From Longimicrobiales bacterium (GTDB lineage: Bacteria > Gemmatimonadota > Gemmatimonadetes > Longimicrobiales > Gaopeijiaceae), in contig CBDBCF010000001.1 in NCBI GenBank assembly GCA_965202985.1, positions 2,336,001 through 2,400,000 on the forward strand: DNA of 64,000 nt. The letters are read 5' to 3'. Shown here in pieces: positions 1 to 64,000 of this stretch. The notes beneath the pieces were generated by a model. The model saw only the letters and a list, made by a program, of their open reading frames with translations. It did not search any database and was not told the DNA's origin. The stretch's first letter is position 1, and each line of letters starts with the position of its first letter. A program made the translations under genes and the position numbers.

Positions 1-1
1 G

Positions 2-2854
2 GCGAAAGGCCAGAAGAAGGCGGACCTGTGGTTCAACGAAGCACCGGAGCGCGTGGAGCCGGGGCCGGAGGCGCGCCGTCCGCCGGGCGCCGTCTACCAC
101 TTCCTGCTGCCGGACCCCGGGATGGTCGGCTACAAGGACAAGGCCGCGAAGGCGATGGAGGCGGCCAACTTCGAGCGCATCGCGACGTGGCGCCGCTCGT
201 TCTTCAAAGCGTTCTCCGCCGAGGAGACGGCCAAGCTCGAGCGACTCTCGGACAAGGTCGACGAGCTCTGGACGATGCACGCCGAGCAGCTGGGTCGCGA
301 TCACAGGGAGACCGAAGACACCCTGCCCGTGTGGGGCCAGCCCGCCTCCGCGCGTCCGCGCCGCACCAGCAACACGTGGAAGGACCGCATCCGCGCCCAA
401 GGCATCTTCGGCGACGGCAACGACATGCGGACCGCCAGTCCCTATCGCCGCCTGAAGCTGGTGATGGACTACTGGTGCGCGCTGTGGTTTTGGCCGATCC
501 GCAAGGCTGACCGCCTGCCCAGCCGTAGCGAGTTCCTGGCCGAGATCAGCTTGGTGCTGACGGGCAACGTCCAGCAACCCGGCGTCGGCCCCGACCAGAT
601 CGGCGACCTCTTCGGCGCCGAGTATGCCCAGCATGCCGAAGAGATGGCCCGGCGGATCACCAACGAGACCGGGATGCTGGACTTGCGGAAGCTCTTCGCC
701 GAGTTCCCCCGGCTGCGGTTCGTGAACGAGCTGGCGCGGCGGCACCGGTTCCACCACTGGGAGCTGGCGTTCGCGGACTTGTTCGCGGAGCGGGGCGGGT
801 TCGACTTGGTGCTGGGGAACCCGCCGTGGGTGAAGGTCGAGTGGAAGGAGCAGGGCGTGCTGGGGGAGAAGAATCCGGTGCTGATGCTGCGGAGGACGTC
901 GGCGACGGATGTGACCGAGTTGCGAGGGTCAGCGTTCCATCGGTACGCGGGGTTGCAGGGGGCGTGGCTGGACGAGATGGAGGAGGCCGACGCGACGCAG
1001 GCCTTCCTGAACGGAGCACAGAACTATCCGTTGCTGAAGGGTCAGAAGACGAACCTGTACAAGTGCTTCCTGCCGCAGGCATGGATGGTTGCCCGGCAGG
1101 ACGGTGGCGTGACGGGACTCCTGCATCCGGGCGGCGTGTACGACGATCCGAAGGGTGGTGCGTTCAGGGAAGCGTTGTATCCAAGGTTGCGGGCGCACTT
1201 CCAGTTCCAGAACGAGAAGCGGCTGTTCCCGGAGGTCCATCACCACACCAAGTTCAGCGTCAACGTGTACGGACGCTTGCGCCGACAGCCAGCGTTTCAG
1301 CACATCGCGAACCTGTTCCAGCCGCAGACTGTGGACGCTTGCGTTGAACACGACGGTCAAGGCCCGGTGCCCGGCATCAAAGACGACAAGGGCAAGTGGA
1401 ATGTGGCCGGGCACGCCGAGCGTGTGCTTGAAGTGGACGTGGACGCCCTGGGCAACTTCGCCAAGCTCTACGACGAGGAAGGAACGCCGCCCCATCAAGC
1501 CAGACTTCCCGCTCTTCACGCCAAGACGATGCTCGGTGCCCTGGCGAAGCTGGCGGCCCATCCGATGCGGCTGGGGGATTTGGGAGACGACGTCTTCTTC
1601 ACTTGGCATTGGGACGAGACCGGGGCCCAGCGTGACGGCACGATTCGTCGCGAGACGCGATTCCCGAATAGCTCCAGCGAGTTGGTGCTGTCTGGTCCAC
1701 ACTTCTTCGTTGGGAACCCGCTCAACAAGACGCCGCGCCGTGAATGCAAGCTGAACAGCCACTACGACGTGCTGGACTTGACCATCTTGCCGGAGGCCTA
1801 CCTGCCCAGGACGAATTATGTCCGCGATTGTGCTCCGAGGGAATACGAGCGAAGGACTCCTCGTGTCGGATGGGATGACGTCAGCGCAGATCAAGAAAAG
1901 GTCACAAGATATTACCGGGTCTCCAGCCGAAGGATGGTAGGGTCCATGGCGGAGCGAACCCTGATCACCGCTATTGTATCGAAAGATGTAGCTCACGTTC
2001 ACACGACGATGGCGAACGCCTTCCGCACCACTAACGAACTCCTTGACTTTGCCGCCACATCCATGTCTCTTGTGATGGACTTCATGATCAAGGCGTCCGG
2101 CGTGTCCGAGGCAGGCAAGTCACAGCTCGATCGCCTGCCTTTCCTCACCGAAGCCTGTCACGACATCATTCGGGCCGGGCTCCGTCTGCGTGCCCTGCGC
2201 CTCTCGTGCTTGACCAGCCACTACGCCCATCTTTGGAGCAGGGCCTGCGATGGAGGCAACCCCCCGGCCATTGAAGCATTCCGCACCGACTCCTGGACCA
2301 GCGACGACCCCCGCCTCCCGAACGACTTCCCGACCCTCGATTCCACTTGGTGCCAAGATCGCGCTCTCCGCACCGACTATGCCCGTCGCCAAGCCCTCGT
2401 CGAGATCGACGTGTTGACCGCGATGGCCCTCGGCCTTACGTTGGATGAGTTGCTCACCATCTACAGGGTCCAGTTCCCAGTCATGCGCCAATACGAAGCC
2501 GACACGTGGTACGATGCCAACGGCCGCATCGTCTTCACGCCATCCAAGGGGCTTCCGGCCGTCGGTATTCCCCGCACGGCCGTCAAGAACGATACCGCCT
2601 GGGCGGTCTCTACGCCCGTCGGCCACCGGTCGGCAATCCCCCTGGGATGGGACGACATCCGCGACCTCGACGAGGGTAGCGTCACCCGCACGGTCATTGA
2701 CGACACCCTGCCCGGCGGTCCAACTGAGCGCGTCATCGCATACTGCGCACCGTTCTCGCGGCCAGATCGGGAGAATGACTACCGGCAAGCATGGGCGACA
2801 TTCGCCCGAGGGCTTGGCCGGCTCGTGTCGTCAAGCTCCATGGCTAGCTCTTGA
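2..2854 (+). CDS. Large N6-adenine DNA methyltransferase (type IIG/Eco57I-like, DISARM DrmMI/ARMADA MTase-like), 5'-partial
   Basis: Frame is open from the window start. FHHWELAF...GGFDLVLGNPPW catalytic motif IV, NLYKCF, and a C-terminal TRD-like region ending RRQALVEIDVLTAMALGLTLDELLTIYRVQFPV. Confidence 0.88.
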   Translation, partial: AKGQKKADLWFNEAPERVEPGPEARRPPGAVYHFLLPDPGMVGYKDKAAKAMEAANFERIATWRRSFFKAFSAEETAKLERLSDKVDELWTMHAEQLGRDHRETEDTLPVWGQPASARPRRTSNTWKDRIRAQGIFGDGNDMRTASPYRRLKLVMDYWCALWFWPIRKADRLPSRSEFLAEISLVLTGNVQQPGVGPDQIGDLFGAEYAQHAEEMARRITNETGMLDLRKLFAEFPRLRFVNELARRHRFHHWELAFADLFAERGGFDLVLGNPPWVKVEWKEQGVLGEKNPVLMLRRTSATDVTELRGSAFHRYAGLQGAWLDEMEEADATQAFLNGAQNYPLLKGQKTNLYKCFLPQAWMVARQDGGVTGLLHPGGVYDDPKGGAFREALYPRLRAHFQFQNEKRLFPEVHHHTKFSVNVYGRLRRQPAFQHIANLFQPQTVDACVEHDGQGPVPGIKDDKGKWNVAGHAERVLEVDVDALGNFAKLYDEEGTPPHQARLPALHAKTMLGALAKLAAHPMRLGDLGDDVFFTWHWDETGAQRDGTIRRETRFPNSSSELVLSGPHFFVGNPLNKTPRRECKLNSHYDVLDLTILPEAYLPRTNYVRDCAPREYERRTPRVGWDDVSADQEKVTRYYRVSSRRMVGSMAERTLITAIVSKDVAHVHTTMANAFRTTNELLDFAATSMSLVMDFMIKASGVSEAGKSQLDRLPFLTEACHDIIRAGLRLRALRLSCLTSHYAHLWSRACDGGNPPAIEAFRTDSWTSDDPRLPNDFPTLDSTWCQDRALRTDYARRQALVEIDVLTAMALGLTLDELLTIYRVQFPVMRQYEADTWYDANGRIVFTPSKGLPAVGIPRTAVKNDTAWAVSTPVGHRSAIPLGWDDIRDLDEGSVTRTVIDDTLPGGPTERVIAYCAPFSRPDRENDYRQAWATFARGLGRLVSSSSMASS

Positions 2855-3259
2855 CAGGCTGGCTATGTTCTTCCTTCTATCGGACGACCCGGTACAAGGA
2901 GGACAGATGGCCCTCGTCTACTGCATCCACCAGCCAGTTCGGCCCGAGACCGAATACCCTGTTCGGACCCTTCACGACGACCGACACCGCCACGAGTTGC
3001 GGGCCCGTGTGGCGAGGCCCTGCGTGGCGAAGGACAGGGCGACGTCCGACTGCTTCCACGCAGCAGAGAGCGACACGTTACGGCGGACGACGCGCTTGCA
3101 GTGGCTGGTGCCCCAGGTCGGGCTGGCGATGACCGCCACCCTGGACACCCTGCCATCTCGTCACCACATAGTCTCCAGCCGTCCCCCTTCCGCGAACAAG
3201 GACGGTCACAGCCCCTATTCAGCCCTCACGATTCCTTGTATCCGTCACGAAGTTGCTAT

Positions 3260-4420
3260 ATGATGTCGAAACCGCACCGCGTCGTCGCACATCACGACAG
3301 GGAAGTTTTTCTCGCAACAATGCGGGATCACCTCTCCCGCCACGATAGGCCATTAGCCTTTCTATTTGGGGCAGGCACTTCATGTTCCGTTCGTTGTATC
3401 GATGCCGATGCCCCAGATGAATCGCCGACGCCGCTGATTCCAGATGTTCACCACCTCACCATAAGGTGTCGAGAGGCTGTCAACGGTCTCGGTTGCGACT
3501 ACGCTTCGGCATGGTCTGCAATCGTCGATCGCTGTAGTTCCACGAATGAAGAGCCAAATGTTGAACACGTTCTATCTATGTTGCACATGATGATTGAAGC
3601 AATCGGCTCCTCGGATCGGCTTGCTGGGTTAGATAGGGATGCATTGCGCCGGGTAGATGCATGCATCCGAAAATGTATTGCGAAAGCCGTCAAACCAGAG
3701 TTGGATCATATCCCTCCAGACACACCCCATCATCGGTTCGCACGGTGGCTGGCTAGAACAGCTAGGAAAGTACCTGTTGAAGTGTTTACGGTGAATTACG
3801 ACATATTATTTGAATTGGCGTTTGAGGCCGAGCGTGTACCGTTCTTTGATGGCTTCATAGGTAGCCACGAACCGTTTTTCTACTCCGAAAGTCTCTTACA
3901 TTCGCGATGGAAGCCGGCGGATGGATGGACTCGATTGTGGAAAATTCACGGCTCAGTAAACTGGCAACGTCGCCAGTCTGACAATCACATCGTTCGTGTG
4001 CAACCCCACGGTACCGGAGAAATGATTTTCCCGACGTTTGAGAAGTACGACAAATCTCGTCAGCAACCCTATGTTGCATATATCAACCAGCTTGATCGTT
4101 TTCTAGGGCTAGACGACGCGCTTCTTGTGGTTGCCGGTTTCGGTTTCGGTGACGAGCACTTGAGCGACGTCATTATTCGACGACTGGAAAACAATCATCG
4201 AGCACACATGTATGCACTCATGTTCACCGAGTCGTGGCAACCGTCTTCCAGAATCCATGATTATTCCCTTCAACGTGGAAACATCGTACTTGCCGGACCT
4301 GAAACGGGCATTATCGAGAAAAGACGCGGTCCCTGGCTATCTGGTGACGCCCGTTGCGAAATGAATCTTGGTGATTTTTCGGAATTGTGCCAGTTTCTTG
4401 ATCAAATGACATCGGGGTGA
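3260..4420 (+). CDS. SIR2-like (SIR2_2) NADase effector of a SIR2-HerA defence system
   Basis: LAFLFGAGTS, FTVNYD, LWKIHGSVNW and GFGFGDEHL motifs. ATG at 3260 or 3263. Visibly lower GC than the flanks. HerA follows 7 bp downstream. Confidence 0.88.
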   Translation: MMSKPHRVVAHHDREVFLATMRDHLSRHDRPLAFLFGAGTSCSVRCIDADAPDESPTPLIPDVHHLTIRCREAVNGLGCDYASAWSAIVDRCSSTNEEPNVEHVLSMLHMMIEAIGSSDRLAGLDRDALRRVDACIRKCIAKAVKPELDHIPPDTPHHRFARWLARTARKVPVEVFTVNYDILFELAFEAERVPFFDGFIGSHEPFFYSESLLHSRWKPADGWTRLWKIHGSVNWQRRQSDNHIVRVQPHGTGEMIFPTFEKYDKSRQQPYVAYINQLDRFLGLDDALLVVAGFGFGDEHLSDVIIRRLENNHRAHMYALMFTESWQPSSRIHDYSLQRGNIVLAGPETGIIEKRRGPWLSGDARCEMNLGDFSELCQFLDQMTSG

Positions 4421-4427
4421 TCGTCAA

Positions 4428-6275
4428 ATGAGCACTCGTCCGCCTACACACATAGGAAGTATCGCCTCGATCGCCGGCTCGATCGTATCTGTCCAATTGC
4501 GTTCGGATATCTCATCCAACCTGCTACTGATTGACGGAGCTTCTTACAGGATCGGCCAAATCGGTAGCTTCTATCGTATTCCCCTTGGCTACACTTATCT
4601 CTATGCCGTATGTACTGCCGCCGGCGCTGCCGCGACTCCGCTACGCGACAGGAACGATGCATGGCCGCCAGTGTCCGTGGGACCGCGGAATGCCAGTATG
4701 GTCGATCTAAACGAGCATCGATGGCTGACACTAGTTCTCTTTGGTGAGTCAATAGGCGGTGATTTTCAACGAGGCGTTGGCCAGTATCCCACTATTGGTG
4801 ATGAAGTACATGTCGTCACCTCGAGCGACATGGAAGTAATTTATCAGCACAGACACGAAGGCGATGCCACGATCCCAATCGGTTCTATTGCAGCATCGAC
4901 GGGGATTACGGCTAACATTGACGTAGCAAAATTGATAGGTCGGCATTGTGCTGTTGTGGGATCCACGGGCACGGGCAAATCCAATTTGATCACTGTCTTG
5001 TTGGACGCTCTGGCTAACGGGAAGTTCTCCAGTGCTCGCATTGTAGTAGTCGACCCCCATGGGGAGTACGGTGCGGCACTGCCGGATCGATCTCGGTTGT
5101 TGACCATTAGGCCGACGGATTCTGATAATGAATCGTCGTTGGTTGTACCATACTGGGCGCTTCCACTCGGCGAGCTGCTTGAACTCACTCTTGGTGGAAA
5201 ACAACCCATGGTGGAGGCGGTCATTAGGGAGCGAGTTTTGGAAATGAAGACGCATAGTTCTGCCCACTTGGAGAACCTATCGGCAGGGGATCTTACGGCT
5301 GATTCGCCGATCCCATTTCACATTGGTAGCTTGTGGCTAGAATTGGATCGTTTTGAGAAAATGACATTCAGCAAAAGGGGCGGCGACACTGAGGAGAGTG
5401 TCTGTGATTTCATTCGGAAAGGCGATGCTGATAAACTTATTCCTTATCAATATCCAGAAGCAACGTCGTATAACACCGCACCGTTCAAGAATCCTCAAAT
5501 GCGTAACATTGGACGACAGCTTGATCTATTGGTCAGTCGCTTAAGAGATCCTAGGTTTTCGTTTTTGTTTCGTCCGGGAATGAAATACACTCCCGATCTT
5601 GACGGTAAGGTTGAAGCGGACTTGGATCAGCTAGTAGCAGAGTGGGTGGGTCACGACAGTACTGTAACAATCTTTGACGTGTCAGGCATGCCGTCGGAAA
5701 TCTTGCAGACAGTCGTGGGAACGATGCTTCGCATAATTTACGATATGCTGTTTTGGGGTCAACAATTGCCGATTGGAGGACAAAAACAGCCTCTGTTGGT
5801 AATCGTGGATGAAGCACATCGCTTCATTCCGAAGGGTGCGACGACGGCGGCACATCGAACACTTTCGATGATTGCCAAGGAGGGGCGAAAGTATGGTATT
5901 GGACTGATGCTAGTATCACAAAGGCCATCTGAAATGGAGTCAGACGTAGTTAGTCAGTTTGGTTCTCTTGTTGCGCTACGCATATCTAATGCTACGGATA
6001 GAGCTCACGTGGCGGCTACAGTGCCTGATGACCTAGGGGGATTGATCGATCTCCTGCCGTCGTTGCGTACCGGAGAGGCAGTAGCGATAGGCGAGATCGT
6101 ACCTATTCCTTCTCGCATTCGAGTAAGAAGAGCTGGAACAAAGGTCGTAGGGAACGACCCTAAACTACCGGAGACATGGAAAACGGAGCGGCCGGATGTA
6201 CGGCTTTACCGGAGGGCGTTGGCTAACTGGCGGGCCCAGTCAATCTTGAACACAGGCGAGAGCGATCATGAGTGA
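4428..6275 (+). CDS. herA: HerA/FtsK-family ATPase (HAS barrel + DUF87 ATPase), partner of SIR2
   Basis: N-terminal HAS-barrel-like IGQIGS...YPTIGDEVH, Walker A GSTGTGKS, VVVDPHGEY, Walker B IVDEAHRF, IAKEGRKYG...SQRPSE. Confidence 0.9.
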   Translation: MSTRPPTHIGSIASIAGSIVSVQLRSDISSNLLLIDGASYRIGQIGSFYRIPLGYTYLYAVCTAAGAAATPLRDRNDAWPPVSVGPRNASMVDLNEHRWLTLVLFGESIGGDFQRGVGQYPTIGDEVHVVTSSDMEVIYQHRHEGDATIPIGSIAASTGITANIDVAKLIGRHCAVVGSTGTGKSNLITVLLDALANGKFSSARIVVVDPHGEYGAALPDRSRLLTIRPTDSDNESSLVVPYWALPLGELLELTLGGKQPMVEAVIRERVLEMKTHSSAHLENLSAGDLTADSPIPFHIGSLWLELDRFEKMTFSKRGGDTEESVCDFIRKGDADKLIPYQYPEATSYNTAPFKNPQMRNIGRQLDLLVSRLRDPRFSFLFRPGMKYTPDLDGKVEADLDQLVAEWVGHDSTVTIFDVSGMPSEILQTVVGTMLRIIYDMLFWGQQLPIGGQKQPLLVIVDEAHRFIPKGATTAAHRTLSMIAKEGRKYGIGLMLVSQRPSEMESDVVSQFGSLVALRISNATDRAHVAATVPDDLGGLIDLLPSLRTGEAVAIGEIVPIPSRIRVRRAGTKVVGNDPKLPETWKTERPDVRLYRRALANWRAQSILNTGESDHE

Positions 6276-6483
6276 ATGGCGATACGTGCAGTCTTCGAAC
6301 GTCGATGCGATCAGGTACTGCAGACACACCAGCGAGCTTTATGTTCGGTTTCGTGATGGCGGAGAATACGTCTATTATGATGTAGACGAGAATGTGTTCC
6401 TGGAATTCCTACACGCTGCATCGGTAGGTAAGTACCATGCCCGGAACATTAGGGGACGATACAGGTACATGAGGCTGTCCTAG
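6268..6483 (+). CDS. KTSC-domain protein
   Basis: VQSSNVDAIRY...LYVRFRDGGEYVYYDV...FLHAASVGKYHARNIRGRY matches the KTSC pattern. Overlaps the herA stop by 8 nt. Confidence 0.85.
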   Translation: MSEWRYVQSSNVDAIRYCRHTSELYVRFRDGGEYVYYDVDENVFLEFLHAASVGKYHARNIRGRYRYMRLS

Positions 6484-6514
6484 CAGCCGTGGGCACTGGG
6501 CGAGGCACGCTTCA

Positions 6515-6900
6515 TCGCTTGAACGCGAAGTCCTACTCGTCAAGCGTTCTGAACGACGGCAGAGGGCTCGACCGCATCGCCGTGGCTTACCGACGGCTGT
6601 AGCACAAGGTGCGCCGCCAACAGCTCCTCGATCGCTTCGGCTGCCGTCGCAGCACCGCCGTTTGGCGCGAGCCAAGCACGTCGGCAAGGGCCTCGAGCGC
6701 GCCCGGCATCTTTGAGTCCGCCAGCAGCTCGGTGGGCAGGCCTCCGAAGAACACGGACGCTCTTTCCAGGCCCCCGCGCATCGGTCTCCATTCGTCTGCC
6801 GCTCGTAAGTATTGGTGCCACAGCATCCGCGAGTAGCCCAGCACCACCGCACTGCCCTGCCAGGCTTGCTGGAGCCGCGTGTCCTGCGCCCAGCACTTGG
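6515..6900 (-). pseudogene. Degraded IS21-family remnant (istA fragment fused by deletion to the istB N-terminus)
   Basis: IstA-like VVLGYSRMLWHQY...GLERASVFFGGLPTELL runs into IstB-like ADSKMPGALEAL / GGAATAAEAIEELL / SRR*ATAMRSSPLPSFRTLDE*DFAF, across frameshifts and stops. Confidence 0.7.
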
Positions 6901-6939
6901 CCCTCGGCCTCAGGAAGAACCCACCGTCCACACCGCCAA

Positions 6940-6985
6940 GGGAACATTCTACTTTGGCCAACTACCGGACGTACTTGGCTTGACA
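6940..6985 (-). mobile_element. Isolated IS terminal sequence (ISNCY/IS481-like)
   Basis: Minus strand reads TGTCAAGCCAAGTACGTCCGGTAGTTGGCCAAAGTAGAATGTTCCC: a TGT terminus with two imperfect GCCAA(A)GTA repeats. No cognate transposase seen. Confidence 0.4.
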
Positions 6986-7052
6986 TTGCAACCGCCCAAG
7001 CCCCTTGACCCGTTCCGCCTCCGCTCCCATCGTTCCCGTCACAACCCCGCGC

Positions 7053-7072
7053 GTCCCATCCTGATTGTCGCT
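7053..7072. repeat. Degenerate copy of the IS21-type end repeat
   Basis: GTCCCATCCTGATTGTCGCT is 17/20 identical to GTCTCATCTTGGTTGTCGCT at 11364-11383 and 11387-11406, in the same orientation. Confidence 0.55.
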
Positions 7073-7124
7073 CCCCCCTAGCCGAAGCCAGCGTGCAAGA
7101 GACCAGAAGGCTATCGAACTACGG

Positions 7125-7181
7125 AGACATCCGAGGCTCGGAAACGGGACATGCCTGTGGACATTTTGGGCCACCGAAATC
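7125..7181 (+). repeat. 57-bp GGACAT motif, copy 1
   Basis: AGACAT-N10-GAAACG-GGACAT-N6-GGACAT-N11-GAAATC, with the same spacing as the copies at 11727 and 23146. Confidence 0.75.
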
Positions 7182-7302
7182 GACGAAGGTAGATCAGCCA
7201 ATCAGGAGGAGATGGCAGACATGACGCTCGGGGGAACAACCGAAGGACTCCGGCCCCGGTCGTGGATTTCCGGGGGCGGAGCACGGCAATGGTGACCGGC
7301 AC

Positions 7303-8088
7303 ATGCGGCTGAGCGCCTCGCTCGAGTACCGCCAGACGATGGGCCGGGTGCGGTGGGAGGGTCACGCGGTCCGGGACGCGGAGCAGTTCCAGGAGTACAT
7401 GCGTCGCGTCGTCGCTCCCCGACTGACCGCGGACGACTCGAAGTTGGCCACCGTGCTGCGGGGTCTGGCGTCGACGGAAATGGCCGCCGACGCCATCGGG
7501 CAACTGCTGGCCTCCGTACGACCCTTGAAAGGCTGGGAAGTCGGAGAGACCTTCGCTGAATGCGTTCTCCGCGACGATGTGGGCTGGCAGGTGCACTGGC
7601 CTTGGAACACGTCCCGAGACCTCCGGAGTCCCAACGCGAGCCTTCAGGGCGCCGACTTGGTAGGGTTCGTCCAACGAGACGGCGAGACCTTCCTCTTGTT
7701 TGGTGAAGTGAAGACTTCGGGCGAGGCTCGGACTCCGCCCACGGTCATGACGGGTCCGGGCGGCTTGCCTTCCCAGCTTGAGAGGATTTGCCTCCGCCCC
7801 GATGTACAACACGCGTTGCTGTCGTGGCTTCACGTGCGCTGCCGGTCTCAGATCCAACGGGATCTCTTCGAGAAGGCGACACGTCGGTACCTGGAGTCTG
7901 GAGGCCAGAGCTTCATACTGGCCGGAGTCCTGTTGCGGGACACCACCCCGGACGAACGCGACCTCCGCCACCCCGCCGAAGCCCTCTCCCGCCGGCTGGC
8001 CGCAGCTCCGGGCTCCGTCGATCTTGTCGCATGGTACCTGCCGACCCCGATCGATCGTTGGCCCGCGCTGGTGGGAGAGCCGACATGA
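7303..8088 (+). CDS. PD-(D/E)XK nuclease, Hachiman HamA-like
   Basis: VGETFAE...GADLVGF...LLFGEVKTS nuclease motifs. ATGA-coupled to a Ski2-like helicase. Confidence 0.7.
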   Translation: MRLSASLEYRQTMGRVRWEGHAVRDAEQFQEYMRRVVAPRLTADDSKLATVLRGLASTEMAADAIGQLLASVRPLKGWEVGETFAECVLRDDVGWQVHWPWNTSRDLRSPNASLQGADLVGFVQRDGETFLLFGEVKTSGEARTPPTVMTGPGGLPSQLERICLRPDVQHALLSWLHVRCRSQIQRDLFEKATRRYLESGGQSFILAGVLLRDTTPDERDLRHPAEALSRRLAAAPGSVDLVAWYLPTPIDRWPALVGEPT

Positions 8089-11000
8089 GCGACCATTCCT
8101 GGATCGTCGACAGCCTGGGAACCGACAGGCTCCAGGAGGCTGCCACCGAGGCGGCTCGGCGGCGGCTTTGGTCAGCCCTTCGTGACTCCCCGCCCGAGGC
8201 CACGCACGCCGACGACCGCCTTCGATTCGCGGCAAACGCGCTGGAACTAGACGTGCTCGACGCCATCGGAGACGACGACCTGCCCAGACTGAGGCGCTCG
8301 GCGGCTTCGGCGTTCCAGATAGCACGGGTGCTCGGTCTTCCCGACTCGCCCACGGAGAGAGCCGAAGCGCTCGTCAGGCTGGGGTGCCTGGGCATCCTCG
8401 GCGACCGGGGCGCCGACATGCAACGGATCCTCCGCAACGAGGGCTGGGTCGGGCGTTGTCCACGTGCAGCCCATTGGGGAAACCACGTGTGGGCGACCGT
8501 GCTGCATGTCTGGTTGCTGCTCTTTCGCAAGCACGGGTGGGACGACCTCAACGCGGTGCAGGAGCACGTTGCCGCCTTGCGTCGCGACCAGACGGACCTG
8601 GAGCCCCGGTTCCTGAAGGACGCCGCCGCCAACAAGGACGCCACTCCGGCGTGGAACCTGATTTGGTGCTATCATGTGGCGAAGGCCGCGGAGATCGTGG
8701 GAATGCACCAGACGCAGGGAAGCGCCGACGGCCACTACGACGTGGGCGAACAACTCGATGCGCAGTTCGACCGGGCCGTGGCCGCCGCCTCGCACGGGGG
8801 ACTCGTGCGGCAGGAAGCCTTGGTGCGCTTGCTCGCCCGCACCGCCCGCTCCCTGGTGGACAGCTCCATCTGGTCGGTCGCCCGCGCCGTGAACAGCCGG
8901 GTCGAAGAGTTCGTCGCCACAATGACTTCCAGGGACCGGCCGCGGCCGATCTTCGAGGTCCTGCCGCCCCAGCGTCGGGCCCTTCGCGAGGCAGGCCTCT
9001 TGAGCGCGGGACACCGTGCAGTCGTCGTGAACCTGCCGACGTCGAGCGGGAAGACCTTGCTTGCCCAGTTCAGAATGCTGCAAGCCCTGAACCAGTTCGA
9101 CCGCGAGCGCGGGTGGGTGGCGTATCTGGCGCCCACCAGAGCCTTGGTCGGCCAGCTGGCCCGCAGGTTGCGCCGCGACTTCGCGGACCTTGGCATCGTG
9201 GTGGAGAAGGTCAGTCCCGCGCTGGAGGTCGACGGGGTCGAGTCCGACATGCTGTCGGAGGCCGACGCGGCGCGCCAGTTTCGAGTCCTCGTCTCGACTC
9301 CCGAGAAGCTCGACTTGATGCTGCGAGGCGGGTGGGAGGAGAAGACGGGACGGCCGCTGACGCTGGTTGTGGTGGACGAAGCTCACGGCATCGGCGCCAG
9401 CGAGCGCGGCTTTCGGCTCGAGCTGCTGCTGGCGACCATCAACAGGGAATGTAGGTACGCGCAGTTCTTGTTGCTCACGCCCTTCGTCCCCAACGCGGAG
9501 AAGATCGCCCAGTGGCTTGCGCCCGGCAGCGCGACAAGCATTGACTTCGGCGTCGACTGGGTCCCCAACGATCGCGTAGTTGCCATCGCGCAGCCCCGTA
9601 GAGGCGAAGCTCGCGGGGACTTCACGATCGACTTCACGACGCTACACACGACTGCAAAGACCATCGAAATCCCGGACACTCTCAATGTCGGCAAGCGGCG
9701 TCCGCTGGGATTGCCTTGGTCCGCAGTCTCCCGGTCGCCCGGCAAGCTGGCTGCGGCCGCCGCCCATCTCCTGGAGCGCCGAGGCACCGTGATCGTCCTG
9801 GCCTCCCGGCCGGCACATTGCTGGGGGATCGCTGAGACTTTGAAGCGGGCGGAGAATGTCCCGGCGGCGACGAGCAACCGCATACGCCAGCTGTGCGGGT
9901 TCCTGGAAGACGAGATGGGCGCCGATTTTCCTTTGGTGTCGTTGCTGGAACGCGGAATCGGCGTGCACCACTCGGGGCTCTCCGAGGATGCACGGGCGAT
10001 CGTGGAATGGTTGGCCGAGCAAGGCGACCTCCGGGCGATGGTGGCGACCACGACCATTGCCCAAGGCGTGAACTTTCCAGTGTCGGGCGTCGTATTCCAG
10101 AATCACCAGTATCCGTACGGCCGCGAAATGCCGCCCGAGGACTTCTGGAACATTTGCGGACGCGCGGGTCGCGTGGATCAGGACGACCTGGGAATCATTG
10201 CGCTGGCGGGTTGCGACGATGCCAAGGTCGCACAGCTTCGCGAATACGTTGGCCGGTCGGTTGGAGAACTGAATTCGACATTGATTGACATGATCCAAGA
10301 CATCGACGACGAGACCGACCTCCTGCATCTTGAACGACTGGCATGGCGTCCCGAGTGGTCAGCCTTCTTGCAGTACCTTGCCCACACCTACCGGCAAGTC
10401 GACGATCACGACAGATTTGCGATGCAGATCGAGCAGGTCCTTCGCGGAACTCTCGGGTTCCGGGCCTTGCGTGCGAGCCACGAAGGCTGGGCCAGCAAGC
10501 TGGTTTCGGGAGTCCAACAGTACTCGGAGCGGATCAAGGGAAAGCCGCTGCGCCTTGTCGATGCGACGGGGTTCTCGTGGGAGTCCGTGGCTCATACCTT
10601 GGCTGGCCTGAACCGGGCGGAAGTGCACGACGCGGTCTGGACGCCGGACCTGTTCGGCACACGCCGGAACGACTTGGAGCGGATGGTCGGACTGCTGCTC
10701 GATGTCCCGGAGCTGAAGGGATCGCTGGGCAGAATCGCAACGGAGGCGGCCCTTCGACGAGACGCCGTGGCCCGGGTCATCTGCGACTGGGTTCACGAGC
10801 GCCCGCTGGCCGAGATGGCTCATGAGCACTTCGCGGTCCGTTCCGGCTCCGTTAGTCGGGACGGCACCTACGCGGATGCGACCAAGGCCATGACGCGGTG
10901 TTGCCAAACCGTCTTCGGCAAGCTGGCTCAATCGGCGTCCTGGGGCTTGGCCGCCCTCCAGTCGCTTACCATGCCCGACTTGGACGACCTCTCGCCGGAT

Positions 11001-11261
11001 GAACAGCGGACGCTGCGTAACCTCCCCGCCCGAGTCTATTACGGGGTGAATTCCGACGAGGCGATCGCCATGCGCCTCCTCGGCGTGCCGCGAACGGCAG
11101 CCACTCCTATGGCACGCGAACTCAGCGTGCGACCGTCCGATCCGTTACACCTGACACGCGAGAAGCTACGCCAAGCCGATGCTGGCGCGTGGCAATCCGC
11201 CCTGGGGAATCGCGGCCCCAGCTATCGGCACGTGTGGGCCATCATGGAGGGCCTGGAATGA
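8085..11261 (+). CDS. Ski2-like DEAD/DEAH-box helicase, Hachiman HamB-like
   Basis: NLPTSSGKT, YLAPTRAL, STPEKLDL, VVDEAH, GIGVHHSGL, ATTTIAQGVNFP and NICGRAGR motifs. Long helical N-terminal domain. ATG 8085 overlaps the upstream stop. Confidence 0.85.
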   Translation: MSDHSWIVDSLGTDRLQEAATEAARRRLWSALRDSPPEATHADDRLRFAANALELDVLDAIGDDDLPRLRRSAASAFQIARVLGLPDSPTERAEALVRLGCLGILGDRGADMQRILRNEGWVGRCPRAAHWGNHVWATVLHVWLLLFRKHGWDDLNAVQEHVAALRRDQTDLEPRFLKDAAANKDATPAWNLIWCYHVAKAAEIVGMHQTQGSADGHYDVGEQLDAQFDRAVAAASHGGLVRQEALVRLLARTARSLVDSSIWSVARAVNSRVEEFVATMTSRDRPRPIFEVLPPQRRALREAGLLSAGHRAVVVNLPTSSGKTLLAQFRMLQALNQFDRERGWVAYLAPTRALVGQLARRLRRDFADLGIVVEKVSPALEVDGVESDMLSEADAARQFRVLVSTPEKLDLMLRGGWEEKTGRPLTLVVVDEAHGIGASERGFRLELLLATINRECRYAQFLLLTPFVPNAEKIAQWLAPGSATSIDFGVDWVPNDRVVAIAQPRRGEARGDFTIDFTTLHTTAKTIEIPDTLNVGKRRPLGLPWSAVSRSPGKLAAAAAHLLERRGTVIVLASRPAHCWGIAETLKRAENVPAATSNRIRQLCGFLEDEMGADFPLVSLLERGIGVHHSGLSEDARAIVEWLAEQGDLRAMVATTTIAQGVNFPVSGVVFQNHQYPYGREMPPEDFWNICGRAGRVDQDDLGIIALAGCDDAKVAQLREYVGRSVGELNSTLIDMIQDIDDETDLLHLERLAWRPEWSAFLQYLAHTYRQVDDHDRFAMQIEQVLRGTLGFRALRASHEGWASKLVSGVQQYSERIKGKPLRLVDATGFSWESVAHTLAGLNRAEVHDAVWTPDLFGTRRNDLERMVGLLLDVPELKGSLGRIATEAALRRDAVARVICDWVHERPLAEMAHEHFAVRSGSVSRDGTYADATKAMTRCCQTVFGKLAQSASWGLAALQSLTMPDLDDLSPDEQRTLRNLPARVYYGVNSDEAIAMRLLGVPRTAATPMARELSVRPSDPLHLTREKLRQADAGAWQSALGNRGPSYRHVWAIMEGLE

Positions 11262-11363
11262 GCTGTTCCCTCGTTCCCCCGGCTGGCTCACCGGAGGCGT
11301 CGGAAGTGAGGTCGCTCGCGTGCGTGGATATGCTCCTGGGCCAGATCACGGCCGCCTCCGACA

Positions 11364-11411
11364 GTCTCATCTTGGTTGTCGCTACCGTCTCATCTTGGTT
11401 GTCGCTCGACA
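11364..11411 (-). mobile_element. IS21-family-like transposon end
   Basis: Minus strand reads TGTCG-AGCGACAACCAAGATGAGAC-GGT-AGCGACAACCAAGATGAGAC: a TGT terminus followed by two perfect 20-bp repeats with 23-bp period. Confidence 0.7.
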
Positions 11412-11536
11412 GGGTAGCCGACGTACAGCTTGCCGGACACGGCGGGGCGGTCTCGCGCCCACTTCTCCACCGCCGTGCACAGCATGTCGCTGGCGGCCGG
11501 CTTGCCGGTGGCGCCTCGGATGATGGCGATGCCCAC
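11412..11536 (-). pseudogene. 5' stub of a gene (resembles the N-terminus of defence-island SF1 helicases) truncated by the IS end
   Basis: AAGGAAG RBS plus GTG start, then GIAIIRGATGKPAASDML...GKLYVGYP, ending exactly at the TGT terminus at 11411. The family resemblance is from memory. Confidence 0.4.
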
Positions 11537-11726
11537 AGGTTCCGCTTCCTTGCGTGGTTGGGCTGCGTGTTCCGGCTGGCCGAGCATGGCCCGACGCCGG
11601 GGAGTTCAGGCGTGTGACGCGCCGATTCGGAAGGTCGTTTGGGAACGTAACGCGACGGTCAAATGGAGTGACCCGGTCGATTTCGCACGGAGCCGGGCGT
11701 GGGGCGCTCCAGGTCCAAGTCCCACC

Positions 11727-11783
11727 GGACATTCAGGGCGCGGAAACGGGACATCGGAGCGGACATTCTAGGGCCTCGAAATC
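11727..11783 (+). repeat. 57-bp GGACAT motif, copy 2
   Basis: GGACAT-TCAGGGCGCG-GAAACG-GGACAT-CGGAGC-GGACAT-TCTAGGGCCTC-GAAATC. Confidence 0.75.
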
Positions 11784-11987
11784 GCACGGAGACGACGACG
11801 CGCCGAATGGGGAAGGCTGGCCGATGAGACTCAAGGGGGTTCGAGGTTGCGCTGCACGCGGGACCGTACCGAATTTCGAGAAGGACTCGCGAAGCCTCGG
11901 GAGTTGTGGTCGCGGGGCAGTCCTACGAGGCGGGCGCTGGGCTCCGTGGCTACGGAGCTCGCCGACCAAACGGAGCAAGGAGGAGAG

Positions 11988-13082
11988 ATGACGGAGCTAC
12001 GGACGCTGGACGACCTGGAGCGCCCGGTCGCGAAGCCGCCCGGGGCCATGGAATCCCCGGTCGAATGGATCAGCGTCGCGGGCTTCAAGAGCATTCGATC
12101 CGTGCAGAAACTGCAGATCCGGAAGATCAACGTGGTCATTGGAGCCAACGGTTCCGGAAAGTCCAACCTGCTCGATGTGTTTTCTTTTCTCGGAGCCATG
12201 CGAGCGGGCAGACTAGGCAAGCACGTAGCCAGGGCCGGCGGTGCCGATCGCGTGCTCCACTTTGGTGCCGGGACAACCGACGAAGTGGTCATCGACGTGT
12301 CGTTTGCGAACGACTCCACCCGATACCGAACTGCACTGACGTCCAACGACTCCGGTCAACTCGTTCCGCGTCACGAGATTGACAATGTTGCCGTCAGGGC
12401 CGTCGCCAGCCGGATACAGAGCCGTCTTGATCGCTGGCGTCTGTATCACTTTCAAGATACGGGGTCCCGTTCGCCCTTCAAGAGAACGTGCGCGCTTCAC
12501 GACAACAGATTCCTGCGGGCCGACGGTTCGAATTTGGCCGCATTGCTGTACTTGTTGCGCGAGCGGCATGAGGAATCCTACGACCTCATCCGTCGAACAG
12601 TTCGTCTCGCGGCACCGTTCTTCGATGATTTTATACTCCGGCCCATAGCTGTTGCCGAGGACATGATCCGATTGGAATGGAGGCACTTAGGTACCGATTC
12701 GTACTATGACGCATCGTCTCTGTCCGATGGGACCTTGCGTTTTGTGGCAATTGCGACGCTCTTGCTTCAGCCCGCACAATTGTTGCCGTCGGTGATTCTG
12801 GTGGACGAACCGGAGCTGGGATTGCACCCTTATGCGGTCACGCTGTTTTGTTCTCTGGTAAAGGCGGTATCCGTCAAGGCTCAAGTGATCATCGCAACCC
12901 AGTCTCCCTTGATGCTGGATCACTTCGAACCCAGAGACGTGCTCGTGGCGGAACGACGCGACGGCGCGACGACGTTCACCAGACTGAACCCGACGAGCCT
13001 TGAAGCGTGGCTCCACGACTACAGTCTTGGTCAGCTGTGGGAGAAGAACGAGCTTGGCGGAAGGCCGAGCGCCGAGACATGA
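11988..13082 (+). CDS. ABC-type AAA_21 family ATPase
   Basis: AGGAGGAG RBS. GFKSIR, Walker A GANGSGKSN, YHF, signature LSDGTLRF, Walker B LVDEPELGLHP, ATQS and YSLGQLWEKN. Confidence 0.88.
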   Translation: MTELRTLDDLERPVAKPPGAMESPVEWISVAGFKSIRSVQKLQIRKINVVIGANGSGKSNLLDVFSFLGAMRAGRLGKHVARAGGADRVLHFGAGTTDEVVIDVSFANDSTRYRTALTSNDSGQLVPRHEIDNVAVRAVASRIQSRLDRWRLYHFQDTGSRSPFKRTCALHDNRFLRADGSNLAALLYLLRERHEESYDLIRRTVRLAAPFFDDFILRPIAVAEDMIRLEWRHLGTDSYYDASSLSDGTLRFVAIATLLLQPAQLLPSVILVDEPELGLHPYAVTLFCSLVKAVSVKAQVIIATQSPLMLDHFEPRDVLVAERRDGATTFTRLNPTSLEAWLHDYSLGQLWEKNELGGRPSAET

Positions 13083-16000
13083 TCCCCTCCGTCGTCGCGT
13101 CCGAAGCCCTCGACGCCCTGCACGACTTCCTCAAGACCGGCTTCGGCCCCTCGAGCCCCGAGCTCTCCGGGGTCGTGGACGACTTTCTGGCGGACCCGGA
13201 CAACCTGGCCAAGGGGCCGTACCTGTCGATCTCGCTTCCCTTCGAGCACGCGGCAGGGGGCGGCGAGCCGTTCCCGCACATCCCGCTGGGATTCACGCCC
13301 TACAATCACCAGCGCACGGCGATGGAGCGGCTGTCGCCGGACGCTGGGCGCTCCACGGTGATCGCCACGGGCACCGGCTCCGGCAAGACCGAGTGCTTTC
13401 TGTATCCGGTGCTGGAACACTGTCGTCGGCAGGCGGGAAAGCCGGGCGTCAAGGCGGTCGTCGTCTACCCCATGAACGCCTTGGCGTCGGACCAGGCGCG
13501 GCGCATTGCGCGGATCGTTCACGACACGCCGTCGGTGCGGGGTCGGGTGACGGCGGGGCTGTTCATCGGGCAAGCCGCGGGGTCGCCCCGCGACCGGATG
13601 GGGCCGGACGCCGTGATCACGGATCGCTCGGCCATGCGCGAGCGCCCCCCGGACATCCTGCTCACCAACTACAAGATGCTGGACTACCTGATGATCCGGC
13701 CTCGGGACCGGCGGCTTTGGCGCCACAACCAGCCCGACACGTTGCGGTACCTGGTCGTGGACGAGCTCCACACCTTCGACGGCGCCCAGGGCACGGACTT
13801 GGCGTGCCTGATCCGTCGCCTGCGGATGCGGCTGGGCACGCCGGCGGAGAAGCTGGTGTGCGCCGGCACGTCGGCAACGCTGGGTGGCGACCCTCGCGAA
13901 TACGTGTCGCGCATCTTCGACCAGGAGTTCGACGCGGACTCGATCGTCGGCGAGTCGCGCCAAACGATCGACGCCTTCCTGGGCGACGCGCTGATCCGCC
14001 GGCACCTGTTGCCCACCCAGGACTTGGCCAAGGTCGTGGACCCCCGGCGGTACGACACGGCGGAGGCGTACCTTCGCGCCCAGCACGAGCTCTTTCTGGG
14101 GACGCCGATCGAGGGAGACTTCGAGGCCGCGGAGTGGCGCGTGGCGCTGGGCGAAGGGCTTCGGCAGCACGTCGTTTTCGTGAACTTGCTGCGGGCGCTG
14201 GACGGACGATCCCAGCCGTTGCCCAAGCTGGCGAAGCGGTTGCAGGGCAGCTTGCCCGTGTCCAACGACAAGGAAGCGCTCGGCGTGCTGAACGGGTTGT
14301 GCGCATTGATCTCGGCGTCTCGCCGGCGACCGGCCCCGAGCGACGACAACGGCGGTGACGCGCTGCTGCCCTTCCTGCACGTCGGCGTGCATCTGTGGGT
14401 GCGCGAGCTGCGGCGCATGGTGTGCAGCGTGGGCAGCGCAAGCGACATCGGTGGCAAGAACGAATCGCGATTCCGCCTGCGCCACTTCGCCGACCTGAAA
14501 GCCGACGAGCCGTTCGTGCACCTGCCGCTGGTCCAGTGCAGGGAGTGCCACGTCACCGGTTGGGTCACCAAGCTGTCCGGGGCGGGTAGCGCCAGGCCCA
14601 AGGTCTTGTCGCATCGAGCAAGGGACGGAACGCAGGACGGCCTGCAGGACATCTACGGCGCGTTCTTCGGCGGCGACGTCGATGCCGTCTTCCTGTTCCC
14701 AAGGGACGGCGGCGCGGACCTCGGCAAGGGCGTGCCCTCGCTTCTGTGCGGGAAGTGCGGCGTCTTGGCGAACGATGACGGCGACCGCAGCGATGACCAC
14801 GCCGATTCCGACAAGCCGAACGATATCTGCGCCTGCCCCGACAACGCCCTGGTCAAGGTTTACAGGCCGGTCGTGGTGACGCACAGAGGCGGTTCGTCGG
14901 GAGGCGCCAAGTCACGGCTCTCCAAGAACTGCCCGTACTGCAACGCTCGGGAAGCCATGGTGGTCTTGGGCGCCCGCGCCGCCAGCCTTCTCGCCGTCGC
15001 GCTCAACCAGACGGTCTCGTCGCGCCACAACGACGACCCCAAGGTGATCGCCTTCTCCGACAGCGTGCAGGACGCCGCCCACCGCGCCGGCTTCGTGTCG
15101 GCCCGAACGTGGAGCACCAACATGCGGGCGGCGATCGCGCAGACCGTCGCGGCGAACGACCGCTCGTCGCTGGAGGAACTGTCCGGACAGGTCGCCGCCG
15201 GCTGGCGAGCCCACTGGCGGAATGCGAGCGGCAACGCACAAGACACGCTGGACCTGCCAAGCGACGCCCCGGACTTGGCCCGCTTCGTGGGCGAGTTCAT
15301 CGCTCCTGACCGCCGATGGCTGAACGACTTCCGCGAGCTGGAAGAGACCGGCCGCTTGCCCCGGGGTTCGGACTTGCCGGAGCTGGTCGAGCGGCGGATG
15401 CGCTGGAACACGTTCGCCGAGTTCGGCCAGCGGTCGGCTATCGGGCGCACGCTGGAGAATACGCGGACGGCGGCGGTGGGCGTGGACCGCGCCACGCTGG
15501 ACGAAGCGTGCGATACCGCGACGGCTCGGCTCGGCGAAGAGCTCCAGGGCCTGCGCGGCGCTCCCGCTGAGGTGGCCCGGGCACTGGTGCTGGGCATCGT
15601 CCGGCGCATGAAGGACCGAGGCGCGATCCTGACCGATATGGTGAAGGGCTACTTGGCCGACGGCGGCAACCCCTTCGTGCTGCGAAACGACCGCGGCTTG
15701 CCCGACTTCGGAACGGACCGCTCCACGGTGCCCGTCTTCCCTGGCACAAAGGCCACCCGAAAGTTGGGCGTGGAACCGCTCTTCGGGTCCGCTCGCAAGG
15801 GCAAATCCTGGTATCAGAAGTGGACCCGCAGAGTTCTGGATCACCACGGCCTGGCCCTTGCTGTCCACGATTCCGATGTTGTGCTCGGCATCGTCTTCCA
15901 GGCGCTGGACGCCGCGGGGCTTGTGCGAAAGGCGGACGTTGGAAAAGGACAACATGCATGGGGCTTGGTGCCCGACCGCCTCTACGTCACCACCGAAGTC

Positions 16001-19000
16001 GCCGAGGTGCGGAGCGGCAAGGGTCGGCCCCTGGTCGTCCCCCGTCAGGAGGCGAAGCTGTGGGAGAGCCTGCCAAGCCTGGACTTGCTGGCCTCGGGCC
16101 GGTACGAACGCCACAGAGTCGCTCGCCCGACTTGGTTCGGACGCCTCTACCGCGACATGAAGGTCCGTCGCATCGTCGCCGCCGAGCACACGGCCCTGTT
16201 GCCGCGCAAAGAACGCGAACACCTTGAGAAGCGGTTCGCAACGGAGGGCTACCGGCCTTGGGACCCCAACGTCTTGTCGGCAACGCCCACGCTGGAACTG
16301 GGAATCGACATCGGCGACCTGTCCACGGTCATGCTCTGCTCGGTCCCCCCGGAACCCGCCAACTACTTGCAGCGAGCGGGCCGAGCGGGCCGACGCGACG
16401 GCAACGCCTTCAACTTGGCCGTGGCCGCCGCACAGCCGCACGACCTCTACTTCTATGCACAGCCGCTGGACATGCTGGCCGGCAAGGTCGAGCCGCCCGG
16501 CGTCTTCCTGAACGCCACCGCCGTGCTGGAACGGCAGATGATCGCGTACTGCCTCGACAGCTGGGTAGCCTCGGGCGTGGACGAGCGCGCCGTGCCCAGG
16601 ACGATGCGCGCCGTGCTCGCCAACGTCGAGCGTAGGCGGTTGTCTCGGTTCCCGTATCCGTTCTTCGACTTCGTGGGCGAAAACGCTGGCGAGCTTGTGG
16701 CGTCCTTCTTGAAGGCGTTCGACAAGGACTTGAGCGAGACTAGCAAGCGGGCGCTTTCGAGGTTTGTGATCGGCGATGCCGAATCCTCCGTTCACGGCCG
16801 GCCGCTGGTTCACCGCCTCCTCGACCGCTTCGCCGAGGTGGCCAGGGAGCGCAAGTCGATTCGTCGCGAGGTGCAGACGTTGCAGAGACGCGCCGAATCG
16901 TTGAAGCGGGAACCGCAGGATGAAAGCACCCAGGCCGAGATCGACGAGGTGGACGCCGAACGGCGCGGGCTTCAAGGCGTGCTGCGCAAGATTGACAGCC
17001 GCGAGACGTACAACTTCCTCACGGACGAGGGGCTGGTCCCCAACTACGCCTTCCCGGAGAAGGGCGTCATGCTCCGTTCGGTAATCTTGCGAAGGGGCGA
17101 CAAGGCCGCTGGGAGCGACGGCAAGGCGGACCCGCGGCTCGACCACGAGGTGTTCGAGTACGAGCGACCGGCGGCGGCCGCGTTGAGCGAGCTTGCCCCG
17201 GACAACAGCTTCTACGCCGGTGCGCGCAGAGTGCAGATAGACCGCGTGGACTTGGAGACGTCGAAGTTGGAGCAGTGGAGGCTTTGCCCGGCTTGCGTCT
17301 ACTGCGAGCGCGTGGACTCGGTGGACGGCCACGCGACGTGTCCTGGCTGCGGCGACCCCCGGTGGGGCGATGTCGGGCAACGCAGGGAGATGCTTCCGCT
17401 GCGCATGGTGCACGCCACGACGTCGGACAGGGAAAGCCGCATCGGCGACGAAAGCGATCAGCGGCAGCCGAAGTTCTACACCCGTCACTTGGTGGCCGAC
17501 TTCGATCCCAATGAGGACCGGACCGCCTTCGTCGCCACGGGGACCCCCTTCGGCTTCGAGTACATCCCGTCGGCGACCTTCCGGGAGATGAACTTCGGCC
17601 ACCGCTCGGACCAGACCGAGCCGACGCTGGTGGCGGGCCTGCAACTTCCACGAGGCGGGTTCCGCATTTGCAGAGAATGCGGCACGGTACAGCCGTCCGC
17701 TGACAACGACAAGCCGAAGCACACCCGAACGTGTCCAGCGCGACGGCGAGGCGATGGTTCCGGCGCCGACACGATCGCCGAGTGCATCTACCTGTACCGT
17801 AAGTTCGAGTCGGAGGCGATTCGGATGCTTGTACCCGGGGTCGGCGGGGCCAGCGCGGACCTGAACATGCACTCGTTCGTGGCCGCGCTGGAACTCGGCC
17901 TGCGGCGCAAGTTCGGCGGCGAGATCGGACACCTCCGCACCATGGAGTGCGAGTATCCGATTCCGGAAACGAGTCGAAGTCGAAAGTACTTGCTGTTGTA
18001 CGACACCGTGCCCGGCGGCACCGGCTACTTGAAGGACCGCATGACCGACCCCGGCAAGCTGCGCTCGATCTTCGAGGCGGGACATGCCGCTTTGTGCGAG
18101 TGCGCCTGCATCGAGGACCCCGAGAAGGACGGCTGCTACCGTTGCGTCTTCGCCTACCGCCGGAGCCGCGACATGCCCACCACCTCGCGCAAGGTGGCCG
18201 AACGGCTGGTGGCGGCAACCCTGAAGCGGTGGTCGGAGCTGGAGGTCGTGGAGGGGTTGACCGGCGTCGCCGCCAACGTCCTGACCGAGAGCGAACTGGA
18301 GGAGAGGTTCATCGAGGCGTTGCGGCAGAGGGCCGCGAACCCGTTGGCGGACGGCTCTGGATCGCCCGTCGGCTCTGAGTCGGCGAGCGGTTCTGGATTG
18401 GCCGAAGCACCCGCGGTCGAGATTCGCAGCGCGCCGGTGAAGGGCAAGCCCGGCTACATCCTGTCGGTCGGCGGCAACAAATATCGTGTGGAGCCGCAGG
18501 CCGACTTCGACTTGGGCGACGGCGTGGCCATTCCCAGCCGGCCCGACTTCGCGATCTGGCCGGATTCGACGCAGGGCACAGGGCCGCCACCTGACGCCCC
18601 CGCCGTCGCCGTCTTCCTCGACGGCTTCGAGTACCATCGGGACCAGACCGGCGACGATTCGGCGAAGCGCATGAGCTTGGCCCGGGCCGGGGTCCTGGCG
18701 TGGTCGCTCACGTGGGACGACTTGGAAGGCGCCTTCGGTGGCGTTCCCAGCGCGCCGAACTTCATGGGGACCATGGCACCGACCCAGACCGCCGTCCAAG
18801 ACGCCCTGGACGACAGGTGGGACGCGCAGTGGGACACGCGGAAGTTGCGGTCGCGGCTGACCGCGCCCTCGTTCGACCTGCTCCTGCACTACCTGGCCAA
18901 CCCGGTTCCCGCGAAGTGGCGGCGGGCCGTATTCGTCGAGATGCTCGGAGTCTTCGATCAGGAGCAGATGACCAGTCCCGCCTTGCGCGCTCGCTTCGAC

Positions 19001-19774
19001 GACGCGGCAAGCGACGCCTTGCCCGGCCAAGTGCTGGAAGCCGTGGCCGATCTTGCGCAGCCCGTCGTGGTCGGCGGCTTCGGACCGTGGGTCTCGGGGG
19101 CGACCGACGACGCGCGCGCGGCGGCCCGTAAGGCCACGACGCCCGTCCCGCATCGATCAGCCGCATCCCTTTTCGCCGCCCTGCCCCTTGCTGCCATCCC
19201 AGCCACGGACCCGGCCAGCGTTATCGCGGTCGCGCACTTCGACGACGCGAGGGCAGATGCCACCGCCGGGAGCAACGCCCAGAACGCGATGACCAAGCAG
19301 TACCGCATCGACTGGAACGGCGTGCTGCGCCTTTTCAACGTCCTCCAGTTCCTGCCTCAGGCCTGGTGGACCACTCGGACAGGCGTTTCCGGCGGCCTCT
19401 ACCCCGAGTTCGCGCCGCCGGACACCCTCCGTGGCCGGGACGGTGAGCCCTCGGAGGACGACGCCCACCGCCTCGTCGCGCCGCAGCTCCGGCCCCTATT
19501 GCGCCAGCTTGCCCAACGCGACCTCCCCGCCCCCGAACCCGGCCACGAGCTGGCCGACGACGCCGGCAAGGTCGTGGCCCACGCGGAACTGGCTTGGCCC
19601 AGTCGGCGCATCGCGGTGTTGCTCCCGGACCAAGAACACCACAGGATGCATTACGAGAGATTGAGCTGGCAGACTTTGACGGCGGACCGGGAGGCACTGG
19701 CCGGCACCCTCGTCGACACGCTTGCGCAAGCTCTCGCCGTCTCCCCACCGTCCACGAAAGGCGCGCCACGATGA
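13079..19774 (+). CDS. Very large YprA-family DEAD/DEAH helicase with DUF1998 and a C-terminal Vsr-like nuclease domain (ARMADA/DruE-like)
   Basis: TGTGSGKTECF, YPMNALASDQ, LLTNYKMLD, VDELHTFDG, SATPTLELGIDIG, QRAGRAGR. Several CxxC zinc knuckles, DUF1998 LYDTVPGGTG...CAC...DGCYRC, then SELEERF...RPDF...FLDGFEYH. 2231 aa from ATG 13079. Confidence 0.9.
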   Translation: MIPSVVASEALDALHDFLKTGFGPSSPELSGVVDDFLADPDNLAKGPYLSISLPFEHAAGGGEPFPHIPLGFTPYNHQRTAMERLSPDAGRSTVIATGTGSGKTECFLYPVLEHCRRQAGKPGVKAVVVYPMNALASDQARRIARIVHDTPSVRGRVTAGLFIGQAAGSPRDRMGPDAVITDRSAMRERPPDILLTNYKMLDYLMIRPRDRRLWRHNQPDTLRYLVVDELHTFDGAQGTDLACLIRRLRMRLGTPAEKLVCAGTSATLGGDPREYVSRIFDQEFDADSIVGESRQTIDAFLGDALIRRHLLPTQDLAKVVDPRRYDTAEAYLRAQHELFLGTPIEGDFEAAEWRVALGEGLRQHVVFVNLLRALDGRSQPLPKLAKRLQGSLPVSNDKEALGVLNGLCALISASRRRPAPSDDNGGDALLPFLHVGVHLWVRELRRMVCSVGSASDIGGKNESRFRLRHFADLKADEPFVHLPLVQCRECHVTGWVTKLSGAGSARPKVLSHRARDGTQDGLQDIYGAFFGGDVDAVFLFPRDGGADLGKGVPSLLCGKCGVLANDDGDRSDDHADSDKPNDICACPDNALVKVYRPVVVTHRGGSSGGAKSRLSKNCPYCNAREAMVVLGARAASLLAVALNQTVSSRHNDDPKVIAFSDSVQDAAHRAGFVSARTWSTNMRAAIAQTVAANDRSSLEELSGQVAAGWRAHWRNASGNAQDTLDLPSDAPDLARFVGEFIAPDRRWLNDFRELEETGRLPRGSDLPELVERRMRWNTFAEFGQRSAIGRTLENTRTAAVGVDRATLDEACDTATARLGEELQGLRGAPAEVARALVLGIVRRMKDRGAILTDMVKGYLADGGNPFVLRNDRGLPDFGTDRSTVPVFPGTKATRKLGVEPLFGSARKGKSWYQKWTRRVLDHHGLALAVHDSDVVLGIVFQALDAAGLVRKADVGKGQHAWGLVPDRLYVTTEVAEVRSGKGRPLVVPRQEAKLWESLPSLDLLASGRYERHRVARPTWFGRLYRDMKVRRIVAAEHTALLPRKEREHLEKRFATEGYRPWDPNVLSATPTLELGIDIGDLSTVMLCSVPPEPANYLQRAGRAGRRDGNAFNLAVAAAQPHDLYFYAQPLDMLAGKVEPPGVFLNATAVLERQMIAYCLDSWVASGVDERAVPRTMRAVLANVERRRLSRFPYPFFDFVGENAGELVASFLKAFDKDLSETSKRALSRFVIGDAESSVHGRPLVHRLLDRFAEVARERKSIRREVQTLQRRAESLKREPQDESTQAEIDEVDAERRGLQGVLRKIDSRETYNFLTDEGLVPNYAFPEKGVMLRSVILRRGDKAAGSDGKADPRLDHEVFEYERPAAAALSELAPDNSFYAGARRVQIDRVDLETSKLEQWRLCPACVYCERVDSVDGHATCPGCGDPRWGDVGQRREMLPLRMVHATTSDRESRIGDESDQRQPKFYTRHLVADFDPNEDRTAFVATGTPFGFEYIPSATFREMNFGHRSDQTEPTLVAGLQLPRGGFRICRECGTVQPSADNDKPKHTRTCPARRRGDGSGADTIAECIYLYRKFESEAIRMLVPGVGGASADLNMHSFVAALELGLRRKFGGEIGHLRTMECEYPIPETSRSRKYLLLYDTVPGGTGYLKDRMTDPGKLRSIFEAGHAALCECACIEDPEKDGCYRCVFAYRRSRDMPTTSRKVAERLVAATLKRWSELEVVEGLTGVAANVLTESELEERFIEALRQRAANPLADGSGSPVGSESASGSGLAEAPAVEIRSAPVKGKPGYILSVGGNKYRVEPQADFDLGDGVAIPSRPDFAIWPDSTQGTGPPPDAPAVAVFLDGFEYHRDQTGDDSAKRMSLARAGVLAWSLTWDDLEGAFGGVPSAPNFMGTMAPTQTAVQDALDDRWDAQWDTRKLRSRLTAPSFDLLLHYLANPVPAKWRRAVFVEMLGVFDQEQMTSPALRARFDDAASDALPGQVLEAVADLAQPVVVGGFGPWVSGATDDARAAARKATTPVPHRSAASLFAALPLAAIPATDPASVIAVAHFDDARADATAGSNAQNAMTKQYRIDWNGVLRLFNVLQFLPQAWWTTRTGVSGGLYPEFAPPDTLRGRDGEPSEDDAHRLVAPQLRPLLRQLAQRDLPAPEPGHELADDAGKVVAHAELAWPSRRIAVLLPDQEHHRMHYERLSWQTLTADREALAGTLVDTLAQALAVSPPSTKGAPR

Positions 19775-20856
19775 TCCGCCGCGTCACGGTCCGCAACTTC
19801 AAGCGCTTCGAAGAGCAGACGTTCGAGCTTGCCGATTCGGTGGTGCTGGCGGGGCCCAACAACGCCGGAAAGTCTACCATGCTCCAAGCGATCGCGACGT
19901 GGAAGCTGGGCATGGACCGCTGGATCGCCCGGCGCGGTGCGGGAAGCGCCAGCAGCGCGGTCAAACGATCCGGCGTCCCCATCACCCGACGCGGACTGAC
20001 AGCGACGCCGCTTCGCGAGATGAACCTGCTTTGGCGCAACCGCCGAGTCGCGCGAACCAAGCAGGAAGGAGCCCCAGCGGGCACGCCCAGGCTGATCGAG
20101 ATCGTGCTGGAGGGGGGCGGGGAGGCACCATGGAAGTGCGGTTTGGAGTTCCAGTATGCGGACCCCCAGATGGTCTACGTGCGACCCCAGGGTGCAAAAC
20201 AGCTCGACCGCGAGAGCATACGCCGCTTCCCGCCGAAGCCGGCCGCCGATCTGGAAGTCGTGCACATCTCGCCGTTGGCCGGTATTCGACGGGACGAACC
20301 GCGCCTGGACAAGGGGATGCAAGACCTGCTTGTCGGTCAGGGGCAGGTTGGTGGAACGCTGCGCAACCTATTGTTGGAGGCCGCCGAGAAGGAAAACGGC
20401 GATTGGGAGGACTTGGTTGGGCACGTCCGCGACCTGTTCGGGATCGGTTTGCGGAGGCCCGTCTACTCGCCGGCCCAGCCGTACATCTTGTGCGAGTACG
20501 ATGAACCAAAGGGATCGGGTCGCCCTCTGGACTTGGCCAACGCCGGCAGCGGCACGCTTCAGGTCATCCTCCTGCTGGCCTTCCTCTACGCGCGTCCGGC
20601 ACCGGTGATGCTGCTCGACGGACCTGACGCGCACCAGCACGTCGTCCTGCAGAAGCAAGTGTACGGCCTGCTCCGCAAGGTGGCCCGGGAGCGCGGCGGG
20701 CAAGTCGTCCTGGCCACGCACTCCCAGGTCGTCCTGGATGCGACGGCCCCGGAACGCGTGCTGCACTTCTACGGCGGCCGGTATCACGCGCTGACGATGG
20801 GCGCCGACTCCCGATCCGCCGGGGATCAAGCTATGACGCGGGAGGTCGTATCGTGA
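19771..20856 (+). CDS. ABC-type (OLD/AAA_15-like) ATPase with an altered Walker B and probable C-terminal truncation
   Basis: NFKRF, Walker A GPNNAGKST, signature AGSG, Walker B LLDGPDAH (Glu replaced by Gly) and ATHS. Coupled by ATGA/GTGA overlaps on both sides. Confidence 0.8.
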   Translation: MIRRVTVRNFKRFEEQTFELADSVVLAGPNNAGKSTMLQAIATWKLGMDRWIARRGAGSASSAVKRSGVPITRRGLTATPLREMNLLWRNRRVARTKQEGAPAGTPRLIEIVLEGGGEAPWKCGLEFQYADPQMVYVRPQGAKQLDRESIRRFPPKPAADLEVVHISPLAGIRRDEPRLDKGMQDLLVGQGQVGGTLRNLLLEAAEKENGDWEDLVGHVRDLFGIGLRRPVYSPAQPYILCEYDEPKGSGRPLDLANAGSGTLQVILLLAFLYARPAPVMLLDGPDAHQHVVLQKQVYGLLRKVARERGGQVVLATHSQVVLDATAPERVLHFYGGRYHALTMGADSRSAGDQAMTREVVS

Positions 20857-23087
20857 GAGGGCGCTACAAGCTGGCGATTTCGGGCGACTTCTTGCCTGCC
20901 TTTGCGAAGTTGCCGAAAGCACAGCAACAACGGGTCCACGGACTTATCCAAAAGCTCCGGGAGAACCCCACGTCGCCGGGACTGAACTACGAACGCATAC
21001 GCAATGCGCAGAGCCCGAAGATGCGCTCCGTGCGGATCGACCAAGCCTATCGCGCGATCGTTTACGACACCGGGCAGGGTGGACTTCACCTTCTCCTCTG
21101 GGTTGCCAAGCACGACGACGCCTACGCCTGGGCCATGCGCAAGGAGTGCGCCGTCAACCCCGAGACCGGCACTGTGCAGGTGTTTGCGTCCCGGCCCGAC
21201 GACTCCGGCCAGGGCCCGGCCGCAACACCCAGCACGGCGGCGGCCCCATCGGCCCCATCGGCCCCATCGGACCCGTCCGCCTTCGACCAGCTCAAGGACC
21301 GCCAGCTTGTGCGCCTGGGCGTTCCGCAGGCAATGCTCCCGGAAGTCCGAACGGTTCACGACGACGCAGACCTCGAAGCGATGAAGGAACGCTTGCCCAA
21401 AGACGCCTACGAGTCCCTCTTCTACTTCCTGGCCGGCGATTCCTACGACAAGCTGATCCTCGAACGCGAAGCTCCCAGCGAACCGGTCGACACCAGCGAC
21501 TTCGAGGCGGCCCTGGGCCGCAGCGAATCACGCGCTCGGTTCGTCGTGGCGGACGACGATGCCGCCCTCCAGCAAGTGCTCAACGCGCCTCTGGAGCAAT
21601 GGCGGGTCTTCCTGCATCCGTCGCAACGCAGGCTGGTGGAGCGACGGTGGAACGGTCCCGTTCGCGTGCTGGGCGGCGCAGGCACGGGCAAGACCGTCGT
21701 GGCTATGCACCGGGCGCGCTGGTTGGCTCGGCGGATGGCGGACCCGGACCGCGACAGCGACGCCAGCGGAAACCGAGCGGACGGCGCACGCAAGCGCATC
21801 CTCTTCGTCACCTTTGCCCGCAACTTGGCCGCCGACATCGAGAACAACCTGCGTTCGATCTGCTCGCCCGAGGAGATGAAGCGGATCGAGGTGACCAACC
21901 TGGACCGATGGGTGGTCGCGTTCCTGCGCCGCCAAGGGTACGAGTTCCAAATCACCTACGACAAGGACCGGGACCAGCACGCACGGGCCGCGTGGGAGCG
22001 CGCCATGGCTCTTCGGGACCTCGCCTTGGACCACACCGACGCCTTCTACGCCGAGGAATGGCAGCACGTCGTCCAGGCCGCCGGCATCGGGACCGAGGAA
22101 GAGTACTTGCGCGTCTTCCGGGCGGGCCGGGGCACAAGGCTCGGCCGCAGCGCCAGGGCCAAGGTCTGGCCCGTCTTCGCAGAGTACCGGGCGCAGCTGA
22201 CGGAGCACGGGATCAAGGAAGTGGACGACGCCTACCGCGACGCAGCGGCGCTTCTCCGACGCAAACGGAACGCGCCGAGCGCGGACTACGCCGCCGTGAT
22301 CGTCGACGAAGCGCAGGACCTGGGTGCGCCTGCGTTCAAGCTGATCCGCAGCATCGTGCCGGAGGGCAAGGACGACCTGTTCGTCGTCGGGGACGGCCAC
22401 CAGCGCATCTACGGGCGGAGCAATGTCGTGTTGGGACGTTGCGGGATCAACATCCGAGGACGATCGCACAAGTTGCGGCTGGGCTACCGCACCACCGAGG
22501 AGACGCGCGCTTGGGCTGTCGACCTACTGGAAGACCGCGAGATCGACGACCTGGACGGCGGCCGGGACGACAACCGCGACTTCAAGTCTCTCACCCACGG
22601 CCCCGAGCCCAGCCTGCACCACTTCGACAACCGGAGCGCTCAGGCGAACTGGATCGCCCAGTACCTGGACAAGATGTCGCAGCGCGACGAACCGCTGCGC
22701 GGAGCCTGCATCGTCACGAGGACGCGGAACGAGCGCGACGCATTGGCCGACGGACTCGGCGACCGGGGCGTGAACGTCCACGTCTTGGAGCGCGAAGACC
22801 CGGACCCCGAACACGACGACTGCGTCCGCTTGGCGACGATGCACCGCGTGAAGGGACTGGAGTTCGACCGCGTGCTGATCGCCAGCGTCAACCGTCGCAT
22901 GGTGCCCCTCTCCAGAGCGCTCCGCAAAACGGGCGACGCTGCCGCCCGCGAGGTTGCGGAAACCGGCGAGCGCGCCCTGGTCTACGTGGCCGCCACCCGC
23001 GCCAAAAAGGAGCTGCTGGTGCTCAGCTACGGGCGCCGAAGCGAGTTCCTGGGACAGGACAACTACGCCAGCGACCTGTTCGGCTAG
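20853..23087 (+). CDS. UvrD-like SF1 helicase with an N-terminal RelE-like domain
   Basis: RelE-like N-terminus (DFLPAFAKLP...GLNYERI...SVRIDQAYRAIV), WRVFLHPSQR, GGAGTGKT, IVDEAQD, VGDGHQRIY, TMHRVKGLEF and YVAATRA. Confidence 0.9.
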   Translation: MRGRYKLAISGDFLPAFAKLPKAQQQRVHGLIQKLRENPTSPGLNYERIRNAQSPKMRSVRIDQAYRAIVYDTGQGGLHLLLWVAKHDDAYAWAMRKECAVNPETGTVQVFASRPDDSGQGPAATPSTAAAPSAPSAPSDPSAFDQLKDRQLVRLGVPQAMLPEVRTVHDDADLEAMKERLPKDAYESLFYFLAGDSYDKLILEREAPSEPVDTSDFEAALGRSESRARFVVADDDAALQQVLNAPLEQWRVFLHPSQRRLVERRWNGPVRVLGGAGTGKTVVAMHRARWLARRMADPDRDSDASGNRADGARKRILFVTFARNLAADIENNLRSICSPEEMKRIEVTNLDRWVVAFLRRQGYEFQITYDKDRDQHARAAWERAMALRDLALDHTDAFYAEEWQHVVQAAGIGTEEEYLRVFRAGRGTRLGRSARAKVWPVFAEYRAQLTEHGIKEVDDAYRDAAALLRRKRNAPSADYAAVIVDEAQDLGAPAFKLIRSIVPEGKDDLFVVGDGHQRIYGRSNVVLGRCGINIRGRSHKLRLGYRTTEETRAWAVDLLEDREIDDLDGGRDDNRDFKSLTHGPEPSLHHFDNRSAQANWIAQYLDKMSQRDEPLRGACIVTRTRNERDALADGLGDRGVNVHVLEREDPDPEHDDCVRLATMHRVKGLEFDRVLIASVNRRMVPLSRALRKTGDAAAREVAETGERALVYVAATRAKKELLVLSYGRRSEFLGQDNYASDLFG

Positions 23088-23145
23088 GCGTAGCTCATCG
23101 CGGCGACACCATGGTGCATGGCCAGGGCAACATAGCCCGAGGCCC

Positions 23146-23202
23146 GGACAGCTGGGCGTCCAAACCGGGACATCGCGACGGACATTTCAGGGGGTAGAAA
23201 TC
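23146..23202 (+). repeat. 57-bp GGACAT motif, copy 3, at the right edge of the defence island
   Basis: GGACAG-CTGGGCGTCC-AAACCG-GGACAT-CGCGAC-GGACAT-TTCAGGGGGTA-GAAATC, between convergent genes. Confidence 0.7.
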
Positions 23203-23245
23203 CGCCGACGGGTTGTCCGGCCAGCTCCCCGGACAGGCGCCGCCC

Positions 23246-25303
23246 CTACCCGTCCGTGACCGACCCTCCCCGGCCGTGCTTCTTGAACCACTCGCGCAGG
23301 TAGATCTGCGTCCGCAGGAAGTTGGACGGCATCGAACTCGTCCCGTGCCACTCGTTCTTGAAGCGGATCATGGCGGTGGGGACCTTCAGGACGCGCAGTG
23401 CCTGGTAGTACTCCTCGGTCTGGGGCATCGGCGTGCGCAGGTCGCCTTCGCCGGTCATGAGCATGGTGGGCGTGGTCACGTTGCCCACGTACATGAGGGG
23501 CGAGCGGCGCAGGTGCTCGGAGGGGTCGTCCCAGGGGAACTTCTCGAAGTTGCGGTACCAGCTGGCGCCGTCGGTGGTGCCCACGAACGACAGCCAGTTG
23601 GTGACGGGGCAGTTGGCCGAAGCCGCCGCGAAGCGGTTCGTGTGGCCCACGACCCACGACGTCAGCACGCCGCCGCCCGAGCAGCCGTACACGAACAAGT
23701 TGTCTTCGTCGATGTAGCCTTGCTCGATCACCAGGTCCACGCCGGCCATCAGGTCGTCGAAGTCCTTGCCGGGGTAGGCGTTCTTGATCGAGTTGCCGAA
23801 GGCGCTGCCGTAGCCCGACGAGCCGCGAGGGTTGGTGTAGAGCACGACGTAGCCGTTGGCGGCGTGGTTCTGCCAAGCGAAGTTGAAGCCGACGTTGTAC
23901 ATGCCGTGGGGTCCGCCGTGGATCGCCAGGATCATCGGGTACTTGCGCGACGGATCGAAGTCCGGCGGCTTGATGATCCAGCCCTGGATGTCGAAGTCCT
24001 CGACCGACTTGTACCACACTTCCTCGACTTCGCCCAACGTCACGCCTTCGAGCACGTCGTCGTTGACGCGGGTCAGGCGCGCCATGTCGTTCGGGGCGTC
24101 CAGCGCAAACGTCACCACGTCGCCGGGGTTGTGGGAGTCGGTGAGCGTGCCGGCTGCCATGCCGCCTTCAATCGACGCGACCGAGAGCATGTGCGTGCCT
24201 TCGGTGACGGGCGTCACGCCGCCGTCCACCGAGGCGAAGTGCAAGTTGCTCGTGCCTTCGCTTCGCACGTTCATGTACAAGCCGCTGCCGTCCTCCGCCC
24301 AGACCAGCCCGGAAGGCTGCCGGTCGAACCCCTGGCTGATCATGCGCGAACCCGAGCCGTCGCGGTTCATGACGTAGAGCTTGCGCGTGATGTAGGTGTC
24401 GGTCGTCAGGTCGTTGCCGGTGTAGGCGATCAGCCGGCCGTCGGGCGAAGGCAGGGGCGAACCGTCGGGGCCGGAGCGGTCGGTCAGGCGTTCGACGGCG
24501 CCGGTCGCTACGCGCACCGAATAGATGTCCGACTGGCGCCACTCGTGTTCGGCGTCTTCGACCCGCAGCGACGTGAACAGGACCTCTTCGCCGTCGGGCG
24601 TCCAGGCCACGCCTTGGTGGTTCCAGTCGCCGTCCGTGAGCTGCCTGGCCGTGCCGCCCTCCGCCGGCACCACGAACAGGTGCGTGTAGCCCTCGTCCAC
24701 GTACCCGCGACGGTCGCGGCGGTACCACAGCCGGTCCACGACCTTGGGCGCGTCGGTCCACTTGGCCCCCTCGGGCCGCCCCGGCAGGGCCACGGGCCAC
24801 GGGTCGTCCGACGGCACCGTCATGGTGAAGGCGAGGCGCGTCCCGTCGGGAGACCACTCCACGTTGGACGGGCTCTTCTGCACGCGGGTGACTTGCGTGA
24901 CCAGGCCTTCGTCGTCCATCCAGCGCACGAAGATCTGGCTGCCGCCCGGTTCGCCCTCGGCCGTGAAGGCGATGCGCGTTCCGTCCGGCGACCACTGCGG
25001 CGAGGAGCCGTCAACCAGGAAGCGCTTCTTGCTCCCGTCGGCGTTCATGATCCAGATCGAAGACGCTCGCCGGTCGTTGATCTTGTCCACCAGCGTGCGC
25101 GTGTACAGGATTTCGCTGGCGTCCGGCGACAGCTGGGGGCTCCCCACCCACTCCCAGTCCAGGTAGGTCTCCAGCTTGAGGGTGCCGTCGGGCTCGTCCT
25201 GGGCGGCGGCGGGGGATGGGGCGGCCGTGGCGGCGGCGAGCGCTGCGAGGGCTGCGACGGCGACGATGGCGGGGCGAATCGGAAGGGGGCGATCTGCGGA
25301 CAT
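23246..25303 (-). CDS. S9 family peptidase (prolyl oligopeptidase/acylaminoacyl peptidase), secreted
   Basis: Signal peptide, WSPDG propeller repeats, IHGGPH, NPRGSSGYG, nucleophile GCSGGG, GEGDLRT and EWHG. Confidence 0.92.
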   Translation of the reverse strand: MSADRPLPIRPAIVAVAALAALAAATAAPSPAAAQDEPDGTLKLETYLDWEWVGSPQLSPDASEILYTRTLVDKINDRRASSIWIMNADGSKKRFLVDGSSPQWSPDGTRIAFTAEGEPGGSQIFVRWMDDEGLVTQVTRVQKSPSNVEWSPDGTRLAFTMTVPSDDPWPVALPGRPEGAKWTDAPKVVDRLWYRRDRRGYVDEGYTHLFVVPAEGGTARQLTDGDWNHQGVAWTPDGEEVLFTSLRVEDAEHEWRQSDIYSVRVATGAVERLTDRSGPDGSPLPSPDGRLIAYTGNDLTTDTYITRKLYVMNRDGSGSRMISQGFDRQPSGLVWAEDGSGLYMNVRSEGTSNLHFASVDGGVTPVTEGTHMLSVASIEGGMAAGTLTDSHNPGDVVTFALDAPNDMARLTRVNDDVLEGVTLGEVEEVWYKSVEDFDIQGWIIKPPDFDPSRKYPMILAIHGGPHGMYNVGFNFAWQNHAANGYVVLYTNPRGSSGYGSAFGNSIKNAYPGKDFDDLMAGVDLVIEQGYIDEDNLFVYGCSGGGVLTSWVVGHTNRFAAASANCPVTNWLSFVGTTDGASWYRNFEKFPWDDPSEHLRRSPLMYVGNVTTPTMLMTGEGDLRTPMPQTEEYYQALRVLKVPTAMIRFKNEWHGTSSMPSNFLRTQIYLREWFKKHGRGGSVTDG

Positions 25304-25479
25304 GGGGCCTCCAAGGCGTGCGAGTTGCGGAACCGGGCGGGAACGTACGGCGCGTGGCGGGAGGGGCGCAAGCGGGCGCGGCCTGGCGACAAGATCGGGC
25401 AGGGCGACACGCCCAAGCCGAGCGACAAGCCTAGGCCGAGCAGGCCCAGCCGGGCCGCCAGCCCGACGACCGTGAAGGC

Positions 25480-27087
25480 TCACATGCCCCACACGACGAC
25501 ATCGGTTCCGTTCTCGGACGTTCGCTCCCACCGAAAGACCTTCTCGTCCCAGCTGCGGCCTTCCCGGCGGTCGAAGACGATCAGGTGTCCAGCCTCCGCG
25601 CCGCACTTGTCCATGTAGCCCGCCGTCTGCTCCACGCCCTCCGCCACCGTTCGTTCCACGCCCTTGTGCAACACCTTGCACTCCGTCACGTACTTGCGCG
25701 GGACCTTGCCGGGCTGCGGCTGCGGGTCCGGGTCGCCGCTCTGCGGCCATTCGACGAGCAGGTCCGTGCGACCCCGGCCCAGTCCGTACTCCCGCTCGAT
25801 CCGCCCGCCGCTGTTCACGATCCGCTGCAAGAACGCCTGCAACAGCAGCTGCGGACCGGCTTCCTTGTACTGGAAGCGCTCCACCCAGTGCTCCGAGTGC
25901 TCGCGGAAGAAGCTTTGGAACGCCGACAGCAGTTTGTCCATCGCCAGACCCCCGTCGGCTTCCACGTACCAAGTCGGGTCCTGCGGAAGCTCGTCCTGCG
26001 CCACCCACGTCAGTTCCCGGGGCACGACCTCGGCGTAGATCGGATTGGCGATGCGAAGCGGCGCGTCCCAGGCCACCAATCCTAGGTCGCGGACGTACTC
26101 GATGTCCCGAGCCGACGAACGGGTACGGTCGGCCCCGGTCAGCAGCGGCTCCACCACCCGGCGCACGCGCTCCTCGCGCAACTTGTCCGCCAGCTGGTCC
26201 AGATGCGTTTCCCGGCGCGCGATCAGCGCCTCTTGGGCTGCCGCAATGTCGGATTTGGACACGGGTCGGGTTCGGTCTGCCGCCGCCCTACCCTCGATGC
26301 AAGCCTCGTAGGCCAGCGCGTTCACCAGCCACGGCTGGCCCACGCTTCGGCGCCACACTGCTTCCATAGCCTCTTCCGCGAACGGCTGGCCGGTCTCGTC
26401 GGTATGCTGGGCCAGCAAGGCGCGCACTTCGGCCTTGCAGAAGTCGTTTAGTCGGAGAGACCTGGCCTTGACGTTGAACGCGCTGCCGCCCGCGACGACG
26501 GCGTTGGCGGAGGCCGAGTGGATGCGGTAGTCGCGCACGTCGCGGACGCCGCAGAGGATCACGCTCTGGGGAAAGTCGGCGGGACGCAGGTCGTAGCCCG
26601 CGCGCAGCTGCCGCAACACCGACAGCAGCGCGTCGCCCACAAGGGAGTCGATCTCGTCGATCAGAAACACGAGCGGCTTCGGGTGCGACCGGCACCAGGT
26701 CGTCAGCGCTTCGGTCAGGGCGCTGGTGGGACCGTGCTTCGCAAGGATGCCGGGCCAGAGATCGTTCAGGCTGTCGTCGCCCAAAGTCAGGCGCGCCCTC
26801 CGCGCGATCTCGCTCAGCACGGTGCGCATCGCCTGCTCCACGTCTTCGCGGGCCGCTTGCGCACCCTCGACGTTGACGTAGAGGCAGCGGTGGCGCCCTT
26901 CGGCGTTCAGCAGGTCCCGCAACGCCAAGAGGGCCGATGTCTTGCCCGTCTGGCGCGGCGCGCAAAGCACGAAGTAGCGCTTTTCTAGGATCATGCGACG
27001 CACTTGGCCCAGGTCGATGCGATCGAGGGGCGGGATGTGATAGTGGTCCGCAGGCGCCACCGGGCCGGTCGTGTTGAAGAATCGCAT
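25480..27087 (-). CDS. AAA-family ATPase with a C-terminal PD-(D/E)XK-like domain
   Basis: MRFFNTTGP, APRQTGKTS, LIDEIDSL, GQPWLVNAL and C-terminal IEREYGLGRGRTDL...ECK. Confidence 0.85.
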   Translation of the reverse strand: MRFFNTTGPVAPADHYHIPPLDRIDLGQVRRMILEKRYFVLCAPRQTGKTSALLALRDLLNAEGRHRCLYVNVEGAQAAREDVEQAMRTVLSEIARRARLTLGDDSLNDLWPGILAKHGPTSALTEALTTWCRSHPKPLVFLIDEIDSLVGDALLSVLRQLRAGYDLRPADFPQSVILCGVRDVRDYRIHSASANAVVAGGSAFNVKARSLRLNDFCKAEVRALLAQHTDETGQPFAEEAMEAVWRRSVGQPWLVNALAYEACIEGRAAADRTRPVSKSDIAAAQEALIARRETHLDQLADKLREERVRRVVEPLLTGADRTRSSARDIEYVRDLGLVAWDAPLRIANPIYAEVVPRELTWVAQDELPQDPTWYVEADGGLAMDKLLSAFQSFFREHSEHWVERFQYKEAGPQLLLQAFLQRIVNSGGRIEREYGLGRGRTDLLVEWPQSGDPDPQPQPGKVPRKYVTECKVLHKGVERTVAEGVEQTAGYMDKCGAEAGHLIVFDRREGRSWDEKVFRWERTSENGTDVVVWGM

Positions 27088-27149
27088 GGGGCAACTTGGC
27101 CGAGGGCTGGGCTGCGTTGCAAAAAGCGGGTCGCCGACTTCGATTGGCC

Positions 27150-29840
27150 TCAGTTGCCGAACGCTCGCCGGCGGAGCTGCCGTTCCAGGCGCTGGGCCGC
27201 GTAGCCCGCCAGCGGCTCCAGCAGGTCGGCCGCCAGGGCGGTTGCCGGGAGGTCGCCGCCGCGAGGGTTCAGGTCGTCCAGGAAGAAGGCGGCGGAGAAC
27301 CCCAGAGTGGGACCGGCGCCGGGCGACGTGCCGTTCTGTCCGGGGGTGGCGGACTCCAGCAGGCGCGTCGGCGGGACGCCCAGCACGCCCGCCTCGAGTG
27401 CCGACGCGACGGGACAGGCCGAGAACCAGTCGCGATGCAGGCGAGACGCTCGGCGGCCGGCTTCGGGGGGGACCACGAGCACGCCCAGCACCAGCACGGA
27501 TCCTTCCCGAGTCGCAGTCCGGTCGCGCAGGGGCACGGAGACGGCGGGAGTGCCCGTCTTGGCGAAGACGTACACGTCGTGGTCCTCGGCGCCGGGGACC
27601 GATCGGATCGCCGATTCGAAGCGCCGGACCGCCGGGACGATGCGGGCCGCTGTGCCGCCGGGGCCGGCCACCTGCTCCATGGCGTGGAGCACGCGACGAC
27701 GGGCGCCGGGGTGGAGCACGTCTTCCGGCAACGGTTCGGGCGCCTCGCGGGCGGTGCTGGAGCGGGGGTCCGCCACGATCCGGCCGCGCACGTCCCGGCC
27801 CGTCATCAGGCGCGCTGTGGCCTCGGCGAGCTGGAAGTTGCTCCAGCGCGAGTTCTCGCCGCCCAGCAGCAGGTTCACCCAGTCGCGGCGCAGCTCCTCG
27901 ATCGTGTTCAGCGCCAAGTTCGTGACCTGGGGCGACACGGCGGAGAAGCGAAGCGCCGTGTGCACCGGGTTGGCCGTGTCTCCGGCGGCCCGCAGCGTCT
28001 CGATCGGGCCGCGCCACAGGTCCAGCCGGTAGCGGCCGGCTCGGTAGGCGTCGTCCAGGCCGGCGGAGATGGCGGTCGAGGGCGTGCGGTCGCGGTAGAC
28101 GGCGCCGCCGGTCAGCCGCTCCAGGGGCAGAGCCGGGGCGAAGCGGTCGCCGACCAGGCGCAGGTCGCCGCATGTCCTGCCCGTGAAAGGGAGGTCGTCC
28201 GAGAGCACCAACCGGACCACTTGGTCGCAGAAGCGCACTTCGCGGCCGGGGGGCTCGGGGGCTGGGCTTGCCGAGTCGGCCTCGCCCGGACCGCTCGCAG
28301 GGCCTGCCGTGCCCGCTTCGCTCGCTTGGCTTGCCTCGCCAGTCGCACCTGCCGAGTCGGTCGCCTGCGCCGCGCCCACTGCGTCCGCTAAGCACTCGGC
28401 CAGTCCCCTGCCGCCCGCTCGGCACTCGGCCGCGTCCCCACCGCCGGCCGTGCTGGCCAACAACGCGACGGTGGCCACTTCCACCATGTACCGGTTGCAC
28501 GATGTGCGAAGGAACGCTTCCAGTCCCTCCCATCCGTCGTGTCCCGCGGACCCGTAGGGCACTGGCAGGGCGCACCCGAAGACGTCTTCGACGGGCGCGA
28601 CGGCGTGGGGCGAGATCTCCAGGTCCAGCAGAGCGGGGAAGGCGGTGGCGATCGACGCGGCCCAGAACGGCTTCAGCGCCGAGCCGCCGGGATGGAGGGC
28701 GAAGTTCTGGTTGCGCAGGTACCGGGAACGCAGGCGGCGGGCCAGGTGGCCGTAGTCGTCCAGGGTCGCTTCGCCGGGGCAAGTGGGCATCGCCAGCACG
28801 TCTCCGCCAAAGGCGTCCATCACCAGCGCCGACACGGCCCGAGGCCGACCGGGCAGGCGCTGCCGTTCGCACCAGCGGTCCACGACGGCCTGCGTCGCGG
28901 TCTCCAGGTCGCGGTCCAGGGTCAGCCGCACCTCCATGCGCGAGACGAGGCCGCCGTCTCGGGCCGAGGGCGTGGATTGCAGGCCGCCCTCCATCGCCTG
29001 GGCCAAGTCGCGCACGAAGGGCGTCAAGTGGGGGACCAGATGCCGTCTCTGGGCGCCGTTCCCCGGGGCCACGGCCGACACCAGGCCGGCCCGGTCCGAA
29101 CCGTCCACCAAGTATGTGAAGACCTGGCTCCGGTGCTCGAACTGCACCCAGTCTCCCGACTCCAGACGCGCGATGCGCCCCGGCGGCATGGCGAACCCGT
29201 TGAGCCGCAAGTGCGAAGGCGCGCCCACGTCGCGGCGGTCGGCCAGGACGGGTTCGTCGCCCACGAAGAACGCCTCCGCCAGCACCTCCGGGCTGCGCGG
29301 CGCCTGGAAGCGCAGGAACGCCGTGCGGGCCGAAGCCTCCCCCCGCGACAGGCTTGCCCGCTGGCTGCGTGTGGCGTCCAAGGCCTCCAAGGGGTGAACC
29401 ACGTTCAGGCGCTGATCCCGCCCGCCCCGGAAGGCAGCGCTTTGGCCGGCGCGCGCGAAGCGAACGGGCCCGGTCCAGCGGGGTACTCGGTTGTAGGGCA
29501 GGTCCACGCGGTGGTAGAAGGGGTCCACGCCCAGCAGGCGGCAGCCGTCCACCAGGAAGGGCGACCGGGCGGCGGACGGGTCGGCGTTGAAGCGGCGCAC
29601 GTCGGCGCGGAGGTAGCTGGAGCGGAAGAAGCGCTCGTCGGGGGTGCCGGGGGCCAGGCGGACGACGATGGAGTCACGGGCGCCGCAGCGCAGTTCCAGC
29701 CCGCCGTTGCCGACGATCGCGTTGGCTCGGCTGACGAAGCCTTCCGGCGCCCAGTATCCGGCCGGCTCTTCCTGAAGCGCCGCAACGACGATCAGGGCAG
29801 CCAGGCCAAGGGCGAGCCACCTCGCGGATCGCGTCGTCAT
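27150..29840 (-). CDS. Divergent penicillin-binding transpeptidase with an N-terminal anchor and an FHA-like domain
   Basis: N-terminal TM helix, LRLNG...LESGDWVQF (FHA-like), VRLTLDRDLE, LVMDAFGGDVLAM, SxxK (GSALKPF), SxN (TSCNRY) and KTG (FAKTGT). Confidence 0.8.
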   Translation of the reverse strand: MTTRSARWLALGLAALIVVAALQEEPAGYWAPEGFVSRANAIVGNGGLELRCGARDSIVVRLAPGTPDERFFRSSYLRADVRRFNADPSAARSPFLVDGCRLLGVDPFYHRVDLPYNRVPRWTGPVRFARAGQSAAFRGGRDQRLNVVHPLEALDATRSQRASLSRGEASARTAFLRFQAPRSPEVLAEAFFVGDEPVLADRRDVGAPSHLRLNGFAMPPGRIARLESGDWVQFEHRSQVFTYLVDGSDRAGLVSAVAPGNGAQRRHLVPHLTPFVRDLAQAMEGGLQSTPSARDGGLVSRMEVRLTLDRDLETATQAVVDRWCERQRLPGRPRAVSALVMDAFGGDVLAMPTCPGEATLDDYGHLARRLRSRYLRNQNFALHPGGSALKPFWAASIATAFPALLDLEISPHAVAPVEDVFGCALPVPYGSAGHDGWEGLEAFLRTSCNRYMVEVATVALLASTAGGGDAAECRAGGRGLAECLADAVGAAQATDSAGATGEASQASEAGTAGPASGPGEADSASPAPEPPGREVRFCDQVVRLVLSDDLPFTGRTCGDLRLVGDRFAPALPLERLTGGAVYRDRTPSTAISAGLDDAYRAGRYRLDLWRGPIETLRAAGDTANPVHTALRFSAVSPQVTNLALNTIEELRRDWVNLLLGGENSRWSNFQLAEATARLMTGRDVRGRIVADPRSSTAREAPEPLPEDVLHPGARRRVLHAMEQVAGPGGTAARIVPAVRRFESAIRSVPGAEDHDVYVFAKTGTPAVSVPLRDRTATREGSVLVLGVLVVPPEAGRRASRLHRDWFSACPVASALEAGVLGVPPTRLLESATPGQNGTSPGAGPTLGFSAAFFLDDLNPRGGDLPATALAADLLEPLAGYAAQRLERQLRRRAFGN

Positions 29841-32800
29841 CGGGCGCTCCCAGGAGTCGAGGCGTCCGAGCCCTTGGCCTGCGCCTGCGCCATCGCCGCC
29901 GCCGCCAAGCCCAGCACAGCTAGCGCTTCAAGGGTGTCGCCCAGGGAATCGAGGCCCAGCAGGTAGACGTTCTTGCCCGTGAACAGCGCCCAGCCGTAGT
30001 TGGCGAAGACCATGTAGACGCCGGCCCCCGAGAAGGTGAGGAGGGCCGTGGCCGACACGAAGCGGGCGCTGCCGGACCAGCGGTCGGCGGGCAGCAGCGG
30101 GCGAAGGACCGCCGCGAGAAGGGCCAGGAGTCCCAACGTGCCCGGCGTTCCCCACTGGCTGGCCAGCAACCCCGTGACCACATGCTCTCGGGTGGCGGTC
30201 GTGCGTATCTGGGGCGACACGCGGCCTTCCAGGAAGCCCTGTCCCCACCAGTTGCCGCGCGTGTACGAACGCATCGTCTCGCGCATGACGGCCAGGGCCT
30301 CGCTCCGGCTCTCGCCGATCAGCCGGAGCGCGTCGGGATCGCCTCGCTCCAGAAGCAGGAGCTCGTTCCGGCTCCACTCCTCCAAGCCGGACCTGGGCCC
30401 CTCCATGTCGGGCAGAATCGGGCGAAACAGGTCGGGGAATGCTTGCGGCACGACGAACAAGAACAGCGGGAGCGCACCGGCCAGCGCCAGCTTGCGGTCG
30501 GCGCCTCTGGGCCGCGGCCGACCGGCGGGGGCGTCCTCGACGAGGGCGTTCGCGCCCAGGGCGTCCTCCGCCAGGGCGTTCGCACCCGGGCCGTCCTTCG
30601 CCGGGCTGTCCTCGGCCAGGGCATTCGCGCCCGGGGCGTCCACCGTCGGGCCGTCCTCCGCCGTGGCGTTCTCCAGTCCTTGGGCCCGCGCCCACCACGC
30701 GCCGACCAGCGCAAGCACAAGCAACGGGCCTGGAAGTGTCGTGAAGGCGATTCCGAAGTCGGAGATCGCGGCGCTGGTTCCCACGTAGGCCAGACCCAGA
30801 AAGGCGCACAGGTCGCCAAGCGACTTGACGGCGCGGCGACGGTGCTCGTCGGGTGCTGCCTTGGCGACCCGCCGGTCGTGGGCCGCTGTCAGCAATGCGA
30901 AGGCGAACAGCGAGACCGGCGTGTGCAGCACCGAGAGGCCGACGCGGGTGCCGCCCACGGCGATCTGCTCCCGAAAGCCCGCCACCTCCAGCGCGACTCT
31001 GCCCAGCAGAATCGCAAGTCCCGCCGCCGCTCCCGGCCACTGGGCGGCCCAGCGCCCTACCACCGTCGGGAGCGCCTTGCCGATCCGGCGCAGCCCAGCG
31101 ATACACCGAGCCCAGAGCCGAACCCGGCGGTCGAATGGCGTCAGAGCAAAGGCCGCCGCGCCGCCGACCGCGACCAGGAGGACCATCGACTTGGCGGGAC
31201 TGGCCGGGAAGAGGGCCGAAGCCAAGAAGATCAGCGCCGCCGCCAGCCCTGCCGTGGCGATGTCGCTGCTGTTCTCGGCGGCCCAGTGCCCAAACGCGGC
31301 CGTTTTCGCGATCGACGCCGCGCCGATGTCGTTCTTGCCGGTGCCGCCTGCGGCTGAGACCTCGCCTTCGCGCTTTCGGCCAAGAGCGCACACGAAGAAC
31401 GGCAGCGCCGGGATCAGCCACAGGCCGATCTGATGGCCTTCGTCCACGAAGGGGTAGCGCGCCATGGCGGACGTGGAGAGCAGCAGGCGGACCGCGGCGA
31501 TGCCCAGCGCGGCAAGAGCCACTCCCCTCGCGGCGCCGGTGGTTTCGATCAGCGCGAAGGGGACGGCCGCCAGGAGAAAGAGGGCGGCCAGCAACAGCAT
31601 GAACGACCACGAGGCCGCCAGCCCGTCGATCCGCAGGAGCAGCCCCCTCTCGCCGTCGCTCAAGGTGAAGGGGCGTCCGGTGTCCCAGCGGGCTTGGCCC
31701 GACGGCGCCAGCAGCTCGAACCATCCGGCGGACGGGGCGCTGGGGAAGCGCAAGACCGCCTGCCCGGCCGCCACGAAGACGTTGGAGGGCGACACGAAGG
31801 TCAGACCTGTCGGCCCCTCCGGCACGGCGCCGACGGCCAGCCGGATCGGATGAAGCCTGGCGTCGCCCGGCCGCCCCGAAGCGAACGTCGAGACGGCGCG
31901 GCTCGCCGGAGGCAGATCGATCGTTGCGATCGAACGAACTTCGGACCGAACGCCCTGCACGGTGACCCACTCCTCGTCCACGCGGACGCCGAAGCTGCCG
32001 AGCGGCCTGGCCCCGTAGCGCTCTCCTGCGGCAAGCCCCGGCTCGGGGAAGTCGCGGTACGGCAATCCCGCCACGGTCACCCTTGGCCTGCGCCCGCGCT
32101 CCGTCCATGCGGAAGCGAGTTCGACCGGCGCCTTGGCCGCGCCGTCCGCCGAGGTCACGTGGACGGCCTCGTCCAGAACCGCCAGGCGCGCACCGCCCTC
32201 GTCGTCGTAGTAGAGGAAGGAGCGGAGCCCGGCCGGCGTCGGCCCGTTCAATCCCGCCGCGGCCGCCAGTTCGGCCAGCGGATAGGTGCGCTGGTAGACG
32301 CCGGGTCGGCGCGGGAAGAGGCCCAGCACGCCCGAGCCGTCGGGGTAGGGCACGACGACCGTTCTCGCGTCGGCGCTTCCGTCGTCGGCGCCCCCGTCGT
32401 CGGCGCTCGACCCGTCCGCATCCCCGCCGCCGGTCATGTGCACCAGCTCGTCGCGGGTTCCGCCGATCCCCGCCTTCTGGGCCAGGGAGACCTTCGACCG
32501 CGCGAAGGCGAACACTTCGTCGGGGCCGCCGTCGGGGGAGCCCACGCGAATCCGATCTCCCGGCGCCACGGCAACCGAGCCCAGCACGACATGGTCGGCG
32601 CCCCTCCACCGGCGAGGCGTTCGCACCACAGCTACGGCGGACGCCGCCGTCGGATCCGTCGCCCGCACCACGATGCCGCCCGCCGAGTCGCGCATCAGGA
32701 CCGCAACCGGATCGTTCCCGGCGCCCGGCAGGTAGTAGTCCGCCCGGTCGCGGTCGCCCGACACCTCGGCGACGACGCCTCCGCTGCGCGGCTGGAAGCG

Positions 32801-32977
32801 CTGGCCCAGCAGCTTGACTTGGTACGACGCCAGCCTGTCCCCATGAAACCAGATCGACCCGCCCGCCACGACGCCGATCGCCAGGACCCAGAGACAGGCG
32901 CGGCGACCCGGCGACGACCGGCGTGCCATCCACCCCGAACCGACGAGTGCGATCAGGCCCAGAAGCAGGACGCTCAT
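29837..32977 (-). CDS. Divergent SEDS (FtsW/RodA/SpoVE-like) polytopic membrane protein with a large soluble beta-rich/FHA-like domain
   Basis: Two N-terminal TMs, a soluble region of several hundred aa (VAPGDRIRVG), then many TMs with SDFG, RGNWWGQGF, REHV...QWG and GKNVYLLGLDS in SEDS-motif order. Directly upstream of a PBP. Confidence 0.65.
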   Translation of the reverse strand: MSVLLLGLIALVGSGWMARRSSPGRRACLWVLAIGVVAGGSIWFHGDRLASYQVKLLGQRFQPRSGGVVAEVSGDRDRADYYLPGAGNDPVAVLMRDSAGGIVVRATDPTAASAVAVVRTPRRWRGADHVVLGSVAVAPGDRIRVGSPDGGPDEVFAFARSKVSLAQKAGIGGTRDELVHMTGGGDADGSSADDGGADDGSADARTVVVPYPDGSGVLGLFPRRPGVYQRTYPLAELAAAAGLNGPTPAGLRSFLYYDDEGGARLAVLDEAVHVTSADGAAKAPVELASAWTERGRRPRVTVAGLPYRDFPEPGLAAGERYGARPLGSFGVRVDEEWVTVQGVRSEVRSIATIDLPPASRAVSTFASGRPGDARLHPIRLAVGAVPEGPTGLTFVSPSNVFVAAGQAVLRFPSAPSAGWFELLAPSGQARWDTGRPFTLSDGERGLLLRIDGLAASWSFMLLLAALFLLAAVPFALIETTGAARGVALAALGIAAVRLLLSTSAMARYPFVDEGHQIGLWLIPALPFFVCALGRKREGEVSAAGGTGKNDIGAASIAKTAAFGHWAAENSSDIATAGLAAALIFLASALFPASPAKSMVLLVAVGGAAAFALTPFDRRVRLWARCIAGLRRIGKALPTVVGRWAAQWPGAAAGLAILLGRVALEVAGFREQIAVGGTRVGLSVLHTPVSLFAFALLTAAHDRRVAKAAPDEHRRRAVKSLGDLCAFLGLAYVGTSAAISDFGIAFTTLPGPLLVLALVGAWWARAQGLENATAEDGPTVDAPGANALAEDSPAKDGPGANALAEDALGANALVEDAPAGRPRPRGADRKLALAGALPLFLFVVPQAFPDLFRPILPDMEGPRSGLEEWSRNELLLLERGDPDALRLIGESRSEALAVMRETMRSYTRGNWWGQGFLEGRVSPQIRTTATREHVVTGLLASQWGTPGTLGLLALLAAVLRPLLPADRWSGSARFVSATALLTFSGAGVYMVFANYGWALFTGKNVYLLGLDSLGDTLEALAVLGLAAAAMAQAQAKGSDASTPGSAR
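30532..30670 (-). repeat. In-frame degenerate tandem repeat (ANALAEDxPG-type) in a loop of the SEDS-like protein
   Basis: ATAEDGPTVDAPGANALAEDSPAKDGPGANALAEDALGANALVEDAPAG. Confidence 0.7.
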
Positions 32978-34995
32978 GGACTTGGGACCTCGTCTGCGTC
33001 CGCCCGGCGGCTGCTTCGGCGCTCGGCGGCCTCGTCGGCGTAGAAGTCGGTTCGCGTGAGCAGGAAGAACCGCCACCAGTTCACGAAGACCAGCACGGCC
33101 AGCGACATCCCGGCGGCGGCGCAGATCAGCAACGCCGCCACGGCCGCTACGGGCTGGTTCCTGGCGTGGTGGCGAAGTCGCCGACTCTGGGCTCGGACGC
33201 CGCTCTGGGACCGCACCAGCGGGGCCATGTCTTCGGCGCGGTACACGTCGGAGGGTCGAAGGCCCGCGTGGGCGACGGCGGACTCGGCCGTCCGCACGTA
33301 GTCCGCCGCGTCGCGAGCGCGGATGCTGGAGAAGGCGGCCCCGCGTCGGAGCTGTTCGACCAGCTGCTCGGCGATGTCGTGGAAGACGGCCTCCGTCCAC
33401 TCCGATGCGTAGGTGCACGCGGCGGTCGGATCGATCCCGGCGTTCAGGTCGGCGGGAACCGAGCCCCCGCAGAAGGCGCGGGCGTGATTTCGGGCCTCGT
33501 CCAGGATCGCGTCGACCTGCACGTCGGGGCCGCCCGAGAGTCCGGCGCTTCTTCCGCCCCCGGCCTCCAGCTGGCGCCGGCGCCGCTCGTAGCGCGCGAC
33601 CAGTCCGCCGTGAAGGAACGCTCCCGACCTCTCCAGCCAGCGCTCCCGAACCGCCTTCGCCACGGGTTCGGCGGCTCGCTCGGGACACCGGGCCTCCAGG
33701 CGCGCGAAGGTGTGAACGGCCACGGCCGCCCAGGCGCTGTCGGCGGTCGCCCGTCCATCTTGTCGCAGTCCGGCGGCGACTCCCGCCAGCATCTCGCACT
33801 GCTCTTCCTCGTCCAGCCCTAGTGCGCGCGTCCACTCCGGCTCGTCGAGCACGCGCCACGCCAGGACGGCCCTGCTCGCGGCCAGCCGAGGGTCGGGACG
33901 CAACCGGTTGTAGTGGTAGACCCGTTGCAGGTTGGACGCCGCCCAAAGGACATGCTCGGGGACCCGGCCCCTTTGCCGTCGGGGCTGGGCGGCGGCCTGC
34001 TGGGCGTACCGGAGAAGGGGCGCCAGCGGGTCGCCCGGGTCCATGTCGAAGCGGTGGCGAGCGACCTCTCCGGCCAGACGCTCGGGATCGCGGAAGTCGG
34101 GCGTCGCCATGTAGGCCGACACGAGCCCGGCGTAGGCGTCCAGCGAGGTGAGGCCGGGTTGCGCGGTACCGGAGCACGAGAGAGCGCCGGGCGGCAGGTC
34201 GGTTCGACGGTGGTGCCCCCCTGGGCGGGCGCCGCGAGAGCCGTCCAGCGCGTAGCTGACCGCGTTGAGGGCGCGGCGGAAGTGGGCGACGGCGTCGACC
34301 GGCCGACCTCGACCGTGAGCCGCCATGCCCGCTAGGTAGCGAGCGTGGAACGCCAGGATCACCAGCGTGCGCGGGGCGCCCCCGGCACGAGCCGCGCGAG
34401 CGGCATCGGACGCGTGCACCGTGGGCAAAGGCCCGCCCTGGGGCTGCACCAGCGGGATCGATTCCAATGCGCGGGCCGCGCCGGCCCAGTCCCCGCCGGC
34501 GCTCGCGGCTCGGGCCAAGGCGTAGAGCGCGATCGGTCGGGCGGCGGCCGACAGCCCCGGAATCCGGTTCTCGAGCGCCTCGACCGCGTTCGCCAACCCG
34601 GTGCGACCGTCGGCGCTCGCGGCCTGCTCGGCTTGGCGGATCGCCCTGTCCAGGTCCCGTGCCTCGTCCGCCCCGGTGCCGGGCCATCCGGCCGCGCACA
34701 GGAACGGAGGCAGCGGAGGAGCCAGCAGATCGTCGGCGCGACGGGCCATTCCGCCGCCCTCCAGCACCGCGAATCGCCACGACGCGTCCAGGGCGCGGTC
34801 CAGCCGAGGGGGCTGGTCCAGGAACCGGTACGCGCGGACCAGCGTGGTCTCCGGCGACGACGACCCGAGCAGCGACCGGCCCACCCAGGCGCACGCGACC
34901 AGCACCGCGGCGCACGCCCCCGCAAGCACCAGGCGCGCCCTACTGCCGGGCGCGGTCCGGCGGGCGCCGGCGCCGAAGAGCGTCGTCCAGCCCAC
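32974..34995 (-). CDS. Membrane protein with N- and C-terminal TM helices and a TPR-like helical domain
   Basis: RLVLAGACAAVLVACAWVG anchor, TPR-like ALYALARAASAGGDWAGAARALE and ARYLAGMAAHGRGRPVDAVAHFRRAL, C-terminal TM. Start is GTG 34995 or CTG 35001. Confidence 0.7.
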   Translation of the reverse strand: MGWTTLFGAGARRTAPGSRARLVLAGACAAVLVACAWVGRSLLGSSSPETTLVRAYRFLDQPPRLDRALDASWRFAVLEGGGMARRADDLLAPPLPPFLCAAGWPGTGADEARDLDRAIRQAEQAASADGRTGLANAVEALENRIPGLSAAARPIALYALARAASAGGDWAGAARALESIPLVQPQGGPLPTVHASDAARAARAGGAPRTLVILAFHARYLAGMAAHGRGRPVDAVAHFRRALNAVSYALDGSRGARPGGHHRRTDLPPGALSCSGTAQPGLTSLDAYAGLVSAYMATPDFRDPERLAGEVARHRFDMDPGDPLAPLLRYAQQAAAQPRRQRGRVPEHVLWAASNLQRVYHYNRLRPDPRLAASRAVLAWRVLDEPEWTRALGLDEEEQCEMLAGVAAGLRQDGRATADSAWAAVAVHTFARLEARCPERAAEPVAKAVRERWLERSGAFLHGGLVARYERRRRQLEAGGGRSAGLSGGPDVQVDAILDEARNHARAFCGGSVPADLNAGIDPTAACTYASEWTEAVFHDIAEQLVEQLRRGAAFSSIRARDAADYVRTAESAVAHAGLRPSDVYRAEDMAPLVRSQSGVRAQSRRLRHHARNQPVAAVAALLICAAAGMSLAVLVFVNWWRFFLLTRTDFYADEAAERRSSRRADADEVPSP

Positions 34996-34997
34996 TT

Positions 34998-36413
34998 TCA
35001 GCCCCTGTCCCCGTCGGGTCGCGGGGCGGCGCGGCCCAGGGCGTTCCATGCGTCGGGTCGGAGACGGCGGTCCAGCCGGATCGCCGCGGCCGAAGACAGC
35101 CCCGGCACCCTCCACGGATGGCGGGCCAAGAAGTCCACCACGCCTTCGCCCCCGATCAAGGAGTCCGTGCCCGGTTCCGCGTCGGCGGCAGCGTCCAGCG
35201 GGTCCGGGTCGGGGCTTCGGTCCTCCAGCGCTTGGCAGAACGACCACTTGAAGTACCGCACTTCGCGCTCCAGAAACTTCAGGAAGTCGGGAAAGTGGGC
35301 GGCGGCGGTCAGCAGGGGCTCCGACTCGCCCGGTCGCAGTCCGGCGGGCGTCCGATGTCCCAGCCGGGGCAGGTCGGGCGTGTGCAGGCGGTCCCGGGTG
35401 CGTCCGACGTACAGGTCGGCCTTGGAAAGCACGACCGCGACCGGCCGGTCGTACTTGGTGGGCGCCCGCTTGAAGGCGTCGTCCACCTGATTCCGCGTGG
35501 GAGGCCGGTTCCCTTTCAAGTCCAGCCGTCCCTTGCGCCGGAGCCGTTCGGCGAACCGCGCCACGACCGCGTACTTGAGCAGCATCTTGTGAGCGTTCAC
35601 CATGCGCTCGGCGGCCGCCTCCATCTCCCTGCGCTCGCCGGCGGGGGGCACGCGGCGGCGGGGGTCGTCTCCCGGGTTCCAGCCCGACCAGACCACGGGC
35701 AGCGCCATGAGGAACGCGATTCCGTCCAGCCGCTGGAGGACGGGCCAGAGGAAGGCCCCCATCAGCTCCGGCAGCTCCCGCTCGTAGTCCCCCAGCACCT
35801 GATAGTCCTCGCCGGCCATGTCCACCAGGACGTGATGGTCGCGCCTGCCGGGCAGGTAGTAGATGTTGACGTCCCCCCGCTCGGTCTTGTTGTAGTGCAG
35901 GTCGGCGCCCGGCCTGTCCGCGGCCCGCTCCCGGAGGCGGTCGGCGAGCGTCGTCTTGCCGTGGCGCGGCAGCCCCGCGATGCCGAAGAGCTTGCCCCGC
36001 CGCCGCCGACGGTGCTCCGCGAGCGCCTCGACGGCGGTGCCTGCAGCCGACCTGTCGGCGGACTGCACCCTCTTGCTGTGCAGGCCCGGCGAGGGTCGCG
36101 GGGGCGGGATCGCCGAGTCGTCCGGTTCTTGGCGTGTGCGCTCCTCGGGCGGGTCGTTGAGCGCGTCGCTGGGTGGCGGAGCGGAACGGCTCGGGGCTTC
36201 GGGCGTCGAGTCCGCCGGGGGGCGGGCGTCGTCCGATGGCGAATCCGCCGATGCAGGGGTGTCGTCCGGGGCCGAGGCGTCGTCCGCGGCCGAGGCGTCG
36301 TCCGGGGCCGAAGCGTCGTCCGCGGCCGAACCGCGGCCCGCCCTTTCCCGCATGACCTCCTTCCGCAGCCGCTTCAGGGTCTGCGCGACTTGTCTGCTGC
36401 GCTTCTCGCTCAT
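34998..36413 (-). CDS. TRAFAC-class GTPase (double-GTPase/DO-GTPase-like) with a low-complexity N-terminal linker
   Basis: G1 GLPRHGKTT, G2 KTERG, G3 LVDMAGE and G4 VLSKADL. ATG 36413 overlaps the upstream stop. Confidence 0.8.
   Translation of the reverse strand: MSEKRSRQVAQTLKRLRKEVMRERAGRGSAADDASAPDDASAADDASAPDDTPASADSPSDDARPPADSTPEAPSRSAPPPSDALNDPPEERTRQEPDDSAIPPPRPSPGLHSKRVQSADRSAAGTAVEALAEHRRRRRGKLFGIAGLPRHGKTTLADRLRERAADRPGADLHYNKTERGDVNIYYLPGRRDHHVLVDMAGEDYQVLGDYERELPELMGAFLWPVLQRLDGIAFLMALPVVWSGWNPGDDPRRRVPPAGERREMEAAAERMVNAHKMLLKYAVVARFAERLRRKGRLDLKGNRPPTRNQVDDAFKRAPTKYDRPVAVVLSKADLYVGRTRDRLHTPDLPRLGHRTPAGLRPGESEPLLTAAAHFPDFLKFLEREVRYFKWSFCQALEDRSPDPDPLDAAADAEPGTDSLIGGEGVVDFLARHPWRVPGLSSAAAIRLDRRLRPDAWNALGRAAPRPDGDRG
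36255..36328 (-). repeat. In-frame 18-nt tandem repeat (SAADDA/SAPDDA) in the GTPase linker
   Basis: About four GCGTCGTCCG(C/G)GGCCGA(A/G) units on the + strand. Confidence 0.75.
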
Positions 36414-38494
36414 TCGGAGGACCTTTCCCTGCTCCCACTCCAACGCCATCTCGTCTTCCGGGCGGGGCGCCGCGCCGACGAGGAACGGCGGGCCGGGGCG
36501 GAACGCCGATGAAGGAGGGCCGACCGGAGCGCCAGGAACACCGAGATCGGCGGTCCCGGCTCGTGTTCCATGAGGCGCCGGGCCAGGGAGGCGGCTCCAG
36601 GGCGGCCCGCCGCCGCCAAGGAGGCCAGGGCCGTCTTGCCCCAGATGCGCTGCTCGACCCACGCCAAGCGCTGGAGAACGCCGGCGTCCAAGGAGCGCGA
36701 CTGATCCGAGCCCAACGCCGCTTCGCCCGGAGCCGTGGTCGCTTCGCTTGCGCCGACCTCGGCCCGGCGCGCCGCCGCAAGCCCGAGCCAGACTCTTGCC
36801 AACAAGGTCTGCCAAGCCGGATGCGCCCTCCCGGGCCAAGCCAGGAAGACGCGAATCAGGTCCCGAGCCAAGCGGGAGCTCATCGGGTCCCGGAGGCCGG
36901 CGGCGTCCACCATCTTTGGCACGTCGGCGACCCGACCAAGCGGCTCGAGGAGCCCGACAACGATGCCGGCCAGCTTCGCGACCGTCTCGTCCCCGTCTTG
37001 CTCCCGCGTCCGCCCGACCGCGGCCCCCAGCTCCCCGGCGTCGACGCCCGCGTGGGCCAGCGCCCGGAGCCCCTCGACCAGGAGCACCAACCCCTCGGCC
37101 CGACGGCGCGTCCCCGTGCCCGCCAAGACGGCCAGCCGCGCCGCCCAGGAGCCGGGAACCTTGCCGCCGAACCCGCGAACCAGTCCGTCGAAGAAGCGCC
37201 GGTTGGTTGTCAGCAAGGGCTCGCGGAGAACGGCGTCGATCCACTCGGGCGGTCGGCCCGGAGGCCGCGCAGCCAAGTCGGCCGCGGCCAGCACGCCGAG
37301 CGCTCGCCACCGCTCCGCGCCCCGGGACTCGAGACGCGCGCGGTCCAGGAGGTCGACGGCCCCAAGCCGCGCCGGCGCCCAATGCACGACGTAGGGCTCG
37401 CTTGCCGCCCGAAAGAGAGAAAGGCCCCGCGCGTCGATCCGAGCGCTTGCCCTGCCGTACTCGGCCGAGTCGCCCAGGACCAGAGCGGCCCACGTCTCCA
37501 AGGGACCGCGTTTCGTGGACGCCGCTCCCGTTCCCCCAGTCCCCGTTCCCGTTCCCCGCCCCGGAACGGCGGCCCCGGGCACCAGGCACGGAGTCGGATG
37601 GCGTCCCCGCAGATCGAGCGTCGAGTAGAAGACGCGGACCCTGTCGACCAACGGCAGGGACAGCCACGCCAACCGCATTACGACGCAGGCCTCCCGGCGC
37701 GTCCCAACCACTTGGACGGCGCCGTCGCGGGAGACCTTCGCAGCCGGGGCGTCGGGAGTCGGGGCGCGGTCCGGAGCGCGGGCCGGGTCCGAGGTCGCGT
37801 CCACCTTCCGATACACGTCCACCAGCGCTTCGCGGACGGCCCGAACTCCACCAGCGGCGACGGCGGCTCGAGCCAGGCGGTCCACCTCGCGCAACCGGGC
37901 GCGCCTGATCCGGTCTCGATTCGGCCTGTACTCGGGCGTGGCCAACGGTTCCAGGCCCGCCGGCGCGGAGCGGCGAAGCTGCGCGAACCAAGCCGCCTCC
38001 GCGGGCGCTCCGGACGCCATCCCCGCCGCCGACAAGTCCAGGTGAAGCCCTTGGGGGAAACCGTCGATCTCGCGAAAGAGGGATTGGTCGAAGAGGAGCG
38101 TGTGGGTCGCGACGCGCGGACGGCGGGCGCGGGCTTCCTCGCGAGCGGGCCGAACGACGCCGGAGAGGCAGAAGCCAAGGCGACCGTCCAGCGGCAGGAA
38201 CGCCTCCGGCAGCCCCAGCGTTCCCATGGCGACAGCGTCCGTCTTCGGGTCGTCCGCCCTCGGGCCGCGGCCGCCCTCCCGAACAAGCACTGGCGGCTCG
38301 GCAGACTCCGCAAGCTCGGCGCCCCACGGCACCCGTTCTTCCAGCCTCCCCGCCCGAACCCGGTCCAGACCCCCGGTCCAGCCACAGGTCTCCCACGCCG
38401 GGTTGTAGGCGGAGGCGTTGGATGCGAACAGATGGCGATCCAGGCGGCGGTTGCGTCCCGCTGGATCGTGCTCGTCCGGTCCTGGCGCGGTCAC
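36410..38494 (-). CDS. Hypothetical protein with a possible GTPase-associated protein 1 (GAP1-N/uDENN-like) N-terminal domain and a helical C-terminus
   Basis: GTG 38494 overlaps the upstream stop. RHLFAS...WETCGWTGG and GFCLS...RRPRVATHTLLF resemble GAP1-N2-type strands. Immediately upstream of the GTPase. Confidence 0.55.
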   Translation of the reverse strand: MTAPGPDEHDPAGRNRRLDRHLFASNASAYNPAWETCGWTGGLDRVRAGRLEERVPWGAELAESAEPPVLVREGGRGPRADDPKTDAVAMGTLGLPEAFLPLDGRLGFCLSGVVRPAREEARARRPRVATHTLLFDQSLFREIDGFPQGLHLDLSAAGMASGAPAEAAWFAQLRRSAPAGLEPLATPEYRPNRDRIRRARLREVDRLARAAVAAGGVRAVREALVDVYRKVDATSDPARAPDRAPTPDAPAAKVSRDGAVQVVGTRREACVVMRLAWLSLPLVDRVRVFYSTLDLRGRHPTPCLVPGAAVPGRGTGTGTGGTGAASTKRGPLETWAALVLGDSAEYGRASARIDARGLSLFRAASEPYVVHWAPARLGAVDLLDRARLESRGAERWRALGVLAAADLAARPPGRPPEWIDAVLREPLLTTNRRFFDGLVRGFGGKVPGSWAARLAVLAGTGTRRRAEGLVLLVEGLRALAHAGVDAGELGAAVGRTREQDGDETVAKLAGIVVGLLEPLGRVADVPKMVDAAGLRDPMSSRLARDLIRVFLAWPGRAHPAWQTLLARVWLGLAAARRAEVGASEATTAPGEAALGSDQSRSLDAGVLQRLAWVEQRIWGKTALASLAAAGRPGAASLARRLMEHEPGPPISVFLALRSALLHRRSAPARRSSSARRPARKTRWRWSGSRERSSE

Positions 38495-39123
38495 GGGACA
38501 TACTCCGGGGGGATTTCGACGCCTGAACTGTCCGGCCCGGTGTCCAAGGCGCTGTCCGTTTCGAGGGCTTGCGAACTGTCGGCGGCGAGGCCCGGAGAGT
38601 CGGGCAGGCCCAGCGAATCGGGCAGGCTCAGCGAGTCGGGCAGGACGGCCCGCACGGTGTCCACGAGCGGCGCGACGGAGTCTCCGAAGACGCTTGGAGC
38701 GCCGGCCCCGCCGCCGGCCGCCCCGGCGGGCCACGGTCCCCACTGTCTTCCCGCCCACCACCCGGCGCCCACGAGCGCGACGGCGGTCAGGGCACCCACG
38801 ACGGCGGCAGCCCATGTCGGCCACGGCCTTGACCCGGCCTTGCCTCGGGTAGCGGCGTCGCCCTTGGCGCCGGCGTTGCCCTTGGCGCCCGCGTCGCCTT
38901 TGGATGCCGAAACCGGACCGTCGATTCCGAGGGGGGCCGCGCTCGCCATCTCCTCCCGCACCACCCGCCGCACGATCTCCTCCCAGTCGGCGGGCGCGGG
39001 CGCCGCGCTTCGAACCGCTTCCGCGACGGCCTCTCCGGCGTCTTCGCGGATCGCCTTCAGAGTCTGGCGGTAGAGCGCCGTCATCTCCTGTTCGCGCTCG
39101 TAGGTCTCCTGTTCGCGCTTCAT
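38491..39123 (-). CDS. Single-pass membrane hypothetical protein
   Basis: ATGA-coupled. Charged helical N-terminus, TM WAAAVVGALTAVALVGAGWW, and short KGDAGA and LPDSLx repeats. Confidence 0.7.
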   Translation of the reverse strand: MKREQETYEREQEMTALYRQTLKAIREDAGEAVAEAVRSAAPAPADWEEIVRRVVREEMASAAPLGIDGPVSASKGDAGAKGNAGAKGDAATRGKAGSRPWPTWAAAVVGALTAVALVGAGWWAGRQWGPWPAGAAGGGAGAPSVFGDSVAPLVDTVRAVLPDSLSLPDSLGLPDSPGLAADSSQALETDSALDTGPDSSGVEIPPEYVP

Positions 39124-39548
39124 GGTTCCAGTCGCTCCGGCGAGAGGACGAAGGAGAACGACGATCCGCGGGGCAGGACGGCATCCAAGTCCGCAACCCC
39201 GAGCTGTTCCAGAAGCGCGGCCCGAGCGGACTGGTTGTTCTCCAGGTGATAAAGGCGCAGCACGTCGCGGGCGGTCATGTCCCAGGGCGCCGCCACGGTG
39301 GCCGTGTCCCGGCCCGCCATGAACGTCGCGGCCAACTCGGAGGCGTCGTTGAACGAGACGACCGAGGCCAAGGGGCTTGTCTCCGTGCTCACCATCGCCG
39401 CTTCCCGCAGCGCCGGTCCGAACGCCCGCCCAAGCAGATAGGCGACGCCGCACGCCGCAACCGCCGCCGCGCACCGGCCCGCCCGTACGAGCCGGGTCTT
39501 CAACGAGGGCCAAGCGTCAGTGCGCCGGGCGTCCTTCGTTTCCCTCAT
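39120..39548 (-). CDS. Small membrane-anchored protein with a possible degenerate LysM-like domain
   Basis: GGGGAGG RBS, TM CAAAVAACGVAYLLG and a C-terminal beta-alpha-alpha-beta pattern ATVAAPWDMTARDVLRLY...DAVLPRGSSFSF. Confidence 0.6.
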   Translation of the reverse strand: MRETKDARRTDAWPSLKTRLVRAGRCAAAVAACGVAYLLGRAFGPALREAAMVSTETSPLASVVSFNDASELAATFMAGRDTATVAAPWDMTARDVLRLYHLENNQSARAALLEQLGVADLDAVLPRGSSFSFVLSPERLEP

Positions 39549-39642
39549 CGGCCATTCCTCCCCACCTTGCACAATCGCTACCGTTGGCCTGTCTTCCTAC
39601 GAAGCCGGCCCGGCGCTCGTTTCCCGCGTCCCGCAAAGAGCC

Positions 39643-42291
39643 ATGGCAACTCCCGCTCGCCGCCTTTCGCTTTCCTTCGGCCCGGCCCTGTGCGTCGCCC
39701 TGGCTCTGGCGTCCGCCTTGGCGCCGGTCCTGGCCTTCGCCGCCGTTGCCGCTCAGCAGCGTCGCGCCTACCCCGCCGCCGCTCACGGGGGGAACTACAT
39801 GCACAACTTCTACCTGCCGCCGGCCGCCGCCTCCACGCCCTGGTACCCGACGTGGCACCCGAGCGGCGAAACCCTGGCCGTGGCGATGAGCGGCTCGATC
39901 TGGGAGGTGGACCCTGCGACCGGAACGGCCACGGAGATCGTGCACGGCCCCAAGTACTACTCGTCGCCGACCTTTTCCCCCGACGGCGTTTGGCTGGCCT
40001 ACACCGCCGACGACAACGGACGCGCCATCGGGCTGGAGGTGCTGAACACTGCCACCGGCGAACGCCGTGTCCTGATCGACGACGAACACGTTTACGCGGA
40101 CCCCCGCTTCTCGCCGGACGGCGGACGGATCGCCTATGTGTCCACGGCCCCCAGCGGCTACTTCAACGTGTACGTCCGGCCCTTCGCGGACGGTCGCTGG
40201 ACAGGTTCCGCCGAAGCCGTGACCAGCGACAACTCGTTCGGTCGCGATCGCTTGTACTTCGGGTCGTGGGACATGCACATCTCGCCCGCATGGCTTCCGA
40301 ACGGGAGCGAACTGCTGCTGGTGTCCAACCGGGACGTGGCCCTGGGCAGCGGCAACGTCTACCGCGTGCCCGCGCGGGCCGGGGGCATCGACGAGCGACA
40401 GGAAGTCCTGGACGAACAGACCCTCTACCGCACGCAACCCGACGTGGCCTACGACGGCAAGCGCTTCGTGTATTCGTCCACTTCCGGGGCCGCCGACCAG
40501 TTCCAGAACTTGTACGTCCAGCCCACCGTCGGGGGCGAGCCGTACAAGCTGACGTTCTTCCAGCACGACGCCTTTCATCCGCGCTGGTCGCCGGACGCGG
40601 AATGGATCGCGTTCGTGGCCAACGAGGGCGGATTACCCCAGTTGCACCTGCTCGAGACCAACGGCGGCGCCTTGCGCAAGATCGAGATGCGGGAACGACG
40701 CTGGGCCAGGCCCACGGGAGTCCTGTCGGTGACAACCACGCTGGCGACCGGCGGCCCTTCGGCGGAAGCCGTGGCCAGCCGCGTGCACTTGACGGCGTCC
40801 GACGGCAAGTTCTACGCCCCGGTGGACGCATATGCCCGAGTCAGCCGCGCCGGCGACCGGATCTTTCACCACCCGGGCAGCTTCACGGTGGAGCTGCCCG
40901 TAGGCTTGGCCGAGCTGACGATCGTCCGCGGGTTCGAGACCGTGCCGGCTACGTTCGAGGCCGAGATCGAGGCGGGCGACACGACCACGGTGGAAGTCGC
41001 GCTGGAAGAACTGTCGGACGTGTCGGACGAAGGCTGGTTCTCCGGCTCCACGCATGTGCACATGAACTACGCCGGCAACTTGCGCAACACGCTGTCCAAC
41101 CTGATGGCGATGTCGGCGGCCGAGGACCAGGACGTCGTGAACGAGCAGGTCGCCAACAAGGACAACCGCGTGCTGGACCACCAGTACTGGCTGCCCGGCG
41201 GCGGCCCGCATCCGCTGTCCGAGCCCGATCGCGTGCTCGTCGTGGGACAGGAGTATCGTCCGCCGTTCTACGGCCACGTCTTCATGTTCGGACACCGGGA
41301 CCACCTGATTTCGCCCTACGCCACCGGCTACGAAGGCACGGCGATCGAAAGCCTGTACCCGAGCAACACCGACATGCTGCGCAAGGCCAAGGCCCAAGGC
41401 GCCACGACCGGATACGTGCACTCTTTCTACAACGGCGATCCGCTGGACGGGAACCTGGGCGGCGCCAAGGGGTTCGTCGTGGACGCTGCGCTGGCGGCCG
41501 CGGACGCGGTGGAATGGTCCACGCCCCAGGACGGTTGGCCGCCCTTGTACGCAGTGTGGAGCAACGGCATCCGCACCGCGGTCGTGGGCGGCGAGGACTC
41601 GATATCCAGCCTGCACGCCACGCCGCTCGTGGGCTCGATGCGGACGTACGTGCGGACGCCCGACGGCTCGCTGTCGATGGAAGGGTGGTTCCGGGGGCTG
41701 CGCGAGGGCCGAGCCTACGTGAGTTCGGGGCCGCTGCTGGAGTTCGCGGTGGCCGGCCAGGGGCCCGGAGGCCAGGTGGAGCTGGACGCGCCGGGGCAGG
41801 TTGCGGTGCGGGCGCGCGTGTGGAGCATCGTGCCGCTGGCGCGCGCCGAGCTGGTGTGGAACGGCGAAGTGGTGCAAAGCTGGGAGTTCGCCGGCGACCG
41901 GAAGACGCTGACCGTGGACGAGCGGCTGGACGTGCCCGGCAGCGGCTGGGCGCACCTTCGGGTCGAGGGTTATCCCGAGGAGCGCTGGCCTCTGGACACC
42001 ACGTATCCCCAAGCGTTCACGAACCCTGTGTGGATGCAGGTGGCGGGCCGGCCCGTGCGGAGCGCCGAAGCCGCCAGCTACGCGATTCGCTGGATCGACA
42101 AGCTGGAGGCGATGGCCCGCGAGTGGCCCGGCTGGCGGTCGGAACGCGAGAAGGCGCACGTGTTCGGGCAGTTCGAGGAGGCGCGGGAGGTGTATCGGCG
42201 GCGTGGGGCGGAAGCGACGGGGCCGGGCGGGGGGCGCGACCCGGGCGGGGGCAGGTCGCGCGAACGGCGAAGTGGCGACGGGAGCGGCTAG
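39643..42291 (+). CDS. Secreted PD40/TolB beta-propeller plus CehA/McbA-family (PHP-like) metallohydrolase
   Basis: Signal peptide, repeated P.(F/W)SPDG motifs, GWFSGSTHVHMNY, GQEYR...GH, GYVH, GGEDS, RTYV and LREGRAYVSSGP. Confidence 0.85.
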   Translation: MATPARRLSLSFGPALCVALALASALAPVLAFAAVAAQQRRAYPAAAHGGNYMHNFYLPPAAASTPWYPTWHPSGETLAVAMSGSIWEVDPATGTATEIVHGPKYYSSPTFSPDGVWLAYTADDNGRAIGLEVLNTATGERRVLIDDEHVYADPRFSPDGGRIAYVSTAPSGYFNVYVRPFADGRWTGSAEAVTSDNSFGRDRLYFGSWDMHISPAWLPNGSELLLVSNRDVALGSGNVYRVPARAGGIDERQEVLDEQTLYRTQPDVAYDGKRFVYSSTSGAADQFQNLYVQPTVGGEPYKLTFFQHDAFHPRWSPDAEWIAFVANEGGLPQLHLLETNGGALRKIEMRERRWARPTGVLSVTTTLATGGPSAEAVASRVHLTASDGKFYAPVDAYARVSRAGDRIFHHPGSFTVELPVGLAELTIVRGFETVPATFEAEIEAGDTTTVEVALEELSDVSDEGWFSGSTHVHMNYAGNLRNTLSNLMAMSAAEDQDVVNEQVANKDNRVLDHQYWLPGGGPHPLSEPDRVLVVGQEYRPPFYGHVFMFGHRDHLISPYATGYEGTAIESLYPSNTDMLRKAKAQGATTGYVHSFYNGDPLDGNLGGAKGFVVDAALAAADAVEWSTPQDGWPPLYAVWSNGIRTAVVGGEDSISSLHATPLVGSMRTYVRTPDGSLSMEGWFRGLREGRAYVSSGPLLEFAVAGQGPGGQVELDAPGQVAVRARVWSIVPLARAELVWNGEVVQSWEFAGDRKTLTVDERLDVPGSGWAHLRVEGYPEERWPLDTTYPQAFTNPVWMQVAGRPVRSAEAASYAIRWIDKLEAMAREWPGWRSEREKAHVFGQFEEAREVYRRRGAEATGPGGGRDPGGGRSRERRSGDGSG

Positions 42292-42364
42292 TGTTCGACG
42301 CGAAGCGCGGGGCTTGGCTGGGGGCGTCGGTCCTTCGGTCACGCGTTTCGTCGGATGATGCACT

Positions 42365-42394
42365 TTGACTGCAAACATACTCATGTCATACTCA
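42365..42394 (+). promoter_or_regulatory. Putative sigma70 promoter overlapping a CATACTCA direct repeat
   Basis: TTGACT-N16-CATACT with a TG extension. CATACTCA occurs at 42376 and 42387 (11-bp period), just upstream of ATG 42404. Confidence 0.35.
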
Positions 42395-42403
42395 GTCCAC
42401 GAA

Positions 42404-43792
42404 ATGCGAGTGCATTCGGTTGGGCGATGCCCCGGGCGACAAAGCCGGTGCCCCGCGCGACGGTGCCGGTGCCCCGGGCGACGGTGCCGGCGAATCGCGC
42501 ACTTCGCATCAGCGGTTCGGCTCGGGATCGTGGCCTCGTCTGCGGTCGCCGCCTCGCCGGCGCTTTCGGCGTTGGAGCCGGCTTTCTCGGCGCTGGAAGC
42601 AGCGGCGGCTCAGGCTCGCCAGTCGCCGGCGATCTCGGGGCGGGTGGTGGACCTGGCCACGGGAGACGGCGTGGAGGGCGCCGTCGTTTCGCTTGTGCGC
42701 TTGGCGGGAGTTCGGCGGGCTGCGAGCGAAACCGTCTCCGGCCCCGCAGGGCAGTTTCGGTTCGCCGAGGCGCGGGTGGGCGAGTACGAAGTGGAGGTCG
42801 AGCACGTCGCCTACGGTGCGTTCGTGGACACGCTGGTGCTTGCGGAGGGCGAACGGATCGCGTTGCGGGTCGTGCTGTCCCAGACGGCCATTGCCTTGGA
42901 GCCCCTGGTGGTGGAAGCGGTCGGCGCCGAGACCAGACGGACGCGCGCACAGGGGACCGCGCCTCGCCGGCTGACGGCGGAGCAGCTGGCCCCGGTGGCC
43001 AGAACCGGCGTCCACTTGGTGGATGCGCTGGCTCGCCTGATGCCGGGGATGCGCGCCCGGAGCGGACGAAGCCAGCCGGGGGAGCTCGTGTGCTTGGAGT
43101 TCCGCAGCCCCGCTAGTCTGTCCGACTTCGGTTGCCTTGCGCCCGTGGTTGTGGTCGACAACGTGCGGCAAGCCAACGGCCTGATCACGCTGAACACCTT
43201 GCCGATCGACAACGTGCGCAGCGTGGAGGCCGTCCCCCCGGGAGAGGCCGGGGTCCGCTACGGCGCCGACTCGCGCTACGGCGTCGTCGTGATCGAGACG
43301 TGGTCGAGAGCGCCAACGGCCGAAGAGCCCGGGCGGCTTCCGGGCGCGCTGTACGACTGGTCCCTGGAGTCGGAGCCGTATCCGTGGACGCGGGTTCTGG
43401 GCGTGGCGGCGGCAAGCAATGCGGCGGGTCTCCTGGTCGGGTACGCAGCCTCCAAGTCCTGCTTGGACTTCGACGACCTGACCCGCCACTTCTCCGGGGC
43501 GCGGTGCGGCTTCTGGGGCAACTCGGGTGCCCGGCTGATGCTGTACGTGGTCCCGCAGGCCGGCGTGGGCTGGGCCGCGAGCCGGGCGGGCGCGACCGAC
43601 CTGTCCAGGGGCAGCCCGTGGAAGAACGCCGTTGCCGCCGCCGTCATGGCGTTGCCCGGGATGGTGCTTGCCCTGACCAACGACGAGGACGGATTCGCGG
43701 GATCGAAGGCGCTGGGGCTGACGATGGCCACCGTGGGAGCGCCCGCGGCCGCCGCCCTCGCGGACCGGCTGTTTCGTCGCACCGTTCGCTAG
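42404..43792 (+). CDS. Carboxypeptidase-regulatory-like domain + TonB plug-like domain + C-terminal hydrophobic helices
   Basis: ISGRVVDLATGDGVEGAVV...GQFRF...GEYEVEVEHVAY, then PVVVVDNV...NVRSVEAV...AGVRYG...GVVVIET. No beta-barrel. Start uncertain. Confidence 0.75.
   Translation: MRVHSVGRCPGRQSRCPARRCRCPGRRCRRIAHFASAVRLGIVASSAVAASPALSALEPAFSALEAAAAQARQSPAISGRVVDLATGDGVEGAVVSLVRLAGVRRAASETVSGPAGQFRFAEARVGEYEVEVEHVAYGAFVDTLVLAEGERIALRVVLSQTAIALEPLVVEAVGAETRRTRAQGTAPRRLTAEQLAPVARTGVHLVDALARLMPGMRARSGRSQPGELVCLEFRSPASLSDFGCLAPVVVVDNVRQANGLITLNTLPIDNVRSVEAVPPGEAGVRYGADSRYGVVVIETWSRAPTAEEPGRLPGALYDWSLESEPYPWTRVLGVAAASNAAGLLVGYAASKSCLDFDDLTRHFSGARCGFWGNSGARLMLYVVPQAGVGWAASRAGATDLSRGSPWKNAVAAAVMALPGMVLALTNDEDGFAGSKALGLTMATVGAPAAAALADRLFRRTVR
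42426..42491 (+). repeat. 21-bp tandem repeat (about 3 copies)
   Basis: TGCCCCG(G/C)GCGAC(AAA/GGT)GCCGG repeated three times in the 5' part of the ORF. Confidence 0.7.
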
Positions 43793-43857
43793 CCTTACTT
43801 TGCGGCGCGTGCGGCCCACCGGTCGCCTGGTCGTAACCCCACACAAAAGGAGGACTC

Positions 43858-44364
43858 GTGTCGGCCAAGAGCTACGTAGCGGCGCTGGACCACGTCGTCG
43901 CCGGATCGAAGGCGCTTCTGGAAGCGGTTCCCGACGACCGGATGGACTGGCAGCCGCACGAACGATCCTGGACGCTGGGCAAGCTGGCCAGCCACGTGGC
44001 CAACATCCCCAGCTGGACCCAGGCCACGATGGCGATGTCCCGGTTCGACATCGCCGGCGACGGCAGCGACGCCCCCGCCCAGCCCGAGTACCGTTCCAGC
44101 GCCGAGCTGGTGGCCGCCCTGGAGAAGAACGCCGCCGTGGCGCGCGGCCTGATCGAGAACGCCTCGGACGAAGAGTTCGCCGCGCCGTGGACGATGCTCG
44201 TGGGCGGAGAGGAGCGCTTCACGATGCCCAAGGGCGCCGTCCTGCGCGGCTTCATCCTGGACCACCTGATCCACCACCGCGCCCAGCTCGGCGTCTACCT
44301 GCGCCTCCTGGACGTGCCCGTTCCCCAGACCCTGGGACCGACCGCCGACTTCCCGGAGATGTAG
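43858..44364 (+). CDS. DinB/YfiT family protein
   Basis: AGGAGG RBS. WQPHERSWTLGKLASHVA and LDHLIHHRAQLGVYLRLL. Confidence 0.9.
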   Translation: MSAKSYVAALDHVVAGSKALLEAVPDDRMDWQPHERSWTLGKLASHVANIPSWTQATMAMSRFDIAGDGSDAPAQPEYRSSAELVAALEKNAAVARGLIENASDEEFAAPWTMLVGGEERFTMPKGAVLRGFILDHLIHHRAQLGVYLRLLDVPVPQTLGPTADFPEM

Positions 44365-44372
44365 GCCGCCCC

Positions 44373-45068
44373 GTGGACCCGGACCGCTTTTCGCTCCTGA
44401 CCTTCGACTGCTACGGCACGCTGGTCGACTGGGAGACGGGAATCCTGGACGCCGCGCGCCCCGTCTGTCGGGCTCACGGCGCGGACCCCTCCGACGCCCA
44501 GGTGCTGTCGGCGTTCGCCGCGGCCGAACACGTCGCGCAAGGCGGCCCCTACCGCTCCTACCGCGACGTGCTGGCGGACACCTTCCGTCGCATGGGCGGC
44601 GCGCTGGGGTTCCGCCCGAGCCGCCGAGAACAAGAGGCGTTCGCGGGTTCGCCCGGTCGCTGGCCCGTCTTCCCCGACACCGTCGAGGCCCTGGACCAGC
44701 TGGCCCGCCGCTACCACCTGGGGATCGTGTCGAACGTGGACGACGACCTCTTCGCGGAGACGCAGCTTCGGCTCGGGATCGAGTTCGACTGGGTGGTGAC
44801 CGCCCAGCAGGTGCGAAGCTACAAGCCGGCCCCCCAGCACTTTGACGAGATGGCGGCTCGGTCGAAGGTCCCCCGCGAGCGGACCCTGCACGTGGCGCAG
44901 AGCCTGTTCCACGACATCGCGCCCGCATCCGAGCTGGGCTACGCCACCTTGTGGGTGAACCGTGCGAGCCGGGTGCCGGGGGGCGGGGCGACTCCGCCGG
45001 CGGATGCGCGGCCGGATGGCGAGGTGGGGGACATGGCGGGGGTGGCGGGGTTGTTGGGGGTGGGCTGA
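44373..45068 (+). CDS. HAD-family hydrolase (haloacid dehalogenase type II-like)
   Basis: LTFDCYGTLVDW, VSNVD, SYKP and HVAQSLFHDI. Confidence 0.9.
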   Translation: MDPDRFSLLTFDCYGTLVDWETGILDAARPVCRAHGADPSDAQVLSAFAAAEHVAQGGPYRSYRDVLADTFRRMGGALGFRPSRREQEAFAGSPGRWPVFPDTVEALDQLARRYHLGIVSNVDDDLFAETQLRLGIEFDWVVTAQQVRSYKPAPQHFDEMAARSKVPRERTLHVAQSLFHDIAPASELGYATLWVNRASRVPGGGATPPADARPDGEVGDMAGVAGLLGVG

Positions 45069-45071
45069 GGG

Positions 45072-45302
45072 GTGGAGCAGCGAGCAAACTCCCCGGATCT
45101 TCCCATCGGCACCCGTGTCGTCTACCGGGACGACCCCGGGATGCTTGGCCAAGTTATTGGTGGTCCTCGCATCCGAAACAATCGAAAAAAGTACCGCGTT
45201 CGTTGGGATCGCGGCACGGAGGGTTGGTACCCGGCCCGTGACCGTCAAGTCCACGCGGGCGCTTGGGATCGGGAGGTAGCACATGCAGACTACGAGCTAT
45301 AG
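45072..45302 (+). CDS. Small hypothetical protein with an SH3/Tudor-like beta pattern (possibly a gene remnant)
   Basis: LPIGTRVVY...PGMLGQVI...YRVRWDRG. Overlaps the DUF262 gene start. Confidence 0.35.
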   Translation: MEQRANSPDLPIGTRVVYRDDPGMLGQVIGGPRIRNNRKKYRVRWDRGTEGWYPARDRQVHAGAWDREVAHADYEL

Positions 45303-47001
45303 CCTTCGTAGCCTGCTAGATGCTGTGCAGGCTGGTCGGCTTACGATACCGAGATTCCAGCGGCAGTTTATCTGGAAGGAAGCAGATGTGCGACGCCTTG
45401 TGGACTCGATAGCCCGCTCCTATCCAGTGGGCTCGCTGCTGCTTCTCGAAAAGAATCCAGCACTACAGCTCGCGTCGCGCAGAATTGAGGCGGAGCTTCG
45501 CGAAGCGGACGACTTGGACCCGGCCGATCCTTCGGCTGGGATAGATGCGGACTCCTATATTCTTGACGGGCAGCAGCGAATCACGTCCCTCACTCGCGTA
45601 TTCATGAACGCAGGCCTGAGGGTGGCGTACTATTTTGACTTGAAGGCCATTCTTGAAGAATTCGATTCGGAGTCACTTGACTGGATCAGAACGAGGCGTC
45701 GCAAGACCCGACCTGATCGAATCGAGGGCAACAGGCTATTGCGTGCCGATCTAGTGCTTGACCAGAAGAAGGCCAGTATATATGTCAATGAATACATTGA
45801 GGATTCACCCGATTTTGCCGATTGCAATCGTGACCGCAAGTGGGAAGCAATCGCAGAAATCAATGGTATCTTTGAGACCATAAGAAGATATAAGATCCCT
45901 GTTGTGACACTTGAGCAGGACCGCGGCATCGAAGCGATCTGCCGGGTGTTTGAGACGATCAACAGCACGGGCACTAGACTTAGCACATTTGATCTTGCAG
46001 TTGCTAGATTCTTCCCGAATCCAGACTTGCGAGAACTATGGGAACAGACACTCGTAGACTATCCTATACTGCAGCAATTTGGGGTCAACGGCGAAAGAGT
46101 ACTGCAGGTATTGTACTTGGTGATTGCTACCCGAGATGGTCGGTCTGCTGAACTGTCACGAGGGACACTGCTGGCATTGCCGCCGGACCGATTAGCGAAG
46201 AACTGGGAGTGGTCGGTAAGTATGCTCGCGAGCACATACGAGTGGGCGAGGGCGCAGGGAGCACGTCCCAAATCGTCTGGAGGCCCAGGCACTTTGCCCA
46301 ATACCATGATTCTCGTCGCCATCGCCGCCGTTAAGGCTTTGCACAGACCAAACGAGGAAGTATTTGCTGATCTTGATTTTATGCGTAGATGGTATTTTAG
46401 TCAGATTCTGCAAAAAGGTTATTCGTCTCGCGCATCGAACTATCAGATAGGCTTGTTTTTCAATGCGTTGAAGATGTACGTTCGCGAGGGAATTGTTCCA
46501 CCAGTTCGAGACGTTGCCGAATTGAGTGTGGACGATATCCGGAGACTCAGGCCAGCAGACGTAAGGTACAAGGTACTGCAGAACATATTTGCCATGTCGG
46601 TACGACAGGACTTGTTGACCGGTGATATGATTACTTCCGAATCCGATCTCGATGATCACCATATCTATCCATATAACGCGGTCAAGAAGCATGGACTTGA
46701 CAAGAATGTATTGAATTCGATCTGTAATCGCATTCCGATACTTGCTAGGACAAACCGTTCACTTGGAGAAGGATATCCTCACGAATACTTTGGCAGTTTA
46801 GCCGAGAGGGCACGGGCGAGTGGGACGATAGACGGCCTAAGGCGACGACTTGGAGATTGCATGATACCGGGGGACCCGAAGGAACCTGATTGGCCCAATC
46901 GCTTCTTGATCGAGAATGTTGATGATTTTATGCGTGAGCGATCCGAATTGATTCGACATCGGGTGAAAGAAATAATCGGCACGGCGTTGCAAGGGGACTA
47001 A
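45283..47001 (+). CDS. DUF262 + HNH protein (GmrSD-like modification-dependent restriction nuclease)
   Basis: IPRFQRQFIW, YPVGSLLL, ILDGQQRITSL, VFETINSTG and C-terminal DDHHIYP...NSICN...TN. Lower GC than the flanks. Confidence 0.88.
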   Translation: MQTTSYSLRSLLDAVQAGRLTIPRFQRQFIWKEADVRRLVDSIARSYPVGSLLLLEKNPALQLASRRIEAELREADDLDPADPSAGIDADSYILDGQQRITSLTRVFMNAGLRVAYYFDLKAILEEFDSESLDWIRTRRRKTRPDRIEGNRLLRADLVLDQKKASIYVNEYIEDSPDFADCNRDRKWEAIAEINGIFETIRRYKIPVVTLEQDRGIEAICRVFETINSTGTRLSTFDLAVARFFPNPDLRELWEQTLVDYPILQQFGVNGERVLQVLYLVIATRDGRSAELSRGTLLALPPDRLAKNWEWSVSMLASTYEWARAQGARPKSSGGPGTLPNTMILVAIAAVKALHRPNEEVFADLDFMRRWYFSQILQKGYSSRASNYQIGLFFNALKMYVREGIVPPVRDVAELSVDDIRRLRPADVRYKVLQNIFAMSVRQDLLTGDMITSESDLDDHHIYPYNAVKKHGLDKNVLNSICNRIPILARTNRSLGEGYPHEYFGSLAERARASGTIDGLRRRLGDCMIPGDPKEPDWPNRFLIENVDDFMRERSELIRHRVKEIIGTALQGD

Positions 47002-47035
47002 ACGGAAATGTTGTGCAAGGTCCTATAGGGAGACC

Positions 47036-47803
47036 TCAAACCGAGTTCGCGATCCGATCCAGGAACTCCCGTTCGGCCTTGGTCAGGGTTTTGATGCCCT
47101 TGTCGGCGATCTTGGCGAGCAGCTTTTCGACCTCCTCGCGGTTCACCTCGTGGAGGCGGTCGGTGGGGATGCCGTGCCAGCGCGTCATGGGGTCCGGCTC
47201 TTTGTTGGCAGGCAGGTGAGAGTTGGTTTTTTCTTGGACGCGGACATTGCGGCGGCGCTCCCACGCCTTCAGGAAGACCCAGGCGGCCGCCACGCCGCCC
47301 AGGTGCGCAAAGTGCGCGACGCCGTCGCGGGCGCCCGAGAAGCCGGCGAAAAGGCTGGATGCCACCATGAACAGGGCAAGGATGCGGGCCTGGACCGGGA
47401 GGACGCCCCAGATGTAGATCTGCTCGCGGGGCCAGTACCGGGCGAACCCCAGCACGACGCCGAACACGGCGCCGGACGCGCCGATCATGGCTCCGAACGG
47501 CGCAAAGGGGAAGAAGGCCACGGCAACGACGGCGCCGGCGATGCCGCAAAGCAGGTAGAACCGAATGAAGATCGTGCTGCCCAGCCGCTCCTCCAGCCTG
47601 GGGCCGAAGAAGAAGAGCATGAGCATGTTGAAGAGGATGTGGGTGAACCCGGCGTGGAGGAACATGTACGTCAGGAGCGTCCAGGGCCGCGCCAGCGCCT
47701 GCGCAGGGGCGAATTCGAACCCCTGCACGATCGCCGGGGCGCCCTGCGCCAGCAGGAACACGAGCACGTTGGCCGCAAGCAGGCGCTTGACCCACGGCGT
47801 CAT
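47036..47803 (-). CDS. Rhomboid family intramembrane serine protease
   Basis: PWTLLTYMFLH...HILFNM, GASGA, AHFAHLGG and a C-terminal LLAKIADKGIKTLT domain. Confidence 0.92.
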   Translation of the reverse strand: MTPWVKRLLAANVLVFLLAQGAPAIVQGFEFAPAQALARPWTLLTYMFLHAGFTHILFNMLMLFFFGPRLEERLGSTIFIRFYLLCGIAGAVVAVAFFPFAPFGAMIGASGAVFGVVLGFARYWPREQIYIWGVLPVQARILALFMVASSLFAGFSGARDGVAHFAHLGGVAAAWVFLKAWERRRNVRVQEKTNSHLPANKEPDPMTRWHGIPTDRLHEVNREEVEKLLAKIADKGIKTLTKAEREFLDRIANSV

Positions 47804-48786
47804 CAGCACGGCGCGCTTCCTCCCTCGCTGCCGGCGCCTGTAGGGAGGTCGGCCACGCCCCGGCGCCGTCGGGCCTCGACCTCGCCGGGCAAGAGGACCG
47901 ACCAGACGAAGGAGTTGACGGGCGTGGGCACGCCGCACTCGGCGCCCAGGCGCGCCACGGCCCCCGGCCAAGCTTCAAGCTCCGACGGGAGGCCGGCCGC
48001 GATGTCTCGTTGCAGCGACGACGTGCCGTCCGGGGGGAAGGAGCCGGCCATCGTCATGGCTTGCCGCACGGCGCCCTCGGGCAGGACTACGCCGCGGGCG
48101 GCGGCCAGCGCCACGACCTCTTCCATGGCGCGTCGGAGCAAGTCGCGGCTTTCGGGGACAGCGAGAACGGGGCCGAACGGCGCCCGGCAAGCCGCGCACA
48201 CGCTGCCCAGCGAGGACACGAACAAGAATTTGAACCAGAGCGCGGCGTCGATGTCCGGCGGGACCTCCGCCTCCACTCCGGCCTCGGTGAGCGCCGCCAC
48301 GAACGCCTGAACCCGAGGCGAAGCGCGGCCGTCCCACTCGGCGACGGCCACGTAGGGCTCCACGCCCATGTGATGGATCGCGCCGGGCGCCGAAACCTTG
48401 CTCATGATCCGCGTCAGCCCCTTGCCCGTCCGCTCGCGGCCCACGGCGGGCGACAGGACTTCGTGGGCGTCCACGCCGTTCAGCAGGGGGACCACCAGCG
48501 TGGCGGGTCCCAGCAGGGGGCCGATTCGGGCCGCCACCGCCGGCAGGTCGAACGACTTGACGGACACGACCACGATGTCGGCGGGGCCGATCTCGACCGG
48601 GTCGTCGCTGGCGGCCCCGGGAGAGACCTGGAAGGTGCCGCCGGGGGTGCGCACGCGAAGGCCGTCCGCACGGATCGCCGACAGATGGGAGCCGCGGGCC
48701 ACGACAGCGACCTCGCACCCCGCGCGGGCCAGCACGGCGGCGTAGTAGCCGCCCACGCCGCCCGCGCCGTAGAACGCTACCCTCAC
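47803..48786 (-). CDS. panE: 2-dehydropantoate 2-reductase (ketopantoate reductase)
   Basis: GAGGVGG, VARGSH, VSVKS, LNGV, LWFKF and SSLQRD...E. Confidence 0.88.
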   Translation of the reverse strand: MRVAFYGAGGVGGYYAAVLARAGCEVAVVARGSHLSAIRADGLRVRTPGGTFQVSPGAASDDPVEIGPADIVVVSVKSFDLPAVAARIGPLLGPATLVVPLLNGVDAHEVLSPAVGRERTGKGLTRIMSKVSAPGAIHHMGVEPYVAVAEWDGRASPRVQAFVAALTEAGVEAEVPPDIDAALWFKFLFVSSLGSVCAACRAPFGPVLAVPESRDLLRRAMEEVVALAAARGVVLPEGAVRQAMTMAGSFPPDGTSSLQRDIAAGLPSELEAWPGAVARLGAECGVPTPVNSFVWSVLLPGEVEARRRRGVADLPTGAGSEGGSAPC

Positions 48787-51700
48787 GACGGTGGGGCCGG
48801 GGTCCGCGCGACGCCGCCGGACCCAGCGCTCCCGCTCCCGGACCCAGCGCTCCCGCTTCCGGGCCTCCTCCCCGGCGTCCACGGCGCCCCAGCGGCTTCC
48901 AACTCCGCCTCCAGCCGGGCCACTTCGTCCATCAAGCCGGACATCTCCTGGCCGACGGCGCCGAACTCCCGGGCGGCCACCTCCAGACTTTCCCGCTGCG
49001 TGTCGGTGGGCGGTTGCCGCGTGCCCCAATGCCCGCCGGCGATCTGTCCCAGCCGCCCCAGCACCGAGGGCGCCGACGGCTCGTTCAAGCGCCTTCGGGT
49101 CGGGTCGCCCTGGAGACGCGCGACGATCCCCGCCAGCCCGCGCTCCACCTCGGCCAAGCGACGATGCACCTCCGCACCCGCCGCCGGCGTCTCGGCCAGG
49201 GCGGCCCGCATGTGGCGCAACCGGTCTCGTACGCGGCCCGTTTCAGCGGCGGCGCCCCGAGCGCGGCGCAACAGGTCGCCGGTCTCTTCCTGGAAGGCCG
49301 TGGCGGCGGCGAAGTCCGTGCCGGGCGCGGCGTTGGGAACCGGCTTGACGACGAACTCCTGGGGCGCGCCCAGCGGTTGCAGCGACCCGTCCGCGTCCGC
49401 CAGCGCCAGCTCGGCCCGGTACCGGCCCGGAGGCGCCAGCGGTCCCCGGGGTGGGCCAGCCCATGGCGGCACGAAGCCGGGCACGCGCAAGTCCACGGGG
49501 TCGGGCGGGGGCCGACGAAGGTCCCATGCAACGCGGTGCAGCCCGGCCCCGGCAGGCCCCTCCAAGCGGCGAACGGGTCGTCCCTCCGCATCGGCAATCG
49601 AGAGCACGACCTGCGGCTCGCGGTCGAGCGCCTCCTCCGCCAAGCGATCCCAGCCGGGGAAGGGCACGTCCTGGCCTTGTTCCCGCAACGCTTCTTCCTC
49701 GGCGCGCCGAACGTCGCGGGGCGTCCGGGCCGTCTCGGCCAAGTAGTACGTGAAGACGGCGCCGAACGGAGGGTTGGGCGCCGTGTAGTCGGTCGTGCCC
49801 AGCGTGGGCTTGCCGGGTGCTTGCATCGGCACGTTGGGCACGTACCACCAAGCGTCGCGCACGGGGAAGAGCACGGCGCTGTCGTTCGCGTCGTCGCCGT
49901 CCGGCCCGGCGTCGGCGTTGGCGTCGCTTCCGGCGTCCAGGGCGCCCGCGGCCATCTCCCGCAGCGGCCCGTAGTCGTCCAGCACGTAGAACCCGCGGCC
50001 GAACGTCGCGCCAACCAAGTCGTCGTCGCGGCGCTGGATCTCCAGGTCGCGGAAGGCGGCGGGCGGCACTCCGGCGCCCAATTCGATCCAGTCTTCGCCT
50101 CGGTTCGGCGTGAAGAAGACGCCCAATTCGGTGCCTGCAAACAGCAAGTCCGGGTTCACGTGGTCCTGCTCCACCGACCACACGACGGCGTCGTCCGGCA
50201 GGTCTCCCGAAATCGACCGCCACGAGCGCCCAAAGTCGCGGCTCTCGAACAAGTGCGCCCGGTAGTCGCCCTCCTTGTGCGCGTCGGCGGCCGCGAACAC
50301 GGTTCCCGCGTCGTGCAGCGACGCCTTTACGTCGTTCATGAAGGCCCGCTCGGTGACGCCGGGCAAGGGCGCGGCCCGCCGCCACGTTTCGCCGCCGTCC
50401 TCGGTGGCCTGCACAAGTCCGTCGTCGGTGCCCACGTAGAGCACGCCTTCGTCCACCGCCGACTCGGTGATCGTCGAGACGGTGGAGTACAACGACATCG
50501 CGGTGTTGCCGTACAGGGCGTCCACGCTTCGCACGCGGCCCGCCATGGGCATTTCGTAGCGGTTCGAGTTGCGCGTCAGGTCGCCGCTGGCCGGCTGCCA
50601 GGAGTCGCCGCGGTCGTCGCTTCGCCACAGCCGTTGCGAGGCGTAGTAGATGCGTCCGGCGGCGTGGCGGCTCGCAACCAAGGGCGAATCCCAGTTCCAG
50701 CGCTCGGGCGGATCGCCGGGCGCGGGCATGGGGCGGATGCCCACGAGTTCCAGGTTGCGCAGGTCCAGCCGTTGCAAGTTGCCCTGCTGCGACTGGATGT
50801 AGGCGATGTTCGGGTCCACCGGGTCGAAGGCGCACGCATAGCCGTCGGCGCCCAACGGAACGGACCAGTCCCAGTTGCGCACGCCTTCGACGTCGAGCGT
50901 TCGCGACGGCCCCAGCAGCGTGCCCAAGTCTTGCGCGCCGCCCAAGATGTTGTAGAACGGCTCGGCGTTGTCCAGCGCCAGCTTGTAGAACTGGGAGATC
51001 GGCAGGTTGGGGAAGTGGCGCCAGGTGACGCCTTCGTCGAAGGTCTCGTACAAGCCCGCGTCGGTGCCGGCCAGGATGTGCTTTCCGTTGGCGGGGTCGA
51101 TCCAGAAGGCATGGTTGTCGCTGTGCTTCTCGCGGCCGGTGCCCAGCACTTCGAAGCTCGCACCGCCGTCTCGGGTTGCGCGCACGAACACGTCCATCTG
51201 GTAGACCAAGTCGGGATCGTGCGGGGACGCTTCGATCTCTTGGTAGTAGTGCGGCCCCGTGCCGCCGGAGATGTACGAGTTGCGCCGCTCCCAGCTCTCG
51301 CCCCGGTCGATCGAACGGTAGAAGCCCGCTTCGTCCGGCGCGGCCTCGATCGTGGCGTAGACCACGTTCGGCGTGGCGCCGGAAACCGCCAGCCCGATCT
51401 TGCCCATGTCGCCCTTGGGCAGCCCTCGGTGCAGCCGACGCCACGTCTCGCCGCCGTCGGTGGACTTGTGCACGCCCGACCCCGGGCCGCCCGCCAGCAA
51501 CGCCCATACGCTGCGGCGACGCTCGTAGGTGGCGGCGTACATGACGTCGGGGTCCGACGGATCGAACTCCACGTCGGTGACGCCCGTGTCGTCGTCCACT
51601 TGCAGGACGGCGCGCCACGTGACGCCTCGGTCTTCCGACTTGTACAAGCCGCGCTGGCCGCCCGCGGACCAAAGAGGACCTTCGGCGGCGGCGAACACGA

Positions 51701-52256
51701 TGTCGCCGTCGCGCGGGTCCACCAGGACCTTCCCGACATGCTCCGAGTCCTCCAAGCCCATGCGCTGCCACGACTTGCCGCCGTCCAAGCTGCGGTAGAC
51801 GCCGTCTCCCCAGGCCACGTGACGGCCGCTCACGTTCTCGCCGGTTCCGACCCAGACGACGTCCGGGTCCGACGGGTCCACGGCCACGGCGCCGATCGAG
51901 TAGGACGGCTGGTCGTCGAAGACGGGCGTCCACGAGGTGCCTGCGTTGAGCGTCTTCCAGAGTCCGCCCGAGCCGACGGCCACGTACCAGGCGGACGGGT
52001 CGCGCGGATGCACGGCGATGTCGGCGATGCGGCCGCCCATTACCGCCGGGCCGATGCCGCGCAACGCCAAGCCGCCGGCCGCGTCGCGCATGCGTTCCAG
52101 GGCGTCTGTGGCGGTGGCGGGCTGCTGGGCGTGGGCCGGCAAGGCGGCGGCCGACGGCAGAACGACCAGGGCGACCACTGCCGCCAGCGCAGTCGATGCG
52201 GCCGGGCGCGGGGCAAGGGGAACGGCGGTTGAAGCTTGGGCGGGGCAGGCGTTCAT
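48783..52256 (-). CDS. Secreted BNR-repeat/VPS10 (sortilin-like) glycosyl-hydrolase-like protein
   Basis: Signal peptide, RGIGPAVMGGRIAD, many S.DGG.TW BNR repeats and a C-terminal helical region. Confidence 0.88.
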   Translation of the reverse strand: MNACPAQASTAVPLAPRPAASTALAAVVALVVLPSAAALPAHAQQPATATDALERMRDAAGGLALRGIGPAVMGGRIADIAVHPRDPSAWYVAVGSGGLWKTLNAGTSWTPVFDDQPSYSIGAVAVDPSDPDVVWVGTGENVSGRHVAWGDGVYRSLDGGKSWQRMGLEDSEHVGKVLVDPRDGDIVFAAAEGPLWSAGGQRGLYKSEDRGVTWRAVLQVDDDTGVTDVEFDPSDPDVMYAATYERRRSVWALLAGGPGSGVHKSTDGGETWRRLHRGLPKGDMGKIGLAVSGATPNVVYATIEAAPDEAGFYRSIDRGESWERRNSYISGGTGPHYYQEIEASPHDPDLVYQMDVFVRATRDGGASFEVLGTGREKHSDNHAFWIDPANGKHILAGTDAGLYETFDEGVTWRHFPNLPISQFYKLALDNAEPFYNILGGAQDLGTLLGPSRTLDVEGVRNWDWSVPLGADGYACAFDPVDPNIAYIQSQQGNLQRLDLRNLELVGIRPMPAPGDPPERWNWDSPLVASRHAAGRIYYASQRLWRSDDRGDSWQPASGDLTRNSNRYEMPMAGRVRSVDALYGNTAMSLYSTVSTITESAVDEGVLYVGTDDGLVQATEDGGETWRRAAPLPGVTERAFMNDVKASLHDAGTVFAAADAHKEGDYRAHLFESRDFGRSWRSISGDLPDDAVVWSVEQDHVNPDLLFAGTELGVFFTPNRGEDWIELGAGVPPAAFRDLEIQRRDDDLVGATFGRGFYVLDDYGPLREMAAGALDAGSDANADAGPDGDDANDSAVLFPVRDAWWYVPNVPMQAPGKPTLGTTDYTAPNPPFGAVFTYYLAETARTPRDVRRAEEEALREQGQDVPFPGWDRLAEEALDREPQVVLSIADAEGRPVRRLEGPAGAGLHRVAWDLRRPPPDPVDLRVPGFVPPWAGPPRGPLAPPGRYRAELALADADGSLQPLGAPQEFVVKPVPNAAPGTDFAAATAFQEETGDLLRRARGAAAETGRVRDRLRHMRAALAETPAAGAEVHRRLAEVERGLAGIVARLQGDPTRRRLNEPSAPSVLGRLGQIAGGHWGTRQPPTDTQRESLEVAAREFGAVGQEMSGLMDEVARLEAELEAAGAPWTPGRRPGSGSAGSGSGSAGSGGVARTPAPPS

Positions 52257-52285
52257 CGGGACTCCGGTGTTTGTGGGCGGGCCAT

Positions 52286-52942
52286 CTACTTGCCACGCGG
52301 GCCGGGGGGGCGCAAGGGCGCGACTCCGGTCAGGCAATGCTCGTCTTGGTGGTCCAGACGGCCTTGGTGGAACACCACGTGGAGCAGGGTTCCCGCCACG
52401 AACGCCTGGTAGAGTTCGGCGCCCGAGCCTTGGCCCAGCGGGTCGACCGAGGCGCCCAGCAGATAGCCTACCCCCGTGGAGGCCATAAGCACGCCGACGC
52501 CCAGGCTGGCGGCCTTGACCCCGTGACGCGGGCGCACCACCCACCAGATCGCAAGTCCGTCCATCGCCTTGTGCAGCGCCACCGCCGTCCCGAAAGCCAG
52601 CCCCGCGCCTCCTTCCCCGGCCGAGAACGCCGCTCCCTCCAGCAATCCGTGGAGCGCAAACCCCGAGATGCCCGCCACCGTCGCCGCGTCGTCGGCCCGA
52701 GTCGCCCAGCTTCCGAACAAGCGTTCGACCAGCGTCACCGCGCCGAGTCCCGCGACCGCCGCGACCGCTTCCCAGTGCCCATGTCCCTCCAGGATGCCGG
52801 GCAAGACGTGCCAAATCACGAGTGCGGGCACGCCCACGTACACCACGCCGTCCACAAACCGTGCCGAGCGCTGGCCGTCCCCGTGCAAGACGACGTACAC
52901 GAGCACGCCGACCAGGGGCGCCATAGAGGCGACGAACACCAC
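52286..52942 (-). CDS. Polytopic membrane protein, ZIP-like metal transporter
   Basis: About 7 TMs, with ALHGLLEG, ALHKAMDG, AGTLLHVVFH and a His-containing tail. Confidence 0.6.
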   Translation of the reverse strand: MVFVASMAPLVGVLVYVVLHGDGQRSARFVDGVVYVGVPALVIWHVLPGILEGHGHWEAVAAVAGLGAVTLVERLFGSWATRADDAATVAGISGFALHGLLEGAAFSAGEGGAGLAFGTAVALHKAMDGLAIWWVVRPRHGVKAASLGVGVLMASTGVGYLLGASVDPLGQGSGAELYQAFVAGTLLHVVFHQGRLDHQDEHCLTGVAPLRPPGPRGK

Positions 52943-53090
52943 GATCGGTTCGTCCCGCGCTCAGGCCCGCAGCGGTGTGGAGTCCTGCCCTGGCGTCATC
53001 GTTCCGAGTATCCGGCCGCGGGGGAGTTGCCACGCAACCGGCGGGGCCGCTCGCGCACATCCAAAGCTAACCACCAGATTCGTCGCCAAC

Positions 53091-54740
53091 ATGTCCGCCA
53101 CGTCGTCAGCAAGCCGAGGGTCGAGCCGAGGGTCGAGCCGACGGGGCCGGTTGCGCCTCGATCCCCAGGTGCTGGTGTTGGGCGGTGGCCCGGCGGGGTC
53201 GGCGGCGGCGGGACTGCTGGCCACGTGGGGACTGGACGTGCAGCTGGTGGAGCGACCCCCATCGCCCGGCACCGAGGCTCGGTCGCTGGCCGAGTCACTG
53301 CCGCCCAGCGCGCGCAAGGTGCTGGGCGCGACGGGGCTGTCGCACGTGGTGGAGGCGGAGGAGTTCCATCCCAACCGGGGCAACACCGCCCTCTGGCGCG
53401 GCGAAGCCCGCAGCGACGACTTCGGCGGGCAGGCGACGGGCTTTCACGTGCTGCGTTCCCGCTTTGACGCCGTGCTGCTTCGGTCCGCGGCCGGGGCGGG
53501 CGCCGTGGTGGTGCGCGGCACGGCCCGGGCTCCCGGTCGGACGGGAGAAGGCTGGACCGTGCCCGTGGACTTGGCCGGCGGCCGTCGGATCGCGGTGCGT
53601 CCCATGTGGCTATTGGACTGCACGGGCCGGACGGGTTTGGTGGCCCGGCGCTGGCGAACCCCCGAGCGCCAGGCGCCGACGCTGGCCGTGGTTCGGCGCT
53701 ACCGGGCGAGCAACGGCTGGCGCGAGGTGGAACCGGCGCACGCCGTGGTGGAGAGCCATGGATGCGGCTGGGCGTGGTCGGTGCCCACTTCGCCGACCGA
53801 GCGCCACGTGGCGGTCATGCTCGACCCCCAAGTCCAGTCGCCAAGGCCGAGCGGCGCCGACCGGGAAGCGAGCTCGAAGGCGTTCGCGGACGGCATCGGA
53901 CGCACGTCGCTGTTGCGGAGCGTGGCCGGGGCGGCGCGTGCCATCGGCCCGCCGTGGGCCGTCGCCGCTTCCATGTACACGGCGCGCGAGTTCGCCTCGG
54001 GGCGGGCGCTGCTGGTGGGCGACGCGGGTTCGTTCGTGGACCCCATGTCGTCCTACGGGGTGAAGAAGGCGCTGGCCTCCGCGTGGCTGGCGGCGGTGGC
54101 GGTTCTCACGTCGATTCGCGACCCGCAGATGGAGCAAACCGCCGTGGAGTTCTTCCGTCGGCGCGAGCGGGACATGTACAGGGCCCTGCGGGACGGCATG
54201 GCGTCACACCTGGCAGTGCCGGAACCTGCGGACGCCCCGTTTCCCGACTCCGACGTCGGCAGTCCCGATTCCGCCGGTCCCGACGCCGCCCCATCCGACT
54301 TCTGGCACAAGCGAGCCGCCTGGCTGGCCGACGCGCCCGACTCCGGCGTCGCGACCACGTCGAGCCCTGCCCGCCTTCGCTCGGACCCGGCCGTCGCGGC
54401 CGCGCTTCAAGCCCTCCGCAGCGGCTCGGGGCGCGTGCGCGAAGGCCGCCTTGCGGTCGCCGATCGGCCCCGCGTCTCCGGCAACCGGATCGAGACGGCC
54501 CCGATGCTGGTCTCGGAGCGCTTCCCCGAGGGAGTCGGCCACCTCCGGGGCGTTGACATGCTTCGATTGGCCGAACTGGCGCCCGCGGCCGACAACCCCG
54601 GCGCCTTGTACGAGTCCTACTCCGCTTGGGCCGACCGCAGGGGGGAACCGACCCCGGCGCTGGCGGACGTCGTGGGCGCGCTGGCGGTCCTGGTGGCCGA
54701 CGGCGTGCTGGCCCTCGTTGACGAAGGGCCGGGCGCGTGA
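53091..54740 (+). CDS. qhpG: FAD-dependent monooxygenase (QhpG-like Trp hydroxylase for CTQ biogenesis)
   Basis: VLGGGPAGS, AESLPP, DCTGR, GWAW and VGDAGSFVDPMSSYGV. First gene of the qhp cluster. Confidence 0.75.
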   Translation: MSATSSASRGSSRGSSRRGRLRLDPQVLVLGGGPAGSAAAGLLATWGLDVQLVERPPSPGTEARSLAESLPPSARKVLGATGLSHVVEAEEFHPNRGNTALWRGEARSDDFGGQATGFHVLRSRFDAVLLRSAAGAGAVVVRGTARAPGRTGEGWTVPVDLAGGRRIAVRPMWLLDCTGRTGLVARRWRTPERQAPTLAVVRRYRASNGWREVEPAHAVVESHGCGWAWSVPTSPTERHVAVMLDPQVQSPRPSGADREASSKAFADGIGRTSLLRSVAGAARAIGPPWAVAASMYTAREFASGRALLVGDAGSFVDPMSSYGVKKALASAWLAAVAVLTSIRDPQMEQTAVEFFRRRERDMYRALRDGMASHLAVPEPADAPFPDSDVGSPDSAGPDAAPSDFWHKRAAWLADAPDSGVATTSSPARLRSDPAVAAALQALRSGSGRVREGRLAVADRPRVSGNRIETAPMLVSERFPEGVGHLRGVDMLRLAELAPAADNPGALYESYSAWADRRGEPTPALADVVGALAVLVADGVLALVDEGPGA

Positions 54741-56749
54741 TACATCAACAGGGCTCGCCACGGCGTGGTCCCGGCCGCGCCATCCCGTGCCGCAGGAGGA
54801 CGCCGATCTCAATTTCCCGTCGGGACGCTGGACCCGCGTTGCGCCCGTCCGCCAGAACGCCGTGCCGCGCCGCCAGGACGCAGCGCCACGCTGCCTGTAC
54901 CACACGCCGCGCCGCTTGTACCGCACGCCGCGCCGCCCGTGCCCCATGTCGTGTCGCCTGGACCGTGCGTCGCGTCGCCTGTGCAACCGCAACCGCCTTG
55001 GCCGTCGCAGCCGTTCCGGCGCCCGCCGCCGCAATTTCGGCCGTCGCGACGCCGACCCAGGCCGTCGCCGCACAGTCCGACTCCGCCGGCATTCCCGTTC
55101 GCGACCAGGGCGTGATCGACGCCTGCCAGCGCTGTCACGCGGTGGACGACGCCGGACGGATGAGCCGCGTCTCCTTCATGCGCAAGACGCCCGAGGGGTG
55201 GCAGCAGTCGATCCGCCGCATGGTGACCCTAAACGACATGGAGCTGGACCCGGAGGTCGCCCGACGCATCGTCCGCTACCTGTCCGACCATCACGGGCTG
55301 GCCCCCGAGGAGCTCGAACCCGGCCGGTTCGAGGTCGAACGTCGCCTGATCGAGTGGACCTACGAGGCGGACAAGGACGTCGCGTACACGTGCAGCCGCT
55401 GCCACTCCATGGGCCGAGTCGTCACGCAGCGCCGCACCAAGGAGGAGTGGGAGCTCCTCATGGCCATGCACCGGGGCTACTACCCGTTGTCGGACACGCA
55501 AGGCTTTCGGCGGATCGGCCCGCCGCCCCCGGACGCCACCGACACGCGCCATCCCATGGACAAGGCGGTGGCCCACTTCGCCCAGGCGTTCCCGCTGGAG
55601 ACGCCCGAATGGACGGCTTGGTCGGCCACGATGCGCCCGCCTCGACTGGAGGGAACGTGGGCGTTCCGAGGGCACGACCCCGGCCGCGGACCGATCTACG
55701 GGACCGTCTCGATCTCGGCGGGCGACGACTCGTCCAGCTTCTTCACCGAATCGTCCTATGTGAACGCCCGCACCGGCGTCGCATCGAGGGGTGCCGGGCG
55801 TGCGGTTGTCTACACCGGCTACCAGTGGCGCGGTAGGTCGTTCACCGGCCGGCCCCAGGGCGCGGGCAACGCCAACGCCGCCCCCGACGCGGCGCTGCGC
55901 GAAGTCATGATGGTGGACCGCAGCCGGGCCGAGATCACCGGCCGCTGGTTCCGGGGCGCGTACGACGAGTTCGGGCCGGACGTGACCTTGGTGCGCGCCG
56001 ACGGACCTGTCCTGCTGGGCCTCTACCCGGTGTCGGCCCGCACGGGGGCTCGCGACGTGAGCGTGCGCATCTACGGCGCCGACTTGGCGGACATGGGCGC
56101 GCCGGAGACGGGGCCCAGCGCGGTGGACATGGGACCGGGAGTGGATGTGCTCGCGGTTGAAGCGGGCGAAGGCGACTTCGTGCTGGCCAGGGTTGCCGTG
56201 GACGAGGACGCCGCCCCCGGCGCGCGCGACGTGTACGTGAACGGACGAGCCGTGCCCGGCGCCTTCACCGTGTACCGCCAAGTGGACCGGATCGCGGTCG
56301 AGCCCCGTGCCGGGATGGCGCGGCTGGGAGGCGGCGCCCACTTCCCCAAGGGATACGCGCAGTTCCAGGCCACGGCGTTCGCCAACGGCCCCGACGGCAA
56401 GCCCGAGACCGCGGACGACTTGGACTTGGGCCAGGCCGACGTGACTTGGTCGCTGGAAGAGTACGCCGCCGTCTTTGACGACGACGACCTGGAGTACGTC
56501 GGAACGCTCGACCAGGACGGCCTCTTCGAGCCGGCGCTGGACGGCCCCAACCCGCGCCGCTCGGGCGAACGCAACAACGTGGGCGACGTGTGGGTGGTCG
56601 CGACCTACCAAGGCCCGGGCGACAACGAAGTGCGAGGCCGCGCGCACTTGGTGGTCACCGTTCCCTTGTACATGCGCTGGGAGCCGTGGCGCGTCCAACA
56701 GACCTGGCCGCCCCCGCCTCCGCCCCCGCCCCGGAGCACGGGACGATGA
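54737..56749 (+). CDS. qhpA: Quinohemoprotein amine dehydrogenase alpha subunit (di-heme c)
   Basis: CQRCH and CSRCH heme motifs, RKTPEGW, QRRTKEEW, VYTGYQWRG and GPNPRR...NNVG...LVVTVP. The true start is probably downstream (e.g. GTG 54965 before the signal peptide). Confidence 0.9.
   Translation: MIHQQGSPRRGPGRAIPCRRRTPISISRRDAGPALRPSARTPCRAARTQRHAACTTRRAACTARRAARAPCRVAWTVRRVACATATALAVAAVPAPAAAISAVATPTQAVAAQSDSAGIPVRDQGVIDACQRCHAVDDAGRMSRVSFMRKTPEGWQQSIRRMVTLNDMELDPEVARRIVRYLSDHHGLAPEELEPGRFEVERRLIEWTYEADKDVAYTCSRCHSMGRVVTQRRTKEEWELLMAMHRGYYPLSDTQGFRRIGPPPPDATDTRHPMDKAVAHFAQAFPLETPEWTAWSATMRPPRLEGTWAFRGHDPGRGPIYGTVSISAGDDSSSFFTESSYVNARTGVASRGAGRAVVYTGYQWRGRSFTGRPQGAGNANAAPDAALREVMMVDRSRAEITGRWFRGAYDEFGPDVTLVRADGPVLLGLYPVSARTGARDVSVRIYGADLADMGAPETGPSAVDMGPGVDVLAVEAGEGDFVLARVAVDEDAAPGARDVYVNGRAVPGAFTVYRQVDRIAVEPRAGMARLGGGAHFPKGYAQFQATAFANGPDGKPETADDLDLGQADVTWSLEEYAAVFDDDDLEYVGTLDQDGLFEPALDGPNPRRSGERNNVGDVWVVATYQGPGDNEVRGRAHLVVTVPLYMRWEPWRVQQTWPPPPPPPPRSTGR
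54880..54990 (+). repeat. Degenerate 21-bp tandem repeat upstream of or within the qhpA 5' end
   Basis: CACGCCGCGCCGC(T/C)TGTACC-like units, about 4-5 copies. Confidence 0.55.
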
Positions 56750-58176
56750 CGACGTTGCTTGCCCAGCGCGAGTTCCACCCCTTCGAGGCCGCCGGCGAGA
56801 CGTTCGTCTACCTGGTGCCGTCCGCGGGCGTGTTTCACTTGGACGACGTGTCGCGCGCGGTCTTGGAGGCACTTGACCACGGCCCGGCCAGCGAAGACGA
56901 CTTGGTCCGGGCGCTGGGGGATCGCTTCGGGGCCGACGCCGTGCGAAGCAGCGTGGCCGAACTGTTGCGCGTGCGTGCCGCCGGCCCCTCGACGGCGCCC
57001 CCGGACCAGACGCCCCGCGTCCTGCCCCAAGCCGGCTTTCCGCTCACGACGCTGGTGCTCAACGTCACCAACAAGTGCAACTTGGCCTGCACCTACTGCT
57101 ATGAATACGGCGAGGACAAGATCGTGGACACGGCGTGCGACCCCGCTCCCGCCTACATGAGCGAAGAGACGGCGCGCAAGAGCGTGGACTTCATGTTCGA
57201 GCAGTCGGGCGCGCTGCCGGTGGCCCACTTGACGTTCTTCGGGGGCGAAACGCTGCTCAACTTCAAGGTCCTCCGGAAGACGCTGGCCTACGCCAAGCGC
57301 AAGGCCGCCGAGGCGGGCAAGGAAGTCGACTTTTCCCTGACCACGAACGCCACCCTGTTGCGCGAAGAGGTCGTGGAGTGGCTGGCCGAGAACCACGTGG
57401 GCGTGACCGTCAGCATCGACGGCCCCAAGGATGCGCAAGACAAATTCCGCGTCTTCAAGAACGGGGCCGGCACCTACGACTACGTGCTGCCCAAGATCAA
57501 GATGCTCCTGGAGCGCCACCGCTCTCGGCCGATCGGTGCCCGCGTGACACTGACCCGCCACACCTTGGACGCCACGCGCATCTTCCGCCACTTGCGCGAC
57601 GAAGTCGGGTTCTGGGAGGTAGGCTTCGCGCCCGTCACCACTGCCGGAGGCCGGGGATACGCCATCGAGGACACGGGATTCGACCGCATGTTGGAGCAGT
57701 TCGAAGCGCTGGCGGCCGATTTCCTGGAGTACGCCGTCGACAATCGCCACCACGGCTTCTCCAACGTGAAGGACACGCTGGAGGAGATTCACAAGGGCGT
57801 CAGCAAGGCGTTTCCCTGCGGCGCCGGCTTGGGCCTCATGGGCGTGGCCACCGACGGCGACGTGGCGCTTTGCCACCGCTTCGCCGGCTCCGACGACCAC
57901 AGCATCGGCTCCGTGCACGAAGGCGTGGACCGCAAGCGCCAGTTCGAGTTCCTGGGACGCCATCACGTGGCCCACAAGACCGATTGCAGCCGGTGCTGGG
58001 CGCGTCCCTTGTGCGCCGGCGGCTGCTACCACGAGGCCCACGTGCGCTACGGCGACACGGGCAAGGCCAACCTTCACTACTGCGACTGGATACGAAGCTG
58101 GACGGACACCTGTCTCAAGGTCTACGGCGAAATCGCCGTCAAGAACCCGACGTACCTGCGGCAGTTCGACGCATGA
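56746..58176 (+). CDS. qhpD: Radical SAM/SPASM thioether-forming maturase of QHNDH
   Basis: N-terminal RRE-like domain, CNLACTYC, FFGGE, SIDG, and SPASM CGAG...CHRF...CSRCWARPLCAGGC...C. Confidence 0.92.
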   Translation: MTTLLAQREFHPFEAAGETFVYLVPSAGVFHLDDVSRAVLEALDHGPASEDDLVRALGDRFGADAVRSSVAELLRVRAAGPSTAPPDQTPRVLPQAGFPLTTLVLNVTNKCNLACTYCYEYGEDKIVDTACDPAPAYMSEETARKSVDFMFEQSGALPVAHLTFFGGETLLNFKVLRKTLAYAKRKAAEAGKEVDFSLTTNATLLREEVVEWLAENHVGVTVSIDGPKDAQDKFRVFKNGAGTYDYVLPKIKMLLERHRSRPIGARVTLTRHTLDATRIFRHLRDEVGFWEVGFAPVTTAGGRGYAIEDTGFDRMLEQFEALAADFLEYAVDNRHHGFSNVKDTLEEIHKGVSKAFPCGAGLGLMGVATDGDVALCHRFAGSDDHSIGSVHEGVDRKRQFEFLGRHHVAHKTDCSRCWARPLCAGGCYHEAHVRYGDTGKANLHYCDWIRSWTDTCLKVYGEIAVKNPTYLRQFDA

Positions 58177-58204
58177 ACGCGCGCCTGCACCAAGGAGTCG
58201 AGCG

Positions 58205-58612
58205 ATGGAGCACTTGAAAGCAGTCAACCGGAAGGCCGAGCGCATACGCAGCTTCACGGCGGGGGCCGGCGGCGAGGCGGATGCCGTCGGCGCGGATGCC
58301 GTCGGGGTCGAAGGCGCGGACGCGGCCCAGGACGCCTTGGATGTGCAGGCGCTTGAAAGCGGGCCGCCCGCGCCGCTGGGACCGCACATCCCGCTGGGTT
58401 GCTCGTTGGTGTTCGCGCCCGGCTGGGAGGTGGACTCCAGCGGCGGCACCGCCGGGCTCTGCCAGCCGGTGGAGCGCGACCTGTTCGACTGTCACCTGGC
58501 GTGCTTCTGGCCGGCCCATGTGCCCGACCAGCTGAACCACGCGCCGGACTGGACAGGCAAGTGCGCGTCCGCCCAGAAGGACTGGCGCAAGATCGACCTG
58601 ATTTTCCCGTGA
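58205..58612 (+). CDS. qhpC: Quinohemoprotein amine dehydrogenase gamma subunit (CTQ precursor)
   Basis: Leader MEHLKAVNRKA, then core GCSLVFAPGWEVD...LCQPVERDLFDCHLACFWPAHVPD...DWRK with canonical Cys/Glu/Asp/Trp spacing. Confidence 0.93.
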   Translation: MEHLKAVNRKAERIRSFTAGAGGEADAVGADAVGVEGADAAQDALDVQALESGPPAPLGPHIPLGCSLVFAPGWEVDSSGGTAGLCQPVERDLFDCHLACFWPAHVPDQLNHAPDWTGKCASAQKDWRKIDLIFP

Positions 58613-59784
58613 CGGGTTTCGCCGCCCGCCGTCCGTCGGGCGTCCAAGCTTTGGTGCTGTTGCTGGGCGCCGGGGCTGCGGCGGCACTGGCCGCCCCGGT
58701 CGGAATGGTCGTGCCCGACGCCCTGGCCGCCCAGGCCCAGGAAGCCCCCAGAAGCGGCGGCGCAGGCACGATCTACTGGGCCGGCTACGACCATGCCATC
58801 CACGTCATCGACGAGCGCACGCTGGACGTGGTGGACAAGATCCCGGTCACGACGGGGATCCCCATCGGTCTGACCTTGTCGTCCGGCCGAGACCGCTTGT
58901 ACGTGCGCGACGCCGAGTTCGAGGAGATCGAGGTCGTGGACCTGGCCGCGCGCAAGTCCACCGGCAGCTTCACGTTGAGCCGAGGCCGATCCAAGGTGCG
59001 CATCTGGGGCTTCACCGTCGATCCCAACGAAGACTTCGCCGTCTTGACCACGATCCGCTACACCAAGCGCATCGACCGCTGGGAGATAGACGACCCCGTG
59101 ATGCTCAAGTACGACCTTCGGCGGGGCGAAGTCGCCGACACGATCCCCTGGCCGTCGGGCGAAGAGCGAGAACGCGCGCGCCTCATGTTCTCTCCGGGCG
59201 GCGAATACTTGTACTTCTTCGGCAGGGACGTGCTGGTCCTCGAGACGGAAAACTTCACCGAAGCCGACCGTTGGGAGCTGTCGCGCCCCATCGAGGACGG
59301 GCTGGGCCGCTTCAGCTTCGGCTTCCCGACCAGCCTTCACGACGAACCCGGCTTTCACACGGGCCTCTTCTCGTTCACCGATCCGGTGCAGAACCGCAGC
59401 ATGATGGGCATTGCCCGCGTCGACTTGGCCAACAAGCAGTTCGACTTCTTCACCTTGGGACCGCGCCGGCGCGTGAGCTTCGAGCTGGCCCCCGGCGGCG
59501 ACAAGGCGTACGGCCTGGTGCAGCAGATCGGCAACTACGAGTTCTGGACGTTCGACTTGGAGGGCAGGCGAGTGGAGAGCCGACACCGCTTCCCCGGCCG
59601 TCCCCGAATGGCCTTGGAGGTCAGCTCGAACGGCGAACTCCTTTACGTGTACAATGCGGGCGCGACAATAGACGTCTACGACGCCGACACCTACGAACTC
59701 CTGCGAACCGTCGTCTACGACGCCGACATGACCGACTTCGTCATGATCCCGGAGGGCATGGGCGCCGGCCCCGCAGCACGCTGA
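58609..59784 (+). CDS. qhpB: Quinohemoprotein amine dehydrogenase beta subunit (YVTN-type beta-propeller)
   Basis: GTGA overlap with qhpC, signal peptide, beta-propeller strands, IDVYDADTYELL. Position in the cluster. Confidence 0.75.
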   Translation: MTGFAARRPSGVQALVLLLGAGAAAALAAPVGMVVPDALAAQAQEAPRSGGAGTIYWAGYDHAIHVIDERTLDVVDKIPVTTGIPIGLTLSSGRDRLYVRDAEFEEIEVVDLAARKSTGSFTLSRGRSKVRIWGFTVDPNEDFAVLTTIRYTKRIDRWEIDDPVMLKYDLRRGEVADTIPWPSGEERERARLMFSPGGEYLYFFGRDVLVLETENFTEADRWELSRPIEDGLGRFSFGFPTSLHDEPGFHTGLFSFTDPVQNRSMMGIARVDLANKQFDFFTLGPRRRVSFELAPGGDKAYGLVQQIGNYEFWTFDLEGRRVESRHRFPGRPRMALEVSSNGELLYVYNAGATIDVYDADTYELLRTVVYDADMTDFVMIPEGMGAGPAAR

Positions 59785-61577
59785 CGACGCAGGAATCGCC
59801 CACGGGACGCGCCCCGAAGCACCCGCACCTGCGCCGCGGACTGGCCTACGTTCAACCCTACGCCGGCCGACTGGCGGTCATAGCGGTCTTGAACTTGGCG
59901 GGCACCGCCTTGGCCCTCTACGTGCCCTATCTGTCCAAGGCGCTGGTGGACGACGCCCTGCTGGGCCGCGACTTGGGCGCGCTCGGGCGGGTCGTTGCGA
60001 TCTTTGCGGCGGTCACGCTGGCCAGCTTCGCGCTGAACGTGGTCAGCGGGCTGCGCTACACGAAGGTGTCCGCGGCGATCCTCTTCGACATGCGGCTCGC
60101 AGTGTACCGGCATTTGCAGCGCTTGTCGCCCCGGTTCTTTGCGCGTGCGCCAATGGGCGACGTCATGTCGCGCATCAACAACGACGTGGGCGAAGTGCAG
60201 CGCGTGCTGGCGGACCTGGTGCTGGCGTGGCTGGGACACGCGGCGTTCCTGACGGGCACCGTGTTCATGCTGGCGTGGCTGGACTGGCGTCTCTTCCTGG
60301 CGGCGGCGGCCGTGTTGCCGGCGGCGGTTTGGACGCTTGTGCGCTATCGGCGGCGGCTGGAAGTGCGGGTTCGCGTCATGCGCGAGCGCAGCGCCGAGAT
60401 CGGAAGCTTCCTGCTGGAGACGTTGCGGGCTGCGCGCGTCGTGGCTGCGTTCAACGCCCAGGAACGCGAGGCGCGCCGCTTCCGTCGCCGCAACGACGCC
60501 TTCGTGCGCGCGCTCGTGGCCATGCAGCGCTTGCGCTATCTGGCCGGGGGCGTTCCCGGGCTGCTGCTGTCGGCGGGCGCTGCCGTGGTGTTCCTGTACG
60601 GCGGCGTGCGCGTGATCGACGGGGCCATGACGCTGGGCGACTTCACCGCGTTCATGGCCTATCAAGTGCGCTTGGCGGGGCCTGTCCAGGGCTTGATGGG
60701 ACTGTATGCGGGCCTGGCGGCGGCCCGCGTCTCGCTGCGGCGCGTCCACGAGTTGATGGACGAGCCCGTGGAGGTCGCCGAGGCCGCGCGGCCCCAGCGG
60801 CTGGGGTCGGTTCGCGGCGAAGTGGCGTTCGAGGACGTGTGGTGTGGCCACGGCAGGGGCGGCCCCGTGCTGGAGGACTTTCGCTTGGCGGTTGCCCCCG
60901 GCGAGGTGGTGGCTCTCGCGGGCGCTTCCGGGAGCGGCAAGTCCACCGTGGCGGCCCTGCTGGTGCGCCATCTGGACCCGGACCGCGGGCGAGTCCTGCT
61001 GGACGGCGCCGACGTCCGCCGGATCGCCTTGACCGAACTGCGAGCGAGCGTGTCGGTCGTGGAGCAGAACCCCTTCGTCTTCAACGCCTCGATCTTGGAG
61101 AACGTTCGGTACGCCCGCCCCGACGCCGACAACGCCCAGGTCGTGGACGCCGTTGAGCGCGCCGGGCTGGGCGACTTCGTGGCCGCTCTGCCCCAGGGGC
61201 TGGACACGGAGGTGGGCGAGCGCGGCGAAGCCCTGTCGGCGGGAGAACGGCAGCGCATGGCGATCGCTCGGGCGTTGCTGGCCGACCCCGCCGTGCTGGT
61301 GCTGGACGAGGCCACGAGCGCCTTGGAACCTGCCGCCGAAGCCCGCGTGGCCGACGCATACGGCCAAGCCATGCAAGGCCGCACCACGCTGTTGATCACG
61401 CACCGTCCCAGCTTGATCGAGCGGGCGGACCGCGTGGTCGTGCTGGCGGGCGGGCGGGCCGTGGAGGAGGGGCCGCCCCGCGAGCTGGCCCGTCGCGGGC
61501 GCGCCTTCCAGGCCGTGTTCGGACGAACTGCATCGCCGCCATCGTCCCCGTCGTCGCCGCAAGTCGTCCGGCGGTGA
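59781..61577 (+). CDS. qhpF: ABC exporter (fused TMD-NBD), QhpF-like
   Basis: Six-TM domain (GDVMSRINND), GASGSGKST, LSAGERQR and VLDEAT. Start uncertain: a CTG at 59781 overlaps the qhpB stop. Confidence 0.85.
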   Translation: MTTQESPTGRAPKHPHLRRGLAYVQPYAGRLAVIAVLNLAGTALALYVPYLSKALVDDALLGRDLGALGRVVAIFAAVTLASFALNVVSGLRYTKVSAAILFDMRLAVYRHLQRLSPRFFARAPMGDVMSRINNDVGEVQRVLADLVLAWLGHAAFLTGTVFMLAWLDWRLFLAAAAVLPAAVWTLVRYRRRLEVRVRVMRERSAEIGSFLLETLRAARVVAAFNAQEREARRFRRRNDAFVRALVAMQRLRYLAGGVPGLLLSAGAAVVFLYGGVRVIDGAMTLGDFTAFMAYQVRLAGPVQGLMGLYAGLAAARVSLRRVHELMDEPVEVAEAARPQRLGSVRGEVAFEDVWCGHGRGGPVLEDFRLAVAPGEVVALAGASGSGKSTVAALLVRHLDPDRGRVLLDGADVRRIALTELRASVSVVEQNPFVFNASILENVRYARPDADNAQVVDAVERAGLGDFVAALPQGLDTEVGERGEALSAGERQRMAIARALLADPAVLVLDEATSALEPAAEARVADAYGQAMQGRTTLLITHRPSLIERADRVVVLAGGRAVEEGPPRELARRGRAFQAVFGRTASPPSSPSSPQVVRR

Positions 61578-62371
61578 GCGTCCGAGTCTGCGTCGATTCG
61601 CCCCCGCTGGCCGGCTTGTCCGGCACGGGCGTGTCGGTGGCCGTCGTCGACAGCGGCGCGAACCCGGACAACCCTCATGTGGGAAGGGTGGCGGGCGGCG
61701 TGGGCATCGAGCTCTCCGGCGCGCCGTCGGCGGACTGGGTGGACCGCCTGGGCCACGGTACCGCCGTGTTCGCGGCAATCCAGGAGAAGGCGCCCCAAGC
61801 CGAGCTCTACGCGGTGCGCGTGTTCCGCCGTCAGCTGGCAACCAGCGTTCGGGCGCTGGCGGGGGCGCTCGACTGGGCGGCCGAGCAGGGTGCCGGCTTG
61901 GTGAACATGAGCCTGGGCACGCCTAGGGAAGAACAGGCGGCGCATTTGGCGGCGGCCCTGGAGCGGCTCGCGGTGGCGGGCGGCGTGGTGGTGGCAGCCG
62001 TGCGGTCGGAGGGACAGCGATGGTGGCCCGGTACGCTGCCGGCAGCGCTTGGCGTCGTTGCGGACCCCGACTGCCCCCGCGGATGCGTGGACATCCGAAC
62101 CACCCAATCGGGCCGTCGGTTCGTGGCCGCCTCGCCCTATCCGCGACCGATCCCCGGCGTTCCCGTCGAGCGGAACCTCAAGGGAACCAGCTTCGCGGTC
62201 GCCAACGCAACCGGGCTCGTCGCCCGCGCCCTGGAAGGCTTCTCCGGCCGAATCGACCGCAAAGCCGTTCTGGATCGTCTGGGATCAAGAAACCAAGTCC
62301 TTGATGCGTCCCCTGGTCCCCAGTTCCGTGCTTGCTCCAGAAGCAAGCCGTCGCCACATTCCAGGCCATGA
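61574..62371 (+). CDS. qhpE: Subtilisin-like S8 serine protease (QhpE leader peptidase)
   Basis: VAVVDSG, GHGTAV, VNMSLG and GTSFA catalytic motifs. No signal or pro-peptide. Confidence 0.85.
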   Translation: MSVRVCVDSPPLAGLSGTGVSVAVVDSGANPDNPHVGRVAGGVGIELSGAPSADWVDRLGHGTAVFAAIQEKAPQAELYAVRVFRRQLATSVRALAGALDWAAEQGAGLVNMSLGTPREEQAAHLAAALERLAVAGGVVVAAVRSEGQRWWPGTLPAALGVVADPDCPRGCVDIRTTQSGRRFVAASPYPRPIPGVPVERNLKGTSFAVANATGLVARALEGFSGRIDRKAVLDRLGSRNQVLDASPGPQFRACSRSKPSPHSRP

Positions 62372-64000
62372 GCCCCCAGCGAGCCCCACCGACCGCTCCG
62401 ATGTTGGACGGCCTCCCGGAGGGGTGGGTCGGCCTCGTCGCCGAAGCCGCGCGTCGCGGCTATCTGGAGTTGGAGTCGAACGAGTCGCGGATTCGATACA
62501 ACTGTGCACAAGTCCGGGAATGCTCGTACGCGAATCCGGAGGAGCGCGTCCGGGCCGGCGTCTATGCTTGGCTGATCATCGATCAAGGATATGCGCCCGC
62601 AGCAATCAAAGTGGAAGTGCGTGTGCCGCGACGAACGCCCAGCGACTACGCCGATGTAGTCGTCTATACGGACCCGGAGTGTCGCGTCCCGTACTTGGTT
62701 GTGGAGACCAAGGCGCCGAATCAATCCGAAGCAGCTTTCCTGCAGGCCGTCGAACAGGCGTTCGGAAACGCCAACTCGCTGCGAGACACCAACTTCGCGC
62801 TGGTCGACTCCGGTGACAGGTCCCAGCTGTTCGAGGTCGCAGGACATCCACACGACGAACGCGAGGCCAACTGGCTAGGCGGTCGCGACAACTTGCCGGA
62901 GGCGTACGGCGCCGTTTCAGCCTTCCGCTTGGTTGCCGGCGATAGCGAGCGCGACATCGAACCCTGCACGGCCACGCAGGTCGAAACGCTGGTGCGGCGC
63001 GTCCACGGCTTGATCTGGGCTGGCGGGAAGCGGGACCCCTTTTCGGCTTTCGACGAATGGTGCAAGATGCTGTTCGCCAAGATGTACGACGAGCGACACA
63101 CTGCAACCGGCACGCCTCGACGGTTTCAAGTAGGACGCGGGGAGAGCGACGTATCGGTAGCCAACCGGGTTCGCCGATTGTATGTCGAAGCCCGGGCAAG
63201 AGACGAATCGATCTTCGCATCCGACCTGCTGCTGCCGGACAACAAGGTCGCGCAGGTTGTTCGGGAGATTCAGCAAGTGGCGTTCGCTCAAACCGACGTG
63301 GACACGCTCGGCGCGGCGTTCGAGGGCTTCTTCGGATCTGCGTTTCGCGGCGAACTCGGCCAGTACTTCACCAGACGGGAAATCTGTCGGTTTGTTTGTG
63401 CGCTTTTGGAGCCGACGGAACGCGACAGGGTCCTGGACCCCACCTGCGGCAGCGGCGGTTTCCTGCTGGAGACGCTGATACAAGTCTGGCGCTACATCGA
63501 CGACGCCTTCGTAGGACAGTCCCTGGGTCGCCAGCGGAAGTACGACTTTGCATGGCAGAATCTGTTCGGCATCGAGATTCACTCCACGCTGGGACGGATC
63601 TGCCAGACCAACTTGCTGATCCACAAGGACGGCCACACCAACGTCGAAGTCGGACGAAGCTGCCTGGACAGCGTGTTCGACAACAAGACGCTCGACCCCG
63701 ACCGACCGTCGTTCACCGTGATCGTCGGCAACCCGCCCTTTGGGGACAAGGTCAGGAAGGGCGATGCGGACCAGCTCGGCAACAACCGGCTGTCGGCCTT
63801 CGAGCTTGCCGGCGACAACCATGCGACGTCGGAGGTCGTGATCCTCGAGCGCTCGATCAAGTGGCTGGCGCCCGGTGACGGACGGCTCGGGGTGGTTGTT
63901 CCCGACGGCGTGCTCAACAATGCCAGCGAGACCTCCAAATGCCCGGCCCTGAGGCGGTTTCTGTTCCGCAACACCCAAATCCTTGCGATCGTGTCGCTGC
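62368..64000 (+). CDS. HsdR_N-type nuclease domain fused to an N6-adenine DNA methyltransferase (type IIG/IIB-like R-M), 3'-partial
   Basis: Read by hand; absent from the ORF track because it has no stop in the window. NPEERVR...EVRVPRR...ADVVVY...VVETK, then GELGQYFT, VLDPTCGSGGFL and IVGNPPFG. Start ATG 62368 (ATGA overlap) or 62401. Confidence 0.88.
   Translation, partial: MSPQRAPPTAPMLDGLPEGWVGLVAEAARRGYLELESNESRIRYNCAQVRECSYANPEERVRAGVYAWLIIDQGYAPAAIKVEVRVPRRTPSDYADVVVYTDPECRVPYLVVETKAPNQSEAAFLQAVEQAFGNANSLRDTNFALVDSGDRSQLFEVAGHPHDEREANWLGGRDNLPEAYGAVSAFRLVAGDSERDIEPCTATQVETLVRRVHGLIWAGGKRDPFSAFDEWCKMLFAKMYDERHTATGTPRRFQVGRGESDVSVANRVRRLYVEARARDESIFASDLLLPDNKVAQVVREIQQVAFAQTDVDTLGAAFEGFFGSAFRGELGQYFTRREICRFVCALLEPTERDRVLDPTCGSGGFLLETLIQVWRYIDDAFVGQSLGRQRKYDFAWQNLFGIEIHSTLGRICQTNLLIHKDGHTNVEVGRSCLDSVFDNKTLDPDRPSFTVIVGNPPFGDKVRKGDADQLGNNRLSAFELAGDNHATSEVVILERSIKWLAPGDGRLGVVVPDGVLNNASETSKCPALRRFLFRNTQILAIVSL

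Follow-up and report, generated by a model that had tools for sequence, protein, structure and literature searches.

A seven-gene cassette in Gemmatimonadota that may couple a DO-GTPase/GAP1 switch to a divergent SEDS-PBP pair

Pairs of a SEDS glycosyltransferase and a penicillin-binding protein of class B (bPBP) are steered by FtsZ or MreB scaffolds; SpoVE-SpoVD is a synthase of this SEDS-class B PBP type, and the actinobacterial pknB-pbpA-rodA locus includes a phosphothreonine-sensing FHA domain. To our knowledge, DO-GTPase/GAP1 systems have so far been described only computationally. Those of the GAP1-N2 type were predicted to be conflict systems (Kaur, Burroughs, Iyer, Aravind 2020, PMC7159879), for which the main text of the source gives three themes (tubulin/vWA, HSP70/GrpE and kinase/PP2C/vWA) and reports two GTPase paralogues in 38% of the systems, a second one not being obligatory; the words 'FtsW', 'transpeptidase', 'penicillin' and 'LysM' are absent from that main text. 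As far as the consulted portions of the respective sources go, FtsW2 and RodA2 of Enterococcus faecalis are additional, stress-induced SEDS proteins (PMC12724132), and MglA/MglB control the Rod complexes of Myxococcus spores during germination (10.1101/818641). No description of the cassette reported here was found in the literature searched, which included the main text of Kaur et al., and the cluster matched no characterized system, in line with the initial annotation of this DNA.

The cassette lies on the minus strand of a 64,000-nucleotide stretch of a Longimicrobiales bacterium genome (hereafter the window, to which all positions refer) and spans 39548-27150; of the six junctions between its seven genes, five are 4-nt overlaps and one is a 2-nt gap. 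The overlaps are ATGA at g1/g2 (39123/39120), g3/g4 (36413/36410), g5/g6 (32977/32974) and g6/g7 (29840/29837) and GTGA at g2/g3 (38494/38491), whereas g4 and g5 (34998/34995) are separated by a gap (TGA-AA-GTG). The initial annotation had reported a coupled minus-strand run of seven genes containing GTPase and PBP motifs, and both the open reading frames and the motifs were found where it had placed them; it had allowed either a 2-nt gap or a CTGA overlap near 34998. The GTG start of g5, and with it the gap, is favored over CTG because the alignment of the closest orthologous locus (L007) begins at g5 residue 1 and the junctions of that locus are -4,-4,-4,+1,-4,-4. The same seven genes occur in identical order in L001-L004, L006, L007 and L008, and dN/dS values against L007 are 0.21-0.55 across all seven; the gene order is thus not due to chance. 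None of the seven proteins scored above the cut-off in Pfam or NCBIfam. No match to a sigma-70 promoter was found at the cassette, terminator-like sites numbered 2 against 5.6 expected, and neither terminal repeats nor a target-site duplication were seen around it. The repeats detected within the cassette are short in-frame expansions in linkers.

The putative switch is encoded by g3 and g4. The g4 product (34998..36413, minus strand, 471 aa) is a TRAFAC-class GTPase of the DO-GTPase type with a low-complexity N-terminus, in which G1-G4 are kept (G1 at G147-T154, DxxGE at 198-202 and SKAD at 330-333), as had been proposed; G147, G152, K153, D198, G201, E202 and D333 are invariant in all 23 family members. 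The DxxGE glutamate is the mark of DO-GTPases in the text of Kaur et al. consulted here (PMC7159879). Searched against structures, the g4 profile matched EngB, Der and IF2 (best E 1e-6), and it aligned at an HHalign probability of 97% with a DO-GTPase2 paralogue of the cassette that Pfam recognizes (PF19993 passed in 5 of 8); PF19993 matched only 3 of the 23 members of the g4 family itself (best E 2e-5), and g4 stays below the Pfam cut-off. The g3 product (36410..38494, minus strand, 694 aa) is a cytoplasmic GAP1-type protein with a GAP1-N2-like N-domain, GAP1-M and a helical C-terminus. GAP1-M (PF20014) was matched by 2 of 9 g3 orthologues, with a best E of 8e-4 that is below the cut-off; the g3 family aligned with its Thermoanaerobaculia orthologue family (HHalign 95%, E 2e-8), whose members match GAP1-N2 (PF20013), one of them above the cut-off. 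Through this chain of weak matches g3 appears to be a GAP1 protein with N and M domains. The g3 N-domain drew a blank in the ESM Atlas (best 0.78), the GAP1 alignment profile returned helical noise only from the PDB, and no Pfam match to GAP1-C, which divergence could mask, was found in the cassette proteins. A complex model of g3 with g4 scored 0.82, compared with 0.00 for the best of three controls. The mark for this score was reached by 116 of 157 solved pairs and 2 of 215 mismatched pairs, counts that hold only roughly for g3-g4, which was modelled from its own alignments and with GTP and Mg included. Between runs, at least 87% of contacts agreed, the partner pLDDT was 81, and the predicted interface on g4 comprises the P-loop (148-150), switch I (173-181) and switch II including E202; g3 is therefore predicted to bind the switch regions of g4. 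The GAP1-N-like assignment made earlier for g3 is thus borne out at the level of orthologue matches and predicted g4 binding. No second GTPase was found in the genome of the window with five queries.

The g6 product (29837..32977, minus strand, 1046 aa) is predicted to be a divergent SEDS-fold glycosyltransferase with a core at about 555-1040. Extra transmembrane (TM) helices and a partly FHA-like, beta-rich domain (48-454) precede this core. Its AF2 model (pLDDT 82) aligned in VIA-align with RodA 8tj3_B (Z 19.4, rmsd 4.8, 323 aligned), FtsW (Z 18.1) and Thermus RodA (Z 16.8), the best non-SEDS entry reaching 9.1. Consistent with this, the ESM Atlas gave FTSW_RODA_SPOVE at 0.93, the g6 family (754 clusters at 50% identity, E<=0.001) aligned with canonical SEDS proteins at 95-96% in HHalign, and one g6 relative weakly matched PF01098 (E 1e-4). 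VIA-align alone resolved the fold, whereas the g6 profile found no SEDS protein among PDB sequences (three chance matches) and Foldseek found none at E<=0.001 (best 0.015). By its modelled structure g6 has a ten-TM SEDS fold; its likeness to SEDS proteins had been suggested from the sequence. D297 is the putative catalytic residue of Escherichia coli FtsW in the portion of the source used here (PMC8765783). In a census of 150 g6 representatives, the column under the HTD aspartate in HHalign was occupied by D in 69 and by E in 74 of the 143 rows ungapped there; the window carries Glu931, the predicted catalytic residue, placed by profile alignment and not by three-dimensional superposition. Canonical SEDS proteins collected for comparison had Asp in 21 of 21, a count for which the selection pattern itself requires that Asp. 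Arg or Lys was present at 870 or 874 in 143 of 143, in a stretch that matches the donor-site arginines, and the g6 family shares with canonical SEDS proteins the acid at the catalytic column, the DxG motif and the G-x-G loop. The W138 (RW), QPSE and SYGGS positions, several of which are essential in FtsW according to the same portion of PMC8765783, are not kept in the HHalign register; family-specific invariant residues replace them (E670; T1000-G-K-N; S1011 and D1014). The alignments thus indicate that the SEDS pocket of g6 is remodelled and that g6, although like SEDS by fold, is not a canonical FtsW or RodA.

The neighboring g7 gene (27150..29840, minus strand, 896 aa) encodes a class B-type penicillin-binding transpeptidase with an N-terminal TM helix (residues 5-23 by hydropathy) and an FHA-like insert in the pedestal region. 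Its AF2 model (pLDDT 88) matched PBP3 in Foldseek (E 2e-11) and a class B PBP in VIA-align (Z 27.2, rmsd 3.2, 373 aligned, model residues 118-882), and since the alignment starts at residue 118 it covers the pedestal; the model thus points to a class B PBP fold with a non-catalytic pedestal. The SxxK, SxN and KTG motifs that had been read from the sequence are intact (S387/K390, S447/N449 and K761-T762-G763): S387, K390, S447 and N449 are kept in 41 of 41 family sequences, K761 in 39, and T762 and G763 in 40 each; a KTG search pattern that proved too narrow for Thermoanaerobaculia sequences did not enter these counts. A beta-lactamase or a MecR1-type sensor was rejected on the lower scores (Z 18-21 versus 27) and the missing pedestal in those folds. 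FHA-like domains, which the initial annotation expected, are present in both g6 and g7 and would be periplasmic, but the phosphopeptide-binding residues (GR, SxxH and NG) are absent. The g7 insert aligned with the FHA profile at 79% in HHalign, with the FHA SxxH aligned to PEVLAE and the GR motif outside the matched region; the g6 beta domain scored Z 8.1 with PrgH, 7.0 with aprataxin FHA and 6.7 with MxiG in VIA-align, a range in which chance folds occur. A phosphothreonine-sensing FHA arrangement as in the pknB-pbpA-rodA locus was rejected, as the binding residues are absent and the cassette has no kinase or phosphatase.

Three membrane-associated proteins accompany these four. The g1 product (39120..39548, minus strand, 142 aa) is a small protein anchored at its N-terminus, whose C-terminal beta-alpha-alpha-beta domain is possibly LysM-like: the g1 family aligned with the LysM profile at 66% (E 6e-5) with 16 aligned rows and at 4% once the three most divergent rows were removed, its best PDB match was a LysM-type endopeptidase (E 0.2), and Pfam LysM matched none of the 16. 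The g2 product (38491..39123, minus strand, 210 aa) is a single-pass protein (TM at about 103-121 by hydropathy) with a charged helical N-terminus. Its position is occupied in Thermoanaerobaculia by a larger TM-bearing GAP1 paralogue, which the g2 family profile matched weakly (E 1e-4) and with which HHalign aligned the family at 79% over a C-terminal segment missing from the g2 of the window. The g5 product (32974..34995, minus strand, 673 aa) has TM helices at about 20-38 and 619-637 by hydropathy, enclosing a large TPR-like helical domain, presumably periplasmic, with weak TPR Pfam matches (E 0.002-0.05); it is homologous across cassette subtypes (HHalign 95-99%). No FNIII Pfam match was found in any cassette protein, and no recognizable cytoplasmic effector, such as a nuclease or protease, was found in the cassette.

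Gene calling gave no mre, fts or mur gene in the window, as noted earlier, and the anticipated canonical loci, a dcw cluster and an mreBCD-pbp2-rodA cluster, were found elsewhere in the genome, so that ftsW-ftsI and rodA-pbp2 each have a separate locus. Thus, the cassette is additional to them, and a housekeeping RodA or FtsW was rejected because these loci exist. A defence island occupies 2-23087 of the window. Membership of the cassette in this island was rejected, the island lying beyond an S9 peptidase gene and the flanks elsewhere consisting mostly of genes other than defence genes: 5 of 103 flanking proteins from 27 stretches matched PADLOC at E<=1e-20, all with generic folds and no background rate for comparison, and none of the cassette proteins did. 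The cassette is rare and optional. It was identified in 5 of 401 Gemmatimonadota genomes, the PBP and the GTPase in the same 5. Within the genus, 2 of 4 genomes have it, and a congener (G660) carries the two flanking genes about 350 bases apart, that is, an empty site. Among 251 genomes of the Thermoanaerobaculia class, the SEDS gene occurred in 13, the GTPase in 13 and both in 11. The proposed conservation of gene order holds, with co-occurrence in two phyla and one alphaproteobacterial record, and three genomes outside the profiles have GAP1-GTPase-g5-SEDS-PBP in order. A GTPase was found in 25 of 28 split-type loci with at least 7 kb upstream, and another DxxGE GTPase lay next door in 14 of 15 loci of the long, likely fused SEDS-PBP type; linkage is kept across four differently arranged subtypes, and almost every intact locus has one and the same g5-SEDS-PBP set after the switch. 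Trees of the GTPase, SEDS and PBP from 26 loci were congruent (distance r 0.94-0.98, kin not being independent), with the Gemmatimonadota copies forming one clade in all three. No cassette copy was found in plasmid and phage collections.

Compared with RodA-PBP2 and FtsW-FtsI, the cassette has both folds, adjoining genes and the PBP catalytic motifs, but structural identity is about 13-19%, the pair is invisible to Pfam and optional, the SEDS gene comes first and is nearly three times the usual length, the extra TM helices and beta-rich domain of the SEDS protein and the FHA-like insert of the PBP have no counterpart, and the operon is without MreBCD or FtsQLB-type partners. FtsW2 and RodA2 of E. 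faecalis are likewise extra to FtsW and RodA and raise wall synthesis on demand; unlike the cassette, they resemble FtsW/RodA, their transcription is switched by a two-component system and they come with no GTPase module in the portion used (PMC12724132). MglA/MglB offer a GTPase and a GAP that steer the site of SEDS-bPBP synthesis, elements that the cassette also pairs (10.1101/818641, portion consulted). With the DO-GTPase/GAP1-N2 systems it shares a TRAFAC GTPase with a Walker-B glutamate, GAP1-N2 and GAP1-M domains, TM components and a patchy spread and, in its Thermoanaerobaculia form, zinc-ribbon N-termini and two GTPase paralogues, the second a Pfam-recognized DO-GTPase. In contrast to them, it has no detected FNIII protein, the window's form has a single GTPase, and instead of hypervariable effectors the output is a constant SEDS-bPBP pair under purifying selection.

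We consider it likely, if only just, that the operon is a switchable accessory peptidoglycan synthase gated by the DO-GTPase/GAP1 switch. In such a machine g4 and g3 would bind each other in the cytoplasm, and the membrane proteins g2 and g5 would pass the nucleotide state of the pair on to a private polymerase, g6, acting on lipid II, and to the transpeptidase g7. These two would make and cross-link new wall on the spot, separately from the machineries of FtsZ and MreB, with g1 as a possible tether. Envelope attack or damage is taken as the trigger, since the switch belongs to a family of predicted conflict systems. The remodelled g6 pocket and the lack of a Foldseek SEDS match at E<=0.001 count against the synthase. 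Counting against the coupling are G429, where the two GTPases, the two GAP1 genes and g5 are present with no family SEDS or PBP found, the broken cassette remains in G556, and L016 and L017, where a PBP is present with no GTPase in view. The few PADLOC matches in the flanks and none in the cassette, the constant output and the lack of plasmid or phage copies speak against attack as the trigger.

The same observations would suit a developmental role, in which the GTPase and GAP mark a site, as MglA/MglB do in Myxococcus, and the synthase makes a special structure there, such as a bud, stalk, junction or resting-cell wall, with no link to attack: gene content is constant, the trees are congruent, the flanks are mostly not defence genes, the single Gemmatimonadota clade is what old inheritance with losses would give, and a GTPase-GAP pair that positions Rod complexes is a precedent in the consulted part of 10.1101/818641. 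We nevertheless regard this as unlikely, since a distribution over 5 of the 401 phylum genomes and 2 of the 4 in the genus, with a clean empty site, is patchier than expected for a shape-defining system, and the switch is of the DO-GTPase/GAP1 family rather than the Ras-like MglA family. Signalling could also run inward, the PBP and SEDS proteins sensing precursors, fragments or beta-lactams (or making another lipid-linked polymer) and the GTPase/GAP1 being the output to a cytoplasmic response. The replaced SEDS motifs, Asp-to-Glu in half of the family, the large extra FHA-like and TPR-like interaction domains and the G429 switch module standing without a synthase would fit, as would the frequent use of borrowed modules in inactive form that PMC7159879 describes for conflict systems of this class. 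However, the catalytic centres are kept across phyla (acid in 143/143, Ser/Lys in 41/41), of which a decoy needs neither, and the cassette holds no recognizable cytoplasmic effector, so that we find this distinctly unlikely. That a GAP1 system and an orphan SEDS-PBP pair merely travel together seems highly improbable: the synthase is missing in G429 and the GTPase genes of L038 and L041 lie on the opposite strand, facing the synthase genes, but translational coupling across seven genes, linkage in four subtypes and congruent trees argue otherwise.

If the gated-synthase reading is true, a private SEDS-bPBP pair coupled to a GTPase/GAP would add to the ways in which wall synthesis is controlled. 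More tentatively, the cassette might stand next to the divisome and elongasome as a third, self-contained class of SEDS-bPBP machine, with a dedicated immune-type GTPase/GAP gate, that walls off or patches the envelope at the site of attack; it might then be the first among DO-GTPase/GAP1 systems whose enzymatic output can be assayed, and include a SEDS protein with Glu as catalytic base. As standard assays exist for both output enzymes (Bocillin, lipid II polymerization and fluorescent D-amino acids), the function of a DO-GTPase/GAP1 switch becomes directly testable, and SEDS catalysis has a natural experiment in the remodelled g6 pocket. The family is invisible to Pfam and has thus been missed by genome surveys of wall enzymes. 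Our data suggest that an optional machine for making or mending cell wall on demand is likely present in some bacteria.

The seven minus-strand genes proposed in the initial annotation were recovered by the ORF call with the same lengths and junctions (39548 down to 27150; g1 to g7 in transcription order): five junctions are 4-nt stop/start overlaps, and the sole one without such an overlap is a 2-nt gap preceding g5. None of the seven products, a small anchored protein (g1), a single-TM protein (g2), a GAP1-type protein (g3), a GTPase (g4), a two-TM TPR-like protein (g5), a SEDS-fold protein (g6) and a class B PBP (g7), reached a Pfam or NCBIfam cut-off, and the named relatives of g7 were hypothetical proteins of Gemmatimonadota/Longimicrobiales, making this phylum the most probable source of the window. 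dN/dS against the closest orthologous locus (L007) was 0.21-0.55 for all seven genes. As had been anticipated, separate canonical loci are present in the genome: contig 1 carries a dcw cluster that includes ftsI and ftsW, and mreBCD-pbp2-rodA lies on contig 2 (gene names read from order and sequence; SEDS and PBP genes Pfam-supported). Thus, the cassette is additional to the ordinary wall clusters.

The PBP identity suggested for g7 was confirmed by its predicted structure (pLDDT 88), a confident class B fold (Foldseek E 2e-11; VIA-align Z 27.2, rmsd 3.2, 373 aligned, starting at residue 118), and by its motifs: S387, K390, S447 and N449 were kept in 41/41 homologues, K761 in 39/41, and T762 and G763 in 40/41 each. 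The SEDS fold assigned to g6 was likewise upheld. FtsW was the top Foldseek match for the predicted structure (pLDDT 82), but with E 0.015; VIA-align gave RodA Z 19.4 (rmsd 4.8, 323 aligned), FtsW 18.1 and Thermus RodA 16.8 versus 9.1 for the next entry, and ESM Atlas returned FTSW_RODA_SPOVE at 0.93. Against 21 canonical SEDS proteins (those of a 41-locus set that passed the motif filter, 20 having failed it), HHalign placed the HTD aspartate over g6 E931. Of 150 family representatives, 69 have D in this column, 74 have E and 7 are gapped; Arg/Lys occurs at 870 or 874 in 143/143 ungapped ones. The positions of W138, QPSE and SYGGS, partly essential in E. coli FtsW according to the available text of two sources (PMC8765783; 10.64898/2026.02.13.705525), are occupied by other invariant residues in the g6 family, which speaks against canonical function. 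Conservation of the pocket in its own way suggests that it is active, on a substrate presumed from the partner PBP. The beta-rich domain of g6 (48-454) and the g7 insert are both partly FHA-like, the latter lacking the phosphopeptide residues. A tally of the helices that precede the SEDS core, whose start is cytoplasmic, would place the g6 domain outside the membrane, like the g7 insert. Short in-frame tandem expansions of 15- and 18-nt units were seen in linkers of g6, g4 and g2 (window 30495-30687, 36248-36319, 38583-38644 and 38836-38909), coinciding with low-confidence loops of the g6 model.

With regard to the switch, the GTPase motifs reported for g4 proved conserved (G1, DxxGE and SKAD in 23/23 members; K331 in 18/23). 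GAP1-M was matched in 2/9 g3 orthologues. Modelled as a complex, g4(122-460) and g3(12-305) scored 0.82 versus 0.00 for the best of three controls, a mark reached by 116/157 solved and 2/215 mismatched pairs, counts that are only rough for this purpose. At least 87% of contacts agreed between runs (partner pLDDT 81), and the model supports predicted g3-g4 binding, with g3 against the P-loop and both switch regions and E202 central, the position expected of a GAP or effector. The P-loop arginine R150 (GLPRHGKT, window 35955-35975), in the predicted interface, is kept in Gemmatimonadota copies and mostly absent from Thermoanaerobaculia ones; it is reminiscent of the cis-acting arginine of GBP/atlastin GTPases.

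The genome scan identified 57 loci, of which 42 encode SEDS and PBP in two genes and 15 are of a likely fusion type. The proposed co-occurrence with the GTPase held in 25 of the 28 split loci with at least 7 kb upstream (L042 being entered by motif and Pfam). The misses were L040, whose contig ends within the PBP and whose subtype has the GTPase downstream, and L016 and L017, which look decayed. In Gemmatimonadota, PBP and GTPase were found in the same 5/401 genomes; since cassette members were the source of the GTPase profile, the match mainly shows that no free-standing copy was found in the remaining genomes. Among 251 genomes of the Thermoanaerobaculia class, 13 had the SEDS gene (including G584, flagged unpublished), 13 the GTPase and 11 both. 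The SEDS-only genomes were G584 and G450, the latter having a GTPase within its cassette on inspection. The GTPase-only genomes count against linkage: in G429 the switch genes and g5 lead into unrelated genes, and the copies in G556 are broken. Beside the decayed cassette of G556 (L120:2896-7732) lie genes for a 438-aa protein with a GGTGQ start and a 955-aa neighbour; the first residues look tubulin-like by eye, which brings to mind the tubulin theme described for GAP1-N2 systems.

The GTPase, SEDS and PBP trees agreed over 26 complete loci (r 0.94-0.98, which kinship alone raises). In these midpoint-rooted trees, whose clades carry no support test, Gemmatimonadota formed one clade, and the alphaproteobacterial L042 grouped with Thermoanaerobaculia L123-L125 in all three, by either transfer or binning error. 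L011, labelled Wenzhouxiangella, has GTPase, g5-like, SEDS-like and PBP genes (PBP 39% identical to g7), reflecting either transfer or mis-binning. Within the genus, 2/4 genomes carry the cassette: congener G658 has it at the same site, and in G660 (98% complete, one contig) the flanking genes are ~350 bases apart versus 14.3 kb in the window. An AAA-family ATPase gene between g7 and an S9 peptidase (window 25480-27087, minus strand) is absent at this site in G658 and is therefore a separate insertion.

Several subtypes could be distinguished. In seven Thermoanaerobaculia-type genomes read with upstream DNA (L061-L067), the order is a g1-like gene (6/7), a zinc-ribbon GTPase, GAP1-like A, GAP1-like B, a second GTPase, g5-like, SEDS and PBP. 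The first GTPase exceeded the DO-GTPase2 cut-off in 5/8 and matched the g4 family at 97% (HHalign); GAP1-like B is the g3 orthologue (95%) and matched GAP1-N2 weakly, once over the cut-off. Five queries found no first GTPase in the window genome, whose cassette is therefore the one-GTPase version, also present in three Thermoanaerobaculia-class genomes. Fifteen Thermoanaerobaculia loci (L043-L057, for example L053:6218-14200) encode a 1750-aa protein with SxxK, SDN and KTG, likely a SEDS-PBP fusion because its N-terminal half, with many TM segments, weakly matches the SEDS profile (E 4e-5 at best). In 14/15 a different zinc-ribbon GTPase follows (G1 and DxxGE in 14/14); a 450-aa protein that fits no known family comes next in this subtype. 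L069 (5765-18703) and L038 have a tandem-duplicated GAP1-like pair between two GTPases, and these genes face the g1-like-SEDS-PBP unit on the opposite strand.

A PADLOC defence island (window 2-23087) stops 4 kb from g7. It comprises type IIG restriction-modification (2-2854), SIR2-HerA (3101-6275), PDC-M23A/B, Hachiman-like (7303-11261), a HEC-01A-like ATPase (11946-13082), a 2231-aa Druantia-E-like helicase (13079-19774), and an ATPase and a UvrD helicase with a weak ParE-like N-terminus (19771-23087). PADLOC matched no cassette protein, however, and at the other loci only 5/103 flanking proteins at E<=1e-20. Elsewhere in the window lie a low-GC gene with a PDC-M55C/HEC-05-like match (45283-47001), a type I methyltransferase at the end (62401-63999), and a plus-strand cluster (53151-62371) of haem protein, radical SAM-like protein, small peptide (58205), propeller, ABC transporter and S8 peptidase, which, by its N-terminal sequences, looks like a quinohaemoprotein amine dehydrogenase/radical-SAM peptide-maturation operon.

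The GTPase and synthase genes very probably form one functional unit of some kind; that they are unlinked modules, as the GTPase-only genomes might suggest, appears highly improbable given the co-occurrence. As to purpose, the balance tips slightly towards a GTPase-gated predicted wall synthase triggered by damage or attack. The same machine might serve morphogenesis, and a developmental job is favoured by an output that is constant rather than hypervariable; however, patchiness and pedigree, the switch family being predicted to act in conflict, speak for a response called up when the envelope is attacked or damaged, and we regard morphogenesis as unlikely. The replaced SEDS positions would also suit an inward-signalling sensor or another polymer, both set against the intact partner PBP and together a rather unlikely reading.

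In the openly accessible literature, no paper joining DO-GTPase/GAP1 with SEDS or PBP genes was found. FtsW and transpeptidase are absent from the main text and two supplementary files of Kaur et al. (PMC7159879), whose seemingly separate neighbourhood table could bear on novelty, and from the available part of the ParA preprint (10.64898/2026.10.19.760177); in that of the PSP preprint each is mentioned in other contexts. In the accessible text of Kaur et al. (PMC7159879), the definition of DO-GTPases takes in the DxxGE glutamate, zinc ribbons that are often present at the N-terminus, and association with GAP1. The cassette is a real, conserved and undescribed form of the predicted DO-GTPase/GAP1-N2 family, to which the two-GTPase form ties it, with an output of a new kind.
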